Virus record (IMG/VR): IMGVR_UViG_3300002026_001699
Span: 1 to 64,000 of that record
Strand: one strand, 5' to 3'
DNA from: a virus
Taxonomy: Duplodnaviria > Caudoviricetes
DNA: 64,000 bases
Each line of letters starts with the position of its first letter. The first letter of the stretch is position 1. Under the pieces are notes generated by a model. The model made no database searches, had not been told where the DNA came from, and worked only from the letters and a program-made list of their open reading frames with translations. The position numbers and the translations under genes were made by a program. Shown piece after piece: positions 1 to 64,000 of this stretch.

Positions 1-31
1 AGTCGCATCTTAACCTTTGGATGACTCGAGC

Positions 32-313
32 TCATTTGTTATACTTTACATTTATCCATTCATATCTATTATAAAGGTCATTGTGAACATATTCATAAGG
101 ATTGCTAAATCCAATATGCTTTTGTTGTCCTTTATCAAAACCTCCGTGGCTACCACAAGAATGAGCTTCAAGCAATTCTATCAAGGTGTTTGCCATAATA
201 GCATTCTTGGCAGCAAGTTCATATTCCTGACGTCCAGCCCATTGTCCAATTAATTGAAACTGGTGCCTAATTTCTTTCAGCACATAATCATAATTAAACT
301 CTTTCTTGTTCAT
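32..313 (-). CDS. hypothetical protein
   Basis: 93-aa ORF with GGAG RBS, on the dominant coding strand of this region. Confidence 0.6.
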   Translation of the reverse strand: MNKKEFNYDYVLKEIRHQFQLIGQWAGRQEYELAAKNAIMANTLIELLEAHSCGSHGGFDKGQQKHIGFSNPYEYVHNDLYNRYEWINVKYNK

Positions 314-348
314 ACTCCCATTATATCACACATTTACCATCTCTAAAT

Positions 349-377
349 AAAAAAAGCTCCCAATTTCTTGGGAGCTT
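349..377 (-). terminator. Rho-independent terminator-like hairpin
   Basis: aagctcccaa-tttc-ttgggagctt perfect stem, preceded on + by an A-run (T-tail on minus strand). Confidence 0.65.
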
Positions 378-570
378 GTGTTAGACAATTAAGGTTTGTC
401 AGACTACACTAAACTCCCAAACATATCTTTATCCATATCTTTAATACTAAATGAGGATATAAAATAATATGAATTGGACTTTATTTGTGTCATTTTCTTT
501 CCTTTTATGTGCAATAAACTATGCATTTATCTTAACGTTTTTTCATAAAAAGTTAAATTTTTTATGAAAA

Positions 571-1260
571 TTAAATTTTATTTAAAAAATCACCTAATTC
601 ATTATGCCAAGATGGAAGAGTCCAATTAGCATATTCTTTATTGCCATTCACCTGCTCAAGATGAGACCTCTTCATGACATCATAAGCTGTCTGTCCATTG
701 TCATTTTTATGAAAATCATAACCATTACCATATAGATAATTCATTATCTTCATACCATCTTTTCCATAAGGAACATATCCAATTATAAATATACTATTTA
801 TATTTGCTCCATTTTCAACTAAATACTTTACAGCGGCAAAATTACATGCTCTTATAGCAGCGCCAAGTGGAGTAAATTGTGAATCAAAATAACTCTTTCC
901 AGGAATATCTACTTTAGCACCTTTTTCTACAAGATATTGAATTATTTTCATATTATTCTTTTTAAGACAAGCTGAAGCAAGAATAGTTTCAAACTTTGCA
1001 GTCTTGTCTTCGCTCTTCATATTTATATCACCACCCTCTTCAATCATTAATTTGAGAACATCAAATTTACCCCATAATGCAGCGGCAGACATAGGACTAA
1101 TAAAATTCATATCTTTTAGTCTCATACGGACACCATGAAGATTTTCCCAACCAGTATATCCATGAATTAGATGACGGACAGCTTCAACATCATTTTTTTC
1201 AATAAGATCAAAAAGATCCCTCTCACTAGCAAAAATTGGAAAAGTCTTTTTCTCACTCAT
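571..1260 (-). CDS. ankyrin repeat protein
   Basis: Ankyrin-like repeats SPMSAAALWGKFDVLKLMIEEGGDIN, TILASAC...LVEKGAKVD, TPLGAAIRACNFAAVKYLVENGANIN. Confidence 0.9.
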   Translation of the reverse strand: MSEKKTFPIFASERDLFDLIEKNDVEAVRHLIHGYTGWENLHGVRMRLKDMNFISPMSAAALWGKFDVLKLMIEEGGDINMKSEDKTAKFETILASACLKKNNMKIIQYLVEKGAKVDIPGKSYFDSQFTPLGAAIRACNFAAVKYLVENGANINSIFIIGYVPYGKDGMKIMNYLYGNGYDFHKNDNGQTAYDVMKRSHLEQVNGNKEYANWTLPSWHNELGDFLNKI

Positions 1261-1288
1261 ATATTCCCCTATACAGCTATTATACCAT

Positions 1289-1317
1289 AAAAAAAGCTCC
1301 TCTAAAATAGAGGAGCT
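1289..1317 (-). terminator. Rho-independent terminator
   Basis: agctcctcta-aaa-tagaggagct stem with minus-strand T-tail, downstream of the 1326-1484 ORF. Confidence 0.75.
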
Positions 1318-1325
1318 AAACTTTT

Positions 1326-1484
1326 TTAATAATTATCTAATTCTTTTTCAAGCTTATCAATTGCTTTTTGAACAATTTCAGCCTTTTTTTCTTTAGATGG
1401 AAAATAAATACTATTTACTTCCTTGGCAACATTTAATAGAGTCATAATCTTTTCTGATTTTTCCTGTAGCGTTTTGGCTTCCAT
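1326..1484 (-). CDS. small hypothetical protein (52 aa, not in ORF track)
   Basis: MEAKTLQEKSEKIMTLLNVAKEVNSIYFPSKEKKAEIVQKAIDKLEKELDNY, with GGAGG RBS upstream. Confidence 0.65.
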   Translation of the reverse strand: MEAKTLQEKSEKIMTLLNVAKEVNSIYFPSKEKKAEIVQKAIDKLEKELDNY

Positions 1485-1535
1485 ACAGCAAGCACCTCCG
1501 TTGATTTGTTTTAGTCATATATAAATATGCTTATT

Positions 1536-1733
1536 TTAATGTATTGTTACAACTATTTTTTCATTTGATGGTGTTTTATTAAATTGTTTTTTAGCCTTTT
1601 GATATGAGTTCTTAAACTGAGCATATACTTCCCTCTCTTGAGGTGTTGACATTTTCAACTTTTTATAATCCTTGTATTGTGGAAACTTGACAATAAATGC
1701 AGCCCTCAATTCTTTACATTGCTTCCCATTCAT
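1536..1733 (-). CDS. hypothetical protein
   Basis: 65-aa ORF, ATGA overlap with the upstream gene. Confidence 0.65.
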   Translation of the reverse strand: MNGKQCKELRAAFIVKFPQYKDYKKLKMSTPQEREVYAQFKNSYQKAKKQFNKTPSNEKIVVTIH

Positions 1734-1960
1734 TTTTTTCTCCTTGTAATATAATTATTTAATAATTCTTTTGGGATGATATAACAATCATCCCATAAAA
1801 GAAGTTCTTTTGCTTGCATATCATTTAATAGTTGTTTTTTTCTTTCCATGTCAGTTTTAATAATAAATTTCTCTATATCAAATAAAACTTTTTTAATATA
1901 TAAATCAAAGTTCTTTTTAAAGTCTTTATATCCTAATAAATAAAGTATAATGTTATTCAT
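1730..1960 (-). CDS. hypothetical protein
   Basis: 76-aa ORF in a tightly coupled operon. Confidence 0.6.
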   Translation of the reverse strand: MNNIILYLLGYKDFKKNFDLYIKKVLFDIEKFIIKTDMERKKQLLNDMQAKELLLWDDCYIIPKELLNNYITRRKK

Positions 1961-2921
1961 TTTCTTTCTTTAGAATTAGTGACTTAAACATGTCATAAAA
2001 ATAACTGTTTAATTCTCCATCCTTTGTCATTTTATCCATTATTCTAAAAGCATCTGTATTAGTGTTTTCTGTTCTATATGCTCTTTTACTTGTAAGAGCA
2101 TCATATATATCTGCAATTGCTGACATCTGAACAATTGGTTCAATTTCATCACCCTTTAAATTATCAGGATAACCTGAGCCATTCATTTTTTCATGGTGAT
2201 AACGAATAATTGGCAAAGCTCCTTGCAAGTTTTTTAAATCTTTACAAATCTCAAAACCAAACTTTGGGTGTTTTTGCACTTCTAATCTTTGTTCTTCTGT
2301 AAGCCTATCTTCTGATTTTAATATACCATCTGATGTTCCAAGCTTTCCTATATCATGAAGTAAACATCCTATTTCAAGATTAGACCTTTCTTCATAATCA
2401 TCAAAACCTATTTCATCATATAACATTAAAGAATACTCAGCAACTCTCTTTGAATGACCTTCAGTATAAGAGTCTCTTGTTTCTACTGCTTTAATTAAAG
2501 CAGTTATTATTGTTTGTGCTTGTTCAAGTGATTCATAAGCATCTAATAACTCAAGGAGATTATTTACAATTGCAAGCAACTCTTTTCCATTAAAAGGTTT
2601 CCCAAGAAATATATTTACACCTTTTTGTAAAGCAGGAACTTTTATATTATTTCCTTCTCCAGAAAGCATAATAACAGGGAGATATTTCAAACCGCTTGCT
2701 TTTTCTCTTATTTTTTCTACAAATGATATTCCATTCCCATCAGGGAGATTATAGTCTATAATTATTAAATGGATATCTACATTATCTAAAACTTGTTTTG
2801 CCTTAGTCAAAGTGTCAACACTTATTAAATCCATGTTTTCATTTTCTGATAATAATCTGTTTAAAACACCAATAACTTGTGGGTCATCATCAATTAGCAA
2901 TATAGTATAACTCTTTATCAT
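1953..2921 (-). CDS. response regulator with REC + HD-GYP phosphodiesterase domain (RpfG-like)
   Basis: REC: ILLIDDDP, IIIDYNLPDGNG, PVIMLSG, FLGKPF; HD-GYP: TEGHSKRV, LLHDIGK, HPKFG, HHEKMNGSGYP, ADIYDALTSKRAYR. Confidence 0.92.
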   Translation of the reverse strand: MIKSYTILLIDDDPQVIGVLNRLLSENENMDLISVDTLTKAKQVLDNVDIHLIIIDYNLPDGNGISFVEKIREKASGLKYLPVIMLSGEGNNIKVPALQKGVNIFLGKPFNGKELLAIVNNLLELLDAYESLEQAQTIITALIKAVETRDSYTEGHSKRVAEYSLMLYDEIGFDDYEERSNLEIGCLLHDIGKLGTSDGILKSEDRLTEEQRLEVQKHPKFGFEICKDLKNLQGALPIIRYHHEKMNGSGYPDNLKGDEIEPIVQMSAIADIYDALTSKRAYRTENTNTDAFRIMDKMTKDGELNSYFYDMFKSLILKKENE

Positions 2922-3301
2922 ATTAGTATTTTATATCCTGGCGGATTATTTTCTATAATCCATCTTTTATTTTTATAAGAATACATTTGACCTTCAACGT
3001 CAAACACAAAATCTATTTTAAACTTGCAATCTTGTATATATTTAGCATCAACCATTTTTTCAAAATTACTTTTCTTTATTTCTATCAACAAAGATAAACC
3101 ATCTTTATCATAATACTCTTTTTCAAGAATATCACCATATAAATAAATATCCTCAACGTCATACTCATCAAACATATCCATCTTTATCTTTGTAAAAACA
3201 CTCTCAAAAGACATAAAAATATCTTTTCTTTTATTATTATTTAATAACTCTTGAATAGAAGAATAATACTTTTTTTTAGAAGTTGCCTCATCAAAGTTCA
3301 T
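2918..3301 (-). CDS. hypothetical protein, weak resemblance to minimal nucleotidyltransferase fold
   Basis: DIYLYGD... segment recalls MNT domains, but the GS/DxD motif is degenerate. Confidence 0.4.
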   Translation of the reverse strand: MNFDEATSKKKYYSSIQELLNNNKRKDIFMSFESVFTKIKMDMFDEYDVEDIYLYGDILEKEYYDKDGLSLLIEIKKSNFEKMVDAKYIQDCKFKIDFVFDVEGQMYSYKNKRWIIENNPPGYKILI

Positions 3302-3752
3302 TTTTGTTCTCCTTTAAAACTGGTATAGATAGTGAAAAGAAAAACAAATTAACAAATGATGAATACATTAACGCCATAGCAAATTGTTTTAAAATAAATT
3401 TTATAGATAAAATACTCTCTCCAAAACCATCTAATATAAATAAAAAGTTAATACTTAAAAATGATATCCATAATAAAAACATCAAAGTTACTATTAAATA
3501 AATTAACCCTTTTATAAAGTTTAATACATTATCATGGAGTATAAATATATGTATTTTAGATATCAAATAAAGTATTGATATAGTTATAAATCCAAAAACA
3601 ACGCCTACTATAGGATATAAAACTCCTAATAGTCCAATATCAATTCCAAATATCTGATTGAAGTCAAAAGAAACCTGTATTGCAAATACTACAAAAGCTA
3701 TAATTAAAATTGTATAAGAAAGAGTTCTATAAAAAAAAGATTTATTGCTCAT
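3291..3752 (-). CDS. membrane protein (about 4 TM helices)
   Basis: Four long hydrophobic stretches. Confidence 0.7.
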   Translation of the reverse strand: MSNKSFFYRTLSYTILIIAFVVFAIQVSFDFNQIFGIDIGLLGVLYPIVGVVFGFITISILYLISKIHIFILHDNVLNFIKGLIYLIVTLMFLLWISFLSINFLFILDGFGESILSIKFILKQFAMALMYSSFVNLFFFSLSIPVLKENKNEL

Positions 3753-4537
3753 ATTATGTCATCTCCAAAAAGTTCTTTAGCAAAAGTATATACAGAAGAT
3801 TTGATTTTTACTAGAGATTGTATTGTGTGTAATTCTTGCATTTCTATTATCTCCTCCTGTATATCTTTATCTAAATTGTAATAAGCTTTAATAAAACTTT
3901 TAGAAATTGAATAATAAAATGGAGAAATCATTTCTTGAATAGTGCATAATACACCATCTGATATATATTGACCTTTTTTAGGAGTATTAAACCACTCCCA
4001 TACAGAATCATCTTCTATTCTATTTCTCATAAATTTATATGTATTTGCTAAATCTTGCATCATCTTTTTTTCAGTTGATACTGTTTTTGTCATCTTTAGT
4101 TTAACACGATAATCTTTATATTGTTGCATGATTTTTTTAGTTCTAAGTTGTGTTGGGAAGATTTTATCATCTTTTCCAAGATTACGAAATACAGAATCCA
4201 TAAAATTATTAATGTCAAAATTCTCATCATCCAAATACAATTCCCAACACTCTTTAAAATACTTCCAATTATCAGCTTGTCTAATTAAATCTGCTGGCTT
4301 CATATCATCTTCATCAGGAATTGTTTTTACATAAATAGATGGAAGCCACTTATTTTTTACACCTCTTTTATTTGTGTGTTTCTGGAAGGCTTCATATAGT
4401 TTATATATTTGTTTTTCATCCATAGACATATCAGCCCATATTTTTGGATTAAAAACATGTTCTTTTTGTGGAGCATCTTTTTTATGATTTTTCTTGTTTT
4501 CAATTTTTTCAAATAAAGTCATTTTTTCTCCAGTCAT
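3749..4537 (-). CDS. hypothetical protein, possibly gp59-like helicase loader
   Basis: IYKLYEAFQKHTN recalls the gp59 N-terminal helix, and the gene lies near the gp32-like gene; weak. Confidence 0.3.
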   Translation of the reverse strand: MTGEKMTLFEKIENKKNHKKDAPQKEHVFNPKIWADMSMDEKQIYKLYEAFQKHTNKRGVKNKWLPSIYVKTIPDEDDMKPADLIRQADNWKYFKECWELYLDDENFDINNFMDSVFRNLGKDDKIFPTQLRTKKIMQQYKDYRVKLKMTKTVSTEKKMMQDLANTYKFMRNRIEDDSVWEWFNTPKKGQYISDGVLCTIQEMISPFYYSISKSFIKAYYNLDKDIQEEIIEMQELHTIQSLVKIKSSVYTFAKELFGDDII

Positions 4538-4817
4538 TAGTTATACTATTTTTATTTAACAAGCTTTCACATGTTATATTATCTTTCCATTTACTACAAA
4601 TACACTCTTGTTTCTGAAATTCAATAATTTCTTCTTTAGAAATTGATTTTAAATGTCTTAAACAATCAACCTTCTTCATACTTTTTGGAACTGTTCCATA
4701 ATAACAAGTATCACAACTATAATTTAAAAGTAAACATTTAAATTTTTCTTTATAATTTAGTCTTATACTTTCTAAGTACTTCATATAATACTTTTCTCCA
4801 ATGTTGACCGTTTTCAT
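4509..4817 (-). CDS. small Cys-rich hypothetical protein
   Basis: LLLNYSCDTCYY...C...CICSKW. Confidence 0.6.
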   Translation of the reverse strand: MKTVNIGEKYYMKYLESIRLNYKEKFKCLLLNYSCDTCYYGTVPKSMKKVDCLRHLKSISKEEIIEFQKQECICSKWKDNITCESLLNKNSITNDWRKNDFI

Positions 4818-5247
4818 ATTTAAATTTCATGGAGCCCTTAATAAAATTAAAATCACCATATACATCATCATTATCATCTAAATTATCTAACAACAAAGAT
4901 TTAGTAATACCTACATCATCAAATGTCCAATCTTTATCCCACACACATGTTTTTAAATTAAATCTTTCAACTCTATCCTCATTTATAATATATCTATCAA
5001 AAGATGTTCCAAACATTGATGTTAATTGTATTGGTATAGGGCCTGAAAATAATCCTGAATGTTCTCCATCTTCAGGGTCAAAATCTATCTGACAATCATA
5101 ACACCAAATATGATTTTTAAATTCTGACCATTGAAGATTTACACCATTGCATTTTACACAACTACACTCAAATGCTTGTGGTGGAAGGATGTAATGCCAC
5201 TCTCTCTTTTCCATATTTCTCCATAAAATAATTAAAGAAATCTCCAA
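4750..5247 (-). CDS. putative Zn-ribbon protein
   Basis: CSCVKC...WCYDC; true start probably at MEKREW. Confidence 0.6.
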   Translation of the reverse strand: MEISLIILWRNMEKREWHYILPPQAFECSCVKCNGVNLQWSEFKNHIWCYDCQIDFDPEDGEHSGLFSGPIPIQLTSMFGTSFDRYIINEDRVERFNLKTCVWDKDWTFDDVGITKSLLLDNLDDNDDVYGDFNFIKGSMKFKYENGQHWRKVLYEVLRKYKTKL

Positions 5248-5590
5248 GAATAGAATTATTATCTAATGATATTAATTTAAAATCATCAAAAGATAATAAA
5301 AACTTTGTAAAATCATGTTTATCCATTTTTTTATATACATCATTTTTAATCATTAAATGAAAATCACCACTAAAAACATGGTCCATTTTTCTTGACAAGA
5401 TGTTATTATTCACTACTTTATTTAAAATATATTCATCAGTTGTAATTAGATCATCTTCATATGGAGCCACTCCAAGATTATTTAACACTTCTAATTGTTC
5501 TTTTTTATAAGAGTGTGATGTTATTTCTTTTAAATAACAAATAGATAGATAATTTTTACCTGTTCTAATATATACATCATCAACTTTCAT
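5168..5590 (-). CDS. hypothetical protein
   Basis: 140-aa ORF following a terminator and a GCATA motif. Confidence 0.6.
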   Translation of the reverse strand: MKVDDVYIRTGKNYLSICYLKEITSHSYKKEQLEVLNNLGVAPYEDDLITTDEYILNKVVNNNILSRKMDHVFSGDFHLMIKNDVYKKMDKHDFTKFLLSFDDFKLISLDNNSILGDFFNYFMEKYGKERVALHPSTTSI

Positions 5591-5606
5591 ATTGTTATAT
5601 ATGCAT

Positions 5607-5634
5607 AAAAAAGCCCCCTCTAAAAGAGGAGGCT
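5607..5634 (-). terminator. Rho-independent terminator
   Basis: agccccctc-taaaa-gaggaggct stem with T-tail on minus strand, downstream of the SSB gene. Confidence 0.7.
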
Positions 5635-5654
5635 GTTTGTTATGCTATAACAAC

Positions 5655-6494
5655 TTAATCAGCACCTAAATCTTTAAGAAGCTGATTCTTGAAGTCAGAG
5701 ATATCATCTTCATCAACCTCTTCCTCTTCTTCTGGCTCTTGTGATTTAGCAGGTTTTGAAGATTTGCCCTTTGGAGCATCTTCTTTTTCTTTGCTTGACA
5801 TATCAAAATCTTTTTCATTATGCATAAAACTCTTGAGAGTCTTGTCCAACTCTTCATAAGATTTATACTCAATCTGTTTGTCAAGATCTTTTACATTATC
5901 AAGAATCTCATCAATAATGTCAGTGTCATCATGGAGAGGAGTTGCCTTGTTTCTAGGACGTGAATTATCATAATTAGGGAAACCTTGTGCTCCCTGCTCT
6001 TTATTAATTACGAAATCAAAACCCTCTTCAACATCAGTCAAATCACCATAATCTGCATCAAAGAAATAATCCATAAGTTTATCAAAAAGCTTTTTACCTG
6101 ACATATAAACTTGAATCTTTGTTGGATCTTCTGCAGCAACGCCTGCTTCATCTTTTACAATGATGTTATAAAGGTACTGCTTTCTTGGTTTAATTTCTCT
6201 TGCCAATTCTTTGGCTGCATCAGTATTAACATCCCATAGCTTTTTGTATGTTTCACAAATTGGGCAAGGATCACCATCCACCTTTGGACAGAAGAAATAA
6301 TTATCTCCTACCTTGTGCTGAGCAGCTTCTTTATAAAAGAAGCCATCTGGTTTTTGTGCAGGAAGAAAACGAACAGTATATTTTCCATACTTTTGAGGTT
6401 TCCAATATCTAAATCCTCCACCGCCATTCTTGTTGTCTTCCATTGCTTGTTTCAATGCTGCCAAGTTTGTGCTTCTAACGTACTTTTTTGCCAT
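5655..6494 (-). CDS. gp32: single-stranded DNA-binding protein, T4 gp32-like
   Basis: YTVRFLPA, Zn site CPKVDGDPCPIC, RKQYLYNIIV, GFDFVINK, FPNYDNS and an acidic C-terminal tail. Confidence 0.88.
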   Translation of the reverse strand: MAKKYVRSTNLAALKQAMEDNKNGGGGFRYWKPQKYGKYTVRFLPAQKPDGFFYKEAAQHKVGDNYFFCPKVDGDPCPICETYKKLWDVNTDAAKELAREIKPRKQYLYNIIVKDEAGVAAEDPTKIQVYMSGKKLFDKLMDYFFDADYGDLTDVEEGFDFVINKEQGAQGFPNYDNSRPRNKATPLHDDTDIIDEILDNVKDLDKQIEYKSYEELDKTLKSFMHNEKDFDMSSKEKEDAPKGKSSKPAKSQEPEEEEEVDEDDISDFKNQLLKDLGAD

Positions 6495-6583
6495 AATGTA
6501 AATCCCCTTTTTTCTAATAAATGTTTCTATTTTTAATGTACAACGTACTTTAATAGATACTATATATATGCTTTATAAACATA

Positions 6584-6928
6584 TTATTTTCCACCTGGAC
6601 CGTACCATTCTCCATTTTCTACTAAAAGTCCCATTAGTGCATAAACAGCAGCGTCTTCCCATGCCTTTTCAATCTCTTCAGAAGAACATTGTTCAGGAAT
6701 TGAAGGATGATAGTGATCTCTTAATTTACCTCTCTTTTTATCAAATTGAATAACAACACCAATTGGTCCATATTCTGTATAAGGTTCCAATCCCTTTGCA
6801 GTATGATTTTCATCAAATGTTTTAATTGCTTTGAGAGCTGCCATAATAAACTTTTTTGACATTTCTTCTTTAAGAGCAAGTTGCTGAAATATAACTTCAG
6901 ATAACTGTTCTAATTTCTTTAAATCCAT
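6584..6928 (-). CDS. DUF1599-like (nucleotide-modification-associated) small protein
   Basis: YGPIGVVIQFDKKRGKL...WEDAAVYALMGL resembles the G..G...RI.DK..RL...DLANYA pattern. Confidence 0.5.
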   Translation of the reverse strand: MDLKKLEQLSEVIFQQLALKEEMSKKFIMAALKAIKTFDENHTAKGLEPYTEYGPIGVVIQFDKKRGKLRDHYHPSIPEQCSSEEIEKAWEDAAVYALMGLLVENGEWYGPGGK

Positions 6929-6974
6929 TACTTTTTACCTCCTTTTTTACAAGATAACTTATACTATATATGCT

Positions 6975-8546
6975 TTGTTTGGAGAATATACAATGAAAAT
7001 AAAAGAATTAAATAAAAATATTGTCAAAGAAGGAATAGGTTCATCTATTGCTAGTGCCGGTGGTAGTTTTCAAAGAGGTACTCAGGGTATAGGAAATTCC
7101 ATTAAAAACTGGAATTCTGGTTATAAAAATCAGGCTCCAATAGAACAAGCAGTTACAGATGCACATTCTAAAACATTAGAATCAGATACAAAATATGCAT
7201 CTCTTGAAGCAATCATAACTTCTATGAAAAAGACAATTGATTTATTTAATAAATATGTAGAAACAGAAAATATAAGTAAACTTAATAGTGCACAAAATGC
7301 GATAAGTAGTCAATTTGAACTTTATAAAACAACATATGAAAAAATTTTTAGAACAGGTGTTACAGACAATACTGTAGCGACTGATCCAAAAGCAGAATCT
7401 ATCCTTACTTTTATAGATAATTTATTATCAGAAGAAACGGATATGAAATCTAGGTTTGAAAGATATTATAATTTTTTTTATGAAATGAACACAAAAACTA
7501 AATCTTTTAGACCAGGTGTCAGCGCTGATATCACTGCCTTTAAAAAACTATATAGTAAATTACAAAATAAAAATACAACTGAAGATGATGCAGTTGAAGA
7601 TGATGCGACTACAGTAACTAAAACTAATTATAATGTTGAAGATTTTGAAAGATTACCACAACAACATCGAGTAGAAATAATAGAAGCTTTAGCTGCATTA
7701 GATGCTGCAGTTCCAAAGAACGGAAGAGATGATTCTGAATACAATGTTGGTAAAGAAGATTTTAATAGAGCAAAAGATAAATATGGAAAAATGGGAATCA
7801 CACTTACTATAATGGGCAGATTTGTAGAACAATATCCTGAGAATGGGTTAAAAGAGTATAATAATATAAAAAATTATTATGAGTCTATTCAATCTGGTAA
7901 TACATCTAATACTGGCTTTGCAGAAATACCGGATGATACACCAAAAACAACAACTAATAAAACGTTAAAAAAATCAGAACTTGAAGGTATTATTAATGAT
8001 TTTAAAAATGACAACGTTAATTCTACTCCATTTGTACAAGCATTATCTGCACTTTTAAAAGCTAGTGGTATTATAATAGGTGAATCATTATATGAAAGTG
8101 AAAGTACAGATTTAAATATAAAAAAGATGATAAGTATTGCTGGTGAAGATATGACTAAAAAAGTTTTAACTACACTAGCTGCTGAACTTCCATCCTTAAA
8201 AAAAGATCCAGCAATACAAAAACAAATAAATAGTAAAGAGATAGAGGTTAAATCATCTAAACCTAAAGCATATGCTAAATTATTATACTCAGTTTTAGTT
8301 AAAAGCAATCAAGAAAAAAGAGTAAAATATATAAATAGATTAAATAGCATATTATTTCAAAATACATTAAAGTTAAATGGACAAGCAATAGAATTTGAAG
8401 ATCTATTACAAATAATAAAATATATATCTAATCCAACTGCTATGTCAGTATCAGAATCTATAAATGTTTTGTTATATGATTTTTTAGATAGAGAGAATAT
8501 TTTTAATCAAGCTTTAGAGCTTGGTAAAGAAATGTTTTTAATATAA
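6975..8546 (+). CDS. large hypothetical protein, probable virion-internal protein
   Basis: 523-aa ORF; N-terminus MKIKELNKNIVKE resembles other leader-bearing proteins here. Confidence 0.6.
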   Translation: MFGEYTMKIKELNKNIVKEGIGSSIASAGGSFQRGTQGIGNSIKNWNSGYKNQAPIEQAVTDAHSKTLESDTKYASLEAIITSMKKTIDLFNKYVETENISKLNSAQNAISSQFELYKTTYEKIFRTGVTDNTVATDPKAESILTFIDNLLSEETDMKSRFERYYNFFYEMNTKTKSFRPGVSADITAFKKLYSKLQNKNTTEDDAVEDDATTVTKTNYNVEDFERLPQQHRVEIIEALAALDAAVPKNGRDDSEYNVGKEDFNRAKDKYGKMGITLTIMGRFVEQYPENGLKEYNNIKNYYESIQSGNTSNTGFAEIPDDTPKTTTNKTLKKSELEGIINDFKNDNVNSTPFVQALSALLKASGIIIGESLYESESTDLNIKKMISIAGEDMTKKVLTTLAAELPSLKKDPAIQKQINSKEIEVKSSKPKAYAKLLYSVLVKSNQEKRVKYINRLNSILFQNTLKLNGQAIEFEDLLQIIKYISNPTAMSVSESINVLLYDFLDRENIFNQALELGKEMFLI

Positions 8547-8556
8547 AGGAAAAACA

Positions 8557-9237
8557 ATGAATTTATTTGAAAAAATTATCCAAGAAATGGCTGAATATAA
8601 AGCAGATGATGAATACATAAAACACTCAGATGAATTAGTTGCTAAACAATTAGCAACTAAAAAATATGCTAATGAATATGAAGTTTTAAAATCATCAAGA
8701 AAACATCTTAAATTAGATTATAAAACTAAAAAAACACTAGAGAAATCAATATCAGAATTAAAGATAAAAGATCAAATTGATGTTTATAAGACAATAAATG
8801 AATTACTTAAAGTTCATAATAAACAAATGTTTAAGGCTTTAGGTTCTTTATTAGCTGAATATATAAAAGAATATGAATCAAAAAATAAAAATTATGATGA
8901 AGAGTTATATCTTGAATTAAGAGATTCAGAACTTTTAAGTATAGAATCAAAAAAAGAACTCGATGCAGCTCAAGAAGTAATAATAAGTAGATCACAAAAA
9001 GTAAAATCAAAATTATCTGATGATGATGTAAAAACATTATTTCAACAAAAACTTTATAAACTTTTATTTGCTGATCAACAAGGAACATTAGACGGCAAAG
9101 TTAGATTAGGCATTATTTTCAAAAAATATCTTGACAAATCAACATCAAGAATGACATTAATTGATAAATATTTATTACATCGTTTAATTGATCTTATTTA
9201 TAGCGGACTCACAGAAGAAGAAATAGAAGAAGAATGA
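8557..9237 (+). CDS. hypothetical protein, probable virion-internal protein
   Basis: MNLFEKIIQE leader; Lys/Glu-rich and helical. Confidence 0.6.
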   Translation: MNLFEKIIQEMAEYKADDEYIKHSDELVAKQLATKKYANEYEVLKSSRKHLKLDYKTKKTLEKSISELKIKDQIDVYKTINELLKVHNKQMFKALGSLLAEYIKEYESKNKNYDEELYLELRDSELLSIESKKELDAAQEVIISRSQKVKSKLSDDDVKTLFQQKLYKLLFADQQGTLDGKVRLGIIFKKYLDKSTSRMTLIDKYLLHRLIDLIYSGLTEEEIEEE

Positions 9238-9932
9238 AAATAAATAATGTATTATCTGAAAAAGTTTTATATGATGATAAATTAAAATCTATATTATATT
9301 CTCTAAAAACAAAATTATTAAATGATAATATTTCTGAAAAAATAAAAACTGAAATAAACTTTAATTGGCAAAAAACAAATGAAATAAGATCAATAACACT
9401 TGTAACAATTATTGAAAATGTAATATCAAAATATATTGATAATATTAGCATAACAGTAAATAATCATATTTCTGAATTTGGATATTTTAAAGATCTTGAT
9501 AATAGTTATGAACTAGGTTTAAACATTTTAGCTTTAGCAAAAGAATCAGGAGTATTAAAATCCTTGAAATTAAAAGATAAAATTAGTTATATAGATGATT
9601 TTTTAATACAATGTATTGATGCAGTTTTACACGAAATGGTTCATTATCTTCAATCTAAAACAAGACCTAAATTAGTGAAAGTATATTCTAAAAATGATTA
9701 CTTTAATGATAAAGATGAACTTATGTCTTTTGCCGCAGAGATAACAAGTAATTTAAAAAGTCAAGGTTATACAAAAAAACAAGCCATGGATATAATTCAA
9801 AAAGGTGAAGATGAAGAAGGATTTAAATCAAGTAAGATTTTAAATTTATACAAGAAAATGCCTAAAGTTAAAAATTGGAAAACATTCATGAAATATATTT
9901 ATGGATATTTAGAAAAATGGGATGATTTATGA
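9234..9932 (+). CDS. putative zinc metallopeptidase
   Basis: AVLHEMVHYLQ (HExxH) followed by YFNDKDELMSFA. Confidence 0.65.
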   Translation: MKINNVLSEKVLYDDKLKSILYSLKTKLLNDNISEKIKTEINFNWQKTNEIRSITLVTIIENVISKYIDNISITVNNHISEFGYFKDLDNSYELGLNILALAKESGVLKSLKLKDKISYIDDFLIQCIDAVLHEMVHYLQSKTRPKLVKVYSKNDYFNDKDELMSFAAEITSNLKSQGYTKKQAMDIIQKGEDEEGFKSSKILNLYKKMPKVKNWKTFMKYIYGYLEKWDDL

Positions 9933-10204
9933 GATGGGAAAAAACATTAGCAACAACCGCTACATAGAAACCATATTTAGGAAATAATATTATTAAAATA
10001 AGTTTTAGTAGATCTACAAGACCAAATAGTTCTTGGGTATTAATTGTAAATGCATGGAATATTCCAAGTTATACTTTTAAGATATATGAAAGATTTAATG
10101 AAAAGAAATTTTTAGAAACAGCTGGAAAAATAATAATAACACACAATGCCGCAAAGCATTGTGTGTTTAATAGGATATTTAATACCCCTTCTAGTAATCT
10201 ATAA
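9929..10204 (+). pseudogene. small ORF interrupted by an in-frame TAG (9965-9967)
   Basis: ATGA-coupled start, MRWEKTLATTAT*KPYLGNN...NTPSSNL*; the frame stays open for 78 codons after the TAG. Confidence 0.55.
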
Positions 10205-10208
10205 AATA

Positions 10209-11357
10209 TCAAGCTTCTACTAAAACATTGAAACTTCCTACGAAATTAATAAAGTTTCCATCATTCTCAATTTTACAAGCTACAATTTGGCCCTTCTTTA
10301 ATTCATATCCTTTTGGACTCTTCCAAGGCCATACATAAATAAATGGTTTAGACTTTGTTTCGTCACGCAATGTTATACGAGTATAATCTTTTTGTGTTTT
10401 TGTTCTTTTGTTTTCTATTCCTTCAACTTTTGCTACAATGAAATAACTGCCAGGCTCTTCAATCTCATAAACATAATTAACAGTCTTACCTGTACTTGCA
10501 GATATTTCTTTTCTTATTTCAACAAAAGATTGCATTTCAGTTAAAGACAAGAGACAAAATTCTTCTTCTCTTTCTACAATTAACTTGTATGAATATATAT
10601 CACCTTTATACGACTTATCCTTTCTAAGAGTTGTAAAGATATAAGAGTGAAGGTCAAATCTATCTTGAAAACCTTGTTCAACGAAATCATCAAAAGCACC
10701 TGACCATGTCAAAGCATCAATAGCTCTCTTGTTAAGATTAGCCATTTTCTTTCCATTGTCAGTTACTCTATTGAAAAAGTCATCAATATCTTTAAATGCT
10801 CCATTTTTTCTTTCTGCTACTATTTTAAGAATAGCATTATCAGGGAGAGCTTTAATAAATGACAAACCCCAAGAAATTGTTTTATCATCAATCAATTCAA
10901 AGTTATATCCTGAAGTATTTACATTTGGAGATGTGATATCCATTCCTCTAGCCATAATTTCTGTTGCATAAATAGATATCTTTGTCTCACCCTTCTTTTT
11001 ACTACCCTTATCGGTGTTGTTTAACAAGGCAACATTAAATTCAGGTCTATAATAAGCCTTGAGCCAATATTCTTGGAATGTCAAGAATGTATAAGAGATA
11101 GAGTGACTTTTGTTAAATGCGTAAGTAGAGAAGTTTGACATTAAATCCCACATTTCTTGAGCTTCCATTTTGCCACCAAGTCCATTTTGATCTAATGGTT
11201 TTGAAGCATTCAAGATAAACTTGTCATACAACGGCTTGAGAGATTTAATATAAGTTGGGTTATCTGAACTTAATTTTCCTAACTTTGTAATAAGTCTTCT
11301 TAATTGATTTGTTTCTGCTTTACTAAAAGCGGCAGCAAACTCTGCAATCTGCATCAT
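10209..11357 (-). CDS. dnaE: DNA polymerase III alpha, C-terminal piece (fingers/HhH/OB)
   Basis: MMQIAEF, FSTYAFNKSH, WLKAYYRPEF, PNVNTSGYNF, GLSFIKALP, NKRAIDALTWSGAFDDF and a C-terminal OB fold; ATG at 11357 overlaps the upstream TGA. Confidence 0.9.
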   Translation of the reverse strand: MMQIAEFAAAFSKAETNQLRRLITKLGKLSSDNPTYIKSLKPLYDKFILNASKPLDQNGLGGKMEAQEMWDLMSNFSTYAFNKSHSISYTFLTFQEYWLKAYYRPEFNVALLNNTDKGSKKKGETKISIYATEIMARGMDITSPNVNTSGYNFELIDDKTISWGLSFIKALPDNAILKIVAERKNGAFKDIDDFFNRVTDNGKKMANLNKRAIDALTWSGAFDDFVEQGFQDRFDLHSYIFTTLRKDKSYKGDIYSYKLIVEREEEFCLLSLTEMQSFVEIRKEISASTGKTVNYVYEIEEPGSYFIVAKVEGIENKRTKTQKDYTRITLRDETKSKPFIYVWPWKSPKGYELKKGQIVACKIENDGNFINFVGSFNVLVEA

Positions 11358-11476
11358 TGATAACAATTATGTATTACAATACCATTAGCAATAAAATTAT
11401 GATTATTATTTACTTCAAGATCATAAACATTTTCAGGTGATACTTCCCTTTTACTAACCAATCTAACTGATTGCAT
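11354..11476 (-). CDS. dnaE: split intein C-fragment (IntC3, 37 aa) + extein CYQ; not in ORF track
   Basis: MQSVRLVSKREVSPENVYDLEVNNNHNFIANGIVIHN|CYQ*: block F (VYDL) and block G (HN+Cys). Confidence 0.88.
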   Translation of the reverse strand: MQSVRLVSKREVSPENVYDLEVNNNHNFIANGIVIHNCYQ

Positions 11477-12356
11477 CTTTCAACCTTCCTTTTACATCTT
11501 CGATATTATTTTGAATATCATCTTCCCAAAAACGGATTATATTATATCCATTATTTATTAAATATGCTTCTTTTTCTATTTCTATTTTTTTATATTCTTG
11601 AATATATTGCGACATTTCATTTAATTGATATTTTTTAGGATTAATGTGCCAATAATCCCCATCTACTTCAATAACCAAATTATTTTCTGGAATATAAAAA
11701 TCATAAAAATAAAGTTGGTTTTTATTTTTTAATCTAAACTGTTTTATATAATTAACATTAAATTCTTTTAATATATTTTCAAAATATTTTTCTAAATTAG
11801 ATACATATTTTTGTCTATTGTTTTCTTGAATAAGTCTTCCAATTTTAATTTGTTTATCTTTTATAAAAACGGCATGATCAGAATTATCATGTTTATATAA
11901 AAAATGTGTTTGTAATCCAGCATTATTTTTAAATATTTTATTGCATAAAATGCATTTGAAAATATCATGACATGATGCTTTATGAGCACGTAAAGCAGTA
12001 TTTGTTTCAAATATTTTATTGCAAACTACACATTTAAAATTACCATATTTTATAATATTATCTTTTAATTTACTTTTATTATGATTTTTTTTATGTTCAT
12101 CAGTCCATACTACCCCTGTAATTCTTTTAGAAACTGCAAGAGAATAACATTCTTTTTTACCACAACTTTTTCTATATCCTATAAATGTCCCTTTATTAAA
12201 AACAGAATCTAATTTTTTACCACAAAAACATAAAGGGGCTTGATCTATTATTAATAAAACTTGATTACATTTTTCCTTGTGTTGTTTTAATTTATTAGAT
12301 GAAGATGTTTCAAAACCACATATACATTTATACATTTTTCTCCTATCAAGAACCAA
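11463..12356 (-). mobile_element. free-standing homing endonuclease (Zn fingers + Vsr/DUF559-like nuclease)
   Basis: C2H2-like fingers CVVC..H..C and CILC..H...H; YDFYIPENNLVIEVDGDYWH; lies between IntN3 and IntC3. Confidence 0.8.
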
Positions 12357-12388
12357 TATAGTTATCTTATATGTTCTTGATAAATAAA

Positions 12389-13033
12389 TTAAGCAAACTT
12401 TGAAAAATCTTCATTTATTACTATTTCATCTTCATCATTAAGATTTTGAGCTTCAATCCAACCTCTATTATTGGTATAAATTTGATGATCTGGAGTGCAT
12501 TTTAATATTTGACCACTAGAAAATTCTAATTCAATTAATTTTTTTATTCCATTATCATAGTATTTATTAATATTCTGCCATTCAAAATCTAATGTATTTT
12601 CATTAAGAGTCAATACTTTAACTTCTAATTTATTATTTACAATTTCTTTGATTTCTATTAATCCTTGAGTTGTTAATATTTTAGTATCACCGGTTATACA
12701 CATAAGTCCGAATGTTGGTTTTAGAATATGATGAATAGATGGAGGGATATCTTTTTCTGACCACACAACATTATTTTCATCAGCTCTACCATTTCTATCA
12801 GAATAAATTTCAGGTATTCCCATTGATAATGTTCCAGGGCGGATAAGAGCAGATATATCACAAAGCTCAGAGAAATTATCAGGATCTACTTGCTTACAAA
12901 CTTTGCTGGCTATAGAACTATTATGTACTATTATATCATTTGCTATGAAATTATTATATGGACTTTTCATGGCAATATCATATGTCTCTTCAATATTTAA
13001 TTGAGTAATGTTTTTTATTCTTTGGTATTTCAT
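12389..13033 (-). CDS. dnaE: DNA polymerase III alpha piece 3: IntC2 - extein - IntN3
   Basis: IntC2 (13033-12920) ends IIVHN|S; extein has SALIRPG and LKPTFGLM; IntN3 (12700-12392) starts CITGDT and has CTPDH. Confidence 0.92.
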   Translation of the reverse strand: MKYQRIKNITQLNIEETYDIAMKSPYNNFIANDIIVHNSSIASKVCKQVDPDNFSELCDISALIRPGTLSMGIPEIYSDRNGRADENNVVWSEKDIPPSIHHILKPTFGLMCITGDTKILTTQGLIEIKEIVNNKLEVKVLTLNENTLDFEWQNINKYYDNGIKKLIELEFSSGQILKCTPDHQIYTNNRGWIEAQNLNDEDEIVINEDFSKFA

Positions 13034-13088
13034 TTAACTATTGTACTCTCCATCTATAAGATATATATAACTATGCCAAGGAGTTTAT

Positions 13089-13931
13089 ATGTTATACGAA
13101 TTTTATAGTAAAACACACAATATATGGATAGATATGTCTAAATGTGGATATGCTTTAACCAATCATGTTAGAACAAATCAATATAATAAAAATAAAAAAT
13201 ATTATTTTTATGAAAATGAAGTTATCACAGATAAGACAAAAATAAAATATAAATGTGATAAATGTCAAAATATATTTGAATCAAGTTATGCTTCATATAA
13301 AAACAGAGAACATAAATTATGTTTAAAATGTATACAAAAAATAAAGAGTAATGACCCTATAATTAAAGAAAGAAAAAGACAAGCAGTATTAAAATATGGT
13401 CCTGAAACACACAAAAAAAGATCACAATCATTAAAAAATTTAGATACAAATATTAAACGTATAAAAGCTTTTCAAAAGACAATGAACAATTTATCAAAAG
13501 ACCGAAAAGATGAAATAAAAAATAAAAAACAACAAACCTGGTTTAATAAATCTGAAAATGAAAGGTTGTTAATAATGGAAAAACAAAGAAATTCTGGGAC
13601 ATTATGGACATCAATAAAAACTAAATTTGGTGAAATAAAATGTCAAGGATATGAAGATAGAGCAGTAATTAAACTATTGGAACTTAATGTTGATAAACTG
13701 GAACGTGGTCCATCTGTAAAAATGGATAATGGACATTGGCATTATCCAGATTTATATACAGAAAAAGATGGAAAAAAAATAATAATTGAAGTTAAATCAA
13801 ATTATTTATATAAAAAATATAAAGATGATATTTTATATAAAAAATCACAAGGTATAAAAAATACATCTTGTGATTATTATTTTATTTGGATTTTTGATGA
13901 TAAACAAGAAGTTGATTGTCAATGGTTATAA
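13089..13931 (+). mobile_element. free-standing PD-(D/E)XK-type endonuclease, opposite strand inside the dnaE locus
   Basis: CDKC..CLKC Zn motif, basic helical repeats, YPDLY...IIIEVKS; lies between IntN2 and IntC2. Confidence 0.75.
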
Positions 13932-15077
13932 TGACAATATTTCATCATTATCACTGAGATCTTTTAATTTTTTCCATCCATTTTTTGTTAAAAACTTATG
14001 ATTTTCAGAACATTTAATTTTTTTTCCATCTTCTAACTCTAGTTCAAAAATCATCTTTTTACCAGATTTTTTAATAACCAAACAATCATTTTGAATTAAT
14101 TCTTTTGTTTCTTCATTATACGAAGTTAATTTTTCAGGTAATGAAGAAGTATATAACTCTTTAATTGTTTTATCACCATTAATTATTGTATCTGGATGTA
14201 AGCAATCCATTTGGAATATTCCATAATGATCTCCACCCTTAACAAGATTCTGATAAATTGATTGATCCCCTTGCTGACTATTAATAAAGTCTAATGTTAA
14301 ATCTTTTCCTCTCCTAGTTTTAATTAATTCTAGAGTATCTTGAACTACCTGTAAATTGTTTAATCCAAGAATATCAAACTTGGCGTATCCTATTTCTGAT
14401 AATTCATGTCCTGAGTTTCCTTCCATCCATCCTGTAATTATATTTTTTCTTGATTGGATGATTGCAATATTATCCATCAAGCTATGAGATGAAATAAGAA
14501 CACCTGAAGCATGAGAGCCAGCTTGTCTATGTGCTCCTCGCACACCATTAATAAACCAACGAATAGGCATTTTATCAGTATCATATTTATTGAGAAATGT
14601 TTTTAATGTTGGAACTGCTTCTTCTAATTCTTCTAGAGTTGATGTATCATTAACATCTTGAGGTATTTTTTTTGTTATAGCAAATACATCAGATGATGGG
14701 ATATCACAAACACGAGCAACATCTTGAATGGCTGATTTTATTTTAAGCATACCAAATGTTCCAATGTTAGCAACTCTATCTCTACCATATTTTTCAATAA
14801 TATGTTCAATTACTTTATCTCTTAATCTGGTTTGAAAGTCAGAGTCAATATCAGGATAGTCATATCTTTCCAAGTCTAAGAATCTTTCAAAAAGAAGATC
14901 ATATTTAATTGGATCAACTTCAGTAATATGTAATAGATAATTGATAAGAGAACCAGCTGATGAATTATGAACTGAATAGTCATTTATAGTATAAGTATGA
15001 TCAGTTTCAACTTCTAAATCATATACTTTGCCTTTGTAAAAGTATTCATTAACTGATTTTACTTCAATAAATTCCAT
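13926..15077 (-). CDS. dnaE: DNA polymerase III alpha piece 2 (palm): IntC1 - extein - IntN2
   Basis: IntC1 (15077-14964) ends SVHN|SSAGSL; LLFERFL, catalytic YPDIDSDF, HASGV, KFDILGL, GIFQMD; IntN2 (14204-13929) CLHPDT...CSENH. Confidence 0.95.
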   Translation of the reverse strand: MEFIEVKSVNEYFYKGKVYDLEVETDHTYTINDYSVHNSSAGSLINYLLHITEVDPIKYDLLFERFLDLERYDYPDIDSDFQTRLRDKVIEHIIEKYGRDRVANIGTFGMLKIKSAIQDVARVCDIPSSDVFAITKKIPQDVNDTSTLEELEEAVPTLKTFLNKYDTDKMPIRWFINGVRGAHRQAGSHASGVLISSHSLMDNIAIIQSRKNIITGWMEGNSGHELSEIGYAKFDILGLNNLQVVQDTLELIKTRRGKDLTLDFINSQQGDQSIYQNLVKGGDHYGIFQMDCLHPDTIINGDKTIKELYTSSLPEKLTSYNEETKELIQNDCLVIKKSGKKMIFELELEDGKKIKCSENHKFLTKNGWKKLKDLSDNDEILSL

Positions 15078-16063
15078 GTATTAATAATCTCCTCTGCTTG
15101 AATGTATTTGTCTGTTCTTCTTTTAAACTCTGTAATCTTTCCATGTTGTATCAATATATGCTTATTCATCTCTAATAAATATATAATTTGATTTTTTATA
15201 TCAAATGTGCCAATTTCTGTTAATTCATTTTCTGTTAAGATATTAAAATCATCTAAATTATTTTCTTTAATATATTTTATTGCAGCTTCTTCTTTAACTT
15301 TAATTTCTTTTGTTGCTTGATAATTTTTCATTATCCAATTACTCTTTATTTCTATAATTTTATTATTATAGATAAAATCTGGTCTATATCCTCGTTTTAC
15401 ATTATCTAAAAAATATCTTATTTCGCCTTTAAATCTTTCAAGTTTATTACCTTTTAAATCTTGAATAAAGGCATAATACAATTCATATGTTGATTCAAAT
15501 CTTAAATTACCAGAATATTTAGAATAAAAAACTCCACTTACTCCTTGAAAACCCTTAAATTTATCAAGCATCATTTTTCTATATTCTTTATTTTGCCATA
15601 ATTTTTTAGAAGCTTTACTTATTTTATCACGTTTTTCTTGTGATTTACTGTGTTTAACAATTGAATTTCTCCAATTATCAGCCTTATCAGATTGCCAAGC
15701 TTTTTTTAATGCTTGAGAGTTTATTTCTCTTTGTCCTAATTTATTTTGTGCTATAAACTGTGCCTTAGAGTTTTTATCTCTCCATTCTTTTGAAGAACAT
15801 GTTGATTTCATTATAACAGATGGATGAATAAGTTTATTTTGAAAATATTTTCTATCTATTAAATTAATCAAAATAGTTTCAGTATATAATCTAGATATAT
15901 CACACTCACCAAAAATTATTTTTTTACTTCTTGGCCAATATTCTAAATATTTATAATAAACATCTTTTGGTATTTTTTTAATTTTATCTTTATAATATCT
16001 AATTACTTCATCTGGACAATCATCTCTAAAAAAATATTCTTTATTACTTACTTTTATAATCAT
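15059..16063 (-). mobile_element. free-standing homing endonuclease (NUMOD3-like + PD-(D/E)XK/TnsA-like)
   Basis: HSKSQEKRDKISK, FESTYE, YRPDFIYNNKIIEIKS; lies between IntN1 and IntC1. Confidence 0.78.
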
Positions 16064-16093
16064 AGCGTAATACCTCTTCCTGGTATTATCTTA

Positions 16094-16783
16094 CTAATTT
16101 GATGCAAGTTTTAATGGCTTATTACCAATTATTTCAAATAATTTTTGTAAAAAACTTTTTTTGCTTGGTGTTTTAATTTCTTGTTTTGCATCATCTCCAA
16201 AATTAGTTTGTTGGGTTTTTATAGTAGTCCCTGTATTATTACTAATTACTTGATTTCCATTACCTATTTGATTTCCATTACCAATGATAGCATTACTCAT
16301 AATTATCTCCATATTTGATTCGATAATACCATTCAAAAGTTTTTTACCTGTTGTAGTCAAAGGTTCAATTTTAACTTTTTGATCAGACATAAAGATGCCA
16401 ACATCATCAAACGTTTTGATAGTAAAAGCATTTTTATTTAAATAGCCCCTATCAATAAAATCTTTTACTAAGTGTCCATTAAAATGAACATTACTTATTC
16501 CATTACCAGTTGTATCATTACTTTGATTGTATCGTATTTGAAATAAAAACTTAATATCTTCTTTATATATTAAAAGCTTTTCTCCTTTTTCTGTTAATGG
16601 GTGTTTTTTAATAAGCATCCCTATACTTCCATCTGTAAACCATTGTATTTTAAAACATTCTTCTTTTAAAAATCCTTTAGATATTAAATCTTCAACTATA
16701 GATATATCACTTTCATCTATAAAATTATTCAATTTTATAGCATTAATTTTTTCTAAAAAATTAATTTTTTCTAATCCATTCAT
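16094..16783 (-). CDS. hypothetical passenger protein inside the split-intein gap
   Basis: Internal duplication (LISKGFL...PLTEKGEKLL / FIDRGYL...PLTTTGKKLL) and a GNGNQIGNGNQ low-complexity tail. Confidence 0.7.
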   Translation of the reverse strand: MNGLEKINFLEKINAIKLNNFIDESDISIVEDLISKGFLKEECFKIQWFTDGSIGMLIKKHPLTEKGEKLLIYKEDIKFLFQIRYNQSNDTTGNGISNVHFNGHLVKDFIDRGYLNKNAFTIKTFDDVGIFMSDQKVKIEPLTTTGKKLLNGIIESNMEIIMSNAIIGNGNQIGNGNQVISNNTGTTIKTQQTNFGDDAKQEIKTPSKKSFLQKLFEIIGNKPLKLASN

Positions 16784-16784
16784 A

Positions 16785-19085
16785 TTATACTCCTTTAATT
16801 AAGCAATCCCCAATTTGAAGTTTTGAAGCTTCAATCCAAATTGCATTAATTATATTTTTTTCTCGTCCTTTAGGAATAACTAAAATTTTATGGTCTTTTG
16901 TACACTCTATAGAATCACCATTTTCAAGATTTACTTGAGATATTTTTTCATCAACATCATAAATAAATTTGTTTACTACTTTATGTTTTTTACCATAAGC
17001 AGTTATAACTTCTTGATTAACTTCTATATCTTGAATATTCTTAAATGACCCATCAGAAAGTTTTACTTTTGAATTAGGAATGAAACATCCACGCCCTGCA
17101 CCTACTGATGTTTCACCAAAAGTCTCTTTAGTCCATCCTATAATATCTTCCATGATCAAGAAATAATCAGTATATCCTTTTTTTACAATAACATCTAATT
17201 CAAACTTAACCCTATCAAGATATTCTTTATTGTTTTCTAATCCTCTTTCTTTTAACCCTTTCATAACTTTATCAACAATAACTTTTTTACCATTATCATA
17301 AAGTTTTGGGAGTTTGGCACTTTTATCTAACTCATATTCTTGAACACTATCAACAAGAGAAATTACAGTATGAATACCTTTCCAAAAAACCTCTTCTGTA
17401 AAGACGTCAGACTTATGCCACATTTCCCAAGCATCATGCAATTCTGATACACTTTTGTAATAAAACTCTTTGCCTTTAATAGTCCAAATTTTACCATCTG
17501 TATCTTCTTCAAGTTGTTTAAATGTTTTATCCTGATCAGAAAGCATTTGTAACTCTTGAATGCGTGATTCTGCTTTGGTGAGATAGTGAGCATCATTAGT
17601 AATAACCCATGGAATATTTAATTCCAGAGCAATCTTAATTAACTCTTCATTAATAATTTTTTGTGGTTCCCAATCAATAGCCATTAATTCAATATAATAA
17701 TCTTTTCCAAATACACCATGCCACCACTTGATAACTTCTCTAGCCCTCTTTGGAGCCTCTGCAATTGCCTGTTTATCACTCTCTTCTATAAAATCAGATA
17801 CATATTTGATATAATCTTCTTCTTCAAATTTGTTTTCTTGGTGAGAATAAAAATATTCAAAATCATATTGATCTAGATATTCATTTTCTGCAAGTTTATC
17901 ATCATCCTTTGTTCTAAAAGATGACTTCATTGCCTTTACTTTATTTTCAATGAGGACTTTTTTATCATTAGCTCTTTTATCACTTTCAAGATAAACTCTC
18001 TCCAAGAGAATTCTATTTTGTTCTCCAGTTCCACAACCAGATAAAATAATCAATCCATCACTATGATCTTTTATATATTCAGGATCACAAATTGGATTTT
18101 TGTAAAATCCATTTACCCAAGCATCATTATGAATTTTAACAATATTTTTAAAACCATTTAGATTTTTAGCAAACATTGTTATATGTCTTGTTTCTTTTGA
18201 GGCTATTTTTCTAATGGCTTTATTTTCAGGAGTATCATCTTTAAGAGCGTCTCTTAATTTACCAGCCTGTCTATTTACATAAGCTTCCATTCCAAGAATT
18301 GGCTTTAAGCCATTTTCTTTTGCGCCATTATAAATAGAAATCCAATCACAAATATTTCCATGGTTAGATGTTGCTATTGCAGATTTTTGTTTTTCAACAT
18401 GCCATTTTATTCTTGTATCAGGAGTTCCAATACCATCTTTAAATGAGAGGGTATTATGAACATGAAGATGAACATATTTCCAGTCAATCTTTATTTTTTC
18501 AACTTCTTGTCTTACACTTTCTAGTTCTTGGACATTGTTAAAAGAAAATATCTTTACAGTATATACAAGTTGCTTGGCATTAATTCTCAGAGGAAGATCA
18601 TATGAATTAAGACCTTTAGATATTGCTATTCTAAAAGTTTTTTCAAGGAGAGATTTAGTATAATCACCAAGTGCAAAAATAATTTCTGGTTGAACAACTA
18701 GCAACTCTTTAAAGAGGAATCTTTTTATGTGTAATTTACCATCTTTAAAAAGTGGATCTTCAGTTGATGGATCTTTTGGATATTTTATACCATATGTTAA
18801 ATATAAATCTTTTCTATTAAGATCTAGCGATGTGCAAATTTCTTGGACTGATTTTGATAAATCAGGGTCTGTATAAAATTTGTCAATGTCAAATGGGGAT
18901 GGGTATGGACCTAATATCATAAATGGTGATATTCTACCTTCAGGAAGAGATCTGTTTCCAGGCTGAAGAGCAAACTCACACAACTCAATATCTTTTGCTT
19001 TTTGAATATCATCAAAAATTTTGTCTAGTGTAATATCATTTTTTAATAGATTAGCTGTGATTTGTGATTCTTCATTAAATGGCAT
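16785..19085 (-). CDS. dnaE: DNA polymerase III alpha piece 1: UDG-like domain + PHP domain + IntN1
   Basis: N-terminal UDG family-4-like fold (ILGPYP, ELLVVQPEIIFALG); PHP YVHLHVHNTLSFKDG, SNHGN, ITNDAHY; GYTDYFLI; GAGRG|CFIPNS...CTKDH IntN1 (17087-16788). Confidence 0.93.
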   Translation of the reverse strand: MPFNEESQITANLLKNDITLDKIFDDIQKAKDIELCEFALQPGNRSLPEGRISPFMILGPYPSPFDIDKFYTDPDLSKSVQEICTSLDLNRKDLYLTYGIKYPKDPSTEDPLFKDGKLHIKRFLFKELLVVQPEIIFALGDYTKSLLEKTFRIAISKGLNSYDLPLRINAKQLVYTVKIFSFNNVQELESVRQEVEKIKIDWKYVHLHVHNTLSFKDGIGTPDTRIKWHVEKQKSAIATSNHGNICDWISIYNGAKENGLKPILGMEAYVNRQAGKLRDALKDDTPENKAIRKIASKETRHITMFAKNLNGFKNIVKIHNDAWVNGFYKNPICDPEYIKDHSDGLIILSGCGTGEQNRILLERVYLESDKRANDKKVLIENKVKAMKSSFRTKDDDKLAENEYLDQYDFEYFYSHQENKFEEEDYIKYVSDFIEESDKQAIAEAPKRAREVIKWWHGVFGKDYYIELMAIDWEPQKIINEELIKIALELNIPWVITNDAHYLTKAESRIQELQMLSDQDKTFKQLEEDTDGKIWTIKGKEFYYKSVSELHDAWEMWHKSDVFTEEVFWKGIHTVISLVDSVQEYELDKSAKLPKLYDNGKKVIVDKVMKGLKERGLENNKEYLDRVKFELDVIVKKGYTDYFLIMEDIIGWTKETFGETSVGAGRGCFIPNSKVKLSDGSFKNIQDIEVNQEVITAYGKKHKVVNKFIYDVDEKISQVNLENGDSIECTKDHKILVIPKGREKNIINAIWIEASKLQIGDCLIKGV

Positions 19086-19099
19086 TTATACCTCTTTAT

Positions 19100-19110
19100 T
19101 TAAACTATGC
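19100..19110 (-). promoter_or_regulatory. representative GCATA(T/G)WTA putative phage promoter motif
   Basis: GCATAGTTTAAATA just upstream of the dnaE piece 1 RBS; about 14 intergenic copies in the window (see findings). Confidence 0.5.
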
Positions 19111-19149
19111 ATAACTCGTATAATTATTATATCATATAATGAAGATACT

Positions 19150-19548
19150 CTAAAATGTAATATATATTTTTTTGATTTGACCAAATTTCTTTATTGACAA
19201 ATAACCTATTTTTCCAGTTATCAATAACTTTTCTTGAATTTGAAAAGCCATAGAATCACAGAATGCTAGAAATTGAACTAGCACAATATTTCCTGCAATA
19301 TAAAAATCATCATCATGGAATTCACCAACTTCATGATTATTACTGCTTCTTTTAGATAATTTAATATCATCTAAATTTTTAAAAACTCTATACATAATAG
19401 AGAGTAATAGTTTTATATCTCTAGATTTATTATTTTGAGCAATTTTTTCATATATACTTGCAAATTTAATTTGCTTTGATTTTAAAGGTGGAAGATCTTC
19501 TAACAAGAATTTCCACTTTTCAATTAATTCACTATCTTGTTCTGTCAT
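19150..19548 (-). CDS. hypothetical protein
   Basis: 132-aa ORF coupled to the upstream gene. Confidence 0.6.
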   Translation of the reverse strand: MTEQDSELIEKWKFLLEDLPPLKSKQIKFASIYEKIAQNNKSRDIKLLLSIMYRVFKNLDDIKLSKRSSNNHEVGEFHDDDFYIAGNIVLVQFLAFCDSMAFQIQEKLLITGKIGYLSIKKFGQIKKIYITF

Positions 19549-20374
19549 TTATTAAATCCCTTGTTATCTCTAATGCGGCAGCAAAAGGATATTTACAACT
19601 CCACTTATCTAAATTTAATTCTTTAACATCTTCTTTTATTATAGAAGATTCACACTCTTTTATATCATATACTAAATTCAACTCCATAGAATTTGCCATA
19701 TAATCTATAGCATCTTCTAAAGATCTTGCATTATCATCCATAATTTGAATTGATTTATTTTTATATTTTTCTATATCAGATAAAATCATATCAACACCAT
19801 CTAGAAAATCATCTATAAAAGTATATTTTCTTTTATCTCCAAGATTAGCATAAATTACTGCCATATCAGATCTTCCAACTGAAGTCATTAATAATTGACT
19901 AATTGATCCATGAAAATCTTCAGGTCCAAATAATTCATCTGTTATTATTTCAATAACATCAATCCCCATATTTTTAAACATTAAAGAAATTGCATCTTGT
20001 GTATAATTAAACATATTATTAGGATGATTATTATATTTAATAAAAACAATTGGAATGTCTAATTTTTTAGCATGTTGAGCTATGTAATAACTCCCCTCAA
20101 TATTATTTCTAACCATCCAATGTGATTTATCATCTTCAGGAACTATCAAGGTAGCGGTGTGAATTATACATTCAACGCCTGATCTTTCTAATAGATTTTC
20201 AAGAGTAGGATCAAAAATATCTATTTCGGAGTGATGATCAAAAGAAAACTTTTTCTGTCTCCAATAATCATACATATCATTAAGATGAGAATTCTCAACA
20301 ATATGTTTGTGTGATAAATGCCTAACAAAGGCTCTAGAAACGAAACCATTCTCGCCTGTCATCCAAATTTTCAT
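19532..20374 (-). CDS. NAD-dependent epimerase/dehydratase-like (extended SDR), divergent
   Basis: KIWMTGENGFVS Rossmann motif, IIHTA, NNIEGS, LFGP and RKYTFIDDF; no clear YxxxK. Confidence 0.75.
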   Translation of the reverse strand: MKIWMTGENGFVSRAFVRHLSHKHIVENSHLNDMYDYWRQKKFSFDHHSEIDIFDPTLENLLERSGVECIIHTATLIVPEDDKSHWMVRNNIEGSYYIAQHAKKLDIPIVFIKYNNHPNNMFNYTQDAISLMFKNMGIDVIEIITDELFGPEDFHGSISQLLMTSVGRSDMAVIYANLGDKRKYTFIDDFLDGVDMILSDIEKYKNKSIQIMDDNARSLEDAIDYMANSMELNLVYDIKECESSIIKEDVKELNLDKWSCKYPFAAALEITRDLINDRTR

Positions 20375-20979
20375 TGTTCCTCCAAAAGTATTTTTTTATA
20401 TTTTTCTATAAAAGGTCTTCTAAGTTCATAATAAAATTCTTTTCCAGTTTGCGGGCTCATGATTATCAATTTCATTAGGTGTAATGTAAATTCTTCTAAT
20501 GTAAGATATGCCTTTATTCCATTATATCTAAAACCAGTAGCTTGTTCTATTTGTTCATCTTGTCTTTTATTCTTTAAACACGTTTTTCTATAATTAGATA
20601 CTGTTCTCTGTAATACAATCCTTGCCTTGCCAGGATCTGAAATATCTCCACCTGGAAAGAAGCAATAAAAATGTCCATTATATCCTTCAATTGCCTTATG
20701 CTTTAGAAAAGTTCCTCTAACAACATTAAATTTTAAAGGAACCCATTCTGTCTCAATAATAACATCACCTGAAGAAACTCTTGATTTAATATTTCTTATT
20801 TTAATTCTATCTAACTCTTGTTGAGATGGAGGAAAAACATCATCTAGTTGTGAAAAGTTAGCTATATAATTCTCCAAGATATTATGCTTTATTTCAAAAT
20901 TAAACATATCTTGTAAATAAGACAAAACAACCTTTTCAGCCTCTAAACCATACTCTTGATAGTTCTCCATGCACATCAC
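20371..20979 (-). CDS. hypothetical protein
   Basis: 202-aa ORF with RBS and GCATA motif upstream. Confidence 0.65.
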   Translation of the reverse strand: MMCMENYQEYGLEAEKVVLSYLQDMFNFEIKHNILENYIANFSQLDDVFPPSQQELDRIKIRNIKSRVSSGDVIIETEWVPLKFNVVRGTFLKHKAIEGYNGHFYCFFPGGDISDPGKARIVLQRTVSNYRKTCLKNKRQDEQIEQATGFRYNGIKAYLTLEEFTLHLMKLIIMSPQTGKEFYYELRRPFIEKYKKILLEEQ

Positions 20980-21021
20980 CTCTTATTAAACTATGCTTAA
21001 ATAGAGACAAATTTGTACAAT

Positions 21022-21318
21022 TTAAAAAGAAAATTGAATATCTATTCTGTCTGATAAAGCAGACATATTATGTGTTATTTGAATATTGAATGCTGTTGAA
21101 AAATTTTCCATTTTTAACACACTGTTTACTATTATAGTTACGTCATATTTTTCTTCAAGATACTTTAAACAATATATTAGTTTATGTTTTAAATCTTCAT
21201 TTATTAATTCAAATTGATTTTTTTCTATAAAATCAGTGACTACTTGTTTTACTTCTTTTTCAACACTATTTCCTAAAAGTAAATCTTTTGCTATTTCAGC
21301 TGTTGTTCGCATTTCCAT
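21022..21318 (-). CDS. hypothetical protein (AKxLLLG leader family)
   Basis: IAKDLLLGNS. Confidence 0.55.
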   Translation of the reverse strand: MEMRTTAEIAKDLLLGNSVEKEVKQVVTDFIEKNQFELINEDLKHKLIYCLKYLEEKYDVTIIVNSVLKMENFSTAFNIQITHNMSALSDRIDIQFSF

Positions 21319-22177
21319 AAAGCCACCTTAAAATTCTATATCCTGAATCATAGCCTATTGATAGAGGGTGCTCAATATTTGTAATAATATTAATTAAACA
21401 TTTTTCAGGCTCACCTTTTTCATTAATTAAATTTGTTGCCAAGTCTGGTGTGCTTGCTGGAGTAAATTCTTCTTTCATCATTTTTTCTATCTGCTCAAAA
21501 TTCTTTTCATAAATATGGAGGGAGTGAGCAATATGTGTATATGTTCCTATCTCTAACTCTGGATAAACTACTTTAAGGTGATTATACATTTGTTGTTGAA
21601 GCATAGTAAAAAATGGATAGTCAAATGTCAATCCAAAAAAGATATCATTACTTCTCATATCAACTGTAAAGTTTAATTTATTATTTCGTATTTGAAAATT
21701 ACCTATTAATGTGCAAACAAAATCTTTTACACCATTATATTGATGAGCGGGCCGGTTAAAATGCATAATGGCTTGTCTGGAATCTTTATCTTTAACAAGA
21801 GAATCATATGCCCATTGATATTGACTAAATCCATTTTCTGCATCCTTTAAATTAAATAAAAGATTTCCATAAGCAGAATTACATGTTCCATCTTCATTTG
21901 AAATATTTTTCCAAAATGAAGAAAAATTTGATATGAAACTTAGATCATTTCTCCCTGAAAAATACCATAGCAATTCACCAGCCAAATATTTCAATGGAAC
22001 ATCTCTTGCTTTATTAAGAAAGAGATTAGATGTTGGATCTTCATTGATTAAAATAGCATCACTTATTTCTTTAATCTTTTGTCCTCTTGGGGCAGACTCA
22101 TACTCAGGATTTGTCATCAATTCATTGCAAATATTTTTATATAGTTCAGCAAAATTCTTTCCCTTAATAACTCTCAT
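21296..22177 (-). CDS. thymidylate synthase homologue, dCMP hydroxymethylase type
   Basis: DSRQA, catalytic VCT, MRSNDIFFGLTFDY (Asp at the TS Asn177 position, as in T4 gp42 MRSNDVVFGFRNDY), SLHIYE. Confidence 0.85.
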   Translation of the reverse strand: MRVIKGKNFAELYKNICNELMTNPEYESAPRGQKIKEISDAILINEDPTSNLFLNKARDVPLKYLAGELLWYFSGRNDLSFISNFSSFWKNISNEDGTCNSAYGNLLFNLKDAENGFSQYQWAYDSLVKDKDSRQAIMHFNRPAHQYNGVKDFVCTLIGNFQIRNNKLNFTVDMRSNDIFFGLTFDYPFFTMLQQQMYNHLKVVYPELEIGTYTHIAHSLHIYEKNFEQIEKMMKEEFTPASTPDLATNLINEKGEPEKCLINIITNIEHPLSIGYDSGYRILRWLYGNANNS

Positions 22178-22981
22178 TTACATCTCCTTTAAATTATCAA
22201 TCAATGTATTAAAATAATCAACATTCTGTCCAGTAGATCCAAAAATTTCTATATCTATTTTTTTATCATCATAAATTGGTTTTATAAAATATTCATATAG
22301 TGTAATTATATCAGCAAATAATTCATATTGAATATCAGATGATCTAAAAACAAAAACAACCTTGTCATTTAAATAATGTATCATACTTAGACAAGATACA
22401 TCTAATTTTCCTTTTTCAGATTCTTCGTATTCACCTATTGAATTGGCTATTCTTACAACAGCTTTTCTTGAAGATCTATTATTAGAAAATATATTTCTAA
22501 CAGACTGTAATACTTGTTGATAAGTTAAAGAATTTCTTTGTTCAACTGAATGAGTATATATGCTTCCATCTAAAGATGGTAATAAGTCAAAAAACCTTAA
22601 AGATCCTCTCTCTTCAAGAAAAGGTTTAAAGTCATCTTTTGTAATATCTTTATTTTTAAATTTTTCTAATTTTAATAATATATAAGGATCTTTTATTTTA
22701 TTAATATCATATATAAAATCTTTAATTGTAAAAAGATAGGAATCATTTTCAAATAATGGTTTTTTATTTATAGTTATTTTCATTCTTTCAATCCTTATTT
22801 TTACAATTTCTTGGACATCTTCTCTTTGTGCTTTTATAACTTTAGCAATACAATCACCACAAAGATCCCCAATTAATTTAATAGTCAAAACATTCTTTTC
22901 AAAAGATACAAACTCACATATACCCCTTGATTCAAACATTTCTTTTAAATCTTGATTTATATAGTCTTTAAGATTTTTCAT
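22178..22981 (-). CDS. second, divergent thymidylate-synthase-like protein with an N-terminal CxxC (NifU-like) segment
   Basis: SSRKAV, VSCLS, FRSSDIQYELFAD; N-terminal LTIKLIGDLCGDC. Confidence 0.65.
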   Translation of the reverse strand: MKNLKDYINQDLKEMFESRGICEFVSFEKNVLTIKLIGDLCGDCIAKVIKAQREDVQEIVKIRIERMKITINKKPLFENDSYLFTIKDFIYDINKIKDPYILLKLEKFKNKDITKDDFKPFLEERGSLRFFDLLPSLDGSIYTHSVEQRNSLTYQQVLQSVRNIFSNNRSSRKAVVRIANSIGEYEESEKGKLDVSCLSMIHYLNDKVVFVFRSSDIQYELFADIITLYEYFIKPIYDDKKIDIEIFGSTGQNVDYFNTLIDNLKEM

Positions 22982-23591
22982 TCATTTTATTTATGACATC
23001 ATTTATCATATTCATTAAATAATCTTGATCTTTTAAAATATCAATCTTAACAAGCTTTGATTTATTAACTAAAACACCATCTGTTATAATTGACATTAAA
23101 TTATATTCATTCTCCTGAGTAAATTCAATATTTTCTTGAGTATAAATATCTTTTCTTGTTATTTCTTTGATTGGTTTAAAAAACAAAATTGTATCATATA
23201 AATTATTTACATGATCAAGCACTGTGTCAAACAGTTTTGATAAAAATTTATGATATCTTATTATGTCATCTGTTCCAAGACTTGATTTATCCATATAAAA
23301 AGTATAATAAAAATAACTATCAACAAGAGATCTATCTATTAAAATCAATTTATTATTAAATCTTTCGTTGATACTTTTTTCTGCATTTATTTTTTCACCA
23401 ATAATATCTAACTCTAAGTCAAGATATTTTGATGCACATTTTCTAATTTCATCAATATTACCAATATTAAGATCTCTTATTACTTCATCTAACAAAACAA
23501 CATCATTTGGATATAAATCCTTTATTGTTTTCATAAAAGTTGTTTTACCTGAATGAGAAGCACCTGAACATGCTATAATTAAATTATTCAT
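22968..23591 (-). CDS. P-loop nucleoside monophosphate kinase-like (AAA_28/dNMP kinase)
   Basis: SGASHSGKTT Walker A and ILIDRSLVDSY. Confidence 0.8.
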   Translation of the reverse strand: MNNLIIACSGASHSGKTTFMKTIKDLYPNDVVLLDEVIRDLNIGNIDEIRKCASKYLDLELDIIGEKINAEKSINERFNNKLILIDRSLVDSYFYYTFYMDKSSLGTDDIIRYHKFLSKLFDTVLDHVNNLYDTILFFKPIKEITRKDIYTQENIEFTQENEYNLMSIITDGVLVNKSKLVKIDILKDQDYLMNMINDVINKMNEKS

Positions 23592-23608
23592 ATTATCCCT
23601 TTTGAAAT

Positions 23609-23635
23609 ATGCCCCAGATTGTTAGTCTGGGGCAT
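23609..23635. terminator. GC-rich intergenic hairpin (terminator or processing site)
   Basis: atgccccaga-ttgttag-tctggggcat; weak T-tail. Confidence 0.45.
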
Positions 23636-23639
23636 TAAT

Positions 23640-23810
23640 TTAAACTTCTATATTGTCATCATCAAAATCATCATCAGGACCATATCCATCTTCATCATCT
23701 TCATCATTAGCATAATCATCGTCATCATCATACTCTGTCCCTATATCATCATCTTCAAAATTATCTTCTACATCATCTTCAAAGTCATCATCTTCGAACT
23801 CATCATCCAT
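23640..23810 (-). CDS. hyperacidic 56-aa peptide (not in ORF track)
   Basis: GGAGGAG RBS; MDDEFEDDDFEDDVEDNFEDDDIGTEYDDDDDYANDEDDEDGYGPDDDFDDDNIEV; 35 D/E, no K/R. Confidence 0.8.
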   Translation of the reverse strand: MDDEFEDDDFEDDVEDNFEDDDIGTEYDDDDDYANDEDDEDGYGPDDDFDDDNIEV

Positions 23811-23823
23811 AAACTCCTCCTAT

Positions 23824-25557
23824 TTATTCCTCATATGTCCCTATCAAAAGATAAGGCTTCTTGAGACCTAACTCATTAGCTCTATCAAGCTGATACTTAA
23901 AGTCATCAATTGCATGTGCTGCTGAAAAGACAATTGGCTTTCCATGAACATTGTAAGATGTATTAATCAAGGCTTTTGTAGTTCCTTCAACTTTCTTGAG
24001 AATCAAAGAAACAGTTGAATTATCATCTTCAACAACCTGAGGACGCCCTGAATAAAGATCTTCATTTGGATATTTATGCATGATTCCTGAATAAAGTTCA
24101 CAATATTGAATTGTATAATCATATGTAAGAATCATAAACCCATCTGATCCAATTGTCTTTTCATACTGTTCTTTATCAAAGAAATAATCAAGATTTTTTC
24201 TTAACATAATTGGAGCCATTGGCATTACAGTATTTCTCTTATTATAAGTATTAATCAACTCTACATTTTCCTTAAATGGAATTGCATAAGTAGTTGTATG
24301 GCACAGAGCTCTAGGCCCAAACTCCATACTTCCTAATACAACTTGCGGAATTTGATTATCCTTTATTAAAGAAGCAACTCTGTCTGCCATTTCCTGCTTT
24401 GTATTATAAATTTCAACATTTTCAGGGAGAGTCTTAATATCTATATTACTAACCTCTGTCTTTAGATCTCTATGACCCCAGAAAAGATTTGAGAAATCGA
24501 AATCACCAATGTTATTTATATAATGACCAATTGCCGCTCCTTGATCTCCGGCTAGAGGCATAACACAAAATGAATTGCACTCTTTTGCAAGTCTATTGTT
24601 TAATTTAACATTATAGAAAATACCACCATTTACAATAAGCGCTCCATTAGAATGTTTCCTTACAAAATGTGTTGCCACACCCTCAAGAACAGTTTGGATA
24701 AAATTACCAATAACAGTTCTAAGATTAAACTTATCATCATCTCTTGTAAATACAAGGGAGTTTACAAGCTTATCAAGTCTTGCATAGTGATCCTTCTTTA
24801 CTTTATTAAGAGCATCAATATCAATATAATAAGGATCAGATACTCTTTTTGAAATTGATGATTCAAGCCCATAAATCATTTCATCAATAAAACTATTTGC
24901 GGCAGTCTGAAGAATTTCAAAATTCTTATCATTAAGAACTTCATGAATATGAGATTCATAACCAAGGAATTTATATTCATCCTGGTTTTCTTTCATACCA
25001 CTATAAGATGTTGCATACTGATAAAACATTCCAAGAGAGTTTTCATAACCATATGATCTATGGAATAATTCAATATTTCTAAGACCAATGTTATTATAAG
25101 TAAGTCTATAAAGAGACATTACTTCTTGCTTATTTCCAAAACCATCTGCTACCATAATCATGGCATCATAATTTTCTCCACCGTGGAATTCATAGAAACC
25201 AGTGGCTGCATAAGCATGTGCATCATGGTGAGTAAAGTCTTCACCAAGAGATACTACTTTAAAACCATAATCATTTATAAGAGAATTGATATAATCCTGA
25301 TTCCAATACTTGGAATGAATTTTCTCATTCTTGTTTGTTTGAAACTCAAAATCATCAAACCAATGAGAAACAAAAACCACATTCTCTTCATCTTTTGAAG
25401 GTTTTGCAAAATTAATGCATTTAATAGCACTTTCTAATGGAAAGATTGAAGATGATTTTAGCCTCTCATGTCTTTCTTCCTCATATCCAGCAATTACTTT
25501 TCCATCTCTTACAGCAATAGCAGAAGAGTTATGTCCAAGTGTCAATAATAGTTCCAT
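23824..25557 (-). CDS. carbamoyltransferase (NodU/CmcH/TobZ family)
   Basis: GHNSSA, EEERHERLK, HHDAHA, VADGFG, EYKFLG, GGIFYNVKLN, GDQGAAIG, EFGPRAL, INTSYNVHGKPIV. Confidence 0.93.
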   Translation of the reverse strand: MELLLTLGHNSSAIAVRDGKVIAGYEEERHERLKSSSIFPLESAIKCINFAKPSKDEENVVFVSHWFDDFEFQTNKNEKIHSKYWNQDYINSLINDYGFKVVSLGEDFTHHDAHAYAATGFYEFHGGENYDAMIMVADGFGNKQEVMSLYRLTYNNIGLRNIELFHRSYGYENSLGMFYQYATSYSGMKENQDEYKFLGYESHIHEVLNDKNFEILQTAANSFIDEMIYGLESSISKRVSDPYYIDIDALNKVKKDHYARLDKLVNSLVFTRDDDKFNLRTVIGNFIQTVLEGVATHFVRKHSNGALIVNGGIFYNVKLNNRLAKECNSFCVMPLAGDQGAAIGHYINNIGDFDFSNLFWGHRDLKTEVSNIDIKTLPENVEIYNTKQEMADRVASLIKDNQIPQVVLGSMEFGPRALCHTTTYAIPFKENVELINTYNKRNTVMPMAPIMLRKNLDYFFDKEQYEKTIGSDGFMILTYDYTIQYCELYSGIMHKYPNEDLYSGRPQVVEDDNSTVSLILKKVEGTTKALINTSYNVHGKPIVFSAAHAIDDFKYQLDRANELGLKKPYLLIGTYEE

Positions 25558-25590
25558 TCTTTACTCCTTATCTATATTATAATAATTATG

Positions 25591-26013
25591 CTAATTACTT
25601 AGAGCTATTTTAGCGTTATCAACTATAATTTCTTTTTCTATGTCTATTTTTTTTAAATTACTACAAAGCATACACTCTAATGGTATATATGTATTTGCAA
25701 CTTTAATAAAATCTTTATATGAGTTGTCAATGATATTGATTTTTTGAAATGATTTTAAATTTAAACAACTGTATTGACTCTCATAAATAAATTGTTTCAT
25801 AATTTGAAAATCTTTAAGAGTGTTATCTAAACAATCAATAATTGAATTTAATGATCCTGCTAATCTTACTAAATCAAAGTTTAATTGTTTAGTTTTATCA
25901 AATTCAGTAATAAAATTATATTGAGTATAATCTATATAAACAGGACATGTTATTTTATCACAAGAATTAATCAAAGCAAACCTTCTTTTTAAAGAAATCA
26001 CAAGTGTTATCAT
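25591..26013 (-). CDS. hypothetical protein
   Basis: 140-aa ORF; start uncertain. Confidence 0.5.
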   Translation of the reverse strand: MITLVISLKRRFALINSCDKITCPVYIDYTQYNFITEFDKTKQLNFDLVRLAGSLNSIIDCLDNTLKDFQIMKQFIYESQYSCLNLKSFQKINIIDNSYKDFIKVANTYIPLECMLCSNLKKIDIEKEIIVDNAKIALSN

Positions 26014-26194
26014 TTGGAATATTTAATCCAAATTTATGGAAATTACTCCATTCATCTGATCCAATAGTTTGAATTTCTATTTCTTGTTTTGCTCTTTCTA
26101 TAGAATGACACCCTAATCCTGTAAATAAATAATTACCAAAATTAGAACAGTTATCACATATATGTCCAAGCAAAAGAGTTTTAGCATCTGTCAT
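25967..26194 (-). CDS. small Cys-rich protein (AKxLLLGxxCxxC family)
   Basis: AKTLLLGHICDNC; paralogue of the adjacent 26194-26451 gene. Confidence 0.7.
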   Translation of the reverse strand: MTDAKTLLLGHICDNCSNFGNYLFTGLGCHSIERAKQEIEIQTIGSDEWSNFHKFGLNIPNDNTCDFFKKKVCFD

Positions 26195-26451
26195 TATTCA
26201 TCTCCATCATAATATATACATGTATTTTCTTTTGGCAAATCAAGTCCTTTTGATCTAAATAATCTCCATTCGGCTGAATTGATGCTTTTAATTTCAAAAT
26301 CTTTTTTAGCTCTTACTGTGGATTTACAGCTTCTATGATTGTTGATTTTAACATTATAATAAAAACATCTATCACATGTAAATCCAAGTAAAAGATTTTT
26401 GGCTATCTCATTTTCCTGTTGATCCAAATCCACCTTCACCTCTAATAGCAT
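26194..26451 (-). CDS. small Cys-rich protein (AKxLLLGxxCxxC family)
   Basis: AKNLLLGFTCDRC...ENTC. Confidence 0.7.
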   Translation of the reverse strand: MLLEVKVDLDQQENEIAKNLLLGFTCDRCFYYNVKINNHRSCKSTVRAKKDFEIKSINSAEWRLFRSKGLDLPKENTCIYYDGDE

Positions 26452-26917
26452 CAGGCTTCATCCAATCATAAAGATCCTCTTCATCACAAAGTGTAAGATC
26501 ACAAGATAGAATTGGAACCATAACCATCTGAGCAAGTTTCATACCTTCAACAACTGAGAAAGGATCATTTCCAACATTATGAAGATCAACATGAACTTCA
26601 CCTGAATAAAAAGTATCAATAACCTGAGCACCAATGAGCATATCACTTTTTGAAGCAACTCCACTCTTGTTTAAGAAAAGACCCATATATCCATATGGTA
26701 TTTCTACTTTTACACCAGAAGGAATTACAGCATTACATCCAGGAGGAATAGCCATTCCCTTGTCTGTAAAAACAACATGAGCATTTGCTTCCTTGGATGT
26801 AAAATCTTTGATAAATTGTTCATCCATTTTTGGGCACATAAAATCTATACCTGCATCAGTTGCATGACCTCGAGATGGCATTTTAACATTTCTAATAGTT
26901 GCATACTTTAATAACAT
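26408..26917 (-). CDS. dut: trimeric dUTPase
   Basis: DAGIDF, NKSGVA, VIDTFYSGEV, LAQMV, RGEGGFGSTG. Confidence 0.92.
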   Translation of the reverse strand: MLLKYATIRNVKMPSRGHATDAGIDFMCPKMDEQFIKDFTSKEANAHVVFTDKGMAIPPGCNAVIPSGVKVEIPYGYMGLFLNKSGVASKSDMLIGAQVIDTFYSGEVHVDLHNVGNDPFSVVEGMKLAQMVMVPILSCDLTLCDEEDLYDWMKPDAIRGEGGFGSTGK

Positions 26918-26934
26918 TTTTAACTCCTAATTTT

Positions 26935-27213
26935 TTATTCTTCTATGAGATAAAAGAAATCTTTATCACCTATACTTTTAATAGTTATTTTAACAATTTT
27001 ATTTTCAAAATCTTGATCAATATCATAAAAAGAAATATCTTTATTAAACTCATAAGCTTTTAATAATTTATGAGCATTTTCTATAATCTCTTTTCCATGA
27101 TCATTAAACTCAAATTCTTTGAATAAAAACTCAACTTGTTTTTGTATTTCTTTCTTTTTTAATTTATCCATTCTTATTCCTCTGAAGATATTTTTTCTAA
27201 AACTATTCCACAT
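26935..27213 (-). CDS. hypothetical protein
   Basis: 92-aa ORF, probable start MDKLKK. Confidence 0.55.
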   Translation of the reverse strand: MWNSFRKNIFRGIRMDKLKKKEIQKQVEFLFKEFEFNDHGKEIIENAHKLLKAYEFNKDISFYDIDQDFENKIVKITIKSIGDKDFFYLIEE

Positions 27214-28592
27214 GAATTTAATAAAAATTTACTATTAGCACTTGATTTATCATAATCATGAACAAAATAAATTTTGTTTGGTTTTAATGCCGCTAATATT
27301 TTTGAACAATGAATACATGGTTGCATTGATGTATATATATCAATATCTTCAAGCTGAATCCCGTTTTTTGCAGATTCACATATTAAAGATTGTTCTGCAT
27401 GAATTTCATGTTCATTAGACCAATTATGATGTAGTTCTCTCCATTCATCGGTTAAAACCCATTCATTATATGGTATAGATATACCTAATGAAATATGCAA
27501 ATTATGAAAATAATCATCACAATTTATATAACCAGATGGTGTTCCATTTATTCCAGTCGCAATAATTCTTCCATTTTTTACCGCTATAGCAGCAACTTTT
27601 TTACTTTCACAATGTGATTCTTTTGCATAAATATCCACTATTTGAGAAAATAACTTTTTATTTTTTTCTTCATTTTTTTTATAACTAACATATTCATCAA
27701 AGAAACCATAATCAATATCTCTTGAAGAGAAGAAATCAAGTGAATTGTTATTTAAACAATTTTCTATAAAACAAATAATATCATCAGTAGTAGAAAAATC
27801 ATTTTCCCATATAATAATATATTTTATATCAATATTTCTTTTAACCTCATAAAGACAGTTATAAGCTTTTTTTATTTCAAACATATAATCTTTTTTGCTA
27901 AATTGTTTAAACTTAGTAAAATCTTTATGCCAATAAATACCATTATATTCTAATATATATTTTTTATCTATAAAAGCATCATGTAAAAAATTTTTTTTAT
28001 TATATAATTGTTTTAATTCTTCATTGATAACTGGAGAATAAAAATCTTCAACAAGATGATTATTTTTTAATATTTTTTTTATCTCTAATTCAACTAGAGA
28101 TTCATTGTTTCTATTTACTAAAGATGATGCTAAAGCTCCTGGTTTTCTTGTTTCACAAAACTCCATGTTGTATGTAAAATCCTTTCTTTTTTCTTTTATA
28201 GATAATTGTCCTTTTTTAAAAAAATCTTTTAAAAGTCCTTTTGATTCTTCAAGATTCCAACCTCTTTTAATCCAATATTCTATATTATGGTTTTTAAAAG
28301 ATTTAATTTCATTAAATTCATCTATAAACAATAAAAATATATTTATATCCGTAGAAATAGCCTTTTGTTTTAAATCATATATAATATCATAATTAAAATT
28401 ATCATCCTTCAATATAGAATCAAAACAACTTATATCAGAATCTGAAAAAAATAATCTTATTTTTTTAAAATATCTTAATTCATGAAATTCGTTTGCTTTT
28501 TCTATATCTAATCCTTTAGAAAAAAAAGATTCCCAGTTTAACCACTTAGATTTAATATTTTTATCAATTATTAAAAACTCTTCTTTATTCAT
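27174..28592 (-). CDS. dCMP deaminase fused to an N-terminal Vsr/DUF559-like endonuclease region
   Basis: C-terminal SHCESKKVAA, GINGTPSG, HAEQ, PCIHC; upstream HDAFIDKKYILEYNGIYWH. Confidence 0.82.
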   Translation of the reverse strand: MNKEEFLIIDKNIKSKWLNWESFFSKGLDIEKANEFHELRYFKKIRLFFSDSDISCFDSILKDDNFNYDIIYDLKQKAISTDINIFLLFIDEFNEIKSFKNHNIEYWIKRGWNLEESKGLLKDFFKKGQLSIKEKRKDFTYNMEFCETRKPGALASSLVNRNNESLVELEIKKILKNNHLVEDFYSPVINEELKQLYNKKNFLHDAFIDKKYILEYNGIYWHKDFTKFKQFSKKDYMFEIKKAYNCLYEVKRNIDIKYIIIWENDFSTTDDIICFIENCLNNNSLDFFSSRDIDYGFFDEYVSYKKNEEKNKKLFSQIVDIYAKESHCESKKVAAIAVKNGRIIATGINGTPSGYINCDDYFHNLHISLGISIPYNEWVLTDEWRELHHNWSNEHEIHAEQSLICESAKNGIQLEDIDIYTSMQPCIHCSKILAALKPNKIYFVHDYDKSSANSKFLLNSCGIVLEKISSEE

Positions 28593-28629
28593 TCTTTAAC
28601 CTCAATTAAAACATATCTAGCCTTAGTAT

Positions 28630-28899
28630 TTACATCCATATATCTAAAGTATGCTTATAATTCTCACAAACGTGAGATTCAGGATCACTAACCACAACAT
28701 TTTGATTCTCAAAATCAAAGAAACAAATACTTTCTAAAACAAGTTTTAGAGGTATATACTTTTTTAAATCTATTTCATATACCTCATTTGGATTTTTTAA
28801 TTCTTTTTTTAGAAACTTACAATTATTGCAATTGTTCCCAAGTAATAACATTTTGGCTTTTTCATTTGGTTCCATATATATTATCTTTATGATTACCAA
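28630..28899 (-). CDS. small Cys-rich protein (AKxLLLGxxCxxC family)
   Basis: AKMLLLGNNCNNCKF. Confidence 0.65.
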   Translation of the reverse strand: MVIIKIIYMEPNEKAKMLLLGNNCNNCKFLKKELKNPNEVYEIDLKKYIPLKLVLESICFFDFENQNVVVSDPESHVCENYKHTLDIWM

Positions 28900-29710
28900 A
28901 CCAACACTGTTCTCTTAATGGGCAGTTTTCTGCTTTTTTAAGATTTTCACTGTTTTCATTTAATATTTCTTGGAGTGTTTTTTCTTTTAAGGATCCTAAA
29001 GATTCAACTATTCTGTGTGATTGACATAATCTAACAGTAGCATCTGGCATAATTGTTATTTCATTTTGAATAGATGTGCATTGGTAGTCTTCTTTTGTTA
29101 TCCATCTCAATAAATATTCAAAATTCTTTTGTGTCAAAACACCTTGTTCATTCAATGTTTTTAAATTTTCTCTACTTATTGCAGGCCATGTAAATTGTTC
29201 ATTATTATAATAATATCCTTTTTGATATATATTAAAATAAGGCTGCTTCATTTTAGGAAATATTGTTAAGAGTTTCTTGATAAACAAAGCATCTACATCA
29301 ATAAATGGAAGATTATATTGACTCATTGTATATGACAATCTTTGAATAGTATCAGCAGATTTTAATGATGTTAATAAATATATAAGATCAGAAGTAAATG
29401 GTTTTCTTCCTCTTATATTATCGTTCATAACTCCATCCCAATTCATTGATATATATGGAATCGAGCGTGGATAGTTTATTATTTTAGAAACATCTTCAAG
29501 GTGAGTTGTAAGAATATAATTTTTTTTATCTTTAAAAATATCTAACACTTGATTAAAATCAGGTCTTAGTGTAGGCTCTCCTCTAAGAATAAACAAATCA
29601 TCTTCATTATACAATTTTTGAATGATATTTCTATCTAATTGTTGATTAGAAGTAAGAGGTTTTTTATTGTAATTTACGAAATAATCATTCAAAAAAAGTG
29701 ATATTTTCAT
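28862..29710 (-). CDS. degenerate radical-SAM/SPASM-like protein lacking CxxxCxxC
   Basis: RGEPTLRPDF (GGEP-like) and a SPASM-like C...ITIMPDATVRLC...C...C; no N-terminal Cys triad. Confidence 0.6.
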   Translation of the reverse strand: MKISLFLNDYFVNYNKKPLTSNQQLDRNIIQKLYNEDDLFILRGEPTLRPDFNQVLDIFKDKKNYILTTHLEDVSKIINYPRSIPYISMNWDGVMNDNIRGRKPFTSDLIYLLTSLKSADTIQRLSYTMSQYNLPFIDVDALFIKKLLTIFPKMKQPYFNIYQKGYYYNNEQFTWPAISRENLKTLNEQGVLTQKNFEYLLRWITKEDYQCTSIQNEITIMPDATVRLCQSHRIVESLGSLKEKTLQEILNENSENLKKAENCPLREQCWFGNHKDNIYGTK

Positions 29711-29962
29711 TTAAAACCTTTCAACTAAAACTGTATTTTTAGCATTAAAATAAAATTCCATCCAATCTTGTTTTTCTTGTATTTCCAACTTTTCATTTTC
29801 TAATAAAATTAAATAATTTACATATGCTTGTGAATCACATAATTTTTCAGTTGTTGATCTAAAGTCATTCAAAACTGAAAATCTTTTATGAGCCATCTTT
29901 TCAATAAACTGTGAATTCTTTTCCTTATTCGGCCCAATAACATTATAATATACCTTATTCAT
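29711..29962 (-). CDS. hypothetical protein
   Basis: 83-aa ORF coupled to prs. Confidence 0.55.
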   Translation of the reverse strand: MNKVYYNVIGPNKEKNSQFIEKMAHKRFSVLNDFRSTTEKLCDSQAYVNYLILLENEKLEIQEKQDWMEFYFNAKNTVLVERF

Positions 29963-30921
29963 TCTTGCTCCTTTTCAAATAATAAACCAACAGAATCATC
30001 AGCATTAACTGCTTTTATTACACGGCAAAGTAAATCTCCTAATGATACTACTTTAAATATATCAGGAAGTTCATCATGATAAATAGAATCTGATACAAAA
30101 AGTTTATCTATTGGAGATTTTTGTATTCTTTCAATTGCTCCACATGAAAGAATTGCATGAGTTGCACAAACATATATATTTTTTGCTCCTCTAATTTTTG
30201 CTTCTTCTGCTATATGACAAAGCGTTCCTGCCGTATCAATAATATCATCAACAATTAAAACATCTTTATCTTTAACATCACCAACAAATGCCAAAACTTT
30301 TGATTCATTATCCTTTGGTCTTGATTTATATGCAAAACCAAGATCTGCCCCAAATCTATTTGCATATGCTTTTGCTCTTGATACTCCACCTGCATCTGGA
30401 GATAATACAATTACATTTCCGCTCTTAAATAAATGTTCAACAGCTGGATAGAAAATATAAGAAGATGTTATATTATCAATAAGAATATCATCAAAAGCAG
30501 CAGCCGATGCTTGATTATGAAGGGAGACAGTAATGATTCTTTTTATTCCTGAGGCTTGTAATAAATCAGCCATTAGTTGAATAGTTATAGGAGTTCTTGG
30601 TTCTGTTTTTCTATCTTGTCTGCTTCCATAAATATAAGGAATAACTGCTGTAATTCTCCTTGCTGATGCCTTCTTTGCAGTATGTGCCATAATAAACAAC
30701 TCCATCATGTCTTTAGCAGGATTATTTGGAGTTGTTGTCTGTAAAATATAAACGTCTTCGCCTCTTACACTTTCATCAATCTTAACCTTCATTTCACCAT
30801 TAGAAAAATCAGTAAACTTCATACTTGACAATCCAAAACCATTAGCATCAGAAATACGTTTTGCTAAAACTGGGTTGGATCTTCCAGAAAAAAACTTTAA
30901 TTCAGGAAGTCTTGCAGCCAT
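29959..30921 (-). CDS. prs: ribose-phosphate pyrophosphokinase (PRPP synthetase)
   Basis: FSNGE, ESVRGEDV, PYIYGSRQDRK, SPDAGGV, VDDIIDTAGTL, ATHAIL. Confidence 0.95.
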   Translation of the reverse strand: MAARLPELKFFSGRSNPVLAKRISDANGFGLSSMKFTDFSNGEMKVKIDESVRGEDVYILQTTTPNNPAKDMMELFIMAHTAKKASARRITAVIPYIYGSRQDRKTEPRTPITIQLMADLLQASGIKRIITVSLHNQASAAAFDDILIDNITSSYIFYPAVEHLFKSGNVIVLSPDAGGVSRAKAYANRFGADLGFAYKSRPKDNESKVLAFVGDVKDKDVLIVDDIIDTAGTLCHIAEEAKIRGAKNIYVCATHAILSCGAIERIQKSPIDKLFVSDSIYHDELPDIFKVVSLGDLLCRVIKAVNADDSVGLLFEKEQE

Positions 30922-30923
30922 GT

Positions 30924-31213
30924 TTAATTCTCCTTTAATAACTCTTTTGCTTTCAATGAAATCAATTCTTCTAATTCTTTTTTTTCTACTAAATTATTAA
31001 ACTTGGGATTGCTTAATTTAAAAGTGTCTGAATAATTTGCAGATACTTTTATTAATTTCCCTCTCCTTCACAAACTCTACATAATTCTGATTCATAATCA
31101 GAGGTATGATGTCCAACATCAACCCATCTAAAACCCTTCCCTTTACAATCATGACAAATAACTATTTCTGAATGTCCATATAAAGATAAATATTTGTCAA
31201 GCACCTCATCCAT
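30924..31213 (-). pseudogene. CxxCxGxG zinc-finger protein with an apparent 1-nt frameshift near 31055
   Basis: MDEVLDK...CHDCKGKG...CRVCEGEG, then TAA at 31054-31052; the shifted frame stays open (LIKVSANY...LLKEN*) up to the prs RBS. Confidence 0.55.
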
Positions 31214-31215
31214 AA

Positions 31216-31407
31216 TTATCTCCTAGGTATTTTATTCTCAACATTCTTAACCATTTGTCTTAATTTTCTTTCCAAGATTGACATGTTATTATTTGTAATA
31301 ATATTTTTTCTAAATAAGTCATTAAACTTTTTTTCTAAATTAATATAGTTTAGTTTTAATTCCTCAAATTCTTTTTTTGAAACTCCTTCATCTAGTTTTT
31401 GATTCAT
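31216..31407 (-). CDS. coiled-coil hypothetical protein
   Basis: Probable start MNQKLDEG, with ATGA overlap. Confidence 0.6.
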   Translation of the reverse strand: MNQKLDEGVSKKEFEELKLNYINLEKKFNDLFRKNIITNNNMSILERKLRQMVKNVENKIPRR

Positions 31408-32507
31408 TTTTCTCTCCTGTTGTGTTTTATAGTTGCTGATATTTTTTGTGCCTGATCCATTATGCCATCCATTTCCATGAAAGACCATGAACCATTTCTA
31501 CCAGCAAAAATAATATTCTCATATTGCTTATCTTTGTGTGAGATTATTCCAGATGTATGTTGATTGTAAATCTTGAAATTATTTTTTGTGGGAATTGGAA
31601 AGATTGCTTGATCACTATCATCAATAAATGTTTTTACAATAATGTTCTTTTCATAATCATTATTATAATTATCTTTTTTAAAAAACTTTCCAAATTGTGT
31701 CATATAAACAAATGGAGTGTGATTAGGATATATCATTGTATCAGGAGAACCTGATTTATACTTTGTTGAATCAATATCAAAAGAACAGTGAGAATATATT
31801 TTATTTTTTAGATTTAAAAAAGAGTTGATATCTATTGTAGATATAATAATGTCATTAGAAGAGAATGATGATAAATCAACTTTTGAATTTAATCTAACAT
31901 CTACATTTTTAGTAAAATCATCAAACAGTTTATTCCATCCGGTATTTATTGGGAATAATATATATTTTTCATTATAATGAGAAAAATTAGAATGAACATC
32001 TCTCATATTGCCTTTAAACCAATCAACTATATCCAAATTAGATGTTCCAAAAAGTCGCTTAAAATAATTTTCATAAAATACATTATAAACAGTGTTACCA
32101 TAAAAATTTGTAATAAGTTGTTCAATATTTTGAGCATTTTCCCCATTAGATTTTTCAAGATCTAAAAGAATAGATTCTTTCCAATGCCATGGCATTGTAT
32201 CAATGGATGCTTTATTAAATGGATGATTATAATATCTAAAATCAAATAGAGGGTCCATGGCAACAACATAATCAATAGGCTGTAAAGAAACAGATTTTGA
32301 AAATAAATCAACTATCCAATCTTTATTAGTATGAAGAACGGAAGGAACTTGTTGCCATGGAATATTTTCTATACTTTGTCTTGTGCGTATGAGACCACCT
32401 AACTCTGATGTTTTTTCATAAAGAATAACATTAAAATCTTTAGATAAAAAATAAGCAAAAGCACAACCAGATATGCCTCCGCCTATTATGTGAATGGTCT
32501 CACTCAT
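31404..32507 (-). CDS. glf: UDP-galactopyranose mutase-like flavoprotein
   Basis: IIGGGISG FAD motif, LYEKTSELGG, FYGNTVYNVF-like segment, FAGRNGSWSFMEMD (cf. GRLGEYxYxDMD). Confidence 0.75.
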   Translation of the reverse strand: MSETIHIIGGGISGCAFAYFLSKDFNVILYEKTSELGGLIRTRQSIENIPWQQVPSVLHTNKDWIVDLFSKSVSLQPIDYVVAMDPLFDFRYYNHPFNKASIDTMPWHWKESILLDLEKSNGENAQNIEQLITNFYGNTVYNVFYENYFKRLFGTSNLDIVDWFKGNMRDVHSNFSHYNEKYILFPINTGWNKLFDDFTKNVDVRLNSKVDLSSFSSNDIIISTIDINSFLNLKNKIYSHCSFDIDSTKYKSGSPDTMIYPNHTPFVYMTQFGKFFKKDNYNNDYEKNIIVKTFIDDSDQAIFPIPTKNNFKIYNQHTSGIISHKDKQYENIIFAGRNGSWSFMEMDGIMDQAQKISATIKHNRREK

Positions 32508-32515
32508 AAAAATCC

Positions 32516-32656
32516 TTATTTAGAAAAATTATCTTTCTGCACAAAAAACTTGCAAGACAAACATCTTTTCATTGAAAACCTTAAAAAATGTAAGGTTGCA
32601 TTTGGATGATATTTACAATCTGGTTTTCTGCAATGGGTATTTTCTTTATTTTTCAT
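32516..32656 (-). CDS. small Cys-rich protein (46 aa, not in ORF track)
   Basis: MKNKENTHCRKPDCKYHP...CLSCKFF, with GGAG RBS. Confidence 0.55.
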   Translation of the reverse strand: MKNKENTHCRKPDCKYHPNATLHFLRFSMKRCLSCKFFVQKDNFSK

Positions 32657-32897
32657 TTTTCTCCACTAAAAGATCTGTTATCCCAGACTTGCTAAATCTG
32701 CGAAACGCCTTTTTTACAAACGGTTCAATTTTGTTTTCATATTCAGCCTGAAGTTTAAACAATTCTTTAATTTCTTCAGCCTCTAATTTATCTAAATCAA
32801 GAGCATCAACATACTCTTTATTAGAATTTAAAACCATAACTCTACGATGTGATTTCTCACCGTCTTTTTTCTCATAATTAAACTCTTCAATTTTCAT
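32646..32897 (-). CDS. hypothetical protein
   Basis: 83-aa ORF with GAGG RBS. Confidence 0.6.
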   Translation of the reverse strand: MKIEEFNYEKKDGEKSHRRVMVLNSNKEYVDALDLDKLEAEEIKELFKLQAEYENKIEPFVKKAFRRFSKSGITDLLVEKNEK

Positions 32898-32910
32898 CTT
32901 AACCTCTATG

Positions 32911-33546
32911 TTAAATTGTTGGATTCTTTTTAGAATCTCTTTCTTCCTTTCTACTAATTATGCCCAAAACACAATCACGAAGAAGACCAGTTTCTATTTT
33001 GTCTATAAACTGTTTTTTAGCATCTTCTGATGAAAGTTTATTTACTTTCCTAGCAAGAACTTTGCCTTCTTTAACTAGAGCAATAAGATCATCTCTCATA
33101 TATTGCTGGCCTGCAAATATAACTTGATTTGTTGAATCATCAAGTGTTAAAGGATCTGGAATCTCTGATTCATAATCCCCTGAAACAATATTTGATAATT
33201 CATCGAATGAACATGTATTTGGCATTTTAGCTCTCTTCCTGCCATCACGCCTGAGAGAGTATCTGAAAGAGTTTGACATGACCTTGTAGAAATAAGAATA
33301 AGTTGAAGACTTGCCTAATTTGAAGTTTTTTAGTGCTCTTTGTGCTTGATCTAGCGACTCTGATATATAGTCATCCCTATAATAACTATTTATACCAAAT
33401 TTCCTGGCAAAATATTCTGCCATCTGATGGAAATATCCTACTAATTCCACCATAGCCATTGGATTGGCATTCCTGTTGATCCATGCCGTGTCCATCTTCT
33501 GTTTTTCAATGTTCAATGTATTCCTCCTGTAATGTTTCATAAACAC
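32911..33546 (-). CDS. gp55: late-transcription sigma factor, T4 gp55-like
   Basis: YRDDYISES...KNFKLGKSSTYSYFYKVMSNSFRYSLRRD parallels gp55-family YRDDMISDG...NF...SNPFAYFTQI...AF..RI. Confidence 0.7.
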   Translation of the reverse strand: MFMKHYRRNTLNIEKQKMDTAWINRNANPMAMVELVGYFHQMAEYFARKFGINSYYRDDYISESLDQAQRALKNFKLGKSSTYSYFYKVMSNSFRYSLRRDGRKRAKMPNTCSFDELSNIVSGDYESEIPDPLTLDDSTNQVIFAGQQYMRDDLIALVKEGKVLARKVNKLSSEDAKKQFIDKIETGLLRDCVLGIISRKEERDSKKNPTI

Positions 33547-33645
33547 CTCCCATAAATGAAATAGGACTCATGTTTTGAGAGGTGTTTAATGTTTAAATCT
33601 TTCCCTGTTTATATTATATACTATATGTATTATTCTCTAAAATGT

Positions 33646-33804
33646 TTAATCGTTTAAAACACCAAAAACCTTGTCTTTAAATGATTCAAGGAGATGATTT
33701 ACATCCTTATTACTCTCTAATAGCTTTTCTATTGTAGTATTCATTTTTGCTGCCATTTCTTTCAAAGATTCTATCTGCTTTTGACTTAGGTTGCTTAGAT
33801 CCAT
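33646..33804 (-). CDS. small hypothetical protein (52 aa, not in ORF track)
   Basis: MDLSNLSQKQIESLKEMAAK..., with GGAGG RBS. Confidence 0.6.
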   Translation of the reverse strand: MDLSNLSQKQIESLKEMAAKMNTTIEKLLESNKDVNHLLESFKDKVFGVLND

Positions 33805-33816
33805 TTTTTATCCTCC

Positions 33817-34275
33817 TTATTTATAAGTATTACCAAAGGCTGATTTTTCTATTCTATAATATTCATCATTATTATTTACAAGAAAATCACCATTTGTAAG
33901 AATCATCTCTTCACCCCATGAAGCCATAAAACTCATAGCTTCACCAGAATATTGTTTTGCCTTAATTTTAACTGGTTTTGTTTTTGCAGTAATATTATCA
34001 ATAATTTCATATCTACTTTTAAATTTATCTGGTGTTAAAATATATTTTTCACCTTTTGTTCCTGTTAAAATATAATCTCCTATGTTAGCCTTATTTGATG
34101 TTTCTTTTTTACCATTAATAACTGTATCAACAGAAGTTACTTCTGTTGCAATAATGTATTTAAACATTAAATCTTTTTTTGCATATTCTTTTTCTTGAGA
34201 TTCTAAGTTTTTATAAAAACTTTTCATTGCTTTTTGATCTAAAACTTTAGATGTAACTGCTTCATTTAATTTCAT
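33817..34275 (-). CDS. PGDYG-like domain protein
   Basis: KANIGDYILTGTKGEKY and a second LTNGDFLV...YRIEKSAF copy. Confidence 0.6.
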   Translation of the reverse strand: MKLNEAVTSKVLDQKAMKSFYKNLESQEKEYAKKDLMFKYIIATEVTSVDTVINGKKETSNKANIGDYILTGTKGEKYILTPDKFKSRYEIIDNITAKTKPVKIKAKQYSGEAMSFMASWGEEMILTNGDFLVNNNDEYYRIEKSAFGNTYK

Positions 34276-34284
34276 TTTTATCTC

Positions 34285-35835
34285 CTATTTTTCAATGATA
34301 TCATCTTTAATTTTTTTTATAAATTTTTTTTCTTTAATAAATTTATAATATTTATCTATACTATCAATAGATGGAAATTTGCCATTACCTGAAAAATCAA
34401 TGCTATCATTTATTTCTAATGGAAATCCTTCTAATGAAACAAGTGATTTATTATCTACGCAATAAAAAGAATTTAATATTTGAGGACTACCTTTCAATGA
34501 AACAAGTGATTTATTTTCTAAACAATAAAAAGCATTTACTTTTTGAGGACTACCTTCTAATGAAAGAAGTGAATCATTCCCTTGACAAGAAAGATAATTT
34601 ACTTTTTGAGGACTACCTTTTAATGAAACAAGTTTATTATTATAATAACAATAAAAAGCATTTACTTTTTGAGGGCTACCTTCTAATGAAACAAGTGATT
34701 TATTACTTATACAATTAAAAGTATTTACTTTTTGAGGGCTGCCTTCTAATGAAACAAGCAAATTATTAAAAGCACAATCAAAAGTATCTACTATAAAATC
34801 ACTCATATTAGGTAAAACTTTCAAATTTGTATTATTAATCCTTATATTAGAATCAGCATGATATTTATCATTTATTTTTTTCCAAATACCTAGTTCTACC
34901 AATGTGTCTTTTTTATCTAAATTATTAATTATAAAATTAGGCGATATAGATAATTTTTTTAATATTTTTTTGTCTAATTCTTTAAAATCTCCAGTTATAG
35001 CAAAGTTTTTAATTTTAGATTCTTTGTTTCTATTAATTGTATCTAACTCTTGAATCAATTGTTGAGGTAGTGTTTTACAAATATTAGCTGTAAAATATTC
35101 CGAAACCAAACTTATAGCCCATATATCATCTTCAAAATTATCGTTGTAAACATCTTGAATATCACAATGATCATCATTACTAGGATTATTATTACTTAAA
35201 AATAAACTTAATCCTATATTATCATAAGGTAGATGTCTCAAAAAGAATAGTCTACCTTTAGACTTATTAGGATCTTTACCCATATATTCTTTATAATAAT
35301 GATCATCACCTGGTCTTGAAACACAAACTTTACCATTACATTTATGTCTACCAAAAAATACTGAGGCTTCATGATTGAATACTTCGGCAAGAATCCAAGA
35401 TCCATTTTGAAATATAATTTTATGTTCTCCTGGAATATTATCTGATATTATTTTATTTATTTCACTAGAACCTTCTCCTTCACCTGAAGATAATTTATTT
35501 ATTAAATTATGTAATTTTTCAAAATCATGTTCACCTAATATATTAATAAGTTCAGCTTTTAGATCTTTAGATTTGATATATCCATCTCTAATATATCTAG
35601 CTTGACTTGACATTTTATACCAGCTTGATAAATCATTTTCTATATTTTTTTTATTTTCTTTAAACCAATCCTTTTGTTCAGGAGTTAGTCTTAAATAAGC
35701 TCCTATAATCCATTCTAATTTTTTAGGATCAGTGTCTCTTACAAAGAGAAATTCTTCCTCTGACATTTTTTTTGAGAATGGAATATAATTTGCAGCTTCA
35801 TTTAATTCAAAATATATTTTTTTAAATAAATTCAT
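34285..35835 (-). CDS. probable virion protein with C-terminal leucine-rich repeats
   Basis: ELNEA leader; six 21-aa repeats SLVSLEGSPQKVNxFxCxxNx. Confidence 0.8.
   Translation of the reverse strand: MNLFKKIYFELNEAANYIPFSKKMSEEEFLFVRDTDPKKLEWIIGAYLRLTPEQKDWFKENKKNIENDLSSWYKMSSQARYIRDGYIKSKDLKAELINILGEHDFEKLHNLINKLSSGEGEGSSEINKIISDNIPGEHKIIFQNGSWILAEVFNHEASVFFGRHKCNGKVCVSRPGDDHYYKEYMGKDPNKSKGRLFFLRHLPYDNIGLSLFLSNNNPSNDDHCDIQDVYNDNFEDDIWAISLVSEYFTANICKTLPQQLIQELDTINRNKESKIKNFAITGDFKELDKKILKKLSISPNFIINNLDKKDTLVELGIWKKINDKYHADSNIRINNTNLKVLPNMSDFIVDTFDCAFNNLLVSLEGSPQKVNTFNCISNKSLVSLEGSPQKVNAFYCYYNNKLVSLKGSPQKVNYLSCQGNDSLLSLEGSPQKVNAFYCLENKSLVSLKGSPQILNSFYCVDNKSLVSLEGFPLEINDSIDFSGNGKFPSIDSIDKYYKFIKEKKFIKKIKDDIIEK
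34390..34770 (-). repeat. 63-nt tandem repeat (6 units) encoding LRR-type repeats
   Basis: Anchor cctt recurs at 34427, 34490, 34553, 34616, 34679 and 34742. Confidence 0.9.
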
Positions 35836-35880
35836 CTTATCTCCTATTTTTTAATAATTTTACTTTTTCAAATTCCACAA

Positions 35881-36261
35881 TTATTTTCCCCTTCTATCAA
35901 CTTTACCATCCCATGGTTTCTGAAAATATTTTACTTCATCAAAATCATCAAATCTTGGTAGTGGATATTCTTTTACACCATCAACATACATACTTATTGG
36001 AATTTGAATTGTTCTTTTATCATCATGAGCTTCAATATGTTTAAATGTTATATTATCTATTATTAAAATTTCACCTTTAAAATATATTCTTTGTCCTCTT
36101 CCTATATCACTCATTCTGGCTTTAAAATAATTTACTAAATCTTGAACAAAACTTTTTAACATTATTAAAACAAATCCAGTTATTACAAATGATATAAATG
36201 TCATCCATAATTGTTGTCCAAATTGTTGTAAAAAATCGTTTAATATCTCAGTTGGTGTCAT
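35881..36261 (-). CDS. small membrane protein with MscS-like beta domain
   Basis: One TM helix, then GRGQRIYFKGE...ITFKHIE...TIQIPIS. Confidence 0.5.
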   Translation of the reverse strand: MTPTEILNDFLQQFGQQLWMTFISFVITGFVLIMLKSFVQDLVNYFKARMSDIGRGQRIYFKGEILIIDNITFKHIEAHDDKRTIQIPISMYVDGVKEYPLPRFDDFDEVKYFQKPWDGKVDRRGK

Positions 36262-36301
36262 AATAGTCCTCCAACTATTATCTTACATCATATGATGATA
36301 T

Positions 36302-37066
36302 TTATTTAATATCCCAGGCCATCTTTCTGCTTGCTTTTGTGTTTTTATAATAAGCCTGAAGTTTACCCTTTAAATATAAAAATACAAATACTGAAATAGT
36401 ATGATCTGATTCTTTTGTCCATTTATCAATTTCATCTAAAGACCACATTGTATCAACATATTTTAAGGCTTCTTTAGGTTCTATTATTTTGAAGATTTGA
36501 TCAAAATCTTGTTTTGTATAAAATCTAGAACCAGTATGTTGTTTCCATGCTTTAATAATCTTTTTAATAAGTTTATTATAATCTTCTATTTTTTCTTCAT
36601 TAGCTTTTTCTTGTTCTGGACTTTCCTCTGTAGTAGTATTATTTTTATAATCTATATTTATACGTTCATCTGGTGAACTATCACTGTTTTCTTCAGAAAC
36701 AGGTTTATGTTGTGAACAGCTAAGATATGATCTATCAGGTTCAATAAATTTTCTTCTAGGCAATGTATATCCAGGAATTATATTTATTAAAAATGGTTTA
36801 GTAGGTCCTTCACTTGTAATCTTAATCAATCCTGATTGAGCTAATAATCTATTACATTTTGAAATAGCACCTTTACTTATTCCAGTGTTTGCTTCAATAA
36901 ACCTATAACCCATTTTTATTTCATCAAAACCTGCAACTGATCTATAAAAACTATATAGAACAAAAGCAGTATGAGTTATAACTTTTTCAGCAACTAATTG
37001 CATTACATAATTTTGAACTTGGAGAAAATCTCCATCAGCATTTATAATACGAGCTTCTTGTTTCAT
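36302..37066 (-). CDS. winged-HTH protein (replication-initiator-like N-terminus)
   Basis: AFVLYSFYRS...GYRFIEANTGISKGAISKCNRLLAQSGLIKI. Confidence 0.65.
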   Translation of the reverse strand: MKQEARIINADGDFLQVQNYVMQLVAEKVITHTAFVLYSFYRSVAGFDEIKMGYRFIEANTGISKGAISKCNRLLAQSGLIKITSEGPTKPFLINIIPGYTLPRRKFIEPDRSYLSCSQHKPVSEENSDSSPDERINIDYKNNTTTEESPEQEKANEEKIEDYNKLIKKIIKAWKQHTGSRFYTKQDFDQIFKIIEPKEALKYVDTMWSLDEIDKWTKESDHTISVFVFLYLKGKLQAYYKNTKASRKMAWDIK

Positions 37067-37102
37067 TTTTACACCCTTAGTATATTATTCGAGATAAATG
37101 TA

Positions 37103-37363
37103 TTATTTTAAATCTGATGGTAGATATTTAGGGTAGTTTGCCTCTATAAATGTTTTAATTGCCTTGTCTTCAAGGTGATACATTTTTAATCCAGTATCTT
37201 TACAAATGTTTTTAATTACCTCTTTCCATTTTTTTGATATAGAAATCTTTGTATATTCTAAATTGTTTTCCATCTCATCCATTTTTATCTCCTTCATCCC
37301 AATCATACAATGGTTTGAAATTATCAACAAACCAATATTTTTGTTCTTTTTCCAAATTATCAA
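37103..37363 (-). CDS. ribbon-helix-helix-like small DNA-binding protein
   Basis: TKISISKKWKEVIKNIC...LEDKAIKTFIE; probable start MDEMENN. Confidence 0.5.
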   Translation of the reverse strand: MIIWKKNKNIGLLIISNHCMIGMKEIKMDEMENNLEYTKISISKKWKEVIKNICKDTGLKMYHLEDKAIKTFIEANYPKYLPSDLK

Positions 37364-37562
37364 GTTTTTTATATGCTATACTATTTATACAAATAGAACA
37401 TTTTGTAGAAAAATAGTCTAACATTCTTTTAGATGTTTCTGTATTTGTATATATATAATTTCTCCATTTATATTTACAAAAATCACATTTTGGAGTTCCA
37501 GCACTTGATATCAATTTTTTTAAAAATGTAATTTTGTCAATATTTATATTAAAATCTTTCAT
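37275..37562 (-). CDS. small Cys-rich hypothetical protein
   Basis: CDFCKY...CSIC. Confidence 0.55.
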   Translation of the reverse strand: MKDFNINIDKITFLKKLISSAGTPKCDFCKYKWRNYIYTNTETSKRMLDYFSTKCSICINSIAYKKLDNLEKEQKYWFVDNFKPLYDWDEGDKNG

Positions 37563-37628
37563 ATAATACGTATTTGTCCTATAATGTATTTTTATTTATC
37601 TTTATAATATTATACATAAAATATGCTT

Positions 37629-38165
37629 TTAATTGTAGATAAAGTTATAATATTCTTGTTCTGTGTCAAATATTATTTTTTTATTTGAATTGTAACATTC
37701 TTCGTCTCTTTGTTTAAATGGTATTTCTTTTTCTATAGGTAGGAGTCCAAAATGTGTCATATAGAAGCCTTTATCTTCTGCCATTTTCCATACTTCATCA
37801 CATCTAGAATCTGGTCCTTTTATTAAAAAAATGGATGAAGGGATAAATTGCTTTTTAACACAATGAACAGAAAATTTTAATTGTTCAATAACAAAAGTGT
37901 ATATAGTAGCATGTTTATATCCTATATATTTTATTTTATTTCTAATTAATTTATGTTTAACTTTATCAATATCACATACTATATCTATATCACCAACAGT
38001 TTCACATCCTCTTGAATATGATCCACCTATAATATAATCTGGGAATATTTCTTGAATGAATTCTTGATATTTTTCTAATATTTCTTGAGCTTTTTCTCTA
38101 GTTAAGCGGACATATTTTGCATTCATCTCCACCCCTATTCTGCATTTTAAACATAATATTTTCAT
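37629..38165 (-). CDS. minimal X-family DNA polymerase (PolX/pol beta-like palm+thumb)
   Basis: IIGGSYSRGCETVGDIDIV, KGP...AEDKGFYMTHFGL, FDTEQEYYNFI; probable start MNAKY. Confidence 0.75.
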   Translation of the reverse strand: MKILCLKCRIGVEMNAKYVRLTREKAQEILEKYQEFIQEIFPDYIIGGSYSRGCETVGDIDIVCDIDKVKHKLIRNKIKYIGYKHATIYTFVIEQLKFSVHCVKKQFIPSSIFLIKGPDSRCDEVWKMAEDKGFYMTHFGLLPIEKEIPFKQRDEECYNSNKKIIFDTEQEYYNFIYN

Positions 38166-38961
38166 CTAATTTAAAATCTTTATTAAAGATATTACCTAAA
38201 TATCCTGATTTAGCTGCAAGACAACATGAATACATATCACCATTATATAAAACATATGGAGTTTTTGCTGTATTACATTTTTTATATTTTCTGATTTTTA
38301 AATCTTGGTTTAAATATCTTGAATAATATTGAGAATCCTCTGACGTAGGATATAATTCATCAATTAATTTTTGTTTTAATTCTAAATCATCAATTTCATT
38401 GATACCAAAATCGAGACCAGAAATCCAATAATATTTTTCTAATGCAATACTTTTATACATAAAATCATCTATTTCATTTTCATTGTATTTTGATATAATC
38501 ATCTTTAAATGATAATTGATTTTATATTCATCAAGTTTTTGAATATTATAAATAACATTATCAATTTTTCTTCCAGTTAATTTTAAATAAGTTTCAGGGT
38601 TAAATGAATGAAGGGAGATGTATATTTCACTTATTGTATCTTTAATAAGTTTAAAATCTAAATTAGGCATGTTAAGATTAGTTGTGAGGGTAGTTGTTAT
38701 TTTTCTTTTTTTTATTTCTGACAGAATGTCATTAATTCTAGGATGAATAAGAGTTTCACCTCTTCCAACAATCCTCAAGAATGTTGGTTGGTAAATATCT
38801 AATATTTTGATAAAGTTATCAAATTCAATATGTTGTTTTGGGTGCAGATCAAATCTTTGTCCAAAACACATTTTACAATCATTATTACATATTGAAGATA
38901 TTTCTATTTGTAATGGTTTTCCATCATTATAAAAATAAAGAGAATTTATCTTGTTTTTCAT
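38098..38961 (-). CDS. radical SAM protein with SPASM/twitch domain
   Basis: CNNDCKMC, GRGETLIHP, TTNL, C...YNGDMYSCC...CKIC. Confidence 0.9.
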   Translation of the reverse strand: MKNKINSLYFYNDGKPLQIEISSICNNDCKMCFGQRFDLHPKQHIEFDNFIKILDIYQPTFLRIVGRGETLIHPRINDILSEIKKRKITTTLTTNLNMPNLDFKLIKDTISEIYISLHSFNPETYLKLTGRKIDNVIYNIQKLDEYKINYHLKMIISKYNENEIDDFMYKSIALEKYYWISGLDFGINEIDDLELKQKLIDELYPTSEDSQYYSRYLNQDLKIRKYKKCNTAKTPYVLYNGDMYSCCLAAKSGYLGNIFNKDFKLDENIMFKMQNRGGDECKICPLN

Positions 38962-38978
38962 TTTTTACACCTTGTATA

Positions 38979-39476
38979 CTATTTTAGTAATATATTATAT
39001 AGAGCTTTAAGATTCTTTGGTTTATTAGATATAAGTTTTGGTCCAGATGCTTTTGAAGCTAGAGGAATCATCTTTTTTATCAAGTTTATTTCACTTGCAT
39101 CATCATTTTTATCTAAATATGCATTTGAATATGCTTCCAATGCATCAGCAAGACTTGGAAATAAATTTGCTCCAACATCTTCTGTTCCAGTTATAATCCA
39201 TGGACCTGAGCCAGCTATATAACCGCTAGAATCATTATCAATTTCATCATCATCATCTACACCAGCTAATGTATTTTCATATTTATTCCAATCTCTTCTG
39301 TATGTAGGCCAATATAATAGTGTTTGTTCAGGCTCGCCGTCGCCAAAATCTCCAAGTTCACAAATAGTATTAGCTTCCCAAGCATCTCTCCAATCATCTT
39401 CAAAATCTTCACTTAACCTTCTTCTGGCCCCATTTGATTCTTCACTTAATTGCTTTAAAAAACTATTCAAATCCAT
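38979..39476 (-). CDS. hypothetical protein, probable virion-internal protein
   Basis: MDLNSFLKQLSEE leader; acidic. Confidence 0.6.
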   Translation of the reverse strand: MDLNSFLKQLSEESNGARRRLSEDFEDDWRDAWEANTICELGDFGDGEPEQTLLYWPTYRRDWNKYENTLAGVDDDDEIDNDSSGYIAGSGPWIITGTEDVGANLFPSLADALEAYSNAYLDKNDDASEINLIKKMIPLASKASGPKLISNKPKNLKALYNILLK

Positions 39477-39481
39477 AATTA

Positions 39482-40022
39482 ATTCTCCTTTATATTTGAT
39501 ATAATAATTATCTTTAATATTTATTTTTAATAATTAAGTAGACGTATTACCTTGCAAATTTAACACCAGAATTGGGATCTTTTATCATCTTTGTTAATTT
39601 TTGAATTATATTAAATGGATCAATATTCATAAAATAACCATAATCATAATTATCATACTTTGTTTTTCCATCTAGAGATTTAACAAAACTATCAAACACC
39701 TTAGTAACTTTAGGTGCATTGTCTCCAGTACCCCAGTTAGTGTGAAATACTTTTTGTGGTGAATTATTCACATCATATACAATAAGATCATGATCCCCTC
39801 TATTTAATTTAATCCAACATTTTGCACTAGAATTATTTACATTTTTATTAAAAGCATCATTTTCAGTTTGAGAAATACTTGCTTCGTTTAACTTTTTTAT
39901 AAATTCATTTATTTGCATTATGATTCTCCTTTATATTTGATATAATGATTATCTTTATTATTTATTTTTAATAATGAATGTTTTTAATAATTGTTTTTAA
40001 TAATTAAGTAGACGTATTACCT
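39482..40022. repeat. direct repeats flanking the 39547-39918 gene
   Basis: 39482-39552 is similar to 39923-40022; exact 29-nt tttttaataattaagtagacgtattacct at 39524-39552 and 39994-40022. Confidence 0.9.
39547..39918 (-). CDS. hypothetical protein, probable virion-internal protein
   Basis: MQINEFIKKLNEA leader. Confidence 0.6.
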   Translation of the reverse strand: MQINEFIKKLNEASISQTENDAFNKNVNNSSAKCWIKLNRGDHDLIVYDVNNSPQKVFHTNWGTGDNAPKVTKVFDSFVKSLDGKTKYDNYDYGYFMNIDPFNIIQKLTKMIKDPNSGVKFAR

Positions 40023-41116
40023 AATAAGGCTTCCTTGATTTGCATATTTCCATAATTTATATTAAATTGTGCATAAACATTAGATTCACCATTTCTGTTT
40101 TTTGCAGCATATAAATTAATTTGTCCTGAATCCTTTTCAGATCTTGTTTGAGTAATAGTAAAAAGAGCATCAATGATACGATTCTTTTCCATGGAGTCTG
40201 CTGTATTATTCATACCAATAATTTCTTTAGTGGCTCCATCTGCTCCTAGAGAATCTCTATTAGATTGTGTTGCTGTAATAACAATTACATTTTTCTTTAC
40301 AGCAAGACCTCTTAACTCTCTAAAAATCCATCCTTGCTCTTCATAAAGATTTGCTGATTTATGGGCTGAACGCATAATATCACCATAGTCAATAATAATC
40401 ATATCAGGAATAAAATCCTCATGTAATTTAAGATTCTCTAAATGAGATTCTATATCCATAACACTTGCCATACCAGTTGGAAACTCTTTCATTTTCAATC
40501 TTGTTTTTGTTATTTTCTGAATTGTATCATACTTCTTTTTAATCTCATCAGGGTGCATACTCAACTCTTTCATTATTAACCCCGTTGATATAGCATCATA
40601 ACGCATACCAAGTCTTTCTTCTGACATTTCAAGAGTATAATGAACAACATTCATTCCATTTAACAATGCCTTTATTCCAAAATTTGGAAGGAAGATACTA
40701 TTATGTCCATGAAATTTATCTGCATAATAACTGCTTGTTTCAGCAACTTGAAAATCATACATATATGATTCTTTTCCATTATACTCACAAGTTTTTATTT
40801 TATCCCACCCATTCTCAGTAAAAATAAAATCACTGTTTATTAATTTATCAACAAACTGCCATTTTCTATCTTTATCAAATAATGGTCCTTCTTTTGTTTC
40901 AAATTTGTGTTTATCAGCTACAATAGTTTTTAATCCACTAGTTGTTTCAATTTCCCATTCTGGGTTTAACTGTGTTTTTCTTATGGCTTCAACTTTTTTA
41001 TAGCCTAGTGGAGTATTAACTTTTAATGTCTCTGGTGCTATATTTTCTTGTCCTGGATTATTACACCCCAGTGCCTCTATTAATTCACCAATTTTTACTC
41101 TAGCTTTTATTTTCAA
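40004..41116 (-). CDS. gp41: replicative helicase C-terminal piece with a long split-intein C-fragment (139 aa)
   Basis: IntC (41116-40700) has ADKH block B, MYDFQV and HGHN|S; extein has YTLEMSE, IIIDY, TATQSNR, KNRNG; TTG start with GGGAG RBS. Confidence 0.9.
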   Translation of the reverse strand: MKIKARVKIGELIEALGCNNPGQENIAPETLKVNTPLGYKKVEAIRKTQLNPEWEIETTSGLKTIVADKHKFETKEGPLFDKDRKWQFVDKLINSDFIFTENGWDKIKTCEYNGKESYMYDFQVAETSSYYADKFHGHNSIFLPNFGIKALLNGMNVVHYTLEMSEERLGMRYDAISTGLIMKELSMHPDEIKKKYDTIQKITKTRLKMKEFPTGMASVMDIESHLENLKLHEDFIPDMIIIDYGDIMRSAHKSANLYEEQGWIFRELRGLAVKKNVIVITATQSNRDSLGADGATKEIIGMNNTADSMEKNRIIDALFTITQTRSEKDSGQINLYAAKNRNGESNVYAQFNINYGNMQIKEALLGNTST

Positions 41117-41924
41117 CTGTTCTCTCCCATGGAAAATATGTTATTTTTATCAAATCTTTATATTTTTGTTGTTGTTCTAATATCCAATTTTTTGACATAT
41201 CTGGAATTATAAAGCCTAAATCTTTAATATAATTTTCATCAACTAAAATAAAATCATATTCTAATTCAATAGCTTTTATTTTAAATGAATGTTTACCGTC
41301 TTTATATCCTTTACACTCAATAACAGTCTTATTATTAATAATAAAATCAGGGTAATAATGGTGTTTATTATTCCGATATTCATATTCAATAGGATCTAAA
41401 TCAAATCTTTTTATTGAAATATTATTTTCATAGCAATAAATTAAATATGTGAGTTCATAACTCCCTTGCCATAAAATATTATTAAATAAACCAGAAGGGT
41501 ATATATATCCTTCTTTTTTCCTATTTTTAACTATTTTTTCTTTTGTCTCAATACTATGATGTTTGCCATAAAATGGATTGTTTTCTTTCATTCTTGAAAT
41601 AGAATAGTGTTTTCTCTTTTTGTTTGCCTCTTCATTGCCATAAATTTCTTCAAATGTCTTGCCCTTCATTTTTTTAGATGATGCTGCTTGGCCACCTGTA
41701 ATCCAATTACTTAATTTTTCTTTTGATATCTCTCCACTTTTCCACTTTGTTTTCATTGTTTCAGAAATTTTTTGTTTATTTTTTTCTGAAAGATGTTGAC
41801 CAGTTTTAGATTTATTATTAAAAGCCATTGCACATTTATGACAACAAAATTTCTTGTGAAATCTTACTTCACTTTCAAATTCTTTTTGACAATTCTTACA
41901 AATTAAAATTTCCATTTTTGACAT
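41100..41924 (-). mobile_element. free-standing homing endonuclease (NUMOD3 + PD-(D/E)XK)
   Basis: HLSEKNKQKISE, NPFYGKHHSIETK, QGSYE, YYPDFIINNKTVIECKG; lies between the helicase halves. Confidence 0.82.
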
Positions 41925-41927
41925 CTA

Positions 41928-42632
41928 TTATTCCTTTAGAAACAAATGTTTGATTTTTTCATATTCAGGATCATTATCATCTATTTCTATATCTATATAT
42001 GTATTAAAATGTCCGCATTTGCCAAAACCAGGCGGAGACATTACACAATACAACTCTCGCTTTGCCCATCCACCACCAAGGATTTTATCAATTTGACCAT
42101 AACCAGATGATACTTTATTTTCAATACTTTCTGCAATTTTTAAATAACGTTCATCAACATCATAAAGATCAAAACCAATATTTATATCAAGATTAAAAAT
42201 AAGAGCATCTTTAACAACAGAAATAATAGAATCAAAATCATCTTTTTCAATAAGATTTACAGATTCATTTATTGCTTCAACCATTCTAGCACGTTTTGCA
42301 AACTTTACAACCTCTTCTGTTACATAATCTTTTTCTGCAATATCAATATCTATCTGTTCTTTTGGAATAAAAATCTGATCAAAGAATGGAGCGGTTTTTT
42401 TATTATCTACGCCAACACCACCTAGAATACTTTCTACTACATTTCTATTAGGAAGTTTATTGTGCTTTTTAAAAAATTGTTCATAAATAGTAAATGTTTT
42501 ACCAAGTATTTGTGATTCAAAATAATCTTTTTTAAGATGCTCAATCATCATTACAGCAAATGATCTGTCTAAATGCATCATTTTAAAAATATCTATTTCA
42601 AGATCACCTAGTTCTAGTTTTTCATTATTCAA
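41928..42632 (-). CDS. gp41: replicative helicase N-terminal piece with a short split-intein N-fragment (29 aa)
   Basis: SGYGQIDKILGGG, Walker A SPPGFGK|CGHFNTYIDI... (IntN 42017-41931). Confidence 0.88.
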   Translation of the reverse strand: MNNEKLELGDLEIDIFKMMHLDRSFAVMMIEHLKKDYFESQILGKTFTIYEQFFKKHNKLPNRNVVESILGGVGVDNKKTAPFFDQIFIPKEQIDIDIAEKDYVTEEVVKFAKRARMVEAINESVNLIEKDDFDSIISVVKDALIFNLDINIGFDLYDVDERYLKIAESIENKVSSGYGQIDKILGGGWAKRELYCVMSPPGFGKCGHFNTYIDIEIDDNDPEYEKIKHLFLKE

Positions 42633-42896
42633 TTATTCATCCCTCCAATTTTTTATTTCATAAAGCATATCATTGTCATTTGAATATAATCTAAGACTAA
42701 ATCCATTTTCTTCAAAAGATTCAGTCAAGTTAGGTATAACTTTTGATAATTCATATAAACAATCTTTTATACACATAATTCTTTCATATTTTTTTTTATT
42801 TAAAATACGACTTGATATATATTCTCTAATATATTCTTCAATTTCTTTATCATCAAGGAGATGTTTTGCTAATTTTTCTATTTCCGGTATACTCAT
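42633..42896 (-). CDS. hypothetical protein
   Basis: 87-aa ORF between primase and helicase. Confidence 0.55.
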   Translation of the reverse strand: MSIPEIEKLAKHLLDDKEIEEYIREYISSRILNKKKYERIMCIKDCLYELSKVIPNLTESFEENGFSLRLYSNDNDMLYEIKNWRDE

Positions 42897-43974
42897 ATTT
42901 TATCAAATCCTCTTCAATAACAGAAAGATTTAAATCATTAATATCTTTTTTGCCATTAACTAATTTTGTCTTATATCTGTTATACCATTCATAAATACCA
43001 ATTTTAATATTTTCATCTTGTATGTGGAATTTTACTTTTTCAATATTCTTTTTTAATGTTTTAAAAATAGCTTCTCTAGTTTCTTGCTTTGTATCATAAT
43101 CAGGAATGAATATAATTTCAGTTGGATTCTTTTTTAAGATTTTCAAAACCTGAGGATCCGATAATTTATTTCCCATAACACAAGTTGTTGAATAATTAGA
43201 AAGAGTCATTGCATCAAACGGCCCTTCTGTAATAAATATTCTATCATTCTCTTTCAATTGATCATAAAAATAAACAGTTTGTATTCTTGGAATGGGAGGG
43301 TTTCTATATCTAAACTCAGAATCTCTATCAGTATTTCTTGCTTGAAAATATACTAATTTACCATCTTCATAAGTTGGTATAATAAGGAAACCATAATAAG
43401 GATTTCTACCTGAAGAATGATCACACGTTGGGCAAGCGTCTCCATCTATTTGACCAGCACCACGACATGTCCAACAATCATACTCATCAATATATTTTAA
43501 ATTATATTTTTTAATATGATCTAAATTAAGATTCTTTGACCATAAAAATCTTATAGCTCTCCTTCCAAGTTTGTTTCTTAGAACCTTTTCTTCAACAAGG
43601 CTTTTCATGTTTGGCATATTTTTTATTTCTGGTAAATCTATTGGGAGTATTTGTTTTGGTTTATTATCTGTAAAAGTAAGTTTCATTCCAGATTTTTTTT
43701 GCTTCATAAAAATACGAAGTAAAATACCTTGAGCTTCTGTTTCACTTCTTATTGTTTGATCATATTCTTTAATAAAACCAGGAATAGTCCATCCTTGACC
43801 TAGTTTAAAATCAAATACTCTATTCTCTTCTGGATTAAAACCAAGTTTATGTTGATTATCTCCAGTAAATACTGAGTTGATGTTTATCCATGGATCGTAT
43901 CTTTCATCTATGTCTTCTGTAATGTATTTTGTTATATACTCTAACACTACTTCTTTTGGAAATTTTATAGGCAT
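42853..43974 (-). CDS. gp61: DNA primase, T4 gp61-like, with a DnaJ-type Zn-finger insert
   Basis: LIIPTYEDGKLVYFQAR, TOPRIM FITEGPFDAM, IPDYD, KDIND; insert CWTCRGAG...CPTC. Confidence 0.88.
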   Translation of the reverse strand: MPIKFPKEVVLEYITKYITEDIDERYDPWININSVFTGDNQHKLGFNPEENRVFDFKLGQGWTIPGFIKEYDQTIRSETEAQGILLRIFMKQKKSGMKLTFTDNKPKQILPIDLPEIKNMPNMKSLVEEKVLRNKLGRRAIRFLWSKNLNLDHIKKYNLKYIDEYDCWTCRGAGQIDGDACPTCDHSSGRNPYYGFLIIPTYEDGKLVYFQARNTDRDSEFRYRNPPIPRIQTVYFYDQLKENDRIFITEGPFDAMTLSNYSTTCVMGNKLSDPQVLKILKKNPTEIIFIPDYDTKQETREAIFKTLKKNIEKVKFHIQDENIKIGIYEWYNRYKTKLVNGKKDINDLNLSVIEEDLIKYEYTGNRKISKTSP

Positions 43975-44042
43975 TTTTAATTATTCCTTATACATCTATA
44001 TATGCATAATATTGTACTAATTTGTACAGTTTTAGAGATAAT

Positions 44043-44072
44043 AAAAACTCAAGCTTCAATGCTTGAGTTTTT
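44043..44072 (-). terminator. Rho-independent terminator
   Basis: aaaaactcaagc-ttcaat-gcttgagttttt, downstream of the tubulin-like gene. Confidence 0.8.
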
Positions 44073-44076
44073 TAAA

Positions 44077-45117
44077 TTAAACGTCTAAAACTCTGTCTTC
44101 TTTATTTTCTAGTTTTTTACTTGTTTTGACTGCCATTTTTTCATTGTATTTTGTTGCTGAAAGAGTAGCTTTGTCTTTAAGTTTAGCAAAAACCTTATCA
44201 ACAGAAATGCCAGAAGCAATAGTTATATATTGTGGAAGATTCTTATCTTCAACTCTTAAAACACCAAAAATAGTACGAGCACTTTTAATACTATTATTAA
44301 TCTTCATAGTAACTTGCATAAGTTTATCACTTTCAATCTGTGTTGTTTCTTTATTATGTTTTACATTAATAAGCTTTGTAATAAGAACATTTGCCGATTC
44401 ATTAAACTTTCCATAAGAAAATTTTGGTATTTTTGGTTTTCCAGTTTCTTGAAAATCCTCTTCAAGATTATCATAAGAAACGTTAATAAATCCTCCTGAA
44501 AAGGCAACAGAAGAATGGTCTTCTTCATCAATTGCAAATGGTGTAAATGAGTTATTATCATGCAAGTATGGAAGATCTGTTATATGTCTAACCTTTTCTA
44601 CAATTCTATTATTAATTTTTTCAAATGTCATTGTTCCAATTTCTTTACCAACATCATCATTAGCTGCTACATAAACACTCATATTATTTGAGAATTCAGC
44701 AACACGTGAAAGAAGACGAGTTGCATTAGATGTTGCAGGAATAGATTCTGCTAGGAATGGTGTTGCTACAACAAGAAGAATCCTATTATTCTGTTTCATA
44801 AGAATATTTAAGAATGTTATAACAGAAGATGATCCTGATCCTCCTCCACCAGATACAAAGTATACAACATCTTGATCTTCAACTGTTGCAAGATATTTTT
44901 CAAGAATTTCTCTGTTTTCAGCCCAAATTTTCAATCCCTTAGAATAAGACTGACCTGCTCCACCATTTACAATAAGATGATCATTACCAAGTTTAATTCC
45001 GCCTGAATCTCTGTGATCAGTATTAAATGTTAAAAGTACATCATTTTTCTGTGCGTAAAGTGAAGCTAGTCTTGTTCCAACCTGACCAACTCCAATTACT
45101 GTTTTATATTTTGCCAT
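44077..45117 (-). CDS. tubulin/FtsZ-family GTPase (TubZ/PhuZ-like)
   Basis: IGVGQVG T1 loop, GGAGQ T3 loop, VSGGGGSGSS tubulin signature, and IDEED in the T7-loop position. Confidence 0.85.
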   Translation of the reverse strand: MAKYKTVIGVGQVGTRLASLYAQKNDVLLTFNTDHRDSGGIKLGNDHLIVNGGAGQSYSKGLKIWAENREILEKYLATVEDQDVVYFVSGGGGSGSSSVITFLNILMKQNNRILLVVATPFLAESIPATSNATRLLSRVAEFSNNMSVYVAANDDVGKEIGTMTFEKINNRIVEKVRHITDLPYLHDNNSFTPFAIDEEDHSSVAFSGGFINVSYDNLEEDFQETGKPKIPKFSYGKFNESANVLITKLINVKHNKETTQIESDKLMQVTMKINNSIKSARTIFGVLRVEDKNLPQYITIASGISVDKVFAKLKDKATLSATKYNEKMAVKTSKKLENKEDRVLDV

Positions 45118-45169
45118 GTGTTACAACTCCCTTATTTTTTTAGTTATATTATAAATATGCTTTATTTTA

Positions 45170-45484
45170 TCATCTAAATGCATGATATGGGTCTTCTTTT
45201 CCAGCCTCATATCCTTTTCTTTCTTCAAAATCCATGTTTGCTTTAGTTTTGGCAGATTCTTCAGGTGTCATTGTATGGCTAGATTTCTTTTTTTTTCCAC
45301 CATATCTTTTATCCCACCCCTTGTTTCTTGTTCCACCTGAAGACATTACAAATCCAACGCCTCCACTGATTTTTCTTTTCATCTTATTTCCTTTAGAATC
45401 TAAGACTTCTGGCATCTCTGTCATACTATGAAAAACCTCTATTTCTTCATTAGTTTCTTCTGAATAATAATCATAAAATGGCAT
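45170..45484 (-). CDS. FmdB-like zinc-ribbon-type protein (Cys-less)
   Basis: MPFYDYYSEETNEEIEVFHSMTE...MKRKISGGVGFVMSSGG. Confidence 0.65.
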   Translation of the reverse strand: MPFYDYYSEETNEEIEVFHSMTEMPEVLDSKGNKMKRKISGGVGFVMSSGGTRNKGWDKRYGGKKKKSSHTMTPEESAKTKANMDFEERKGYEAGKEDPYHAFR

Positions 45485-45492
45485 ATTTTCTC

Positions 45493-46920
45493 CTATTTAA
45501 TTTCTTGTAATTCTGCTTGATTTGTTTTTACAGCTTTAATATATGGTGTTAGGTCTATAACTGTTCCTAATATAGAAACACCATCATTATATTCTATTTT
45601 TTTTGCATACAGTTCTATATATTTAATTATGCCAGATTTAGATATAATTCTTAATTTACCTTTAATTTGATCTTGTTTTTGAACAACTTGATACATAGTT
45701 TTAAATTTTTCAATATCACCTTCATGCACCATTTTATTAATATCCATTTTACTAATATCCATTATACTTAAAAATTCTTCTTTTCTATACCCTGTTATTT
45801 CACTTATTTTATTATTCATATATTCTATTTTATTGTTTTTCATAATAAAAATACCTAAAACTGAATCATCAGTCAATGCAGAGAATGTTTCTTGTGATAT
45901 TCTTAAGGTGTCTTTAACTGATGCTATGTCTGAAAAATCTTGTATTATATTGATAATATTACTATCAAGTTTTTCTTCCTCATTTATAATTTTTGCTTGT
46001 ATAATTAAATCTTCTATACCATTAATATTTAAACTGAATTGGTGACTGGTATGTTTAAATCTCATCAACTCTAATGTATTTTTGTAAAATGTTTTAGAGG
46101 CATCATTTGAAAAAATATCAAATATTGTCTTTCCTTTAAGATCATCACCTCTTTTTATAAAAGATGAAAAAGAAGTATTATAATCTGTTATCTCACCTTT
46201 CATATTTTGAAGAAACATTGGTATTGGTATTGTATCAAAAATAGATCTTAATAAATTATAGTTAAACTTATAATCTTGTTTTATTTTATTAATGGCTGTT
46301 ACATCTAGTATTATACCCCTCGTTCCTATAATATCTTTAACATCATTAAATCTTGTCATAGCGTGTAATAGTATTGTTTTTTTATTACCTTTTTTTGTTA
46401 TAATATTATATTCATTAACACCTAAACTTTCTACATTACTAACTCTTTCAGAAAAGTTCTTTTTTGCTATTTCAGCATGTTCAACAGAAACGAAATCAAA
46501 AATATTTTTATCTAATATAGAATCTTTTTTATTAAGATCAAAAAGCTCATAAAGATTATCAGTAACGAATGTTATATTTCCAAACATATCTGTTTCATAT
46601 AATCCTTCAGGCAATAGATTTGCAAAATTCTCAAATCTGTTTATTGTTTTATCCTGATTTTTTAAAGTATATAAAATAACTTCGTTTTGCTTTTCTAACA
46701 TTTCTTTGTTTTTTATAAAAATATTTAAAAAAGAAACAAAACTAAAACTAAAAAATGTTGATACTATAGCTCTTGGATAAGAAAATACAGCCATAATATA
46801 TTCAAAACTTATATTAGTACATTTTAACACAGAATAATATTTAGTAACACATAATATTAAATAAAATAAAAAACAAAACACAATAAAAACTGGTGTTAAA
46901 TATAATAATCTTTTTTTCAT
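45493..46920 (-). CDS. membrane-anchored protein with three PAS domains and no output domain
   Basis: N-terminal hydrophobic helices; PAS starts FANLLPEGLYETD, IFDTIPIPMFLQN, LTDDSVLGIFIMK...EITGY. Confidence 0.85.
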   Translation of the reverse strand: MKKRLLYLTPVFIVFCFLFYLILCVTKYYSVLKCTNISFEYIMAVFSYPRAIVSTFFSFSFVSFLNIFIKNKEMLEKQNEVILYTLKNQDKTINRFENFANLLPEGLYETDMFGNITFVTDNLYELFDLNKKDSILDKNIFDFVSVEHAEIAKKNFSERVSNVESLGVNEYNIITKKGNKKTILLHAMTRFNDVKDIIGTRGIILDVTAINKIKQDYKFNYNLLRSIFDTIPIPMFLQNMKGEITDYNTSFSSFIKRGDDLKGKTIFDIFSNDASKTFYKNTLELMRFKHTSHQFSLNINGIEDLIIQAKIINEEEKLDSNIINIIQDFSDIASVKDTLRISQETFSALTDDSVLGIFIMKNNKIEYMNNKISEITGYRKEEFLSIMDISKMDINKMVHEGDIEKFKTMYQVVQKQDQIKGKLRIISKSGIIKYIELYAKKIEYNDGVSILGTVIDLTPYIKAVKTNQAELQEIK

Positions 46921-47600
46921 AATTCTAAATTATATCCTTGATCAATTTTTGTATTTGTTAATATATAGTTGATAACAGAAAACATGTTAACAATATCATC
47001 CTTGTATAAAAACATTTCATTTTCTTGACATAAAAATTTGTATCTTTTTTGATTAAAAAGAAATTTTCTAGTATATTTGTTTATATTTTTCTTTTTTATA
47101 TTATTAGGAAAAGCCCATGACATTTTAAATTCCATTATTTTATTGTCAATAATATCGGCTGCTAAAACAAAATCTTCTTTAGATTTGAATAATATAATAT
47201 CAAAAGCATTATCATCTTTCCACATAAACTTGGTAAATTCTTGTGGCTTCCAATTGTTTATTTTTGTAATATCTTCATTTAATAATATTTCATTCTCTAA
47301 AGCATCATTAAAAAGAGTTGAATAAAACTCATTTAATTGATTATAGTTAATGCCAATACCAGAATATGTTTGACAATCTCCATCAATAAATTTTTTCCAA
47401 TCTTTTCTAATTTTTAGAAATGTCTTTAATCTTGTCTTAAAATCCCACTCATCAGTATCTATAAACTTGACATAATATGCTTGTTGATCATTATTATCAT
47501 TATATGATTTATCTCTTTGAAATTCAATATAATCATGTCCACCCATACAATTGCAATTTATTTTCAATATACTTTCCCAATATGCATCAATAGTTTTCAT
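46917..47600 (-). CDS. hypothetical protein
   Basis: 227-aa ORF with GGAG RBS. Confidence 0.65.
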   Translation of the reverse strand: MKTIDAYWESILKINCNCMGGHDYIEFQRDKSYNDNNDQQAYYVKFIDTDEWDFKTRLKTFLKIRKDWKKFIDGDCQTYSGIGINYNQLNEFYSTLFNDALENEILLNEDITKINNWKPQEFTKFMWKDDNAFDIILFKSKEDFVLAADIIDNKIMEFKMSWAFPNNIKKKNINKYTRKFLFNQKRYKFLCQENEMFLYKDDIVNMFSVINYILTNTKIDQGYNLEL

Positions 47601-47622
47601 TATTTCTCCTATAATATATATG

Positions 47623-47901
47623 CTAATTTATACTTCCTTTAAATATTCTATTTAAAACTTGTCCACTTGTTCTAACAGATACTTCTTCATTTAATGAATA
47701 CTTTTTAATGGTAGTTTTATTAAATTTTTTTGTTTGAAAATCAAATACTTGAACCTGAACATGATATATATCATCAAGAAGTTCTATTCTATCTATCCTA
47801 TAAATTGTTCTAACATTATTCATGGTTGAATACATATCAAAAACATTTAGATATTTCATCGTTCTATAGTCAGGTTTCATTGTTTCTCCTAGTTTAGACA
47901 T
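47623..47901 (-). CDS. hypothetical protein
   Basis: Probable start MKPDY after a GGAG RBS. Confidence 0.6.
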   Translation of the reverse strand: MSKLGETMKPDYRTMKYLNVFDMYSTMNNVRTIYRIDRIELLDDIYHVQVQVFDFQTKKFNKTTIKKYSLNEEVSVRTSGQVLNRIFKGSIN

Positions 47902-47938
47902 AAAAAAGCCTAGATATATTATCTTTATATCTAGGCTT
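47902..47938 (-). terminator. Rho-independent terminator
   Basis: aagcctagatat...atatctaggctt stem with minus-strand T-tail. Confidence 0.75.
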
Positions 47939-47945
47939 GGTTTAA

Positions 47946-48113
47946 TTATGATAATTGTAAATTCTGTAAATTACTTTTAGAAGGGTTCTTTTCAACATAA
48001 GAATCTAGTTCGTCTTCTTGAATGGTTTTTAGTTGTTCTAACCAATTTCTCCATTCACGTCTGACACTTTTGTTTTCTCGGCGATGTTCATTTCTGATAG
48101 ACTTACTTTTCAT
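47946..48113 (-). CDS. small hypothetical protein (55 aa, not in ORF track)
   Basis: MKSKSIRNEHRRENKSVRREWRNWLEQL..., with GGGG RBS. Confidence 0.6.
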   Translation of the reverse strand: MKSKSIRNEHRRENKSVRREWRNWLEQLKTIQEDELDSYVEKNPSKSNLQNLQLS

Positions 48114-48241
48114 AAGTTTCCCCCTATCTAAGGAGACATTCTATTTGGAGATATATCTCCTTATTTTAAAAGATCTTATACACCATATAGTGTAATTTTA
48201 AAAATATTAACAAATGTTCTTACCCCTAATATTATCCTCCT

Positions 48242-51200
48242 TTACATACATTTTGAGAAACCACAAGTGCAACTAACACAACCTTCAACATATCTCATTT
48301 CGCCTCCACATTCAGGACAAACATCACCAGTCATTACCCTTTCACCATCTTTTATATATTTCTTGAGAACACGAGAAACAGCTCTTTCAAATCCCATAAA
48401 ATGTTTAGATTTTGACATCTGGTCAACAACAAATTGCAGAGGTGTTCCATGCCTTAATGCCATTGAGGTCATTCTTGCCATAACACCATAAGTTGCATCC
48501 ATTGTTTCAGCCAAGTTATCTTTAACAACTTTTTCAACTCCATTTCTTATAATTAAAGAATATTTTCCTTTACCATTCTTTTTTATAATACCTTCTTTAT
48601 GATTATTTACATCAATCAAACCATCTTTGTTTTCATCAACGAAAATTTCATATAAAGAACCTTGAAGTTTACCAACAAGAACCATCCATTTTTTACTATC
48701 AACAGAAATCTCATGAATATCACATGGAAGTTCATCTGGTCTTTTTGGTGCCATATGTCTTTCTATATATTCTTCTTTTTTTACTTTAGGCTCATTATAT
48801 TCTAATATACCTTTCAAATTTCCAGAAGGATTAAAAGTTGTGAATCCTTTAAGTCCTTTATCATAAGCATACATAAAAAGATCTTGATATTCTTCAAGAG
48901 ATGTTCCTGGAGATAAATTAGCAGTTTTACTAATTGAAGAATCAATATATTTTTGCCATACTGCTTGTATATCAATAGATTTTTTTACATTAATTGTTGT
49001 AGTTGTTATAAAATAATCAGGATGAGCTAAATTTATTTCTTGTTCTGTAAGATTAATATAACTTTTATTATAATGATGTTCAAGATATTTTAACCAAGCA
49101 TTATCATATACAATTTGTTGTTTTGTTTCATCACCAAGTCCTGTTCTATAACTTCTTTTATAAGAAAGAGAAAACATTGGTTCTATTCCAGAACTACAAT
49201 TTTGACCAATACTTAATGAAATAGTTCCAGTTGGAGCACATGTATTTATATTTATATTACGAATACCATTTTCAAGAATTGATTTTTTAATATCATTTGG
49301 TAGTCTCTTGCAAAAACCAGATTCAATAAATTTTTCTCTATTTAAAACAGGAAATTGACCTTTCTCTTTTGCTAATTCTATTGATGCTTTATAAGATTCG
49401 TTTCTTAGAAATTCACCTAATTTATGAGTAAGCTTTAAACTATCTTCTTCACCATAAGTTATTTTCATCATAGCTAACATATCTGCAAATCCAGTAAAAC
49501 CAAGACCTATTCTTCTTTCTCCCATAGACCTATCTTTAATTTTTTCTAATGGATATTCCGTCACAGTAAGAACATTATCAAGAAATCTTACTCCAACTTT
49601 TATAGTTTTAATTAAATTTTCCCAATCAATTTTAGCATCGTCAGTAAAAGGATTTAAAACAAATTTACTAAAGTTTATAGCACCGAGGTCACACACGGCA
49701 TACTCTGGCATCGAGATTTCACCACAATTTAAAGTGTTACAGGATAACAACTTATCTCTACCTGATGCAGTTTTTGTTTGATTAAATATAATATCAAAGT
49801 TATGAACATCGTCTACTGTACCATTATAAACTGTATCAACTCCAATTTTTGTTACTGAAACAATTTTATGATTATAAATCATTCCATTTTCTATTAATTG
49901 TTTAGCTACTGTAGTTTTGCAATTATTTGTGTTTTTATTTATAGATTGAACAGAGATAGGATTTATATTAAAATTGTCAAAAATATTGCTAATAAATGTT
50001 TTATAAGAACCACTTAAGCCAGCAGTTCTAAGATCATTTATTCCATAACTATTTAAGATATAAGAAAATTCTGCCCAAGATGGGATAATATTATTTTCAT
50101 TTACATATTTAGAAAAAAGATTAAAAATCATATCTTGAGATGTTACATGACTTTCATTTGCTTTATCATGTGAAATTTTTGCCATTTTTTTATTATGTTC
50201 AAAAGCTCCACAACTCTGGGAGCAATAGGCTTGTTCTCTTCTGCCAAAACGTACAGAAAATTCATTACCGCAGTGCTCACATGTCTTTTTAACCATAACT
50301 ACATTGTTTTCAACAAAACATTCAAGATCAGTTAATTTTTGACATTCTTTAAAATGTTTATTTGTTCTTTTTTCTATTCCAGTTACAAAAATATCCTTAA
50401 AATTAATCCATGCCTGTTTTGTATTAGATGACGCTTTAACTTTATATTCTAAAGTAGAACACCTTTCTTTTGCTTTTTGACTAATTTTTGATTTTGTTTC
50501 TTGGGATCTTTTTGCGCCAATGTGATATTTTTCTCTCATTTTTTGTTGTGCTTGAGGATCATTCCTCCAGTTTTTTTCTGGGTAACGAATCATTGGATTT
50601 TTATCACCAGAAATATCATGTATGATATCATGTTCTTCTTTTGTCATCATTTGAAGATTATTTACAGAATTATTTGAAGGATTAAAATCTTTATGATGTA
50701 TTATATATCCTTCTGGTATTTTACTCTTAGTAAGTTGTTCATAAACAAATCTATGCTCTCCTATCAGTTTTTTTCCATTAGACATTAACCAATATCCATC
50801 TTTTTCAGAATACTCATCTTCTTTTAATGTATTCCATTTAGAATAAACAGCCAGGCTTTCACCAGACTGAAGATTTATAGCCTCTTTATACATTCCATCT
50901 TTCATTCTAAATTTATGATTTCCTGTACATTTAATTGTTGATCCATCATCTAATAGGACTTGATAAATATCTTGATCATATCCTGTAATTCGTGGGTTGC
51001 GCATTGTTTTTATAATGGGCTCTCCATTATCATCACGTGCATAAACTGGAATATCCTTTCCTTCTTCAGCAAGTTGTTTGATTGGGATAAAATTTCTTCC
51101 ATCAGCAACAGCTACAAGAGTATCACCAGTAAGACATGGATTACATTGCTCAATATTATACATATAATAACCATTGTTTTCTTTATTAACATGGTCAAGA

Positions 51201-51946
51201 TTAAAAATACCTGGCTCATTATTCATGAATGCATTTTTTGTAATCTTATCATATAGGTCTTTAGCTTTAACTGTTTTATAAACTTTATCTTTAAACTTTA
51301 AATCCCAATCACCATCATTTTTTACTTGTTCAATAAAAGCATCAGTAATACCAACTGAGATGTTAAATTGCGTTAGAGCTTTATTTTTATCACCTTGTTT
51401 GATTGTTATGAACTCTTCAATATCAGGGTGGTCAACGTTCATAATTGCAATATGTGCACCTCTTCTCCCTCCACCTGTATGGATTGTTTTAGCAGAGGCA
51501 TCAAATATTTGAGTAAAAGATAGTGGTCCTGATGATTCTCCACCTTTAGAGATTGATGAATTTCTTGGTCTCATGTTAGATATATTAAATCCAACTCCTC
51601 CACCCATTTTACCAATTAGAGCGTCTTCTTTAAGGGCATCATAAATACCTTCCATTGAATCATCTATTTTAATAGTAAAACAATTGTTATAATTCTTCAT
51701 TTTACTGTCTGGTCTTGCATTGGCAAGTATTCTTCCAGCTGGTATAAATTTACCAGAAATAAGTTGATTATAAAACTCATCCTTTACAAGATTGAATTTA
51801 TCATTTGTTTCACATGATGCAATTTCTGTTGATATATCCTCGAATATTTTCTCCACAGATTCTTGATTGTGAATATTATATTTCATTTCAAATATTTCTT
51901 TTGATATTGGTTGTTCCCATTCCCATTTTTTATTATTATCACCCAT
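48242..51946 (-). CDS. nrdJ: class II (B12-dependent) ribonucleotide reductase with intein
   Basis: PAGRIL, NCF, GGGVG, NP|...|CGE active site, RRIGLG, APTGTIS, SSGIEP, SKTAN, KGFTTF, and C-terminal TSCPD + Zn ribbon. Confidence 0.95.
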   Translation of the reverse strand: MGDNNKKWEWEQPISKEIFEMKYNIHNQESVEKIFEDISTEIASCETNDKFNLVKDEFYNQLISGKFIPAGRILANARPDSKMKNYNNCFTIKIDDSMEGIYDALKEDALIGKMGGGVGFNISNMRPRNSSISKGGESSGPLSFTQIFDASAKTIHTGGGRRGAHIAIMNVDHPDIEEFITIKQGDKNKALTQFNISVGITDAFIEQVKNDGDWDLKFKDKVYKTVKAKDLYDKITKNAFMNNEPGIFNLDHVNKENNGYYMYNIEQCNPCLTGDTLVAVADGRNFIPIKQLAEEGKDIPVYARDDNGEPIIKTMRNPRITGYDQDIYQVLLDDGSTIKCTGNHKFRMKDGMYKEAINLQSGESLAVYSKWNTLKEDEYSEKDGYWLMSNGKKLIGEHRFVYEQLTKSKIPEGYIIHHKDFNPSNNSVNNLQMMTKEEHDIIHDISGDKNPMIRYPEKNWRNDPQAQQKMREKYHIGAKRSQETKSKISQKAKERCSTLEYKVKASSNTKQAWINFKDIFVTGIEKRTNKHFKECQKLTDLECFVENNVVMVKKTCEHCGNEFSVRFGRREQAYCSQSCGAFEHNKKMAKISHDKANESHVTSQDMIFNLFSKYVNENNIIPSWAEFSYILNSYGINDLRTAGLSGSYKTFISNIFDNFNINPISVQSINKNTNNCKTTVAKQLIENGMIYNHKIVSVTKIGVDTVYNGTVDDVHNFDIIFNQTKTASGRDKLLSCNTLNCGEISMPEYAVCDLGAINFSKFVLNPFTDDAKIDWENLIKTIKVGVRFLDNVLTVTEYPLEKIKDRSMGERRIGLGFTGFADMLAMMKITYGEEDSLKLTHKLGEFLRNESYKASIELAKEKGQFPVLNREKFIESGFCKRLPNDIKKSILENGIRNININTCAPTGTISLSIGQNCSSGIEPMFSLSYKRSYRTGLGDETKQQIVYDNAWLKYLEHHYNKSYINLTEQEINLAHPDYFITTTTINVKKSIDIQAVWQKYIDSSISKTANLSPGTSLEEYQDLFMYAYDKGLKGFTTFNPSGNLKGILEYNEPKVKKEEYIERHMAPKRPDELPCDIHEISVDSKKWMVLVGKLQGSLYEIFVDENKDGLIDVNNHKEGIIKKNGKGKYSLIIRNGVEKVVKDNLAETMDATYGVMARMTSMALRHGTPLQFVVDQMSKSKHFMGFERAVSRVLKKYIKDGERVMTGDVCPECGGEMRYVEGCVSCTCGFSKCM
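49727..51136 (-). mobile_element. contiguous intein (470 aa) with HNH endonuclease
   Basis: CLTGDT block A, CTGNH block B, HNH EHR...HHKDFNPSNN...EH, NUMOD3-like KRSQETKSKIS, VYNGTV block F; ends TLN|C. Confidence 0.92.
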
Positions 51947-52106
51947 ACAACACTACTCCTTGTTATTATTATTTATGAGAAAATGAATTAAATTGATTTT
52001 TTTAATCTTGGATTGTTTGCCCATATTTTCTCCACTCTCATTTATTATTATCTTAAAGCCAATTTTATATAAAGTCAAATAAACATTTTTATATATTTTT
52101 GTAAAA

Positions 52107-52382
52107 TCAAATACTTTTTAGTACAACAAACTCTTCTCCTTGTAGTATAAGAATACATCCTTCATTTATAAATCTTGATAATGTTATTTTTTTACCAAAT
52201 ATATACAAGTCTTCAATGCCATCTTTCTCTATTATTTCAACATTTATATATGCTGAAACATCATCAAGTTGATGTAAAAACAATTCAGAAGACTTTATTT
52301 CTTTAATAATATTAAAGTTTTTTTTAATTAAAGATGATATTTTCTTTATATTTTTGATTTTTTTCTTTAGTTCTCTATCCAT
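52107..52382 (-). CDS. hypothetical protein
   Basis: 91-aa ORF. Confidence 0.55.
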   Translation of the reverse strand: MDRELKKKIKNIKKISSLIKKNFNIIKEIKSSELFLHQLDDVSAYINVEIIEKDGIEDLYIFGKKITLSRFINEGCILILQGEEFVVLKSI

Positions 52383-52443
52383 AACACAATTAAATATGCC
52401 TGTATTATGCTATTTTAATCTTATATTTCTATAAGATAAATGA

Positions 52444-52695
52444 ATGGAAAGAGTAGCGTTTAATACATGGTATAAGGCATCAGATAATGACTGGCAGAGC
52501 TGTTTTTATAATTATTTTATATCTTTAGATGATGATAAAATAGGATATTATTCTGTTGGTTTTGGAATACGTGGTTTTGGATATTTTATGGATTATATGG
52601 AAGATTTTCGTGAAGTTGTTATGGAAGAGATATTTGATAATTTTGTATTTAAAAAGGTAGCTTTGCATGATATAATAAAGGATTGCTTTTCATGA
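52444..52695 (+). CDS. hypothetical protein
   Basis: 83-aa ORF starting the + strand block. Confidence 0.6.
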   Translation: MERVAFNTWYKASDNDWQSCFYNYFISLDDDKIGYYSVGFGIRGFGYFMDYMEDFREVVMEEIFDNFVFKKVALHDIIKDCFS

Positions 52696-52919
52696 TATAT
52701 AGAAGAACAAATCCGGAAATAGATTCTTTTCTATTATTTATGGATGATAAGATTCAATTATTTCACATTGACGCAAAATATAATTCTATTACAATTAATT
52801 ATATGGAGAATAATACTTCAGTAGAAGGGATACATGCACATGGTTATAAAAAAGTGACTGATACAAGTTTAAGAAAATTAATTCAATTAATGTTTATATA
52901 CAAGGTAGAAATAAGATGA
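52683..52919 (+). CDS. hypothetical protein
   Basis: 78-aa ORF; probable start MIYRR. Confidence 0.55.
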   Translation: MLFMIYRRTNPEIDSFLLFMDDKIQLFHIDAKYNSITINYMENNTSVEGIHAHGYKKVTDTSLRKLIQLMFIYKVEIR

Positions 52920-53035
52920 TTAAAAAGTTAAATGAAACAATTATCAATGAATTGTATGGAATAATGAAATTAAATAAAAAATGTTCCAAGTTTATATTTC
53001 AGCAATATCCTGATAATAAAATAGAAATAATCTAA
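52916..53035 (+). CDS. small hypothetical protein (39 aa, not in ORF track)
   Basis: ATGA overlap; MIKKLNETIINELYGIMKLNKKCSKFIFQQYPDNKIEII. Confidence 0.45.
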   Translation: MIKKLNETIINELYGIMKLNKKCSKFIFQQYPDNKIEII

Positions 53036-53047
53036 GGTGGACAAAAT

Positions 53048-54817
53048 ATGAAAACAGCTATAATAATGGGAAGATTTCAACCAATAACAAATGCTCATTA
53101 TGGGATAATACAAAAGGCTATAGAAAAATATCCTCAAACTTTTGTTGTAATTATAAACTCTAAAGTTTCAATTGCTGCAAATGTAAGAAGAAGAGCAAGA
53201 GTTGATGGAAGTGATTTACCAAAAGAAGGCGATATAGAAGCTTGGAAGGGTATGAAGGCAAAGGGTAAATTATCAAAATCAGCAAATCCTAAAAGAATGG
53301 AAGATGAAATACAAATAAATCCATTTTCAGGAGCATTGAGAGCAAAACTTATATATGATGCCTTTAATGGTAAATTACATAATAATATGATTATTCAATC
53401 CCCTCTTGCTAATATAGAACAAATTATAAATAGAATAATAGACCAAACAGGTTCAAAAGAATTTGTAATTTTATGTGGTGAGGATAGAAGACAAGTTTAT
53501 ACTGACCAAATAAAATCAGCAATTGAGAAAGAATATGTTCCTTCTGATACAAAAATAGATATAGAAGTTTTATCAAGGGATATGGATTCTGCTGATAATG
53601 TATCAGCTACAAGAGTAAGACAAGCCTTGAAGGATAATGATAGAGAAGAGTTTAATAAACTTGTTCCAAATGGAATACAACAACATTTTTATAGAATGAG
53701 AAAATTTATAATGACAGAGGGTCAAAGGTCTTTCTTTAGAAGAATGTTATTAGAAATGACACATATTGAAGATTTAAAAGTAAGTGATTTTATATCATTT
53801 GTTAAAGAAATTTATTCATCAGAGGCTTCAATAAAATTAGATGGAACTGCTAATCTTGCAATTGGAATAGATGATAGTGGAAAATTATATACAGCATTTG
53901 GTAAGAATGCCTTCTTTAAAGGTGATATTACTCCAGTTGATAAAAGAGTTTATAGTGTTGATGATTGGATTGGAAAGAATAAATTATATTTTAATTCTGC
54001 CGCCTCTGCTCATTCTGCTTTAGAAAAAGTAAAAGAGGATATTAAGTCTGTATTAAAACCTGGTCAAGAAGCATCGGCAGAATTAATGTTTGGTGATAAA
54101 CCAAATTGTATTAAATATGATTTTGGTGGAGTTAATTATTTAGTTATATTAAATAATGAAGAGTTGGCAGATATTTTAAACAAGAAAGTAGTTCATACAG
54201 ATGTAGTTAATTTAGAGATTGATGTTGAAGAATTAAAAAAGGTGAATGTTAAACAAACATGGACTTTTGGTAAAACTCAGGTAATAGACCCTAAAAAATA
54301 TGATATAAACATTAATCAAGAGTTGCAAGAGTTAGAGGCTTTTTTAGAGGCTGAAACAGAAGGATTTAGAAATATAGATATTATTGGTATGAAGGCTATT
54401 GGCAAGAAAAGTGAAATGATACAGCTTGTAAGAAATAAAGCTTTAAAATTAAAACTTAATATAAAAGAACAATTATTAAAACAATTCGTAAGAAAAGTAA
54501 AAGAAGGAAGTTATATACCTTCTGATGGATACTCTCACGAAGGAATAGTTTTAAAAAACAAATCTGGTGAAATGACAAAAATAATAGATAAAGATGTATT
54601 TACAGCCATTCATGAAAAAGATTGGAAACCATCTCATGATGCTGATAAAGTTATAAAATCTTTTGAGAAAAATGGAATTACAAAAGAAGAAGCAATTACT
54701 TATTTAACAGATAGAATAACAAATTTTGATAAATATTATTCTGATGTTGCAGATGATATGAAGGATAGAATGAAGAATGCTCTTAAAATGATGAGAATTG
54801 ATTTAAAGAGGGGATAA
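53048..54817 (+). CDS. cytidylyltransferase-like (HIGH) domain fused to a ligase-like nucleotidyltransferase domain
   Basis: GRFQPITNAH, CGEDR, VSATRVR; C-terminal part has SIKLDG and HEGIVL. Confidence 0.7.
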   Translation: MKTAIIMGRFQPITNAHYGIIQKAIEKYPQTFVVIINSKVSIAANVRRRARVDGSDLPKEGDIEAWKGMKAKGKLSKSANPKRMEDEIQINPFSGALRAKLIYDAFNGKLHNNMIIQSPLANIEQIINRIIDQTGSKEFVILCGEDRRQVYTDQIKSAIEKEYVPSDTKIDIEVLSRDMDSADNVSATRVRQALKDNDREEFNKLVPNGIQQHFYRMRKFIMTEGQRSFFRRMLLEMTHIEDLKVSDFISFVKEIYSSEASIKLDGTANLAIGIDDSGKLYTAFGKNAFFKGDITPVDKRVYSVDDWIGKNKLYFNSAASAHSALEKVKEDIKSVLKPGQEASAELMFGDKPNCIKYDFGGVNYLVILNNEELADILNKKVVHTDVVNLEIDVEELKKVNVKQTWTFGKTQVIDPKKYDININQELQELEAFLEAETEGFRNIDIIGMKAIGKKSEMIQLVRNKALKLKLNIKEQLLKQFVRKVKEGSYIPSDGYSHEGIVLKNKSGEMTKIIDKDVFTAIHEKDWKPSHDADKVIKSFEKNGITKEEAITYLTDRITNFDKYYSDVADDMKDRMKNALKMMRIDLKRG

Positions 54818-54818
54818 T

Positions 54819-55274
54819 ATGGATTTTAAATATGAACAAATAATATCACTATTTACTAATCCTCTTCAAACTATGGCTAAAGGCTTATGGATGGATGGAA
54901 CAGAAGGTGAAGGAGAGCATAAATTTTGGTATAATAGTGGTCAATTATATCAACATTGTTTTTATAAAGGTAGAGAAAGAGAAGGTGAATATAAGAAATG
55001 GTGGGGAAATGGTCAATTATCTATTCATACTTTTTATAAAAATGGTAATAGAGATGGTGAATATAAAAGTTGGCATAGTAATGGTAAATCGCTTGTTCAT
55101 GCTTTTTTTAAAGATGGTAAAGAAGAAGGTGAACTTAAAAGATGGTTTGATAATGGTCAATTAGAATATCATTGTTTTTATAAAAATGCTGAAAGACATG
55201 GCGTTCGTAAAGAATGGGATGAGAAAGGTAATCTTATTAAATCAACAACTTATAAAAATGGTAGAGAAATATGA
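54819..55274 (+). CDS. MORN-repeat (YwqK-like) protein, array member 1
   Basis: EQIISLFTNP leader + 24-aa repeats YKxWxxNGQLxxxxFYKNGxxDGE. Confidence 0.85.
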   Translation: MDFKYEQIISLFTNPLQTMAKGLWMDGTEGEGEHKFWYNSGQLYQHCFYKGREREGEYKKWWGNGQLSIHTFYKNGNRDGEYKSWHSNGKSLVHAFFKDGKEEGELKRWFDNGQLEYHCFYKNAERHGVRKEWDEKGNLIKSTTYKNGREI

Positions 55275-55795
55275 TAATGCATGAACAAACTAAGGATTTA
55301 TTTACTTCTCCAATTAAAACTATGGAAGCCGGTTTATGGTTTAGTGGTGTGAGAGGTGAAGGTTTATATAAAGAGTGGTGGGAAAATGGTAAATTATATA
55401 CACAACGTTTTTATAAAAATAATAAAAAAGATGGTGAATATAAAAAATGGTTAGAAAGTGGTCAATTAGAAATTCATTGTTTTTATAAGAATGATAAGTT
55501 AGAAGGAGAATATAAACAATGGAATGATAAAGGTAAATTATATCAACATTGTTTTTTTAAAGATGGTAAATTAGATGGTGAATATAAGAAATGGTATGAA
55601 AATGGTAAATTATATATACAATATTTTTTAAAAAATGATAAAAGAGATGGTGAATATAAATCTTGGTATGAAAATGGAAAATTATGTCAACATGGTTTTT
55701 ATAAAAATGGTAAATTTGATGGTGAATATAAAGAATGGAATGATAAAGGTAAATTAAAAAATTCAGCAATTTTTAAAAATGGAGAAGTAGTATGA
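55271..55795 (+). CDS. MORN-repeat protein, array member 2
   Basis: Same leader and repeats; ATGA overlap. Confidence 0.85.
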   Translation: MIMHEQTKDLFTSPIKTMEAGLWFSGVRGEGLYKEWWENGKLYTQRFYKNNKKDGEYKKWLESGQLEIHCFYKNDKLEGEYKQWNDKGKLYQHCFFKDGKLDGEYKKWYENGKLYIQYFLKNDKRDGEYKSWYENGKLCQHGFYKNGKFDGEYKEWNDKGKLKNSAIFKNGEVV

Positions 55796-56316
55796 TAATG
55801 TATGAACAAATTATAAATCTATTTAAATCTCCAGTTAGAACTATGAATATTGGATTGTGGATGGATGGAACAAAGGGTGAAGGCAAGTATAAACAATGGA
55901 ATAAAAATGGAGTATTATATGAACAATCATATTATAAAAATGGTAATTTAGATGGTGAATATAAAGTGTGGAGTGAAAATGGTAAATTAGATACTCAATG
56001 TTTTTATAAAAATGGCAGAAAAGATGGTGATTATAAAAGATGGTATGAGAATGGTCAACTTCGTGAACACTGTTTTTTCAAAAAAGGAAATAAAGAAGGT
56101 GAATATAAAGAGTGGCATGAAAATGGTCAATTAAGCACAGTTTGTTATTATAAAGAAGGACTATTAGAAGGTGAGAATAAAGAGTGGCGAGACAGTGGTA
56201 AATTACTTATTCATTGTTATTATAAAGATGATGAATTAGACGGTGAATTTAAATATTATAATATAAAAGGTGAAATTACAAGACATGAATTTTATAAAGA
56301 TGGTCACAAAGTATGA
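55792..56316 (+). CDS. MORN-repeat protein, array member 3
   Basis: Same leader and repeats. Confidence 0.85.
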   Translation: MIMYEQIINLFKSPVRTMNIGLWMDGTKGEGKYKQWNKNGVLYEQSYYKNGNLDGEYKVWSENGKLDTQCFYKNGRKDGDYKRWYENGQLREHCFFKKGNKEGEYKEWHENGQLSTVCYYKEGLLEGENKEWRDSGKLLIHCYYKDDELDGEFKYYNIKGEITRHEFYKDGHKV

Positions 56317-56611
56317 TAATGCATGAACAAATAATATCATTATTTATTTCTCCAGAAGAAACATTATATAATGGACTTTGGATGAGTGGTAAAAGAGAAG
56401 GTGAATATAAAAAATGGTATAGAAATGGTCAGCAACGTGAAAGTTGTTTTTATAAAGATGAAGAAAAAATGGTCCATTTAAACAATGGTATACTAACGGT
56501 CAATTGTATATTCTTTGTTATTATAGATATAATGAATTAAATGGTGAATATAAAGAATGGGATGATAAAGGTAAATTGATGGATTCAGGAACTTTTAAGG
56601 ATGGTAAATAA
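56313..56611 (+). pseudogene. MORN-repeat protein, array member 4, frameshifted
   Basis: 1-nt loss near 56460 (GAT G[G]A AGA AAA AAT GGT); the shifted frame continues the repeat consensus to TAA at 56609-56611. Confidence 0.8.
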
Positions 56612-56613
56612 GT

Positions 56614-57009
56614 ATGAATGTAATGCGCAAACAAATTAGAGATTTTTTTACTAATCAAGAAATGGCTATGATAGGTGGTTTATGGTTTAGTGGCATAGAG
56701 TTTGATGGTGAATATAAAGAGTGGTATGATGAAGATCAATTATCAGTACATTGTTTTTGGAAAAATGGAGATTATGATGGTGAATATAAATCATGGTATG
56801 ATGATGGAAAACTTATGGAAAAATGTTTTTATAAAGATGGAGTAAAAGATGGTGAGTTTAAAATCTGGAGTAATGATGGAAAAATAGAATCACATGGTTT
56901 TTATAAAGGTGGAATTTTGGAAGGTGAGTATAAGAAATGGGGCGCAAGAGGCAAACTAAGACAGCACTCAATATATAAAAACGGTAGAATAAAAGAAAAG
57001 ATAGTATGA
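56614..57009 (+). CDS. MORN-repeat protein, array member 5
   Basis: Same leader and repeats. Confidence 0.85.
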   Translation: MNVMRKQIRDFFTNQEMAMIGGLWFSGIEFDGEYKEWYDEDQLSVHCFWKNGDYDGEYKSWYDDGKLMEKCFYKDGVKDGEFKIWSNDGKIESHGFYKGGILEGEYKKWGARGKLRQHSIYKNGRIKEKIV

Positions 57010-57398
57010 TAATGCATGAACAAATAATATCATTATTTACTTCTCCTATTGAAACAATGACTGGTGGTTTATGGTTTAGTGGTATAGAAGATGAAGGCGA
57101 ATATAAACAGTGGTATAAAAGTGGTAAATTATTAAAACATACTTTTTATAAGAATGATAATTTAGATGGTGAATATAAAATATGGTATTATAATGGAGTT
57201 TTAAAAAATAGTTGTTTTCATAAAGATGGACTATTAGAAGGTGAGTATAAAGAGTGGTATGAGAATGGTCAATTATCACTTCATTGTTTTTTCAAGAATG
57301 GAAAAGAAGATGGTGAATCAAAAGAGTGGGATAGTAGTGGTAATTTAATAATACGTTCAATATATAAAAATGGTAAATTTGTAAAGGTGATAAAATGA
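57006..57398 (+). CDS. MORN-repeat protein, array member 6
   Basis: Same leader and repeats. Confidence 0.85.
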   Translation: MIMHEQIISLFTSPIETMTGGLWFSGIEDEGEYKQWYKSGKLLKHTFYKNDNLDGEYKIWYYNGVLKNSCFHKDGLLEGEYKEWYENGQLSLHCFFKNGKEDGESKEWDSSGNLIIRSIYKNGKFVKVIK

Positions 57399-57790
57399 AT
57401 GTAATGCATATACAAATCATTGATTTATTTACTAATCCTCAACAAACTATGTATGATGGTCTATGGTATTGCGGCATATATGGAGAAGGTGAATTTAAAG
57501 AATGGGATGATAGTGGACAATTATTTCAACGCACCTATTGGAAGAATGGAAAGAAGGATGGTGAGTTTAAAGAATGGCATAGAAATGGTCAATTATTTCA
57601 ACAATGTTTTTATAAAAATAATGGTATAGACGGTGAGTATAAAAGATGGCATGAAAATGGTCAACTTCGTGAACACTCTTTTTATAAAGATGGTAAAAGA
57701 GATGGTGAATATAAAACATGGCGAGACGATGGCAAATTATTAGCACATAAGATATATAAAAATGGTGCGTTAGTAAAGGAGATAAAATGA
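57395..57790 (+). CDS. MORN-repeat protein, array member 7
   Basis: Same leader and repeats. Confidence 0.85.
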   Translation: MNVMHIQIIDLFTNPQQTMYDGLWYCGIYGEGEFKEWDDSGQLFQRTYWKNGKKDGEFKEWHRNGQLFQQCFYKNNGIDGEYKRWHENGQLREHSFYKDGKRDGEYKTWRDDGKLLAHKIYKNGALVKEIK

Positions 57791-58098
57791 CATTTGCAGA
57801 ACAACAAATTATAGACTTATTTACTTCTCCTCTTAAAACAATGACAAATGGATTATGGTTTAGTATGATATATGGAGAGGGTGAATTCAAACAATGGTTT
57901 GTTAATGGTATATTATGTGAACACTCATATTATAAAGGTGGAGAAAAAAATGGTGAATGTAAATTATGGTGGCGGAATGGTCAATTATATACTCATGCTT
58001 TTTATAAAAACAATAAAAAAGATGGTGAGTGTAAAGTATGGAATAAAAATGGTGAGTTAGATATTCATACTTTTTATAAGGATGGTAAAAAAGTATGA
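57787..58098 (+). CDS. MORN-repeat protein, array member 8
   Basis: Same leader and repeats. Confidence 0.85.
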   Translation: MTFAEQQIIDLFTSPLKTMTNGLWFSMIYGEGEFKQWFVNGILCEHSYYKGGEKNGECKLWWRNGQLYTHAFYKNNKKDGECKVWNKNGELDIHTFYKDGKKV

Positions 58099-58475
58099 AT
58101 TATAGACAACAACTTGTAGACTTATTTACTTCTCCAGAATCAGCAATGGTTAATGGTTTATGGTATAGTGGAACATATGGAGAAGGTTTATTGAAAAGTT
58201 GGCATTATAAGGGTCATGTATATTATGAAATTTATTATAAAAATGGTAAACAAGATGGTGAATATAAAATGTGGCATGAGAACGGTCAATTATCTGAAAT
58301 TAGTTTTTATAAAGATGGTAAAAGAGAAGGTGAATGTAAAAGATGGTTTGATAATGGACAAATGTTTAAACATTGTTTTTATAAAAATAACAAGTTAAGT
58401 GGTGAATATAAAGAATGGAATAATAAAGGTGAACAAATAGGCTCTATGATGTTCAAGGATGATAAACAAATATGA
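58095..58475 (+). CDS. MORN-repeat protein, array member 9
   Basis: Same leader and repeats. Confidence 0.85.
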   Translation: MNYRQQLVDLFTSPESAMVNGLWYSGTYGEGLLKSWHYKGHVYYEIYYKNGKQDGEYKMWHENGQLSEISFYKDGKREGECKRWFDNGQMFKHCFYKNNKLSGEYKEWNNKGEQIGSMMFKDDKQI

Positions 58476-58855
58476 ATTTAAGACATGAACAAATTATATC
58501 TCTATTTACTTCTCCTAAACAAACTATGATGGGTGGTTTATGGTATAGTGGTGTAAGGAAAGAAGGCGAATATAAAGAATGGTTTGATAATTGGAAATTA
58601 AATGTTCATTGTTTTTATAAAAATAATAAATATAATGGTGAATATAAATCATGGTTTGATAATGGTCAATTATGGAAACATTTTTTATATAAAGATGGAA
58701 GTTTAGAAGGTGAGTATAAACACTGGTATGATGATGGTAAATTATTTATGCATATGTTTTATAAAAATGGAAAAAAAGATGGTGAATATAAAGCATGGAA
58801 TGAAAAAGGTCAGTTAGTAGATTCAAGAAATTATAAAGATGGTGTTGAAATATGA
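58472..58855 (+). CDS. MORN-repeat protein, array member 10
   Basis: Same leader and repeats. Confidence 0.85.
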   Translation: MNLRHEQIISLFTSPKQTMMGGLWYSGVRKEGEYKEWFDNWKLNVHCFYKNNKYNGEYKSWFDNGQLWKHFLYKDGSLEGEYKHWYDDGKLFMHMFYKNGKKDGEYKAWNEKGQLVDSRNYKDGVEI

Positions 58856-59232
58856 TAATGCATGAACAAATCAAAGATTTATTTACTAACCCTGAAGATA
58901 CTATGATTAGTGGATTATGGTTTAGTGGTATAAGAGGTGAAGGTGAATATAAAGAGTGGCACGAGAATGGTAAAATATATGAAATTGCTTTTTATAAAAA
59001 TGGTAAAAGAGAAGGTGAAAGTAAAGAGTGGTTTAAGAATGGTCAATTAAATATACAATGTTTTTGGAAAAATAGTAAATTAGATGGTGAGTATAAACTA
59101 TGGAATGATAAAGGTAATTTAGAAACAAGTTGTTTTTGGAAAAATGATAAATTAGATGGTATTCGTAAAGAATGGAATGATAAGGGTAAATTGATTAAAT
59201 CAAAAACTTATAAGTATGGTAAAGAAGTATGA
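58852..59232 (+). CDS. MORN-repeat protein, array member 11
   Basis: Same leader and repeats; 5' region nearly identical to member 13. Confidence 0.85.
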   Translation: MIMHEQIKDLFTNPEDTMISGLWFSGIRGEGEYKEWHENGKIYEIAFYKNGKREGESKEWFKNGQLNIQCFWKNSKLDGEYKLWNDKGNLETSCFWKNDKLDGIRKEWNDKGKLIKSKTYKYGKEV

Positions 59233-59534
59233 TGCATGAACAGATAATAAAATTATTTACTTCTCCAAGAGAAACTATGTTTTATGGTTTATGGTATAGT
59301 GGAGTGAAAGGTGAAGGTGAGCATAAAGAATGGCATAGAAATGGTCAATTATCTCAACATTGCTTTTATAAAAATAATTATATAGATGGTGAGTATAAAA
59401 GATGGCATGAGAATGGTCAATTAGAAACAGAACGTAATTATAAGAATGGAAGGTTAGATGGTGAATTTAAAATGTGGAATAATAAAGGTAAATTAATAAA
59501 ATCAATAATTTTCAAGGATGGAGTTGAAATATGA
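59229..59534 (+). CDS. MORN-repeat protein, array member 12
   Basis: Same leader and repeats. Confidence 0.85.
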   Translation: MMHEQIIKLFTSPRETMFYGLWYSGVKGEGEHKEWHRNGQLSQHCFYKNNYIDGEYKRWHENGQLETERNYKNGRLDGEFKMWNNKGKLIKSIIFKDGVEI

Positions 59535-59911
59535 TAATGCATGAACAAATTAAAAAATTATTTACTAACCCTGAAGATACTATGATTAGTGGCTTATGGA
59601 TGGATGGAACAGAAGGTGAAGGTGAATATAAAGAGTGGCACGAGAATGGTAAAATATATGAACAATGTTTTTGGAAAGATGGTAAAAGAGAGGGTGAATA
59701 TAGATTATGGCATAATGATGGTCAATTAGGTTTATGTTGTTATTTTAAAAATGGTAAACAAGATAGTGAATATAAGAAATGGTATATTAATGGACAATTA
59801 TATGTAAAATGTTTTTATAAAAATGGTAAAAGAGATGGTGAGTGGAAAGAATGGGATAATAAAGGTAAATTAATAAAATCAATAATGTATAAAAATGGAA
59901 ATGAAATATGA
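59531..59911 (+). CDS. MORN-repeat protein, array member 13
   Basis: Same leader and repeats. Confidence 0.85.
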   Translation: MIMHEQIKKLFTNPEDTMISGLWMDGTEGEGEYKEWHENGKIYEQCFWKDGKREGEYRLWHNDGQLGLCCYFKNGKQDSEYKKWYINGQLYVKCFYKNGKRDGEWKEWDNKGKLIKSIMYKNGNEI

Positions 59912-60165
59912 TTGGTAAAATATATTATGGTTTTTTAGATAAATGGGATGATTCTTATGAAGGTTTGATTATTCAAGAAAATCTTATAAAGATAATGTAT
60001 ATTAAATATTCAAATATGGTATATGGTAATAGATTAAGAATTTGTGATTATGATAAAACAAATAAATTAAAAGAATTAGATAAATCACCAAAAGATTACT
60101 TTGATTTGTTATTTAGTGGAAAGATAGATTATGATGATTGGTATGATTTAAAAGGAGATATATAA
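59908..60165 (+). CDS. hypothetical protein
   Basis: 85-aa ORF, ATGA-coupled. Confidence 0.6.
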   Translation: MIGKIYYGFLDKWDDSYEGLIIQENLIKIMYIKYSNMVYGNRLRICDYDKTNKLKELDKSPKDYFDLLFSGKIDYDDWYDLKGDI

Positions 60166-60347
60166 TGGGACCAGTAGAATATGTAATGTTAAATAGCGAA
60201 TCTTCTCAATGGGTTGCTGGTAAATGGGCCGTTGTGTCTGCAACTTTAACAGGAGCAGGCACAGGATTTGCCTGGATAAAAAGAATTAGTTTTGGAGTTG
60301 CAACTGAACAAGATTTAAAAGATTATGTAGAATCATATAATGATTAG
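60165..60347 (+). CDS. hypothetical protein
   Basis: 60-aa ORF with GGAG RBS; an overlapping 49-aa ORF (60340-60489) follows. Confidence 0.55.
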   Translation: MGPVEYVMLNSESSQWVAGKWAVVSATLTGAGTGFAWIKRISFGVATEQDLKDYVESYND

Positions 60348-60502
60348 TGGAGCGGGACGTCCTAATAAAGATAAATTGTTTGGAGTATTAGGAGAGTATC
60401 AGGTTGTTGCCATCTCTTCTATATCACAACACAAGAGAAATTCTCTTAGAGTTGAAAACGTCCCAATGTCTATTTATCCATTAGGTTAAATTAGGAGTAA
60501 TT

Positions 60503-61405
60503 ATGGATTTCAATCAATATATAGACATGTTGTTAGAAGGTGGAGCTGCAATGGATGCCTCACGTATTCAAGTTGGAAAAATTAAATCTACATTTGATAA
60601 ATATATTAAAGATGTTATAAAAAATATAGACCCTAAAGCTCAATATAAAACAATCGGTTCTTTGGGGAAAAAAGAAACAAGTGGTGATATAGATGTAGCA
60701 ATAAAAACAGATTTAGACTTACAAACAGTAAGTGATAAACTAACTTCATTAGGAATCAGACATAAAGTAAATAAAGGTTTAAAACAAATATATACAGAGT
60801 TTCCAATATTTAATCATGATGGAACAGATTCAGGAGAAAAAGTTCAAGTTGATTTAATGTTTGGAGATGTTGAATTCCTTTCAGCAACTTATTGGGCACC
60901 AGGTGAAAGTCAATCAAAATACTCTGGTTCTGACCTATCAATTATTTTTGCAAGTATAACAAGATTTACAAAAATACATGAAATTAAAAATCAAGAAAAT
61001 AAAGAAGCATTAAAAGAATTTAAAAAAGAACATCCTGACCTTACATACTCTTATGTTTATGATATAAATCGTGGTATCTTTATTAAAGTAAGATGGATGG
61101 AAGAACTTAAAGCTGGAAAAAACAAAGGTCAAATGGGAGAAAAGAGTGATAGACTCCCTAACCCAGAAGCTACAACAGTTGAAGACGTATTAGCAATTTG
61201 GAATAAAGATTCAAAGGTTGAATGGACAAAACAAGATTTCAATATCTCATTAGAAAAAGTGTGGCAAAAAGCTAAAAAAGCTTTTAGTAGTGAAAAATTA
61301 CGTAGTATAATGGATTATATAAATCCTTCAATGGAAAACAAGCCACAATTAGAATCAAAATTTTTAAATAGTATTTATATGGAGATGTTGAATGAATCTG
61401 TTTGA
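60503..61405 (+). CDS. pol beta-superfamily nucleotidyltransferase, probable virion-internal protein
   Basis: MLLEGG leader; IGSLGKKETSGDIDVA and VQVDLM third-Asp strand. Confidence 0.75.
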   Translation: MDFNQYIDMLLEGGAAMDASRIQVGKIKSTFDKYIKDVIKNIDPKAQYKTIGSLGKKETSGDIDVAIKTDLDLQTVSDKLTSLGIRHKVNKGLKQIYTEFPIFNHDGTDSGEKVQVDLMFGDVEFLSATYWAPGESQSKYSGSDLSIIFASITRFTKIHEIKNQENKEALKEFKKEHPDLTYSYVYDINRGIFIKVRWMEELKAGKNKGQMGEKSDRLPNPEATTVEDVLAIWNKDSKVEWTKQDFNISLEKVWQKAKKAFSSEKLRSIMDYINPSMENKPQLESKFLNSIYMEMLNESV

Positions 61406-62774
61406 GAGAATGGCTATTGAACTTTTAAGAGAAGAAACATCATCTGAAAGATTAAAAGAATCAACACCAGAACAAAGAAAACAAATAAAAGAAATAAAAA
61501 GAAATCTTTCTGATTTTTTTATCAACAGTGGAATTAAAGTTGGTAATGAAAAGCATGGTGAAGATTTCCGTCTTCAAGTTCAAAACTCTCCAGTTGATAA
61601 AAATTGGATTGATATTGCATTAAAAAATATGGGATATAATGCAAATATAATTGAAATAGCAGGAGGGGAAACTGATTCAAAATCAAGGTCTCTTCCTACA
61701 CTAAAAATAGTAACATCTATAGGTTCAAGAATATATATTGTTTTATCTGGATTTGGAAAGAAAACAAATAAAAAAGAATTCTCACCAAATAAATTTAATA
61801 TAGAAGGAAAGGATTATAAATATAAAGAACTCTATAATGAATTAGTTAAAAAAATACCCGAAAAAGGTTTTGATAAGAATGTTCAAAATTATTTATTATA
61901 TTTATTAGACCTTGTTGCTAATAAAGAATCTGTAAAATCTGGTAATATGTTTAAAATAAATAAAGGTGATTTTGATGAATCCCTTGTAGCTGATAGTGAT
62001 AAAAAAAATATACAAAATGATTTTGGTGAAATATTAGGTGCAATTATGTTATCTAAATATGAGAAAGATATTATCTTTTTTCCAAAATCTTCTAATGAGC
62101 CTTTAATAGATTATGAAATTGGAAATATTCGTTACTCAGCAAAATCAATTTCAGGAGCAGCTCCTACACTAACATCAATAGCAAATAGTTATTATGATTT
62201 TGTTAAAAATGATTTAGATATACCAGAAGATGACAATGTTTTATTAAAAATATTTGACCTAATAAAAGGAAATATTTCAGTTGAACAAACATATTTGGCT
62301 ATTACAAAAATAATAGATGATAACTCATGGGAAGCTTTATTAGAATTATTAAATGTTGATGACGTTGATACTAACAAGAAATCATGTCTTCAATTAATTA
62401 AAGATAAATTAGATGAATATTATGATGATGGAAACCTTTATAATAAACTAACAACTTTCTATGATAAAATAGGAACAACACCTTTCACACCAATAAGTAA
62501 ATATGACCAAAATGCAAGTTGGAGACATGGATATGTTATTGCAGCTTTAGCCTATCAAATACCAAAAATATTAAATAAAGATGAAGAAATAATTGAAAAT
62601 ATGAAAGAAGTAATTTCTCAAAATGAAAATGTTAGACAAATAAACATGTATAATAACTCAAAAGACTTGTCTTTTAAAATTACTAATTTTGATAAAAATA
62701 TAAATATTAAATTTGTTGGAGGAGGTTCTGTTCAAGGACCAAATCATCAAAACTTAAGATTCAAGATTTCTTAA
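61392..62774 (+). CDS. hypothetical protein, possible PD-(D/E)XK nuclease fold
   Basis: LLREE leader; DFGEILG...NEPLIDY...YSAKS. Confidence 0.45.
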   Translation: MNLFERMAIELLREETSSERLKESTPEQRKQIKEIKRNLSDFFINSGIKVGNEKHGEDFRLQVQNSPVDKNWIDIALKNMGYNANIIEIAGGETDSKSRSLPTLKIVTSIGSRIYIVLSGFGKKTNKKEFSPNKFNIEGKDYKYKELYNELVKKIPEKGFDKNVQNYLLYLLDLVANKESVKSGNMFKINKGDFDESLVADSDKKNIQNDFGEILGAIMLSKYEKDIIFFPKSSNEPLIDYEIGNIRYSAKSISGAAPTLTSIANSYYDFVKNDLDIPEDDNVLLKIFDLIKGNISVEQTYLAITKIIDDNSWEALLELLNVDDVDTNKKSCLQLIKDKLDEYYDDGNLYNKLTTFYDKIGTTPFTPISKYDQNASWRHGYVIAALAYQIPKILNKDEEIIENMKEVISQNENVRQINMYNNSKDLSFKITNFDKNINIKFVGGGSVQGPNHQNLRFKIS

Positions 62775-63101
62775 TAAATCACTTATATTCAAAATGTCCC
62801 CATTATATTTTGAACTGATACGATGAAAACCTTCGTATTTTAATGCAAAACTTATTTCTTTATTATTAATAAAAATAAGCCCATCAAACTTTTTTAATTT
62901 TTCTTGTTTATATAACGGCGCTATATCAACAACATCTACCATTTTGCCCCTATAATTAATTAAACCATCAATTAAATCAGAATGGAGGGTATTAAGTGTT
63001 GCAGGCCCTATTTTATTAATTAATGTTGGTTCTATATTAAAATCATCTGATACTTCTATTGCTAAATCTTTTTCGCCTATTTTAAATTCTAAATATTTCA
63101 T
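62754..63101 (-). CDS. CheW-like protein
   Basis: IDGLINYRGKMVDVVDIAPLY matches the CheW G.INLRG.I.PVIDL pattern. Confidence 0.7.
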   Translation of the reverse strand: MKYLEFKIGEKDLAIEVSDDFNIEPTLINKIGPATLNTLHSDLIDGLINYRGKMVDVVDIAPLYKQEKLKKFDGLIFINNKEISFALKYEGFHRISSKYNGDILNISDLLRNLES

Positions 63102-64000
63102 AATATTTCTTCAACCTCTTTTTTATCATGTTCAATAATATCTTTATAACCATAATCATAATATATTTTTAATCTATCTTTTGAATGTTTATGCAAAATC
63201 TTATTTGTATTATCCATAAAATCATGAATATCAACTTCTTTCTTTGTTTCTGTAATACGAGTTCCTCTACCAACTCTTTGAAGTGTTTTCGTAAATGAAG
63301 CACCCCCTCCTGCAAGAATAACATGATTTATATTATCAATAGAAATACCCTCATCAAAAATTGTAGAAGCTATTAATATAAAATCTTCACCATTATCAAA
63401 TCTTTTTGTAATACTTTCTCTTTCCTTATCTTCAATATCACCAAATAAAAATTGTGAGTTTGGAATTAATTTCTGCAACTCCTGTCCTTGTTCAATTCTC
63501 TTACAAAGAATAAGAACTTGACCTGTTACAGACATGGCTAATTTACTGATAAATTTGTTTCTTTGAGCATTCTTAACTATGCCATGATTTTCTGCACCTT
63601 GCCACCCATATTCGTCTAATCCACCTGGTTTGTCAATTGGCCAAATATGAATTTTAGGTCTTGCAATTTGTTGATTATCTAATAACTCTTCAGGTTTAAC
63701 GTTGTATATTATCCCACCAAGCCACATTTTAACTTGAGCATTCTTCCATTTATCCATTGGAGCTGGTGAAAGTGGTGTAGCAGAAAAACCAAATCTATAT
63801 CTGAAAATATTACTATTCAATGTCTCTTGATATTGAACGGCAGATACGCGGTGGCATTCATCCGTAATAACCATTTTATAATCATTTCTTTTTAATTTAT
63901 GAGCTGATTGAATTGTTGCCATGATAACTTGATGGTCTTCATCTAAATGATTCCCTTGAACAATTCCTGCATCTATACCAGCAGCCTTCATTCTCTTTAA
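63098..64000 (-). CDS. uvsW: SF2 DNA helicase, UvsW-like (5' part outside the window)
   Basis: ATIQS, ITDECH, GFSATP, IFDEGISI, LQRVGRGTR; the frame is open to the window edge. Confidence 0.85.
   Translation of the reverse strand, partial: LKRMKAAGIDAGIVQGNHLDEDHQVIMATIQSAHKLKRNDYKMVITDECHRVSAVQYQETLNSNIFRYRFGFSATPLSPAPMDKWKNAQVKMWLGGIIYNVKPEELLDNQQIARPKIHIWPIDKPGGLDEYGWQGAENHGIVKNAQRNKFISKLAMSVTGQVLILCKRIEQGQELQKLIPNSQFLFGDIEDKERESITKRFDNGEDFILIASTIFDEGISIDNINHVILAGGGASFTKTLQRVGRGTRITETKKEVDIHDFMDNTNKILHKHSKDRLKIYYDYGYKDIIEHDKKEVEEIL

Follow-up and report, generated by a model that had tools for sequence, protein, structure and literature searches.

When the gene of a replicative polymerase is cut into four, can its products still become one enzyme, and by which route? 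The question is raised by an uncultured microbial-mat phage, in which dnaE is distributed over four neighbouring, co-oriented minus-strand genes spread over 8.9 kb (10209-19085 of the window, by which we mean the whole 64,000-nucleotide stretch that was analysed; CheckV estimates the completeness of the contig at about 48%). Half of a HINT/intein domain sits on the ends and starts of the pieces, exactly at the extein boundaries GRG/S, FQMD/S and GLM/C. All three gaps hold a nuclease gene, two of them PD-(D/E)XK/TnsA-like and one Vsr-like/DUF559. Judging from the sequence, we consider it probable that the locus represents a phage dnaE fractured several times, in which four genes, three unrelated split inteins and homing-type nucleases occur together and the polymerase is rejoined by trans-splicing.

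Four DnaE pieces in the order of the intact polymerase

A sequence-only reading of the window had located four DnaE pieces and six intein halves in this region, and an ORF check found them at the same positions (Table 1). The order of DnaE motifs across the ORFs that it had described was borne out: the Pfam domains PHP, DNA_pol3_alpha, finger and HHH_6 follow each other in sequence, together with the catalytic Asp motifs. Extein 2 starts with SSAGS and bears the catalytic PDIDSDF and DILG motifs, and extein 3 is part of the finger domain. When the exteins were joined in silico, they were colinear from end to end with the DnaE of E. coli, of phage LilMartin and of a relative from our searches, L003. 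In this alignment PDIDSDF and FDILG line up with the E. coli catalytic motifs and the extein junctions sit within conserved DnaE motifs. The N-terminal extension of piece 1 gave a weak UDG-like match. Shine-Dalgarno-like motifs precede every piece except extein 4, where neither the TTG nor the ATG has a ribosome-binding motif ahead of it. Extein 4 is followed by a terminator-like hairpin at 10138-10167.

Table 1. Positions of dnaE pieces, intein halves and intervening genes in the window
Feature	Position	Strand	Description
DnaE piece 1 (P1)	16785-19085	-	666-aa extein ending GRG, then IntN1; residues 1-200 N-terminal extension, then PHP, then start of Pol III alpha domain
IntN1	16788-17087	-	100 aa, Cys1, block B TKDH
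Gap-1 ORF	16094-16783	-	229 aa, own Shine-Dalgarno motif; begins 1 nt past the stop of piece 1
Gap-1 nuclease	15059-16063	-	334 aa, TnsA-like PD-(D/E)XK
DnaE piece 2 (P2)	13926-15077	-	IntC1, 253-aa extein 2, IntN2
IntC1	14964-15077	-	38 aa, VHN at end, +1 Ser
IntN2	13929-14204	-	92 aa, Cys1, block B SENH
Gap-2 nuclease	13089-13931	+	280 aa, PD-(D/E)XK, DUF7487/TnsA-like relatives
DnaE piece 3 (P3)	12389-13033	-	IntC2, 73-aa extein 3, IntN3
IntC2	12920-13033	-	38 aa, VHN at end, +1 Ser
IntN3	12392-12700	-	103 aa, Cys1, block B TPDH
Gap-3 nuclease	11463-12356	-	C2H2 zinc fingers and Vsr-like/DUF559 catalytic domain
IntC3	11354-11476	-	37 aa, IHN at end, then CYQ and TGA
Polymorphic cassette	11358-12700	-	IntN3, nuclease gene and IntC3
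DnaE piece 4 (P4) ORF	10209-11366	-	
Extein 4	10209-11357	-	from MMQIAEF on: remaining finger domain, HHH_6, C-terminal domain

Three split inteins with intact splicing residues

Pieces 2 and 3 have the IntC-extein-IntN architecture of middle pieces, as had been claimed. In all three intein pairs the residues of splicing are intact, namely Cys1, T/SxxH in block B, the terminal HN and a Ser, Ser or Cys, respectively, at +1; with the colinear exteins this agrees with the proposal of a dnaE fractured by three split inteins. Every junction is matched by the Hint or Intein_splicing families of Pfam with E-values of 1e-7 to 1e-15, which makes chance matches untenable. Against HINT/intein profiles (PF14890, PF01079) piece 2 scored 47.4 bits and piece 3 58.3 bits at a cut-off of 35.8; IntC3 alone reached 35.2 bits, slightly below that cut-off, and piece 1 scored 32.1 bits against the Hint profile (cut-off 29.7).

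Among each other the three inteins are 24-35% identical, and their nearest solved relatives found by sequence search differ. For IntN3 this is NrdJ-1 (E 2.9e-14; PDB 8ubs and 6qaz, the NrdJ-1/gp41-1 entries). IntN2 has more distant ones, the DnaB inteins (E 1.6e-8) and gp41-1 (E 3e-5), and for IntN1 the search detected no solved relative. The low identity and the different relatives fit independent acquisition and make it plausible that the three pairs are orthogonal. The sequence-only reading had sought a basis of specificity in charge, describing IntC1 as acidic and the N-termini of IntC2 and IntC3 as basic. This is roughly right: the net charge is -5 for IntC1, 0 for IntC2 and -1 for IntC3, and the N-terminal tips of the latter two are basic when counted on the sequence. 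Charge sets pair 1 apart, with its acidic IntC1 and the basic tail of IntN1, but does not tell pairs 2 and 3 apart. Since these two share their charge polarity and have a similar C-terminal motif, a cross-reaction between them is conceivable, which might circularise piece 3 or leave out extein 3.

The pieces could also assemble without splicing, so that the intein halves act as docking domains only and the polymerase is a complex of four chains. We regard this as improbable. Dead intein relics normally do not keep such splicing residues, and here all three pairs retain both the residues within the intein and the +1 nucleophile. The same residues are kept in relatives at 49-79% identity, and the intein halves are conserved at least as well as the exteins (IntC1 79%, IntN1 63%, exteins 49%). 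In favour of a non-covalent complex is a precedent, the nuclease-fragmented ribonucleotide reductase of a phage, for which such assembly is documented according to the account in PMC3045599. A removal of the gaps at the RNA level as introns was rejected, because a search of 9900-19400 against Rfam gave no family at E <= 0.1.

Junction 3 and its two alleles

The claim for junction 3 held in part. IntC3 does end in HN/CYQ, but in the window it is not linked in frame to extein 4: it carries only CYQ before its stop, and extein 4 follows in another frame and without the EQ of YQEQ, with 7 nt missing after 11356. Independent contigs from four metagenome runs of the mat contain 7 more bases (GAACAAA on the minus strand, GAGGAGA in run X4), which bring CYQEQ-MMQIA back into frame. 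On the strength of these contigs the frameshift in the window is probably an assembly fault, a loss of 7 nt, and this was preferred to recoding. Programmed frameshifting was rejected as there is no slippery heptamer, and so was readthrough of the stop, since TGA read as sense meets TAA within about 20 codons. The evidence for this repair of junction 3 comes from short contigs belonging to the same study and from one homologue.

If the frameshift of the window were real, dnaE could be a decaying gene that was inactivated by invasion of nucleases and inteins, and another polymerase encoded off the contig would replicate the phage. As the contig comprises only about half a genome, a second polymerase elsewhere is possible. 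We find decay very unlikely, however: none of the contigs from the four runs supports the junction of the window, and those that cross it are in frame. Furthermore, the remaining pieces are all open with their catalytic motifs intact, the layout is kept in diverged relatives, and the commoner allele at site 3 is uninterrupted.

This uninterrupted allele was found in contigs of the same mat samples. In place of the cassette (Table 1) it has 15 nt encoding VYQEE, and in a 647-nt contig, an exact intein-less allele, they join 11357 to 12701; the intein-less junction is exactly the Met/Cys1 boundary. Since intein-bearing and intein-less contigs occur in the same runs, the population is polymorphic at site 3, and as intein 3 and its nuclease gene are absent from part of it, many genomes have a DnaE in three pieces.

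Sites 1 and 2 are spanned without a break by a 15-kb contig from the mat runs. It might be argued that real genomes hold inteins 1 and 2 only and that the third cassette comes from a different phage, the window being an assembly chimera of two strains, since the 11356/11357 junction is unsupported, contigs break at both cassette ends and the k-mer depth in run X1 is about 5-8 in the cassette and about 17 in the flanks; this can hardly be right, given that cassette contigs overlap both flanks with 0 mismatches (X1 records 2 and 5; X4 record 24, with 124 nt on the extein-4 side), that a relative from another sample (L008) carries sites 2 and 3 on a single contig and that in another relative, L005, a single dnaE independently contains three split inteins.

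Genes in the gaps

A free-standing nuclease gene had been claimed for each gap, and each gap indeed has one, with two additions to the original description: gap 1 comprises two ORFs, a 229-aa ORF besides the 334-aa nuclease, and the gene in gap 2 lies on the plus strand. The 229-aa ORF had no match in Pfam or NCBIfam and no homology to the ORF in the corresponding gap of L003. A single weak PHROGs match (E 0.0048) leads to a family of unknown function, and Atlas scores for the ORF did not exceed 0.84.

The gap-1 nuclease has the invariant residues E194, P228-D229 and E238-x-K240, and its top structural match is TnsA (Foldseek probability 1.0, E 0.014; VIA Z 7.8, rmsd 4.0, 140 aligned). The final 19 nt of its gene overlap the start of IntC1. 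In the gap-2 nuclease the conserved residues are E189, P220-D221 and E234-V-K236, preceded by a Cys-rich zinc ribbon at the N-terminus; its relatives exceed the cut-off for DUF7487, and structure searches returned restriction-endonuclease-like folds. For these two nucleases the structural matches are weak (Foldseek E 0.002-0.014, VIA Z < 8). The gap-3 nuclease matches DUF559 with 34.9 bits (cut-off 20.6) and Vsr weakly, and has a VDGDYWH-type motif behind the DNA-binding zinc fingers. Its start is likely the ATG at 12335 rather than the TTG at 12356, and the last 14 nt of its gene overlap the start of IntC3. The intein-less junction at site 3 is a candidate target of this predicted homing nuclease.

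Dassa et al. 2009 (PMC2677866) described control by hairpins and late promoters in fractured genes. Promoter-like sites in the region were not more frequent than in shuffled sequences; TATAAATA was not enriched (31 found, 23.6 expected) and is not placed before the nuclease genes. A joint from 15066 to 18421 appears in runs X3 and X4; it has just 21 letters on one side and probably stems from another organism.

Relatives and known systems

Megablast with this region gave no match among 50,697 phage records, tblastn detected only distant intact DnaE, and a scan of viral contigs with piece 2 returned no relative. The sequence-only reading had suggested a search of related phages for intact or differently split alleles. 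Uncultured relatives have two or three split inteins at, in all, at least seven DnaE sites. L003 is split at the same site 1, with a 334-aa nuclease that is 63% identical and the same 19-nt overlap. L008 has the same nuclease genes at its two sites, and its IntC3 is fused in frame to extein 4. By sequence, the multi-split layout of dnaE is thus recurrent in uncultured large phages and not unique. A literature search of limited coverage brought up no paper on a natural gene with several split inteins.

Systems of this kind are known. Dassa, London, Stoddard, Schueler-Furman and Pietrokovski (2009) described fractured genes in environmental phage-like DNA, among them the GOS loci DnaE-1 to DnaE-3 with dnaE as host and three integration points, all unlike the cyanobacterial site; DnaE-1 contains an extra in-frame IntC (PMC2677866). 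There as here a split intein cuts the host gene, a free-standing endonuclease gene lies between IntN and IntC, and its 3' end overlaps the IntC start. Our locus has the marks of such fractured genes, with adjacent, ordered and colinear pieces, IntN and IntC in their places and an endonuclease ORF between the halves. However, the published loci are short and separate with one split intein each, whereas three complete split inteins and three nucleases occur here in one complete gene on one contig. Their endonucleases are Vsr-like or GIY-YIG, in contrast to the PD-(D/E)XK/TnsA-like type of two of our three, and an intein-less allele in the same population is an addition of the present locus.

In the cyanobacterial Ssp and Npu DnaE a natural split intein rejoins two DnaE halves by trans-splicing (PMC2677866). 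According to that account, this is a single split before the FNKSH motif, the two loci are far apart and no nuclease gene separates them; the sites here are others. IntN3 matches these inteins weakly (E about 1e-5), IntN2 more weakly still (E 0.006-0.01) and IntN1 not at all. NrdJ-1 and gp41-1 have halves of the same size (about 90-105 aa and about 37 aa), but lie in other host genes and sites and have low identity to the inteins described here. The DUF559 match places the gap-3 nuclease near the I-Bth0305I family of Vsr-like/DUF559 homing endonucleases (PMC3239194), while those of gaps 1 and 2 fall into other PD-(D/E)XK groups (TnsA-like, DUF7487).

In SICLOPPS the IntC-extein-IntN layout is used for cyclisation in the laboratory. 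Tandem trans-splicing has also been engineered, with orthogonal split inteins side by side linking at least three segments (Pinto et al. 2020, PMC7090010). Both are laboratory constructs, whereas here the layout is natural, so that selection would have had to prevent cyclisation and exon skipping.

Proposed assembly and its meaning

For the fractured dnaE we propose the following course. Each piece would be translated separately from its own Shine-Dalgarno motif and ATG; for two IntC halves the start codon is located within the 3' end of the nuclease gene ahead of it. Cognate IntN and IntC halves would associate, and three trans-splicing reactions at the extein boundaries would yield a single DnaE chain, about 1380 aa long and with a UDG-like domain at its N-terminus. 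The mobile part would be the nuclease genes, which may promote the spread or persistence of the cassettes through cleavage of alleles without intein in co-infecting relatives; in the source population, the third cassette is still present in some genomes and absent from others. Splicing, the absence of cross-reaction between pairs and homing by the nucleases are what we infer from the sequence.

A further reading goes beyond this, and we lean neither for nor against it. The three pairs might be naturally selected, mutually orthogonal canonical split inteins that act simultaneously on a single protein within a single cell, with the charge reversal of pair 1 setting part of the specificity and site 3 caught in the middle of homing or loss. 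Donor and recipient alleles of site 3 would then be present in one mat population, and phage dnaE, with the at least seven split sites of the relatives added, would amount to a natural collection of co-functioning split inteins.

As the kind of system is known and multi-split dnaE is recurrent, the locus is a richer form of the fractured-gene layout known since 2009 and extends it without adding a new principle. The coexisting alleles at site 3 provide a donor and a matching recipient with which homing of a split intein by its nuclease could be tested. If the pieces splice, the intein pairs are candidate tools for multi-fragment ligation; as the layout of pieces 2 and 3 leads to cyclisation in laboratory constructs, selection against cross-reaction of the pairs would then have been necessary. 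An essential replication enzyme would then be made from four polypeptides via three simultaneous protein-ligation reactions, a natural counterpart to engineered tandem trans-splicing.

Anatomy and colinearity of the fractured polymerase

The window takes in the initial 64 kb of an IMG/VR viral contig of 72 kb, which has a CheckV completeness of ~48% and a GC content of ~27%. The ORF list contains four DnaE pieces (P1–P4), whose polymerase parts are referred to as exteins 1–4. The Pfam domains PHP, DNA_pol3_alpha, DNA_pol3_finger and HHH_6 follow each other in the correct order over the pieces, bearing out the order of DnaE motifs read from the sequence alone, and every junction carries a Hint/Intein_splicing match. 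The anatomy of P2 and P3 likewise agrees with the IntC-extein-IntN architecture proposed for them. The fractured DnaE layout is real and well past chance.

Features of the fractured dnaE locus and of other regions of the contig
Feature	Position	Strand	Length	Description
Four DnaE pieces	19085 -> 10209	-		from the ORF list
P1		-	766 aa	200-aa extension, PHP, start of Pol III alpha domain to GRG, then 100 aa from Cys
P1 extension	18486-19085	-	200 aa	missing in the relative L003
P2		-	383 aa	38 aa to VHN, extein SSAGS...FQMD, then 92 aa from Cys
P3		-	214 aa	38 aa to VHN, 73-aa extein to GLM, then 103 aa from Cys
IntC3 ORF		-	40 aa	37 aa to IHN, then CYQ and stop
P4		-	385 aa	TTG start; HHH_6 present
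Second gap-1 ORF	16094-16783	-	229 aa	Asn/Gly-rich repeat, GNGNQ twice
Gap-2 gene		+	280 aa	predicted nuclease
Helicase region	40004-42632	-		DnaB/gp41-like
Gene within helicase region	41100-41924			NUMOD3/endonuclease-I-like
Ribonucleotide reductase, large subunit	48242-51946	-		contiguous intein including HNH endonuclease domain (residues ~281-717)
Intein_splicing match (weak)	64085-64198			fuller record, beyond the window; IntC-like start of 650-aa frame
Intein_splicing match (weak)	71361-71726			fuller record, beyond the window; mini-intein-like stretch in 485-aa frame

The sequence-only reading had proposed joining the exteins in silico. This was done by script after trimming the intein halves at the boundary motifs, and the product was aligned against three DnaE sequences: that of E. 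coli, the intact one of Streptomyces phage LilMartin and the joined one of a relative. The joined exteins are colinear with all three references from end to end. In this alignment site 1 lies within the motif GPGRG|SGAGS, site 2 within FQxE|S and site 3 one residue upstream of YQEQ, and both catalytic motifs, PDxDxDF and FDxLG, are retained. The predicted spliced product would be ~1380 aa long (~159 kDa), with GRG-SSAGS, FQMD-SSIAS and GLM-CYQEQ as its predicted junctions. Between 9900 and 19400 there was no Rfam match, hence no group I or II intron. The P1 extension weakly matches family-4 uracil-DNA glycosylases (Pfam UDG E 0.004; PDB 1ui0 E 0.05) and possibly represents a UDG-like domain that has fused with the polymerase.

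Reading frame at junction 3

Of the proposed break IntC3..HN|CYQ the intein half, HN and CYQ are present, but they are out of frame with extein 4: in the window IntC3 ends in HN-CYQ-stop, and extein 4 resumes in a different frame, lacking the EQ of YQEQ. We compared the region with contigs from Logan for four metagenome runs of microbial mats, all of one study (X1–X4). All contigs crossing from extein 4 into IntC3 have 7 more bases after position 11356 (on the minus strand GAACAAA in X1, GAGGAGA in X4), restoring the frame as CYQEQ-MM or CYQEE-MM; the X4 contig extends 124 nt to one side of the insertion and 34 nt to the other. None of the four runs' contigs agrees with the window's form, and in the homologue P0123 (67% identical), a protein on contig L008 of a relative from another sample, IntC3 is fused in frame via CYQEQMM. 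An assembly fault at a graph bubble is thus the likeliest cause of the frameshift. At position 12791 contigs of three runs contain, at full depth, three more bases (AAC, plus strand); with this extra codon extein 3 reads KF, as also in L008, versus N in the window. By sequence comparison the IMG/VR contig has a second small deletion here.

Genes in the gaps

Each gap contains a predicted nuclease gene, and the three are of different kinds; structural support is modest for two of them. The expectation of an endonuclease gene in every gap was confirmed by a DUF559 score in gap 3 and by PD/ExK residues and fold matches in gaps 1 and 2. The gap-3 protein combines C2H2 fingers with a DUF559/Vsr-like domain (DUF559 34.9 bits, cut-off 20.6; Vsr 26 bits), a family tied to fractured genes by Dassa et al. 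(PMC2677866). Gap 1 consists of two ORFs, the larger encoding a 334-aa protein for which 5.8 billion proteins yielded only three relatives; E194, P228-D229 and E238-x-K240 are invariant. The best structural match of its AlphaFold model (pLDDT 72) is TnsA (Foldseek prob 1.0, E 0.014; VIA Z 7.8, rmsd 4.0, 140 aligned). Relatives of the gap-2 protein score above the cut-off for DUF7487 in a profile search, and more distant matches give weak TnsA-like and Phage_endo_I profile scores. Here E189, P220-D221 and E234-V-K236 are conserved, and the model (pLDDT 84) matched restriction-endonuclease-like folds exclusively, if weakly.

The second ORF of gap 1 is without relatives of known function. Since L003, a set of contigs from a relative, has a different, unrelated ORF at this position, the slot seems to be a collector of hitch-hiking genes. 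A Shine-Dalgarno-like motif precedes all pieces and all nuclease genes, with the exception of extein 4. The start codons of IntC1 and IntC3 fall inside the final 19 and 14 nt, respectively, of the upstream nuclease genes, an arrangement shared with the fractured genes of Dassa et al. (PMC2677866).

Alleles in the mat population

A 647-nt X3 contig and an X1 unitig join 11357 to 12701 via 15 nt encoding VYQEE, and the left end of the joint is exactly the Met codon preceding Cys1 of IntN3. Judged by its sequence, the joint belongs to an allele that precisely lacks intein 3 together with its nuclease gene. Allele frequencies were judged from contig depths, which are rough: the X1 k-mer depth is 19 for the intein-less allele, which exceeds the 5-8 of contigs with the site-3 cassette and comes near the 17 of the flanks. 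Sites 1 and 2 are spanned at full depth by a 15-kb contig without an alternative joint. Inteins 1 and 2 therefore look fixed and intein 3, given its intein-less allele, polymorphic, a pattern that would be expected of a homing element spreading or being lost. Further mat-run contigs match up to 13193-13265, 13845, 15045, 16742 and 18441 and continue into unrelated sequence; these ends may represent nuclease paralogues or further fractured loci of related phages in the same samples.

Origin and specificity of the inteins

Cys1, block B (TKDH, SENH, TPDH) and the terminal HN are kept in all three intein pairs, which share 24-35% identity with one another and carry Ser, Ser and Cys as +1 nucleophiles. 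Their nearest solved relatives differ (NrdJ-1 for IntN3, E 2.9e-14; DnaB inteins and gp41-1 for IntN2; none at E <= 0.01 for IntN1), which fits three independent invasions.

Charge had been proposed as a basis for specificity. IntC1 has a net charge of -5 and the IntN1 tail of +2, the tails of IntN2 and IntN3 carry -1 and -5, and the N-terminal tips of IntC2 and IntC3 are basic (counted by hand on the sequences). The charge polarity of pair 1 is therefore opposite to that of pairs 2 and 3; this supports the proposal for pair 1 only and does not separate pair 2 from pair 3. Because these two are also alike in the C-terminal motif, we regard two candidate side reactions as risky: cyclisation of the 73-aa extein by IntN3 with IntC2, and its skipping by IntN2 with IntC3.

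Judged by sequence matches, inteins are unusually abundant on the contig (see table). The helicase gene is apparently fractured too: the NUMOD3/endonuclease-I-like gene precedes an ORF holding most of an intein and DnaB_C, which points to an intein with an atypical split that leaves the IntN very short.

Recurrence in relatives and comparison with known fractured genes

A search of related phages for intact or differently split alleles, as suggested earlier, found them among five relatives. In L003, whose contigs reach 274 kb and whose exteins are 49% identical, site 1 is split and again holds the 334-aa nuclease (63% identical), sites 2 and 3 are unbroken and an additional split occurs at FNK|SHS. 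Three split inteins interrupt dnaE in L005 (site 1, ILGL|C and FNK|), where the gaps hold other nuclease genes, and L008 is split at sites 2 and 3 exactly as in the window. The more distant L009 and L010 show an IntC-extein-IntN middle piece with DnaE pieces on both flanks. When 127 database proteins were mapped on the joined DnaE, split-intein ends fell at at least 7 positions, and by our own count thirteen clusters of proteins are IntC-extein-IntN middle pieces. The intein halves are at least as conserved as the exteins. From these sequences, multi-split dnaE is a recurrent, widespread layout. Seven related DnaE pieces in the database (P0004, P0005, P0007, P0009, P0013-P0015) have a very short start ending in CSHN that directly precedes the TDF of the catalytic PDxDTDF motif. 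The active-site motif may be interrupted by a split intein whose IntC is unusually short, or the gene calls may be truncated.

Dassa et al. (2009) described fractured genes including three dnaE loci at three different integration points, with Vsr-like nucleases and in one case an extra in-frame IntC (PMC2677866). Our literature search found no report of three split inteins in one complete natural gene. Since fractured dnaE has been known from that work and the layout is widespread in our own searches, the three-intein dnaE extends a known kind of fractured gene rather than constituting a new one. What sets this locus apart is the presence of all parts in cis within 8.9 kb, three nuclease types that all differ, and the coexistence of donor and empty alleles of site 3 in one population.

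Follow-up and report, generated by a model that had tools for sequence, protein, structure and literature searches.

A predicted 5-carbamoyloxymethylcytosine gene module with an additional compact TS-fold protein in an uncultured large phage

Introduction

Enzymes of nucleotide metabolism, a carbamoyltransferase and proteins resembling sugar-nucleotide enzymes are encoded together on one strand of a viral contig, which raises the question of which cytosine modification, if any, this block of genes specifies. The contig (72 kb, 27% GC, about 48% complete) comes from an uncultured large phage of microbial mats, of a DnaE-polymerase, tubulin-encoding type; the window refers here to the 64,000 nucleotides that were analysed as one stretch. 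A preliminary description of the window had proposed that 5hmC is made and carbamoylated, and that a second, sugar-type modification of cytosine exists alongside it. Every gene it listed was recovered at its place on the minus strand, and its overall interpretation is partly supported, the 5hmC/carbamoyl half being upheld and the sugar half not. The features considered are the following:

19532..20374, minus strand: degenerate extended-SDR-fold protein, 280 aa (Pfam Epimerase match, residues 4-111 only)
20371..20979, minus strand: 202-aa protein (AF2 model, pLDDT 58)
21296..22177, minus strand: TS homologue, predicted dCMP hydroxymethylase (5hm-dCMP synthase), 293 aa (PF00303, E 7e-25)
22178..22981, minus strand: mini-TS, compact TS-fold protein (AlphaFold/AF2 model, pLDDT 85)
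22178-22783, minus strand: mini-TS core, residues 67-267 (about 200 aa), TS fold
22784-22981, minus strand: mini-TS N-terminal extension, 66 aa, with CGDC (no counterpart in aligned or listed relatives)
22968..23591, minus strand: P-loop nucleotide kinase, predicted 5hm-dCMP kinase, 207 aa (Pfam AAA_28, 34.5 bits; PHROG thymidylate kinase)
23824..25557, minus strand: O-carbamoyltransferase, 577 aa, of the clade containing the characterised 5hmC carbamoyltransferase (Pfam Carbam_trans_N and Carbam_trans_C)
26408..26917, minus strand: trimeric dUTPase, 169 aa (Pfam and NCBIfam dUTPase)
27174..27680, minus strand: dCMP deaminase domain, residues ~305-472 of the 472-aa ORF 27174-28592 (Pfam dCMP_cyt_deam_1, E 2e-16; PHROG, E 9e-36)
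27681..28592, minus strand: N-terminal ~300 aa joined to the deaminase (no Pfam match)
28862..29710, minus strand: radical-SAM-like protein (SPASM-like tail, E 1e-4, sole match)
29959..30921, minus strand: ribose-phosphate diphosphokinase (PRPP synthetase, Prs; NCBIfam NF002320, 322 bits, cut-off 297)
31404..32507, minus strand: UGM/GLF-fold flavoprotein, 367 aa (1i8t, E 1.4e-7 with the single sequence and 1e-30 with the family profile)

Carbamoyltransferase, predicted hydroxymethylase and kinase in a conserved order

The carbamoyltransferase has the HHDxH metal motif, as HHDAH, and reads MEFGPRALCHTT where the characterised enzyme has MEFGPRALCNTT. The positions of TobZ W408, G421 and R423, which split modification-associated enzymes from others (Yang et al., eLife 2021, PMC8670742), are occupied by Val, Cys and Thr; at the level of sequence, these are the residues marking the 5hmC-specific clade of that study. 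The enzyme assayed there converts 5hmdC and 5hmdCTP, not 5mdCTP or 5hmdUTP, and is also active on RNA and 5hmCTP. The window enzyme is 40% identical to that of Bacteroides phage BF503P1 and 38% to those of Acinetobacter phage Effie and Xanthomonas phage Xp15, and the pattern GPRALC-x-T/S recurs in nearly all of the top 120 homologues. Judged by motif, the characterised enzyme is not among these 120, from which it is probably less than about 40% identical to the one described here.

The full-length TS homologue, which had been recognised by MRSND...FDY, has MilA (4e-21) and T4 gp42 (4e-19) as its best solved relatives, with MRSND...TFDY aligned to MRSND...RNDY of gp42. Its DFVC corresponds to L143D and Cys146, MRSND retains Arg166, Ser167 and Asp169, TFDY corresponds to N177D, and SRQ retains Arg126, with Arg127 replaced by Gln. 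The protein is a predicted 5-hydroxymethyl-dCMP synthase, bearing the hydroxymethylase pattern of L143D, Cys146, Asp169 and N177D (Lee et al., NAR 2026, PMC13326640) together with the deoxy-type residues Arg126 and Ser167 (PMC5175136).

In relatives the kinase, 34-59% identical in L001-L009 and 36% in L013, always adjoins the carbamoyltransferase, and its homologues there also match dNK. The order carbamoyltransferase-kinase-mini-TS-TS, with dUTPase and deaminase alongside, recurs in L003, L004, L006, L007, L009, L013 (where a UDG-like gene interrupts it) and the P0010 contig; carbamoyltransferases of the relatives sharing it are 44-74% identical to that of the window. Simpler forms are kinase-TS-carbamoyltransferase in L005 and carbamoyltransferase-kinase-TS in BF503P1. 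The dUTPase, whose canonical motifs are complete (KSG..SK, G.QVIDTFYSGE and RGEGGFGSTG), also lies within the module of L001, L003, L004, L006 and L009. The dCMP deaminase forms the C-terminal third of its ORF and is free-standing in L003, L004 and L006; the unrelated ~300-aa part joined to it is absent from the relatives' deaminases (L003 has a GIY-YIG domain fused to the dUTPase instead) and lies outside the modification pathway. By eye, 'EYNGIYWH' in this part resembles a homing-endonuclease remnant.

The TS signature, the clade residues of the carbamoyltransferase and the conserved order make 5hmC synthesis followed by carbamoylation to 5-carbamoyloxymethylcytosine (5cmC) the best reading, as had been proposed, and the module probably serves a pre-replicative cytosine replacement of this known type. 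From the folds, signature residues and gene order observed, we infer the following chemistry. The full-length TS homologue would act on dCMP and methylene-tetrahydrofolate, with water attacking the exocyclic methylene to give 5hm-dCMP, which the adjoining kinase would convert to the diphosphate form and the host NDP kinase to 5hm-dCTP for incorporation by the phage DnaE. The carbamoyltransferase would then use carbamoyl phosphate and ATP, via carbamoyl-AMP, to place a carbamate on the 5-hydroxymethyl oxygen, with the triphosphate or DNA, single-stranded or nascent, as its substrate, while dCMP deaminase and dUTPase would supply the host thymidylate synthase with dUMP and hold dUTP low. A dCTPase of the MazG/PRA-PH type was not found in the 72 kb, about half of the genome being missing, so that full replacement of C is not assured.

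The mini-TS and its possible roles

The extra TS paralogue, which the preliminary description had singled out, is indeed the odd member of the set. It has no match by sequence in Pfam, PHROG or PDB, and its AlphaFold model resembles T4 dCMP hydroxymethylase (Foldseek E 5e-7; VIA Z 12.8, rmsd 4.0, 172 residues aligned), with T4 dCH, MilA and a phage dCMP hydroxylase as the top matches of both searches. An hhalign comparison with the alignment of module TS proteins gave E 6e-5, with the motifs in register. In the family, of about 98 clusters, Y142, R172/173, D194, C197, R213 and D224 are near-invariant; the nucleophilic Cys, the Arg set, Asp169 and Asp177 are retained and the His207/Tyr209 sugar clamp is lost, and 33 of 35 members have Ala at the Ser167 position, a ribo-preference residue (PMC5175136), as does MilA. 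The gene was found within a carbamoyltransferase module in all eight contexts long enough to read, and not with TS alone; L005 and the Bacteroides phages lack the family and retain the carbamoyltransferase. The mini-TS is a conserved extra member of the module, with its nucleophile and phosphate-binding set intact, and is the previously undescribed component of a gene set otherwise already known. Our best guess, which is weakly held, is that it may belong to the hydroxymethylase, either as a partner subunit or as a second catalytic one. The published 5cmC route leaves a second TS-fold enzyme with catalytic residues unexplained, so that the product could differ from plain 5cmC.

Three other readings bear on this protein or on the module as a whole. 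The TS and mini-TS could form a heterodimeric hydroxymethylase in which the latter is a structural or activating subunit, not a second enzyme, and supplies the Arg pair in trans to a long subunit that has lost Arg127; this would be compatible with 5cmC, and we consider it unlikely. TS-family active sites do take Arg126'/Arg127' from the partner chain (PMC5175136), the two genes abut, stop next to start, and the long TS reads (S/T)RQ with a partner retaining RR or RK in the window, L003, L007, L006, L013 and BF503P1 (TS-a), while in L005, where no second TS-fold gene was seen, RR is retained. However, L004 breaks the pattern (SRR in the TS, STR in the mini-TS), the independent lineages are few, and the mini-TS keeps its catalytic Cys and Asp177 almost invariant, which would be needless in a purely structural subunit. 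It is very unlikely that the carbamate acts instead as a leaving group. In that scheme the mini-TS would attack at C6, either of carbamoyloxymethyl-(d)CMP or of the DNA base, and regenerate the exocyclic methylene; another nucleophile could be installed, and virion DNA would carry yet another C5 adduct, so far undescribed. Thymidine hypermodification, where 5hmU is activated by phosphate, is the model for this. The catalytic residues kept without the sugar clamp, the lack of a sequence-level match to the Pfam TS model and the constant association with the module would fit such a role, but the argument is one of purely chemical analogy. No candidate for an enzyme that transfers the nucleophile accompanies the module consistently, the carbamoyltransferase occurs without this mini-TS family in L005 and the Bacteroides phages, and 5cmdC obtained in vitro is stable (Yang et al., PMC8670742). 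That the module targets RNA or free nucleotides, or yields a small molecule of the nucleoside type (cf. mildiomycin, bacimethrin), and does not replace C in virion DNA, seems extremely unlikely: the relationship of the long TS to MilA, a CMP hydroxymethylase, the breadth of the characterised carbamoyltransferase and the Ala of the mini-TS family would be consistent with it, but the long TS is of the deoxy type, the module adjoins DnaE amid replication genes and has a dCMP deaminase, a dUTPase and a dNMP-kinase-like gene, and carbamoyltransferase is reported to co-occur with TS and dCMP deaminase only on modified contigs, its pairing with TS being confined to contigs selected for modified DNA cytosine (PMC8670742).

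Flanking genes and the proposed sugar adduct

The preliminary description also had an extra sugar-type adduct; in full, this reading would have a furanose donor made by Prs, the UGM-like protein and the SDR, with the acceptor coming from the second TS paralogue. The genes do lie on one strand within 13 kb, and the folds assigned to the 'SDR epimerase' and the 'UGM-like' protein are genuine (Atlas structure TM 0.83-0.86 to epimerase/dehydratase clusters for the former and 0.85 for the latter), but their catalytic or substrate-binding residues are not kept. In the SDR-fold protein the catalytic Ser is missing and YxxxK reads YTQDA (WTQEC in L007, where the Tyr is also lost). In the flavoprotein, Tyr replaces R278 of E. 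coli UGM (Ser in the family), Phe replaces Y311, Y346 and W156, and Lys replaces R170, so that the UDP-sugar diphosphate-binding set, an essential Arg and two Tyr, is gone. The flanking genes also do not co-vary with the module. The SDR-fold protein and the 202-aa ORF are common to L007 only, and are absent from the module-bearing L004 and L006/L009. Prs, 71% identical in L011, is missing between the flavoprotein and the radical-SAM-like gene of the close relative L003, and is a variably present auxiliary metabolic gene. The flavoprotein is present in L003, L010 and L011, and the radical-SAM-like protein is 75% identical in L003 and 37% in L011/L012; the latter, rightly called degenerate, has the SPASM-like tail only, CxxxCxxC being absent from it and from the upstream 83-aa ORF. 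These two are backbone genes of the phage group: in the related phage record L011/L012 they occur with Prs and dUTPase, and the 12 kb past the dUTPase, on the side of the module in the window, hold no carbamoyltransferase, TS, kinase or mini-TS. The 202-aa protein has no family match in Pfam, PHROG or NCBIfam; weak Foldseek matches, mostly to nucleases (best E 0.14), offer a weak lead to a possible PD-(D/E)xK fold.

A phage UGM is known in a cytosine glycosylation route, that of RL38JI, and such routes, some with UGM, are fed by 5-hydroxycytosine synthases marked by D169N (PMC13326640). This substitution is absent from both TS-fold proteins of the window, which retain Asp169, so that neither is a 5hoC synthase. 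In agreement with what had been noted, the 72 kb yielded no glycosyltransferase of family GT1 or GT2, and none of the Pfam matches of ORFs of at least 170 aa in the window or at least 100 aa in the last 8 kb is to a glycosyltransferase family, although with ~48% of the genome in hand one could be encoded elsewhere. A sugar adduct is therefore highly improbable, and the SDR-like, UGM-like and radical-SAM-like proteins and Prs sit beside the pathway in a block of replication and nucleotide-metabolism genes and are probably not parts of it.

Comparison with known systems

The T4 hmC pathway comprises gp42 dCMP hydroxymethylase, gp1 dNMP kinase, gp56 dCTPase, the cd dCMP deaminase and alpha- and beta-glucosyltransferases. 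The predicted 5cmC pathway shares with it a dedicated kinase, a dCMP deaminase, the pre-replicative logic and a TS homologue that has the equivalents of Cys148 and Asp179 and is acidic at position L143. It differs in that the hydroxyl would be capped by a carbamoyltransferase and not a glucosyltransferase, the kinase is of the AAA_28/dNK type and not gp1, no dCTPase was found and the polymerase is of the DnaE type. The glycosyl-5hoC pathways of RB69, DLP3 and RL38JI (PMC13326640) likewise pair N177D, L143D/E TS homologues with an adjoining nucleotide kinase, to which a UGM is added in RL38JI; the window lacks the diagnostic D169N and a glycosyltransferase, and its UGM-fold protein lacks the UDP-binding residues. 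With the CMP hydroxymethylases MilA and BcmA (PMC5175136), the likeness lies in the relationship of the long TS to MilA and the Ala of the mini-TS family, whereas the long TS has the deoxy-type Arg/Ser, the mini-TS has Arg, not Lys, at 126 and no His216/Tyr218 equivalents, and the context is phage replication instead of antibiotic biosynthesis.

Among the closest systems is the 5cmdC route that Yang et al. (PMC8670742) described in uncultured phages. It has the same two-domain TobZ/NodU-type carbamoyltransferase with residues other than W/G/R at TobZ 408/421/423, an adjoining Asp177 TS homologue and a dCMP deaminase; the carbamoyl-5hmC gene set is that of a known pathway. That study also reported a PRA-PH/MazG partner, which the window's record lacks. 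In contrast, the module here and across a whole clade of DnaE-polymerase phages has as further members a fixed P-loop kinase and a 200-aa TS-fold protein not described in that paper.

Phage and genome setting

The window covers the first 64 kb of an IMG/VR viral contig of 72,158 bp, which has a completeness of about 48% according to CheckV, and its DNA comes from microbial-mat metagenome runs, all from one study. The window has a GC content of about 27%. Between about 10 and 52 kb, the minus strand carries nearly all genes, which make up a block of replication and nucleotide metabolism genes that includes a DnaE-type polymerase (in intein-split pieces), DnaB, a primase, a gp32-like SSB, a tubulin homologue and a class I RNR with an intein. 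Every gene named in the preliminary description was found where it had been placed. A megablast search with the 13-kb region holding the candidate modification genes gave no match among phage records. Promoter and terminator scans returned the same counts as in shuffled sequence, so operon boundaries cannot be drawn. The following genes were also recorded in the window:

571-1260 (-), ankyrin-repeat protein
1953-2921 (-), REC-HD-GYP phosphodiesterase
37629-38165 (-), DNA-polymerase-beta-palm-like nucleotidyltransferase
38098-38961 (-), radical SAM enzyme
44077-45117 (-), tubulin/FtsZ-family protein
45493-46920 (-), multi-PAS-domain protein

Tubulin and PAS genes are also carried by the related contig L011. 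The radical SAM gene listed here is a bona fide one (Pfam E 2e-14), directly upstream of the nucleotidyltransferase gene, and the pair is kept in L010, a 104-kb metagenome contig (69% and 53%). The synteny of L010 (11030-21065) with the window ends at the UDP-galactopyranose mutase (UGM)-like gene and is followed by cellular-looking genes, one of them with a Por_Secre_tail (T9SS) domain, as is characteristic of Bacteroidota; the phage-to-cellular junction is either a hint of the host or an assembly chimera. The last 8 kb of the record (L016) encode an NT5C-type 5'(3')-deoxyribonucleotidase (L016:3350-3928, contig 67350-67928, -; Pfam E 5.5e-22), which could bear on pool control in a cytosine-replacing phage, as well as a peptide deformylase and an intein-bearing RecA/Rad51-like gene.

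Predicted enzymes of hydroxymethylation and carbamoylation

The full-length TS homologue (21296-22177, hereafter the long TS) is closest by sequence comparison to MilA (4e-21), followed by T4 gp42 (4e-19). In its motifs DFVC, MRSND, TFDY and SRQ, Cys146 and Asp169 (E. coli numbering) are retained, the L143 position is acidic, and Asp is found in place of Asn177. The change from Asn177 to Asp confers cytosine specificity (PMC8670742), hydroxymethylation is indicated by a retained Asp169 together with an acidic L143 position, and 5-hydroxylation by D169N (PMC13326640), and a preference for deoxyribose is marked by Arg126' and Ser167 (PMC5175136). Both of these last residues are present in the long TS, and Arg127 is replaced by Gln. 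By these published criteria, the long TS is predicted to be a dCMP hydroxymethylase of the T4 gp42 type, with Gln at Arg127 as its one oddity. The combined D169N and N177D signature of the flavin-dependent 5-hydroxy-dCMP synthase was found in neither TS-fold protein of the module, as both carry Asp169 (MRSND and FRSSD).

The ORF at 23824-25557 codes for a complete two-domain O-carbamoyltransferase (Pfam PF02543 and PF16861), with a Kae1-like N domain, a YrdC-like C domain and the HxxxH metal site (THHDAHAYAA). Its nearest relatives from cultured phages are those of Bacteroides fragilis phages (40%), Acinetobacter phage Effie and Xanthomonas phage Xp15 (both 38%), and metagenomes contain over 1,300 homologues with scores below 1e-20. 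One phage enzyme of this type carbamoylates 5-hydroxymethylcytosine (5hmC) in DNA and RNA as well as 5hmdCTP, and does not act on 5mdCTP or 5hmdUTP (Yang et al. 2021, PMC8670742). Contigs selected for modified cytosine were the only ones on which carbamoyltransferase genes co-occurred with TS and dCMP deaminase genes, and the modification-associated enzymes were best told apart by positions W408, G421 and R423 of TobZ (PMC8670742). At these positions, transferred by spacing and not by direct alignment to TobZ, the window enzyme has V, C and T (V...MEFGPRALCHTT), the assayed enzyme I, C and T in its printed sequence (I...MEFGPRALCNTT, PMC8670742), and the generic O-carbamoyltransferase NovN W, G and R, with identical spacing (W...EFGPRALGNRS). 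Some 117 of the 120 best homologues have C-x-T/S at the discriminating positions; a short-motif check did not find the characterised carbamoyltransferase among these 120. The domains and residues of the window enzyme are those of the 5hmC carbamoyltransferase clade within the TobZ/NodU superfamily, of which it is a probable member.

A search for related loci with a single carbamoyltransferase sequence as the query returned no relatives. In the related loci L003, L004, L007 and L013, a UDG-superfamily gene adjoins the carbamoyltransferase gene, and L003 adds a Tad6-like gene. No homologue of either was detectable in the window, where three small ORFs (140, 75 and 85 aa) with no assigned family occupy the corresponding position (23592-26407).

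The P-loop kinase (22968-23591) is a homologue of the kinase flanking the carbamoyltransferase in every relative examined; comparison with solved structures gave nothing useful, the one match being at chance level (E 0.17). The dUTPase has all of its canonical motifs and, together with the dCMP deaminase, fills out the gene set of the module. An unrelated stretch of about 300 aa (27681-28592, -) precedes the deaminase in the same reading frame as a fused N-terminal part, and EYNGIYWH within this stretch looks endonuclease-like by eye. In L003 (6975-8324), a GIY-YIG domain is joined to the dUTPase, and the deaminase is free-standing. It would seem that mobile endonuclease genes fuse to nucleotide-metabolism genes in this lineage.

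A compact TS-fold protein in the module

The compact TS-fold protein (mini-TS; 22178-22981, -) has no sequence match in Pfam, including its TS model, PHROG, NCBIfam or the PDB. Its AlphaFold model (pLDDT 85) matches the TS fold, with T4 dCMP hydroxymethylase as the top match (Foldseek E 5e-7; VIA Z 12.8, rmsd 4.0, 172 residues aligned). The next VIA matches are MilA (Z 12.2) and a phage dCMP hydroxylase (Z 11.5), canonical TS scoring lower (Z about 10). A profile-profile comparison with the module TS (hhalign E 6e-5) puts the motifs SR(K/R)AV, D-V-S-C, F-R-S/A-S-D and F-x-D in register. As it has this fold, and as its Cys nucleophile, Arg126/127, Arg166 and Asp169 fall in register, the modelled protein very probably belongs to the thymidylate synthase superfamily.

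The family is small, comprising only 98 clusters among 1.84 billion representatives in an exhaustive profile search, and its members are about 201 aa long, their alignment beginning at Met67 of the window protein. Tyr142 and Lys104 do not vary among 35 diverse members, of which 34 each have Asp194 (L143D), Cys197, Arg213 and Asp224 (N177D). The position of Ser167 is occupied by Ala in 33 of the 35 and by Ser in the window copy; Ala is the MilA-type, ribo-tolerant residue (PMC5175136). The His207/Tyr209 clamp of the sugar 3'-OH is absent at the level of motif alignment, where G-S-T-G-Q-N (S-T-x-Q-N in the family) stands against D-x-H-x-Y of TS. In all eight contexts long enough to be read (the window, L003, L004, L006, L007, L009, L013 and the P0010 contig), the mini-TS gene has the kinase on one side and the TS or dUTPase on the other; one more member, on a 2.5-kb contig, was left out as too short. 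The gene had been described as a second TS-like gene, correctly so, since fold, motif register, conservation and module context agree.

The window copy carries an N-terminal extension of 66 aa with a CGDC motif (22784-22981, -), to which nothing corresponds in the relatives that were aligned or listed; the mini-TS of P0131 has a shorter extension, unrelated to it. By our own estimate, 66 stop-free codons at 27% GC would arise by chance in about 0.3% of cases, and the AF2 confidence of the extension is only 60-73.

The mini-TS is the sole component of the module that the published pathway to carbamoylated 5hmC (5cmC) leaves unexplained, and no description of the module variant with kinase and mini-TS was found in the literature searched. 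Long-TS residue 127 was compared between the window (21296-22177), L003, L006, L007, L013 and L001. In three lineages (the window clade, Bacteroides phage BF503P1 and L013), a long TS that has a second TS-fold gene beside it reads (S/T)RQ, with L004 as an exception; in L005, where no second TS-fold gene was seen, the long TS retains RR. This pattern may point to a heterodimer, with the trans Arg pair of the long TS coming from its partner. The mini-TS might be a third catalytic component, either as an obligate heterodimer partner of the Arg127-less hydroxymethylase or by catalysing a second C5 reaction, giving a virion cytosine adduct beyond or instead of 5cmC, although we regard this as rather unlikely. 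The substrate of the second reaction could, for instance, be a ribo- or carbamoylated one, and with a third component the published two-enzyme 5cmC route would be incomplete for this phage group.

Sugar-related genes and the question of glycosylation

The preliminary description had also proposed a second, sugar-type cytosine modification. The SDR-fold protein (19532-20374) resembles epimerase/dehydratase structures, at a TM of about 0.85. While the extended SDR fold of the suggested epimerase is borne out, its catalytic Ser/Thr and YxxxK are missing: the first region reads FIKYNNH, without Ser, and the second YTQDA, or WTQEC in its sole relative, L007. These motifs were placed by eye, no solved-structure alignment having been found. 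The flavoprotein (31404-32507) has the UGM/GLF fold (atlas TM 0.85) and the N-terminal FAD-binding GxGxxG motif (GGGISG), and its family profile aligns with E. coli UGM (1i8t) at E 1e-30. The UDP-sugar binding set of UGM includes a diphosphate-binding Arg (Ec R278, Dr R305), Tyr311 and Tyr346. In the 1i8t alignment, R278 is replaced by Tyr (Ser in the family consensus) and both Y311 and Y346 by Phe, so that the predicted UDP-sugar binding set is incomplete; the protein is UGM-like in fold and FAD motif, but not in these residues. The radical SAM-like protein had rightly been called degenerate, as the CxxxCxxC [4Fe-4S] motif is missing from its ORF (28862-29710), which has a SPASM-like tail only, and from the abutting upstream ORF. 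A gene split from its cluster-binding part was rejected on account of the latter. The PRPP synthetase (Prs; 29959-30921) is genuine, with a full-length NF002320 match of 322 bits against a curated cut-off of 297.

The distribution of these genes was compared with that of the module. The SDR gene and a 202-aa ORF are common only to the window and its close relative L007, and are absent in L004 and L006/L009, where the module is kept. The 202-aa ORF has an AF2 pLDDT of 58 and a best Foldseek match at E 0.14, which leaves the lead to a nuclease weak. The flavoprotein and radical SAM-like genes are common to L003, L010 and L011, and in L003 Prs is missing from between them. L011/L012, a 137-kb tubulin/DnaB phage contig, has the same gene order (flavoprotein 43%, radical SAM-like 37%, Prs 71%, dUTPase 50%), and its 12 kb past the dUTPase hold no carbamoyltransferase, TS, kinase or mini-TS. 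The identity of Prs to L011:15669-16631, against 37-50% for the neighbouring shared genes, and its absence in L003 suggest recent exchange or unusually strong constraint.

As had been noted for the window, no clear glycosyltransferase was seen: GT1 and GT2 searches found none in the 72 kb of a record that is about 48% complete, and no glycosyltransferase family is among the Pfam matches of the larger ORFs. D169N, which feeds the known arabinosyl- and galactosyl-5hoC routes (PMC13326640), is absent from both TS-fold proteins. A DprE1/DprE2-like epimerisation of ribose to arabinose from PRPP was rejected, because the flavoprotein has a UGM fold, the SDR protein is degenerate and Prs is unlinked. 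Since the SDR, flavoprotein and radical SAM-like proteins lack key residues, co-variation with the module is lacking, no glycosyltransferase was found in the 72 kb and D169N is absent, these three genes and Prs are treated as backbone or auxiliary genes of the phage group, neighbours of the module by chance, and the sugar-type modification is unsupported. When a UGM or SDR fold or a PRPP synthetase is encoded close to a TS homologue, this should not be taken to indicate DNA glycosylation unless catalytic residues and co-variation have been checked.

Proposed pathway and comparison with known systems

The preliminary interpretation is partly supported: formation of 5hmC followed by carbamoylation is supported by the TS signature residues, the carbamoyltransferase clade residues and the module context, and the sugar modification is not retained. 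By homology, the long TS would convert dCMP to 5hm-dCMP, the module kinase would produce 5hm-dCDP and host NDK the triphosphate, and 5hm-dCTP would be built into DNA by DnaE. The carbamoyltransferase would then O-carbamoylate it, using carbamoyl phosphate and ATP. The deaminase and dUTPase would supply dUMP; as neither phage ThyA nor ThyX was found in the record, a host enzyme is assumed. No dCTPase, MazG included, was found in the 72 kb, and cytosine replacement may therefore be partial or complete.

The locus puts the 5cmC module in a large DnaE/tubulin phage lineage of microbial mats, where the kinase and the compact TS-fold protein are constant members of it. Should the mini-TS prove to be catalytic or an obligate partner, it would be needed for making 5cmC DNA in a heterologous host, and predictions of how phages resist restriction and CRISPR would have to include it. 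To our knowledge, carbamoyl-5hmC is among the newest known DNA bases, and a single enzyme has been assayed. Compared with the system of Yang et al. 2021 (PMC8670742), the predicted pathway is the same, the window locus being a divergent example from a new phage lineage, whereas its module variant adds a fixed kinase and the mini-TS family.
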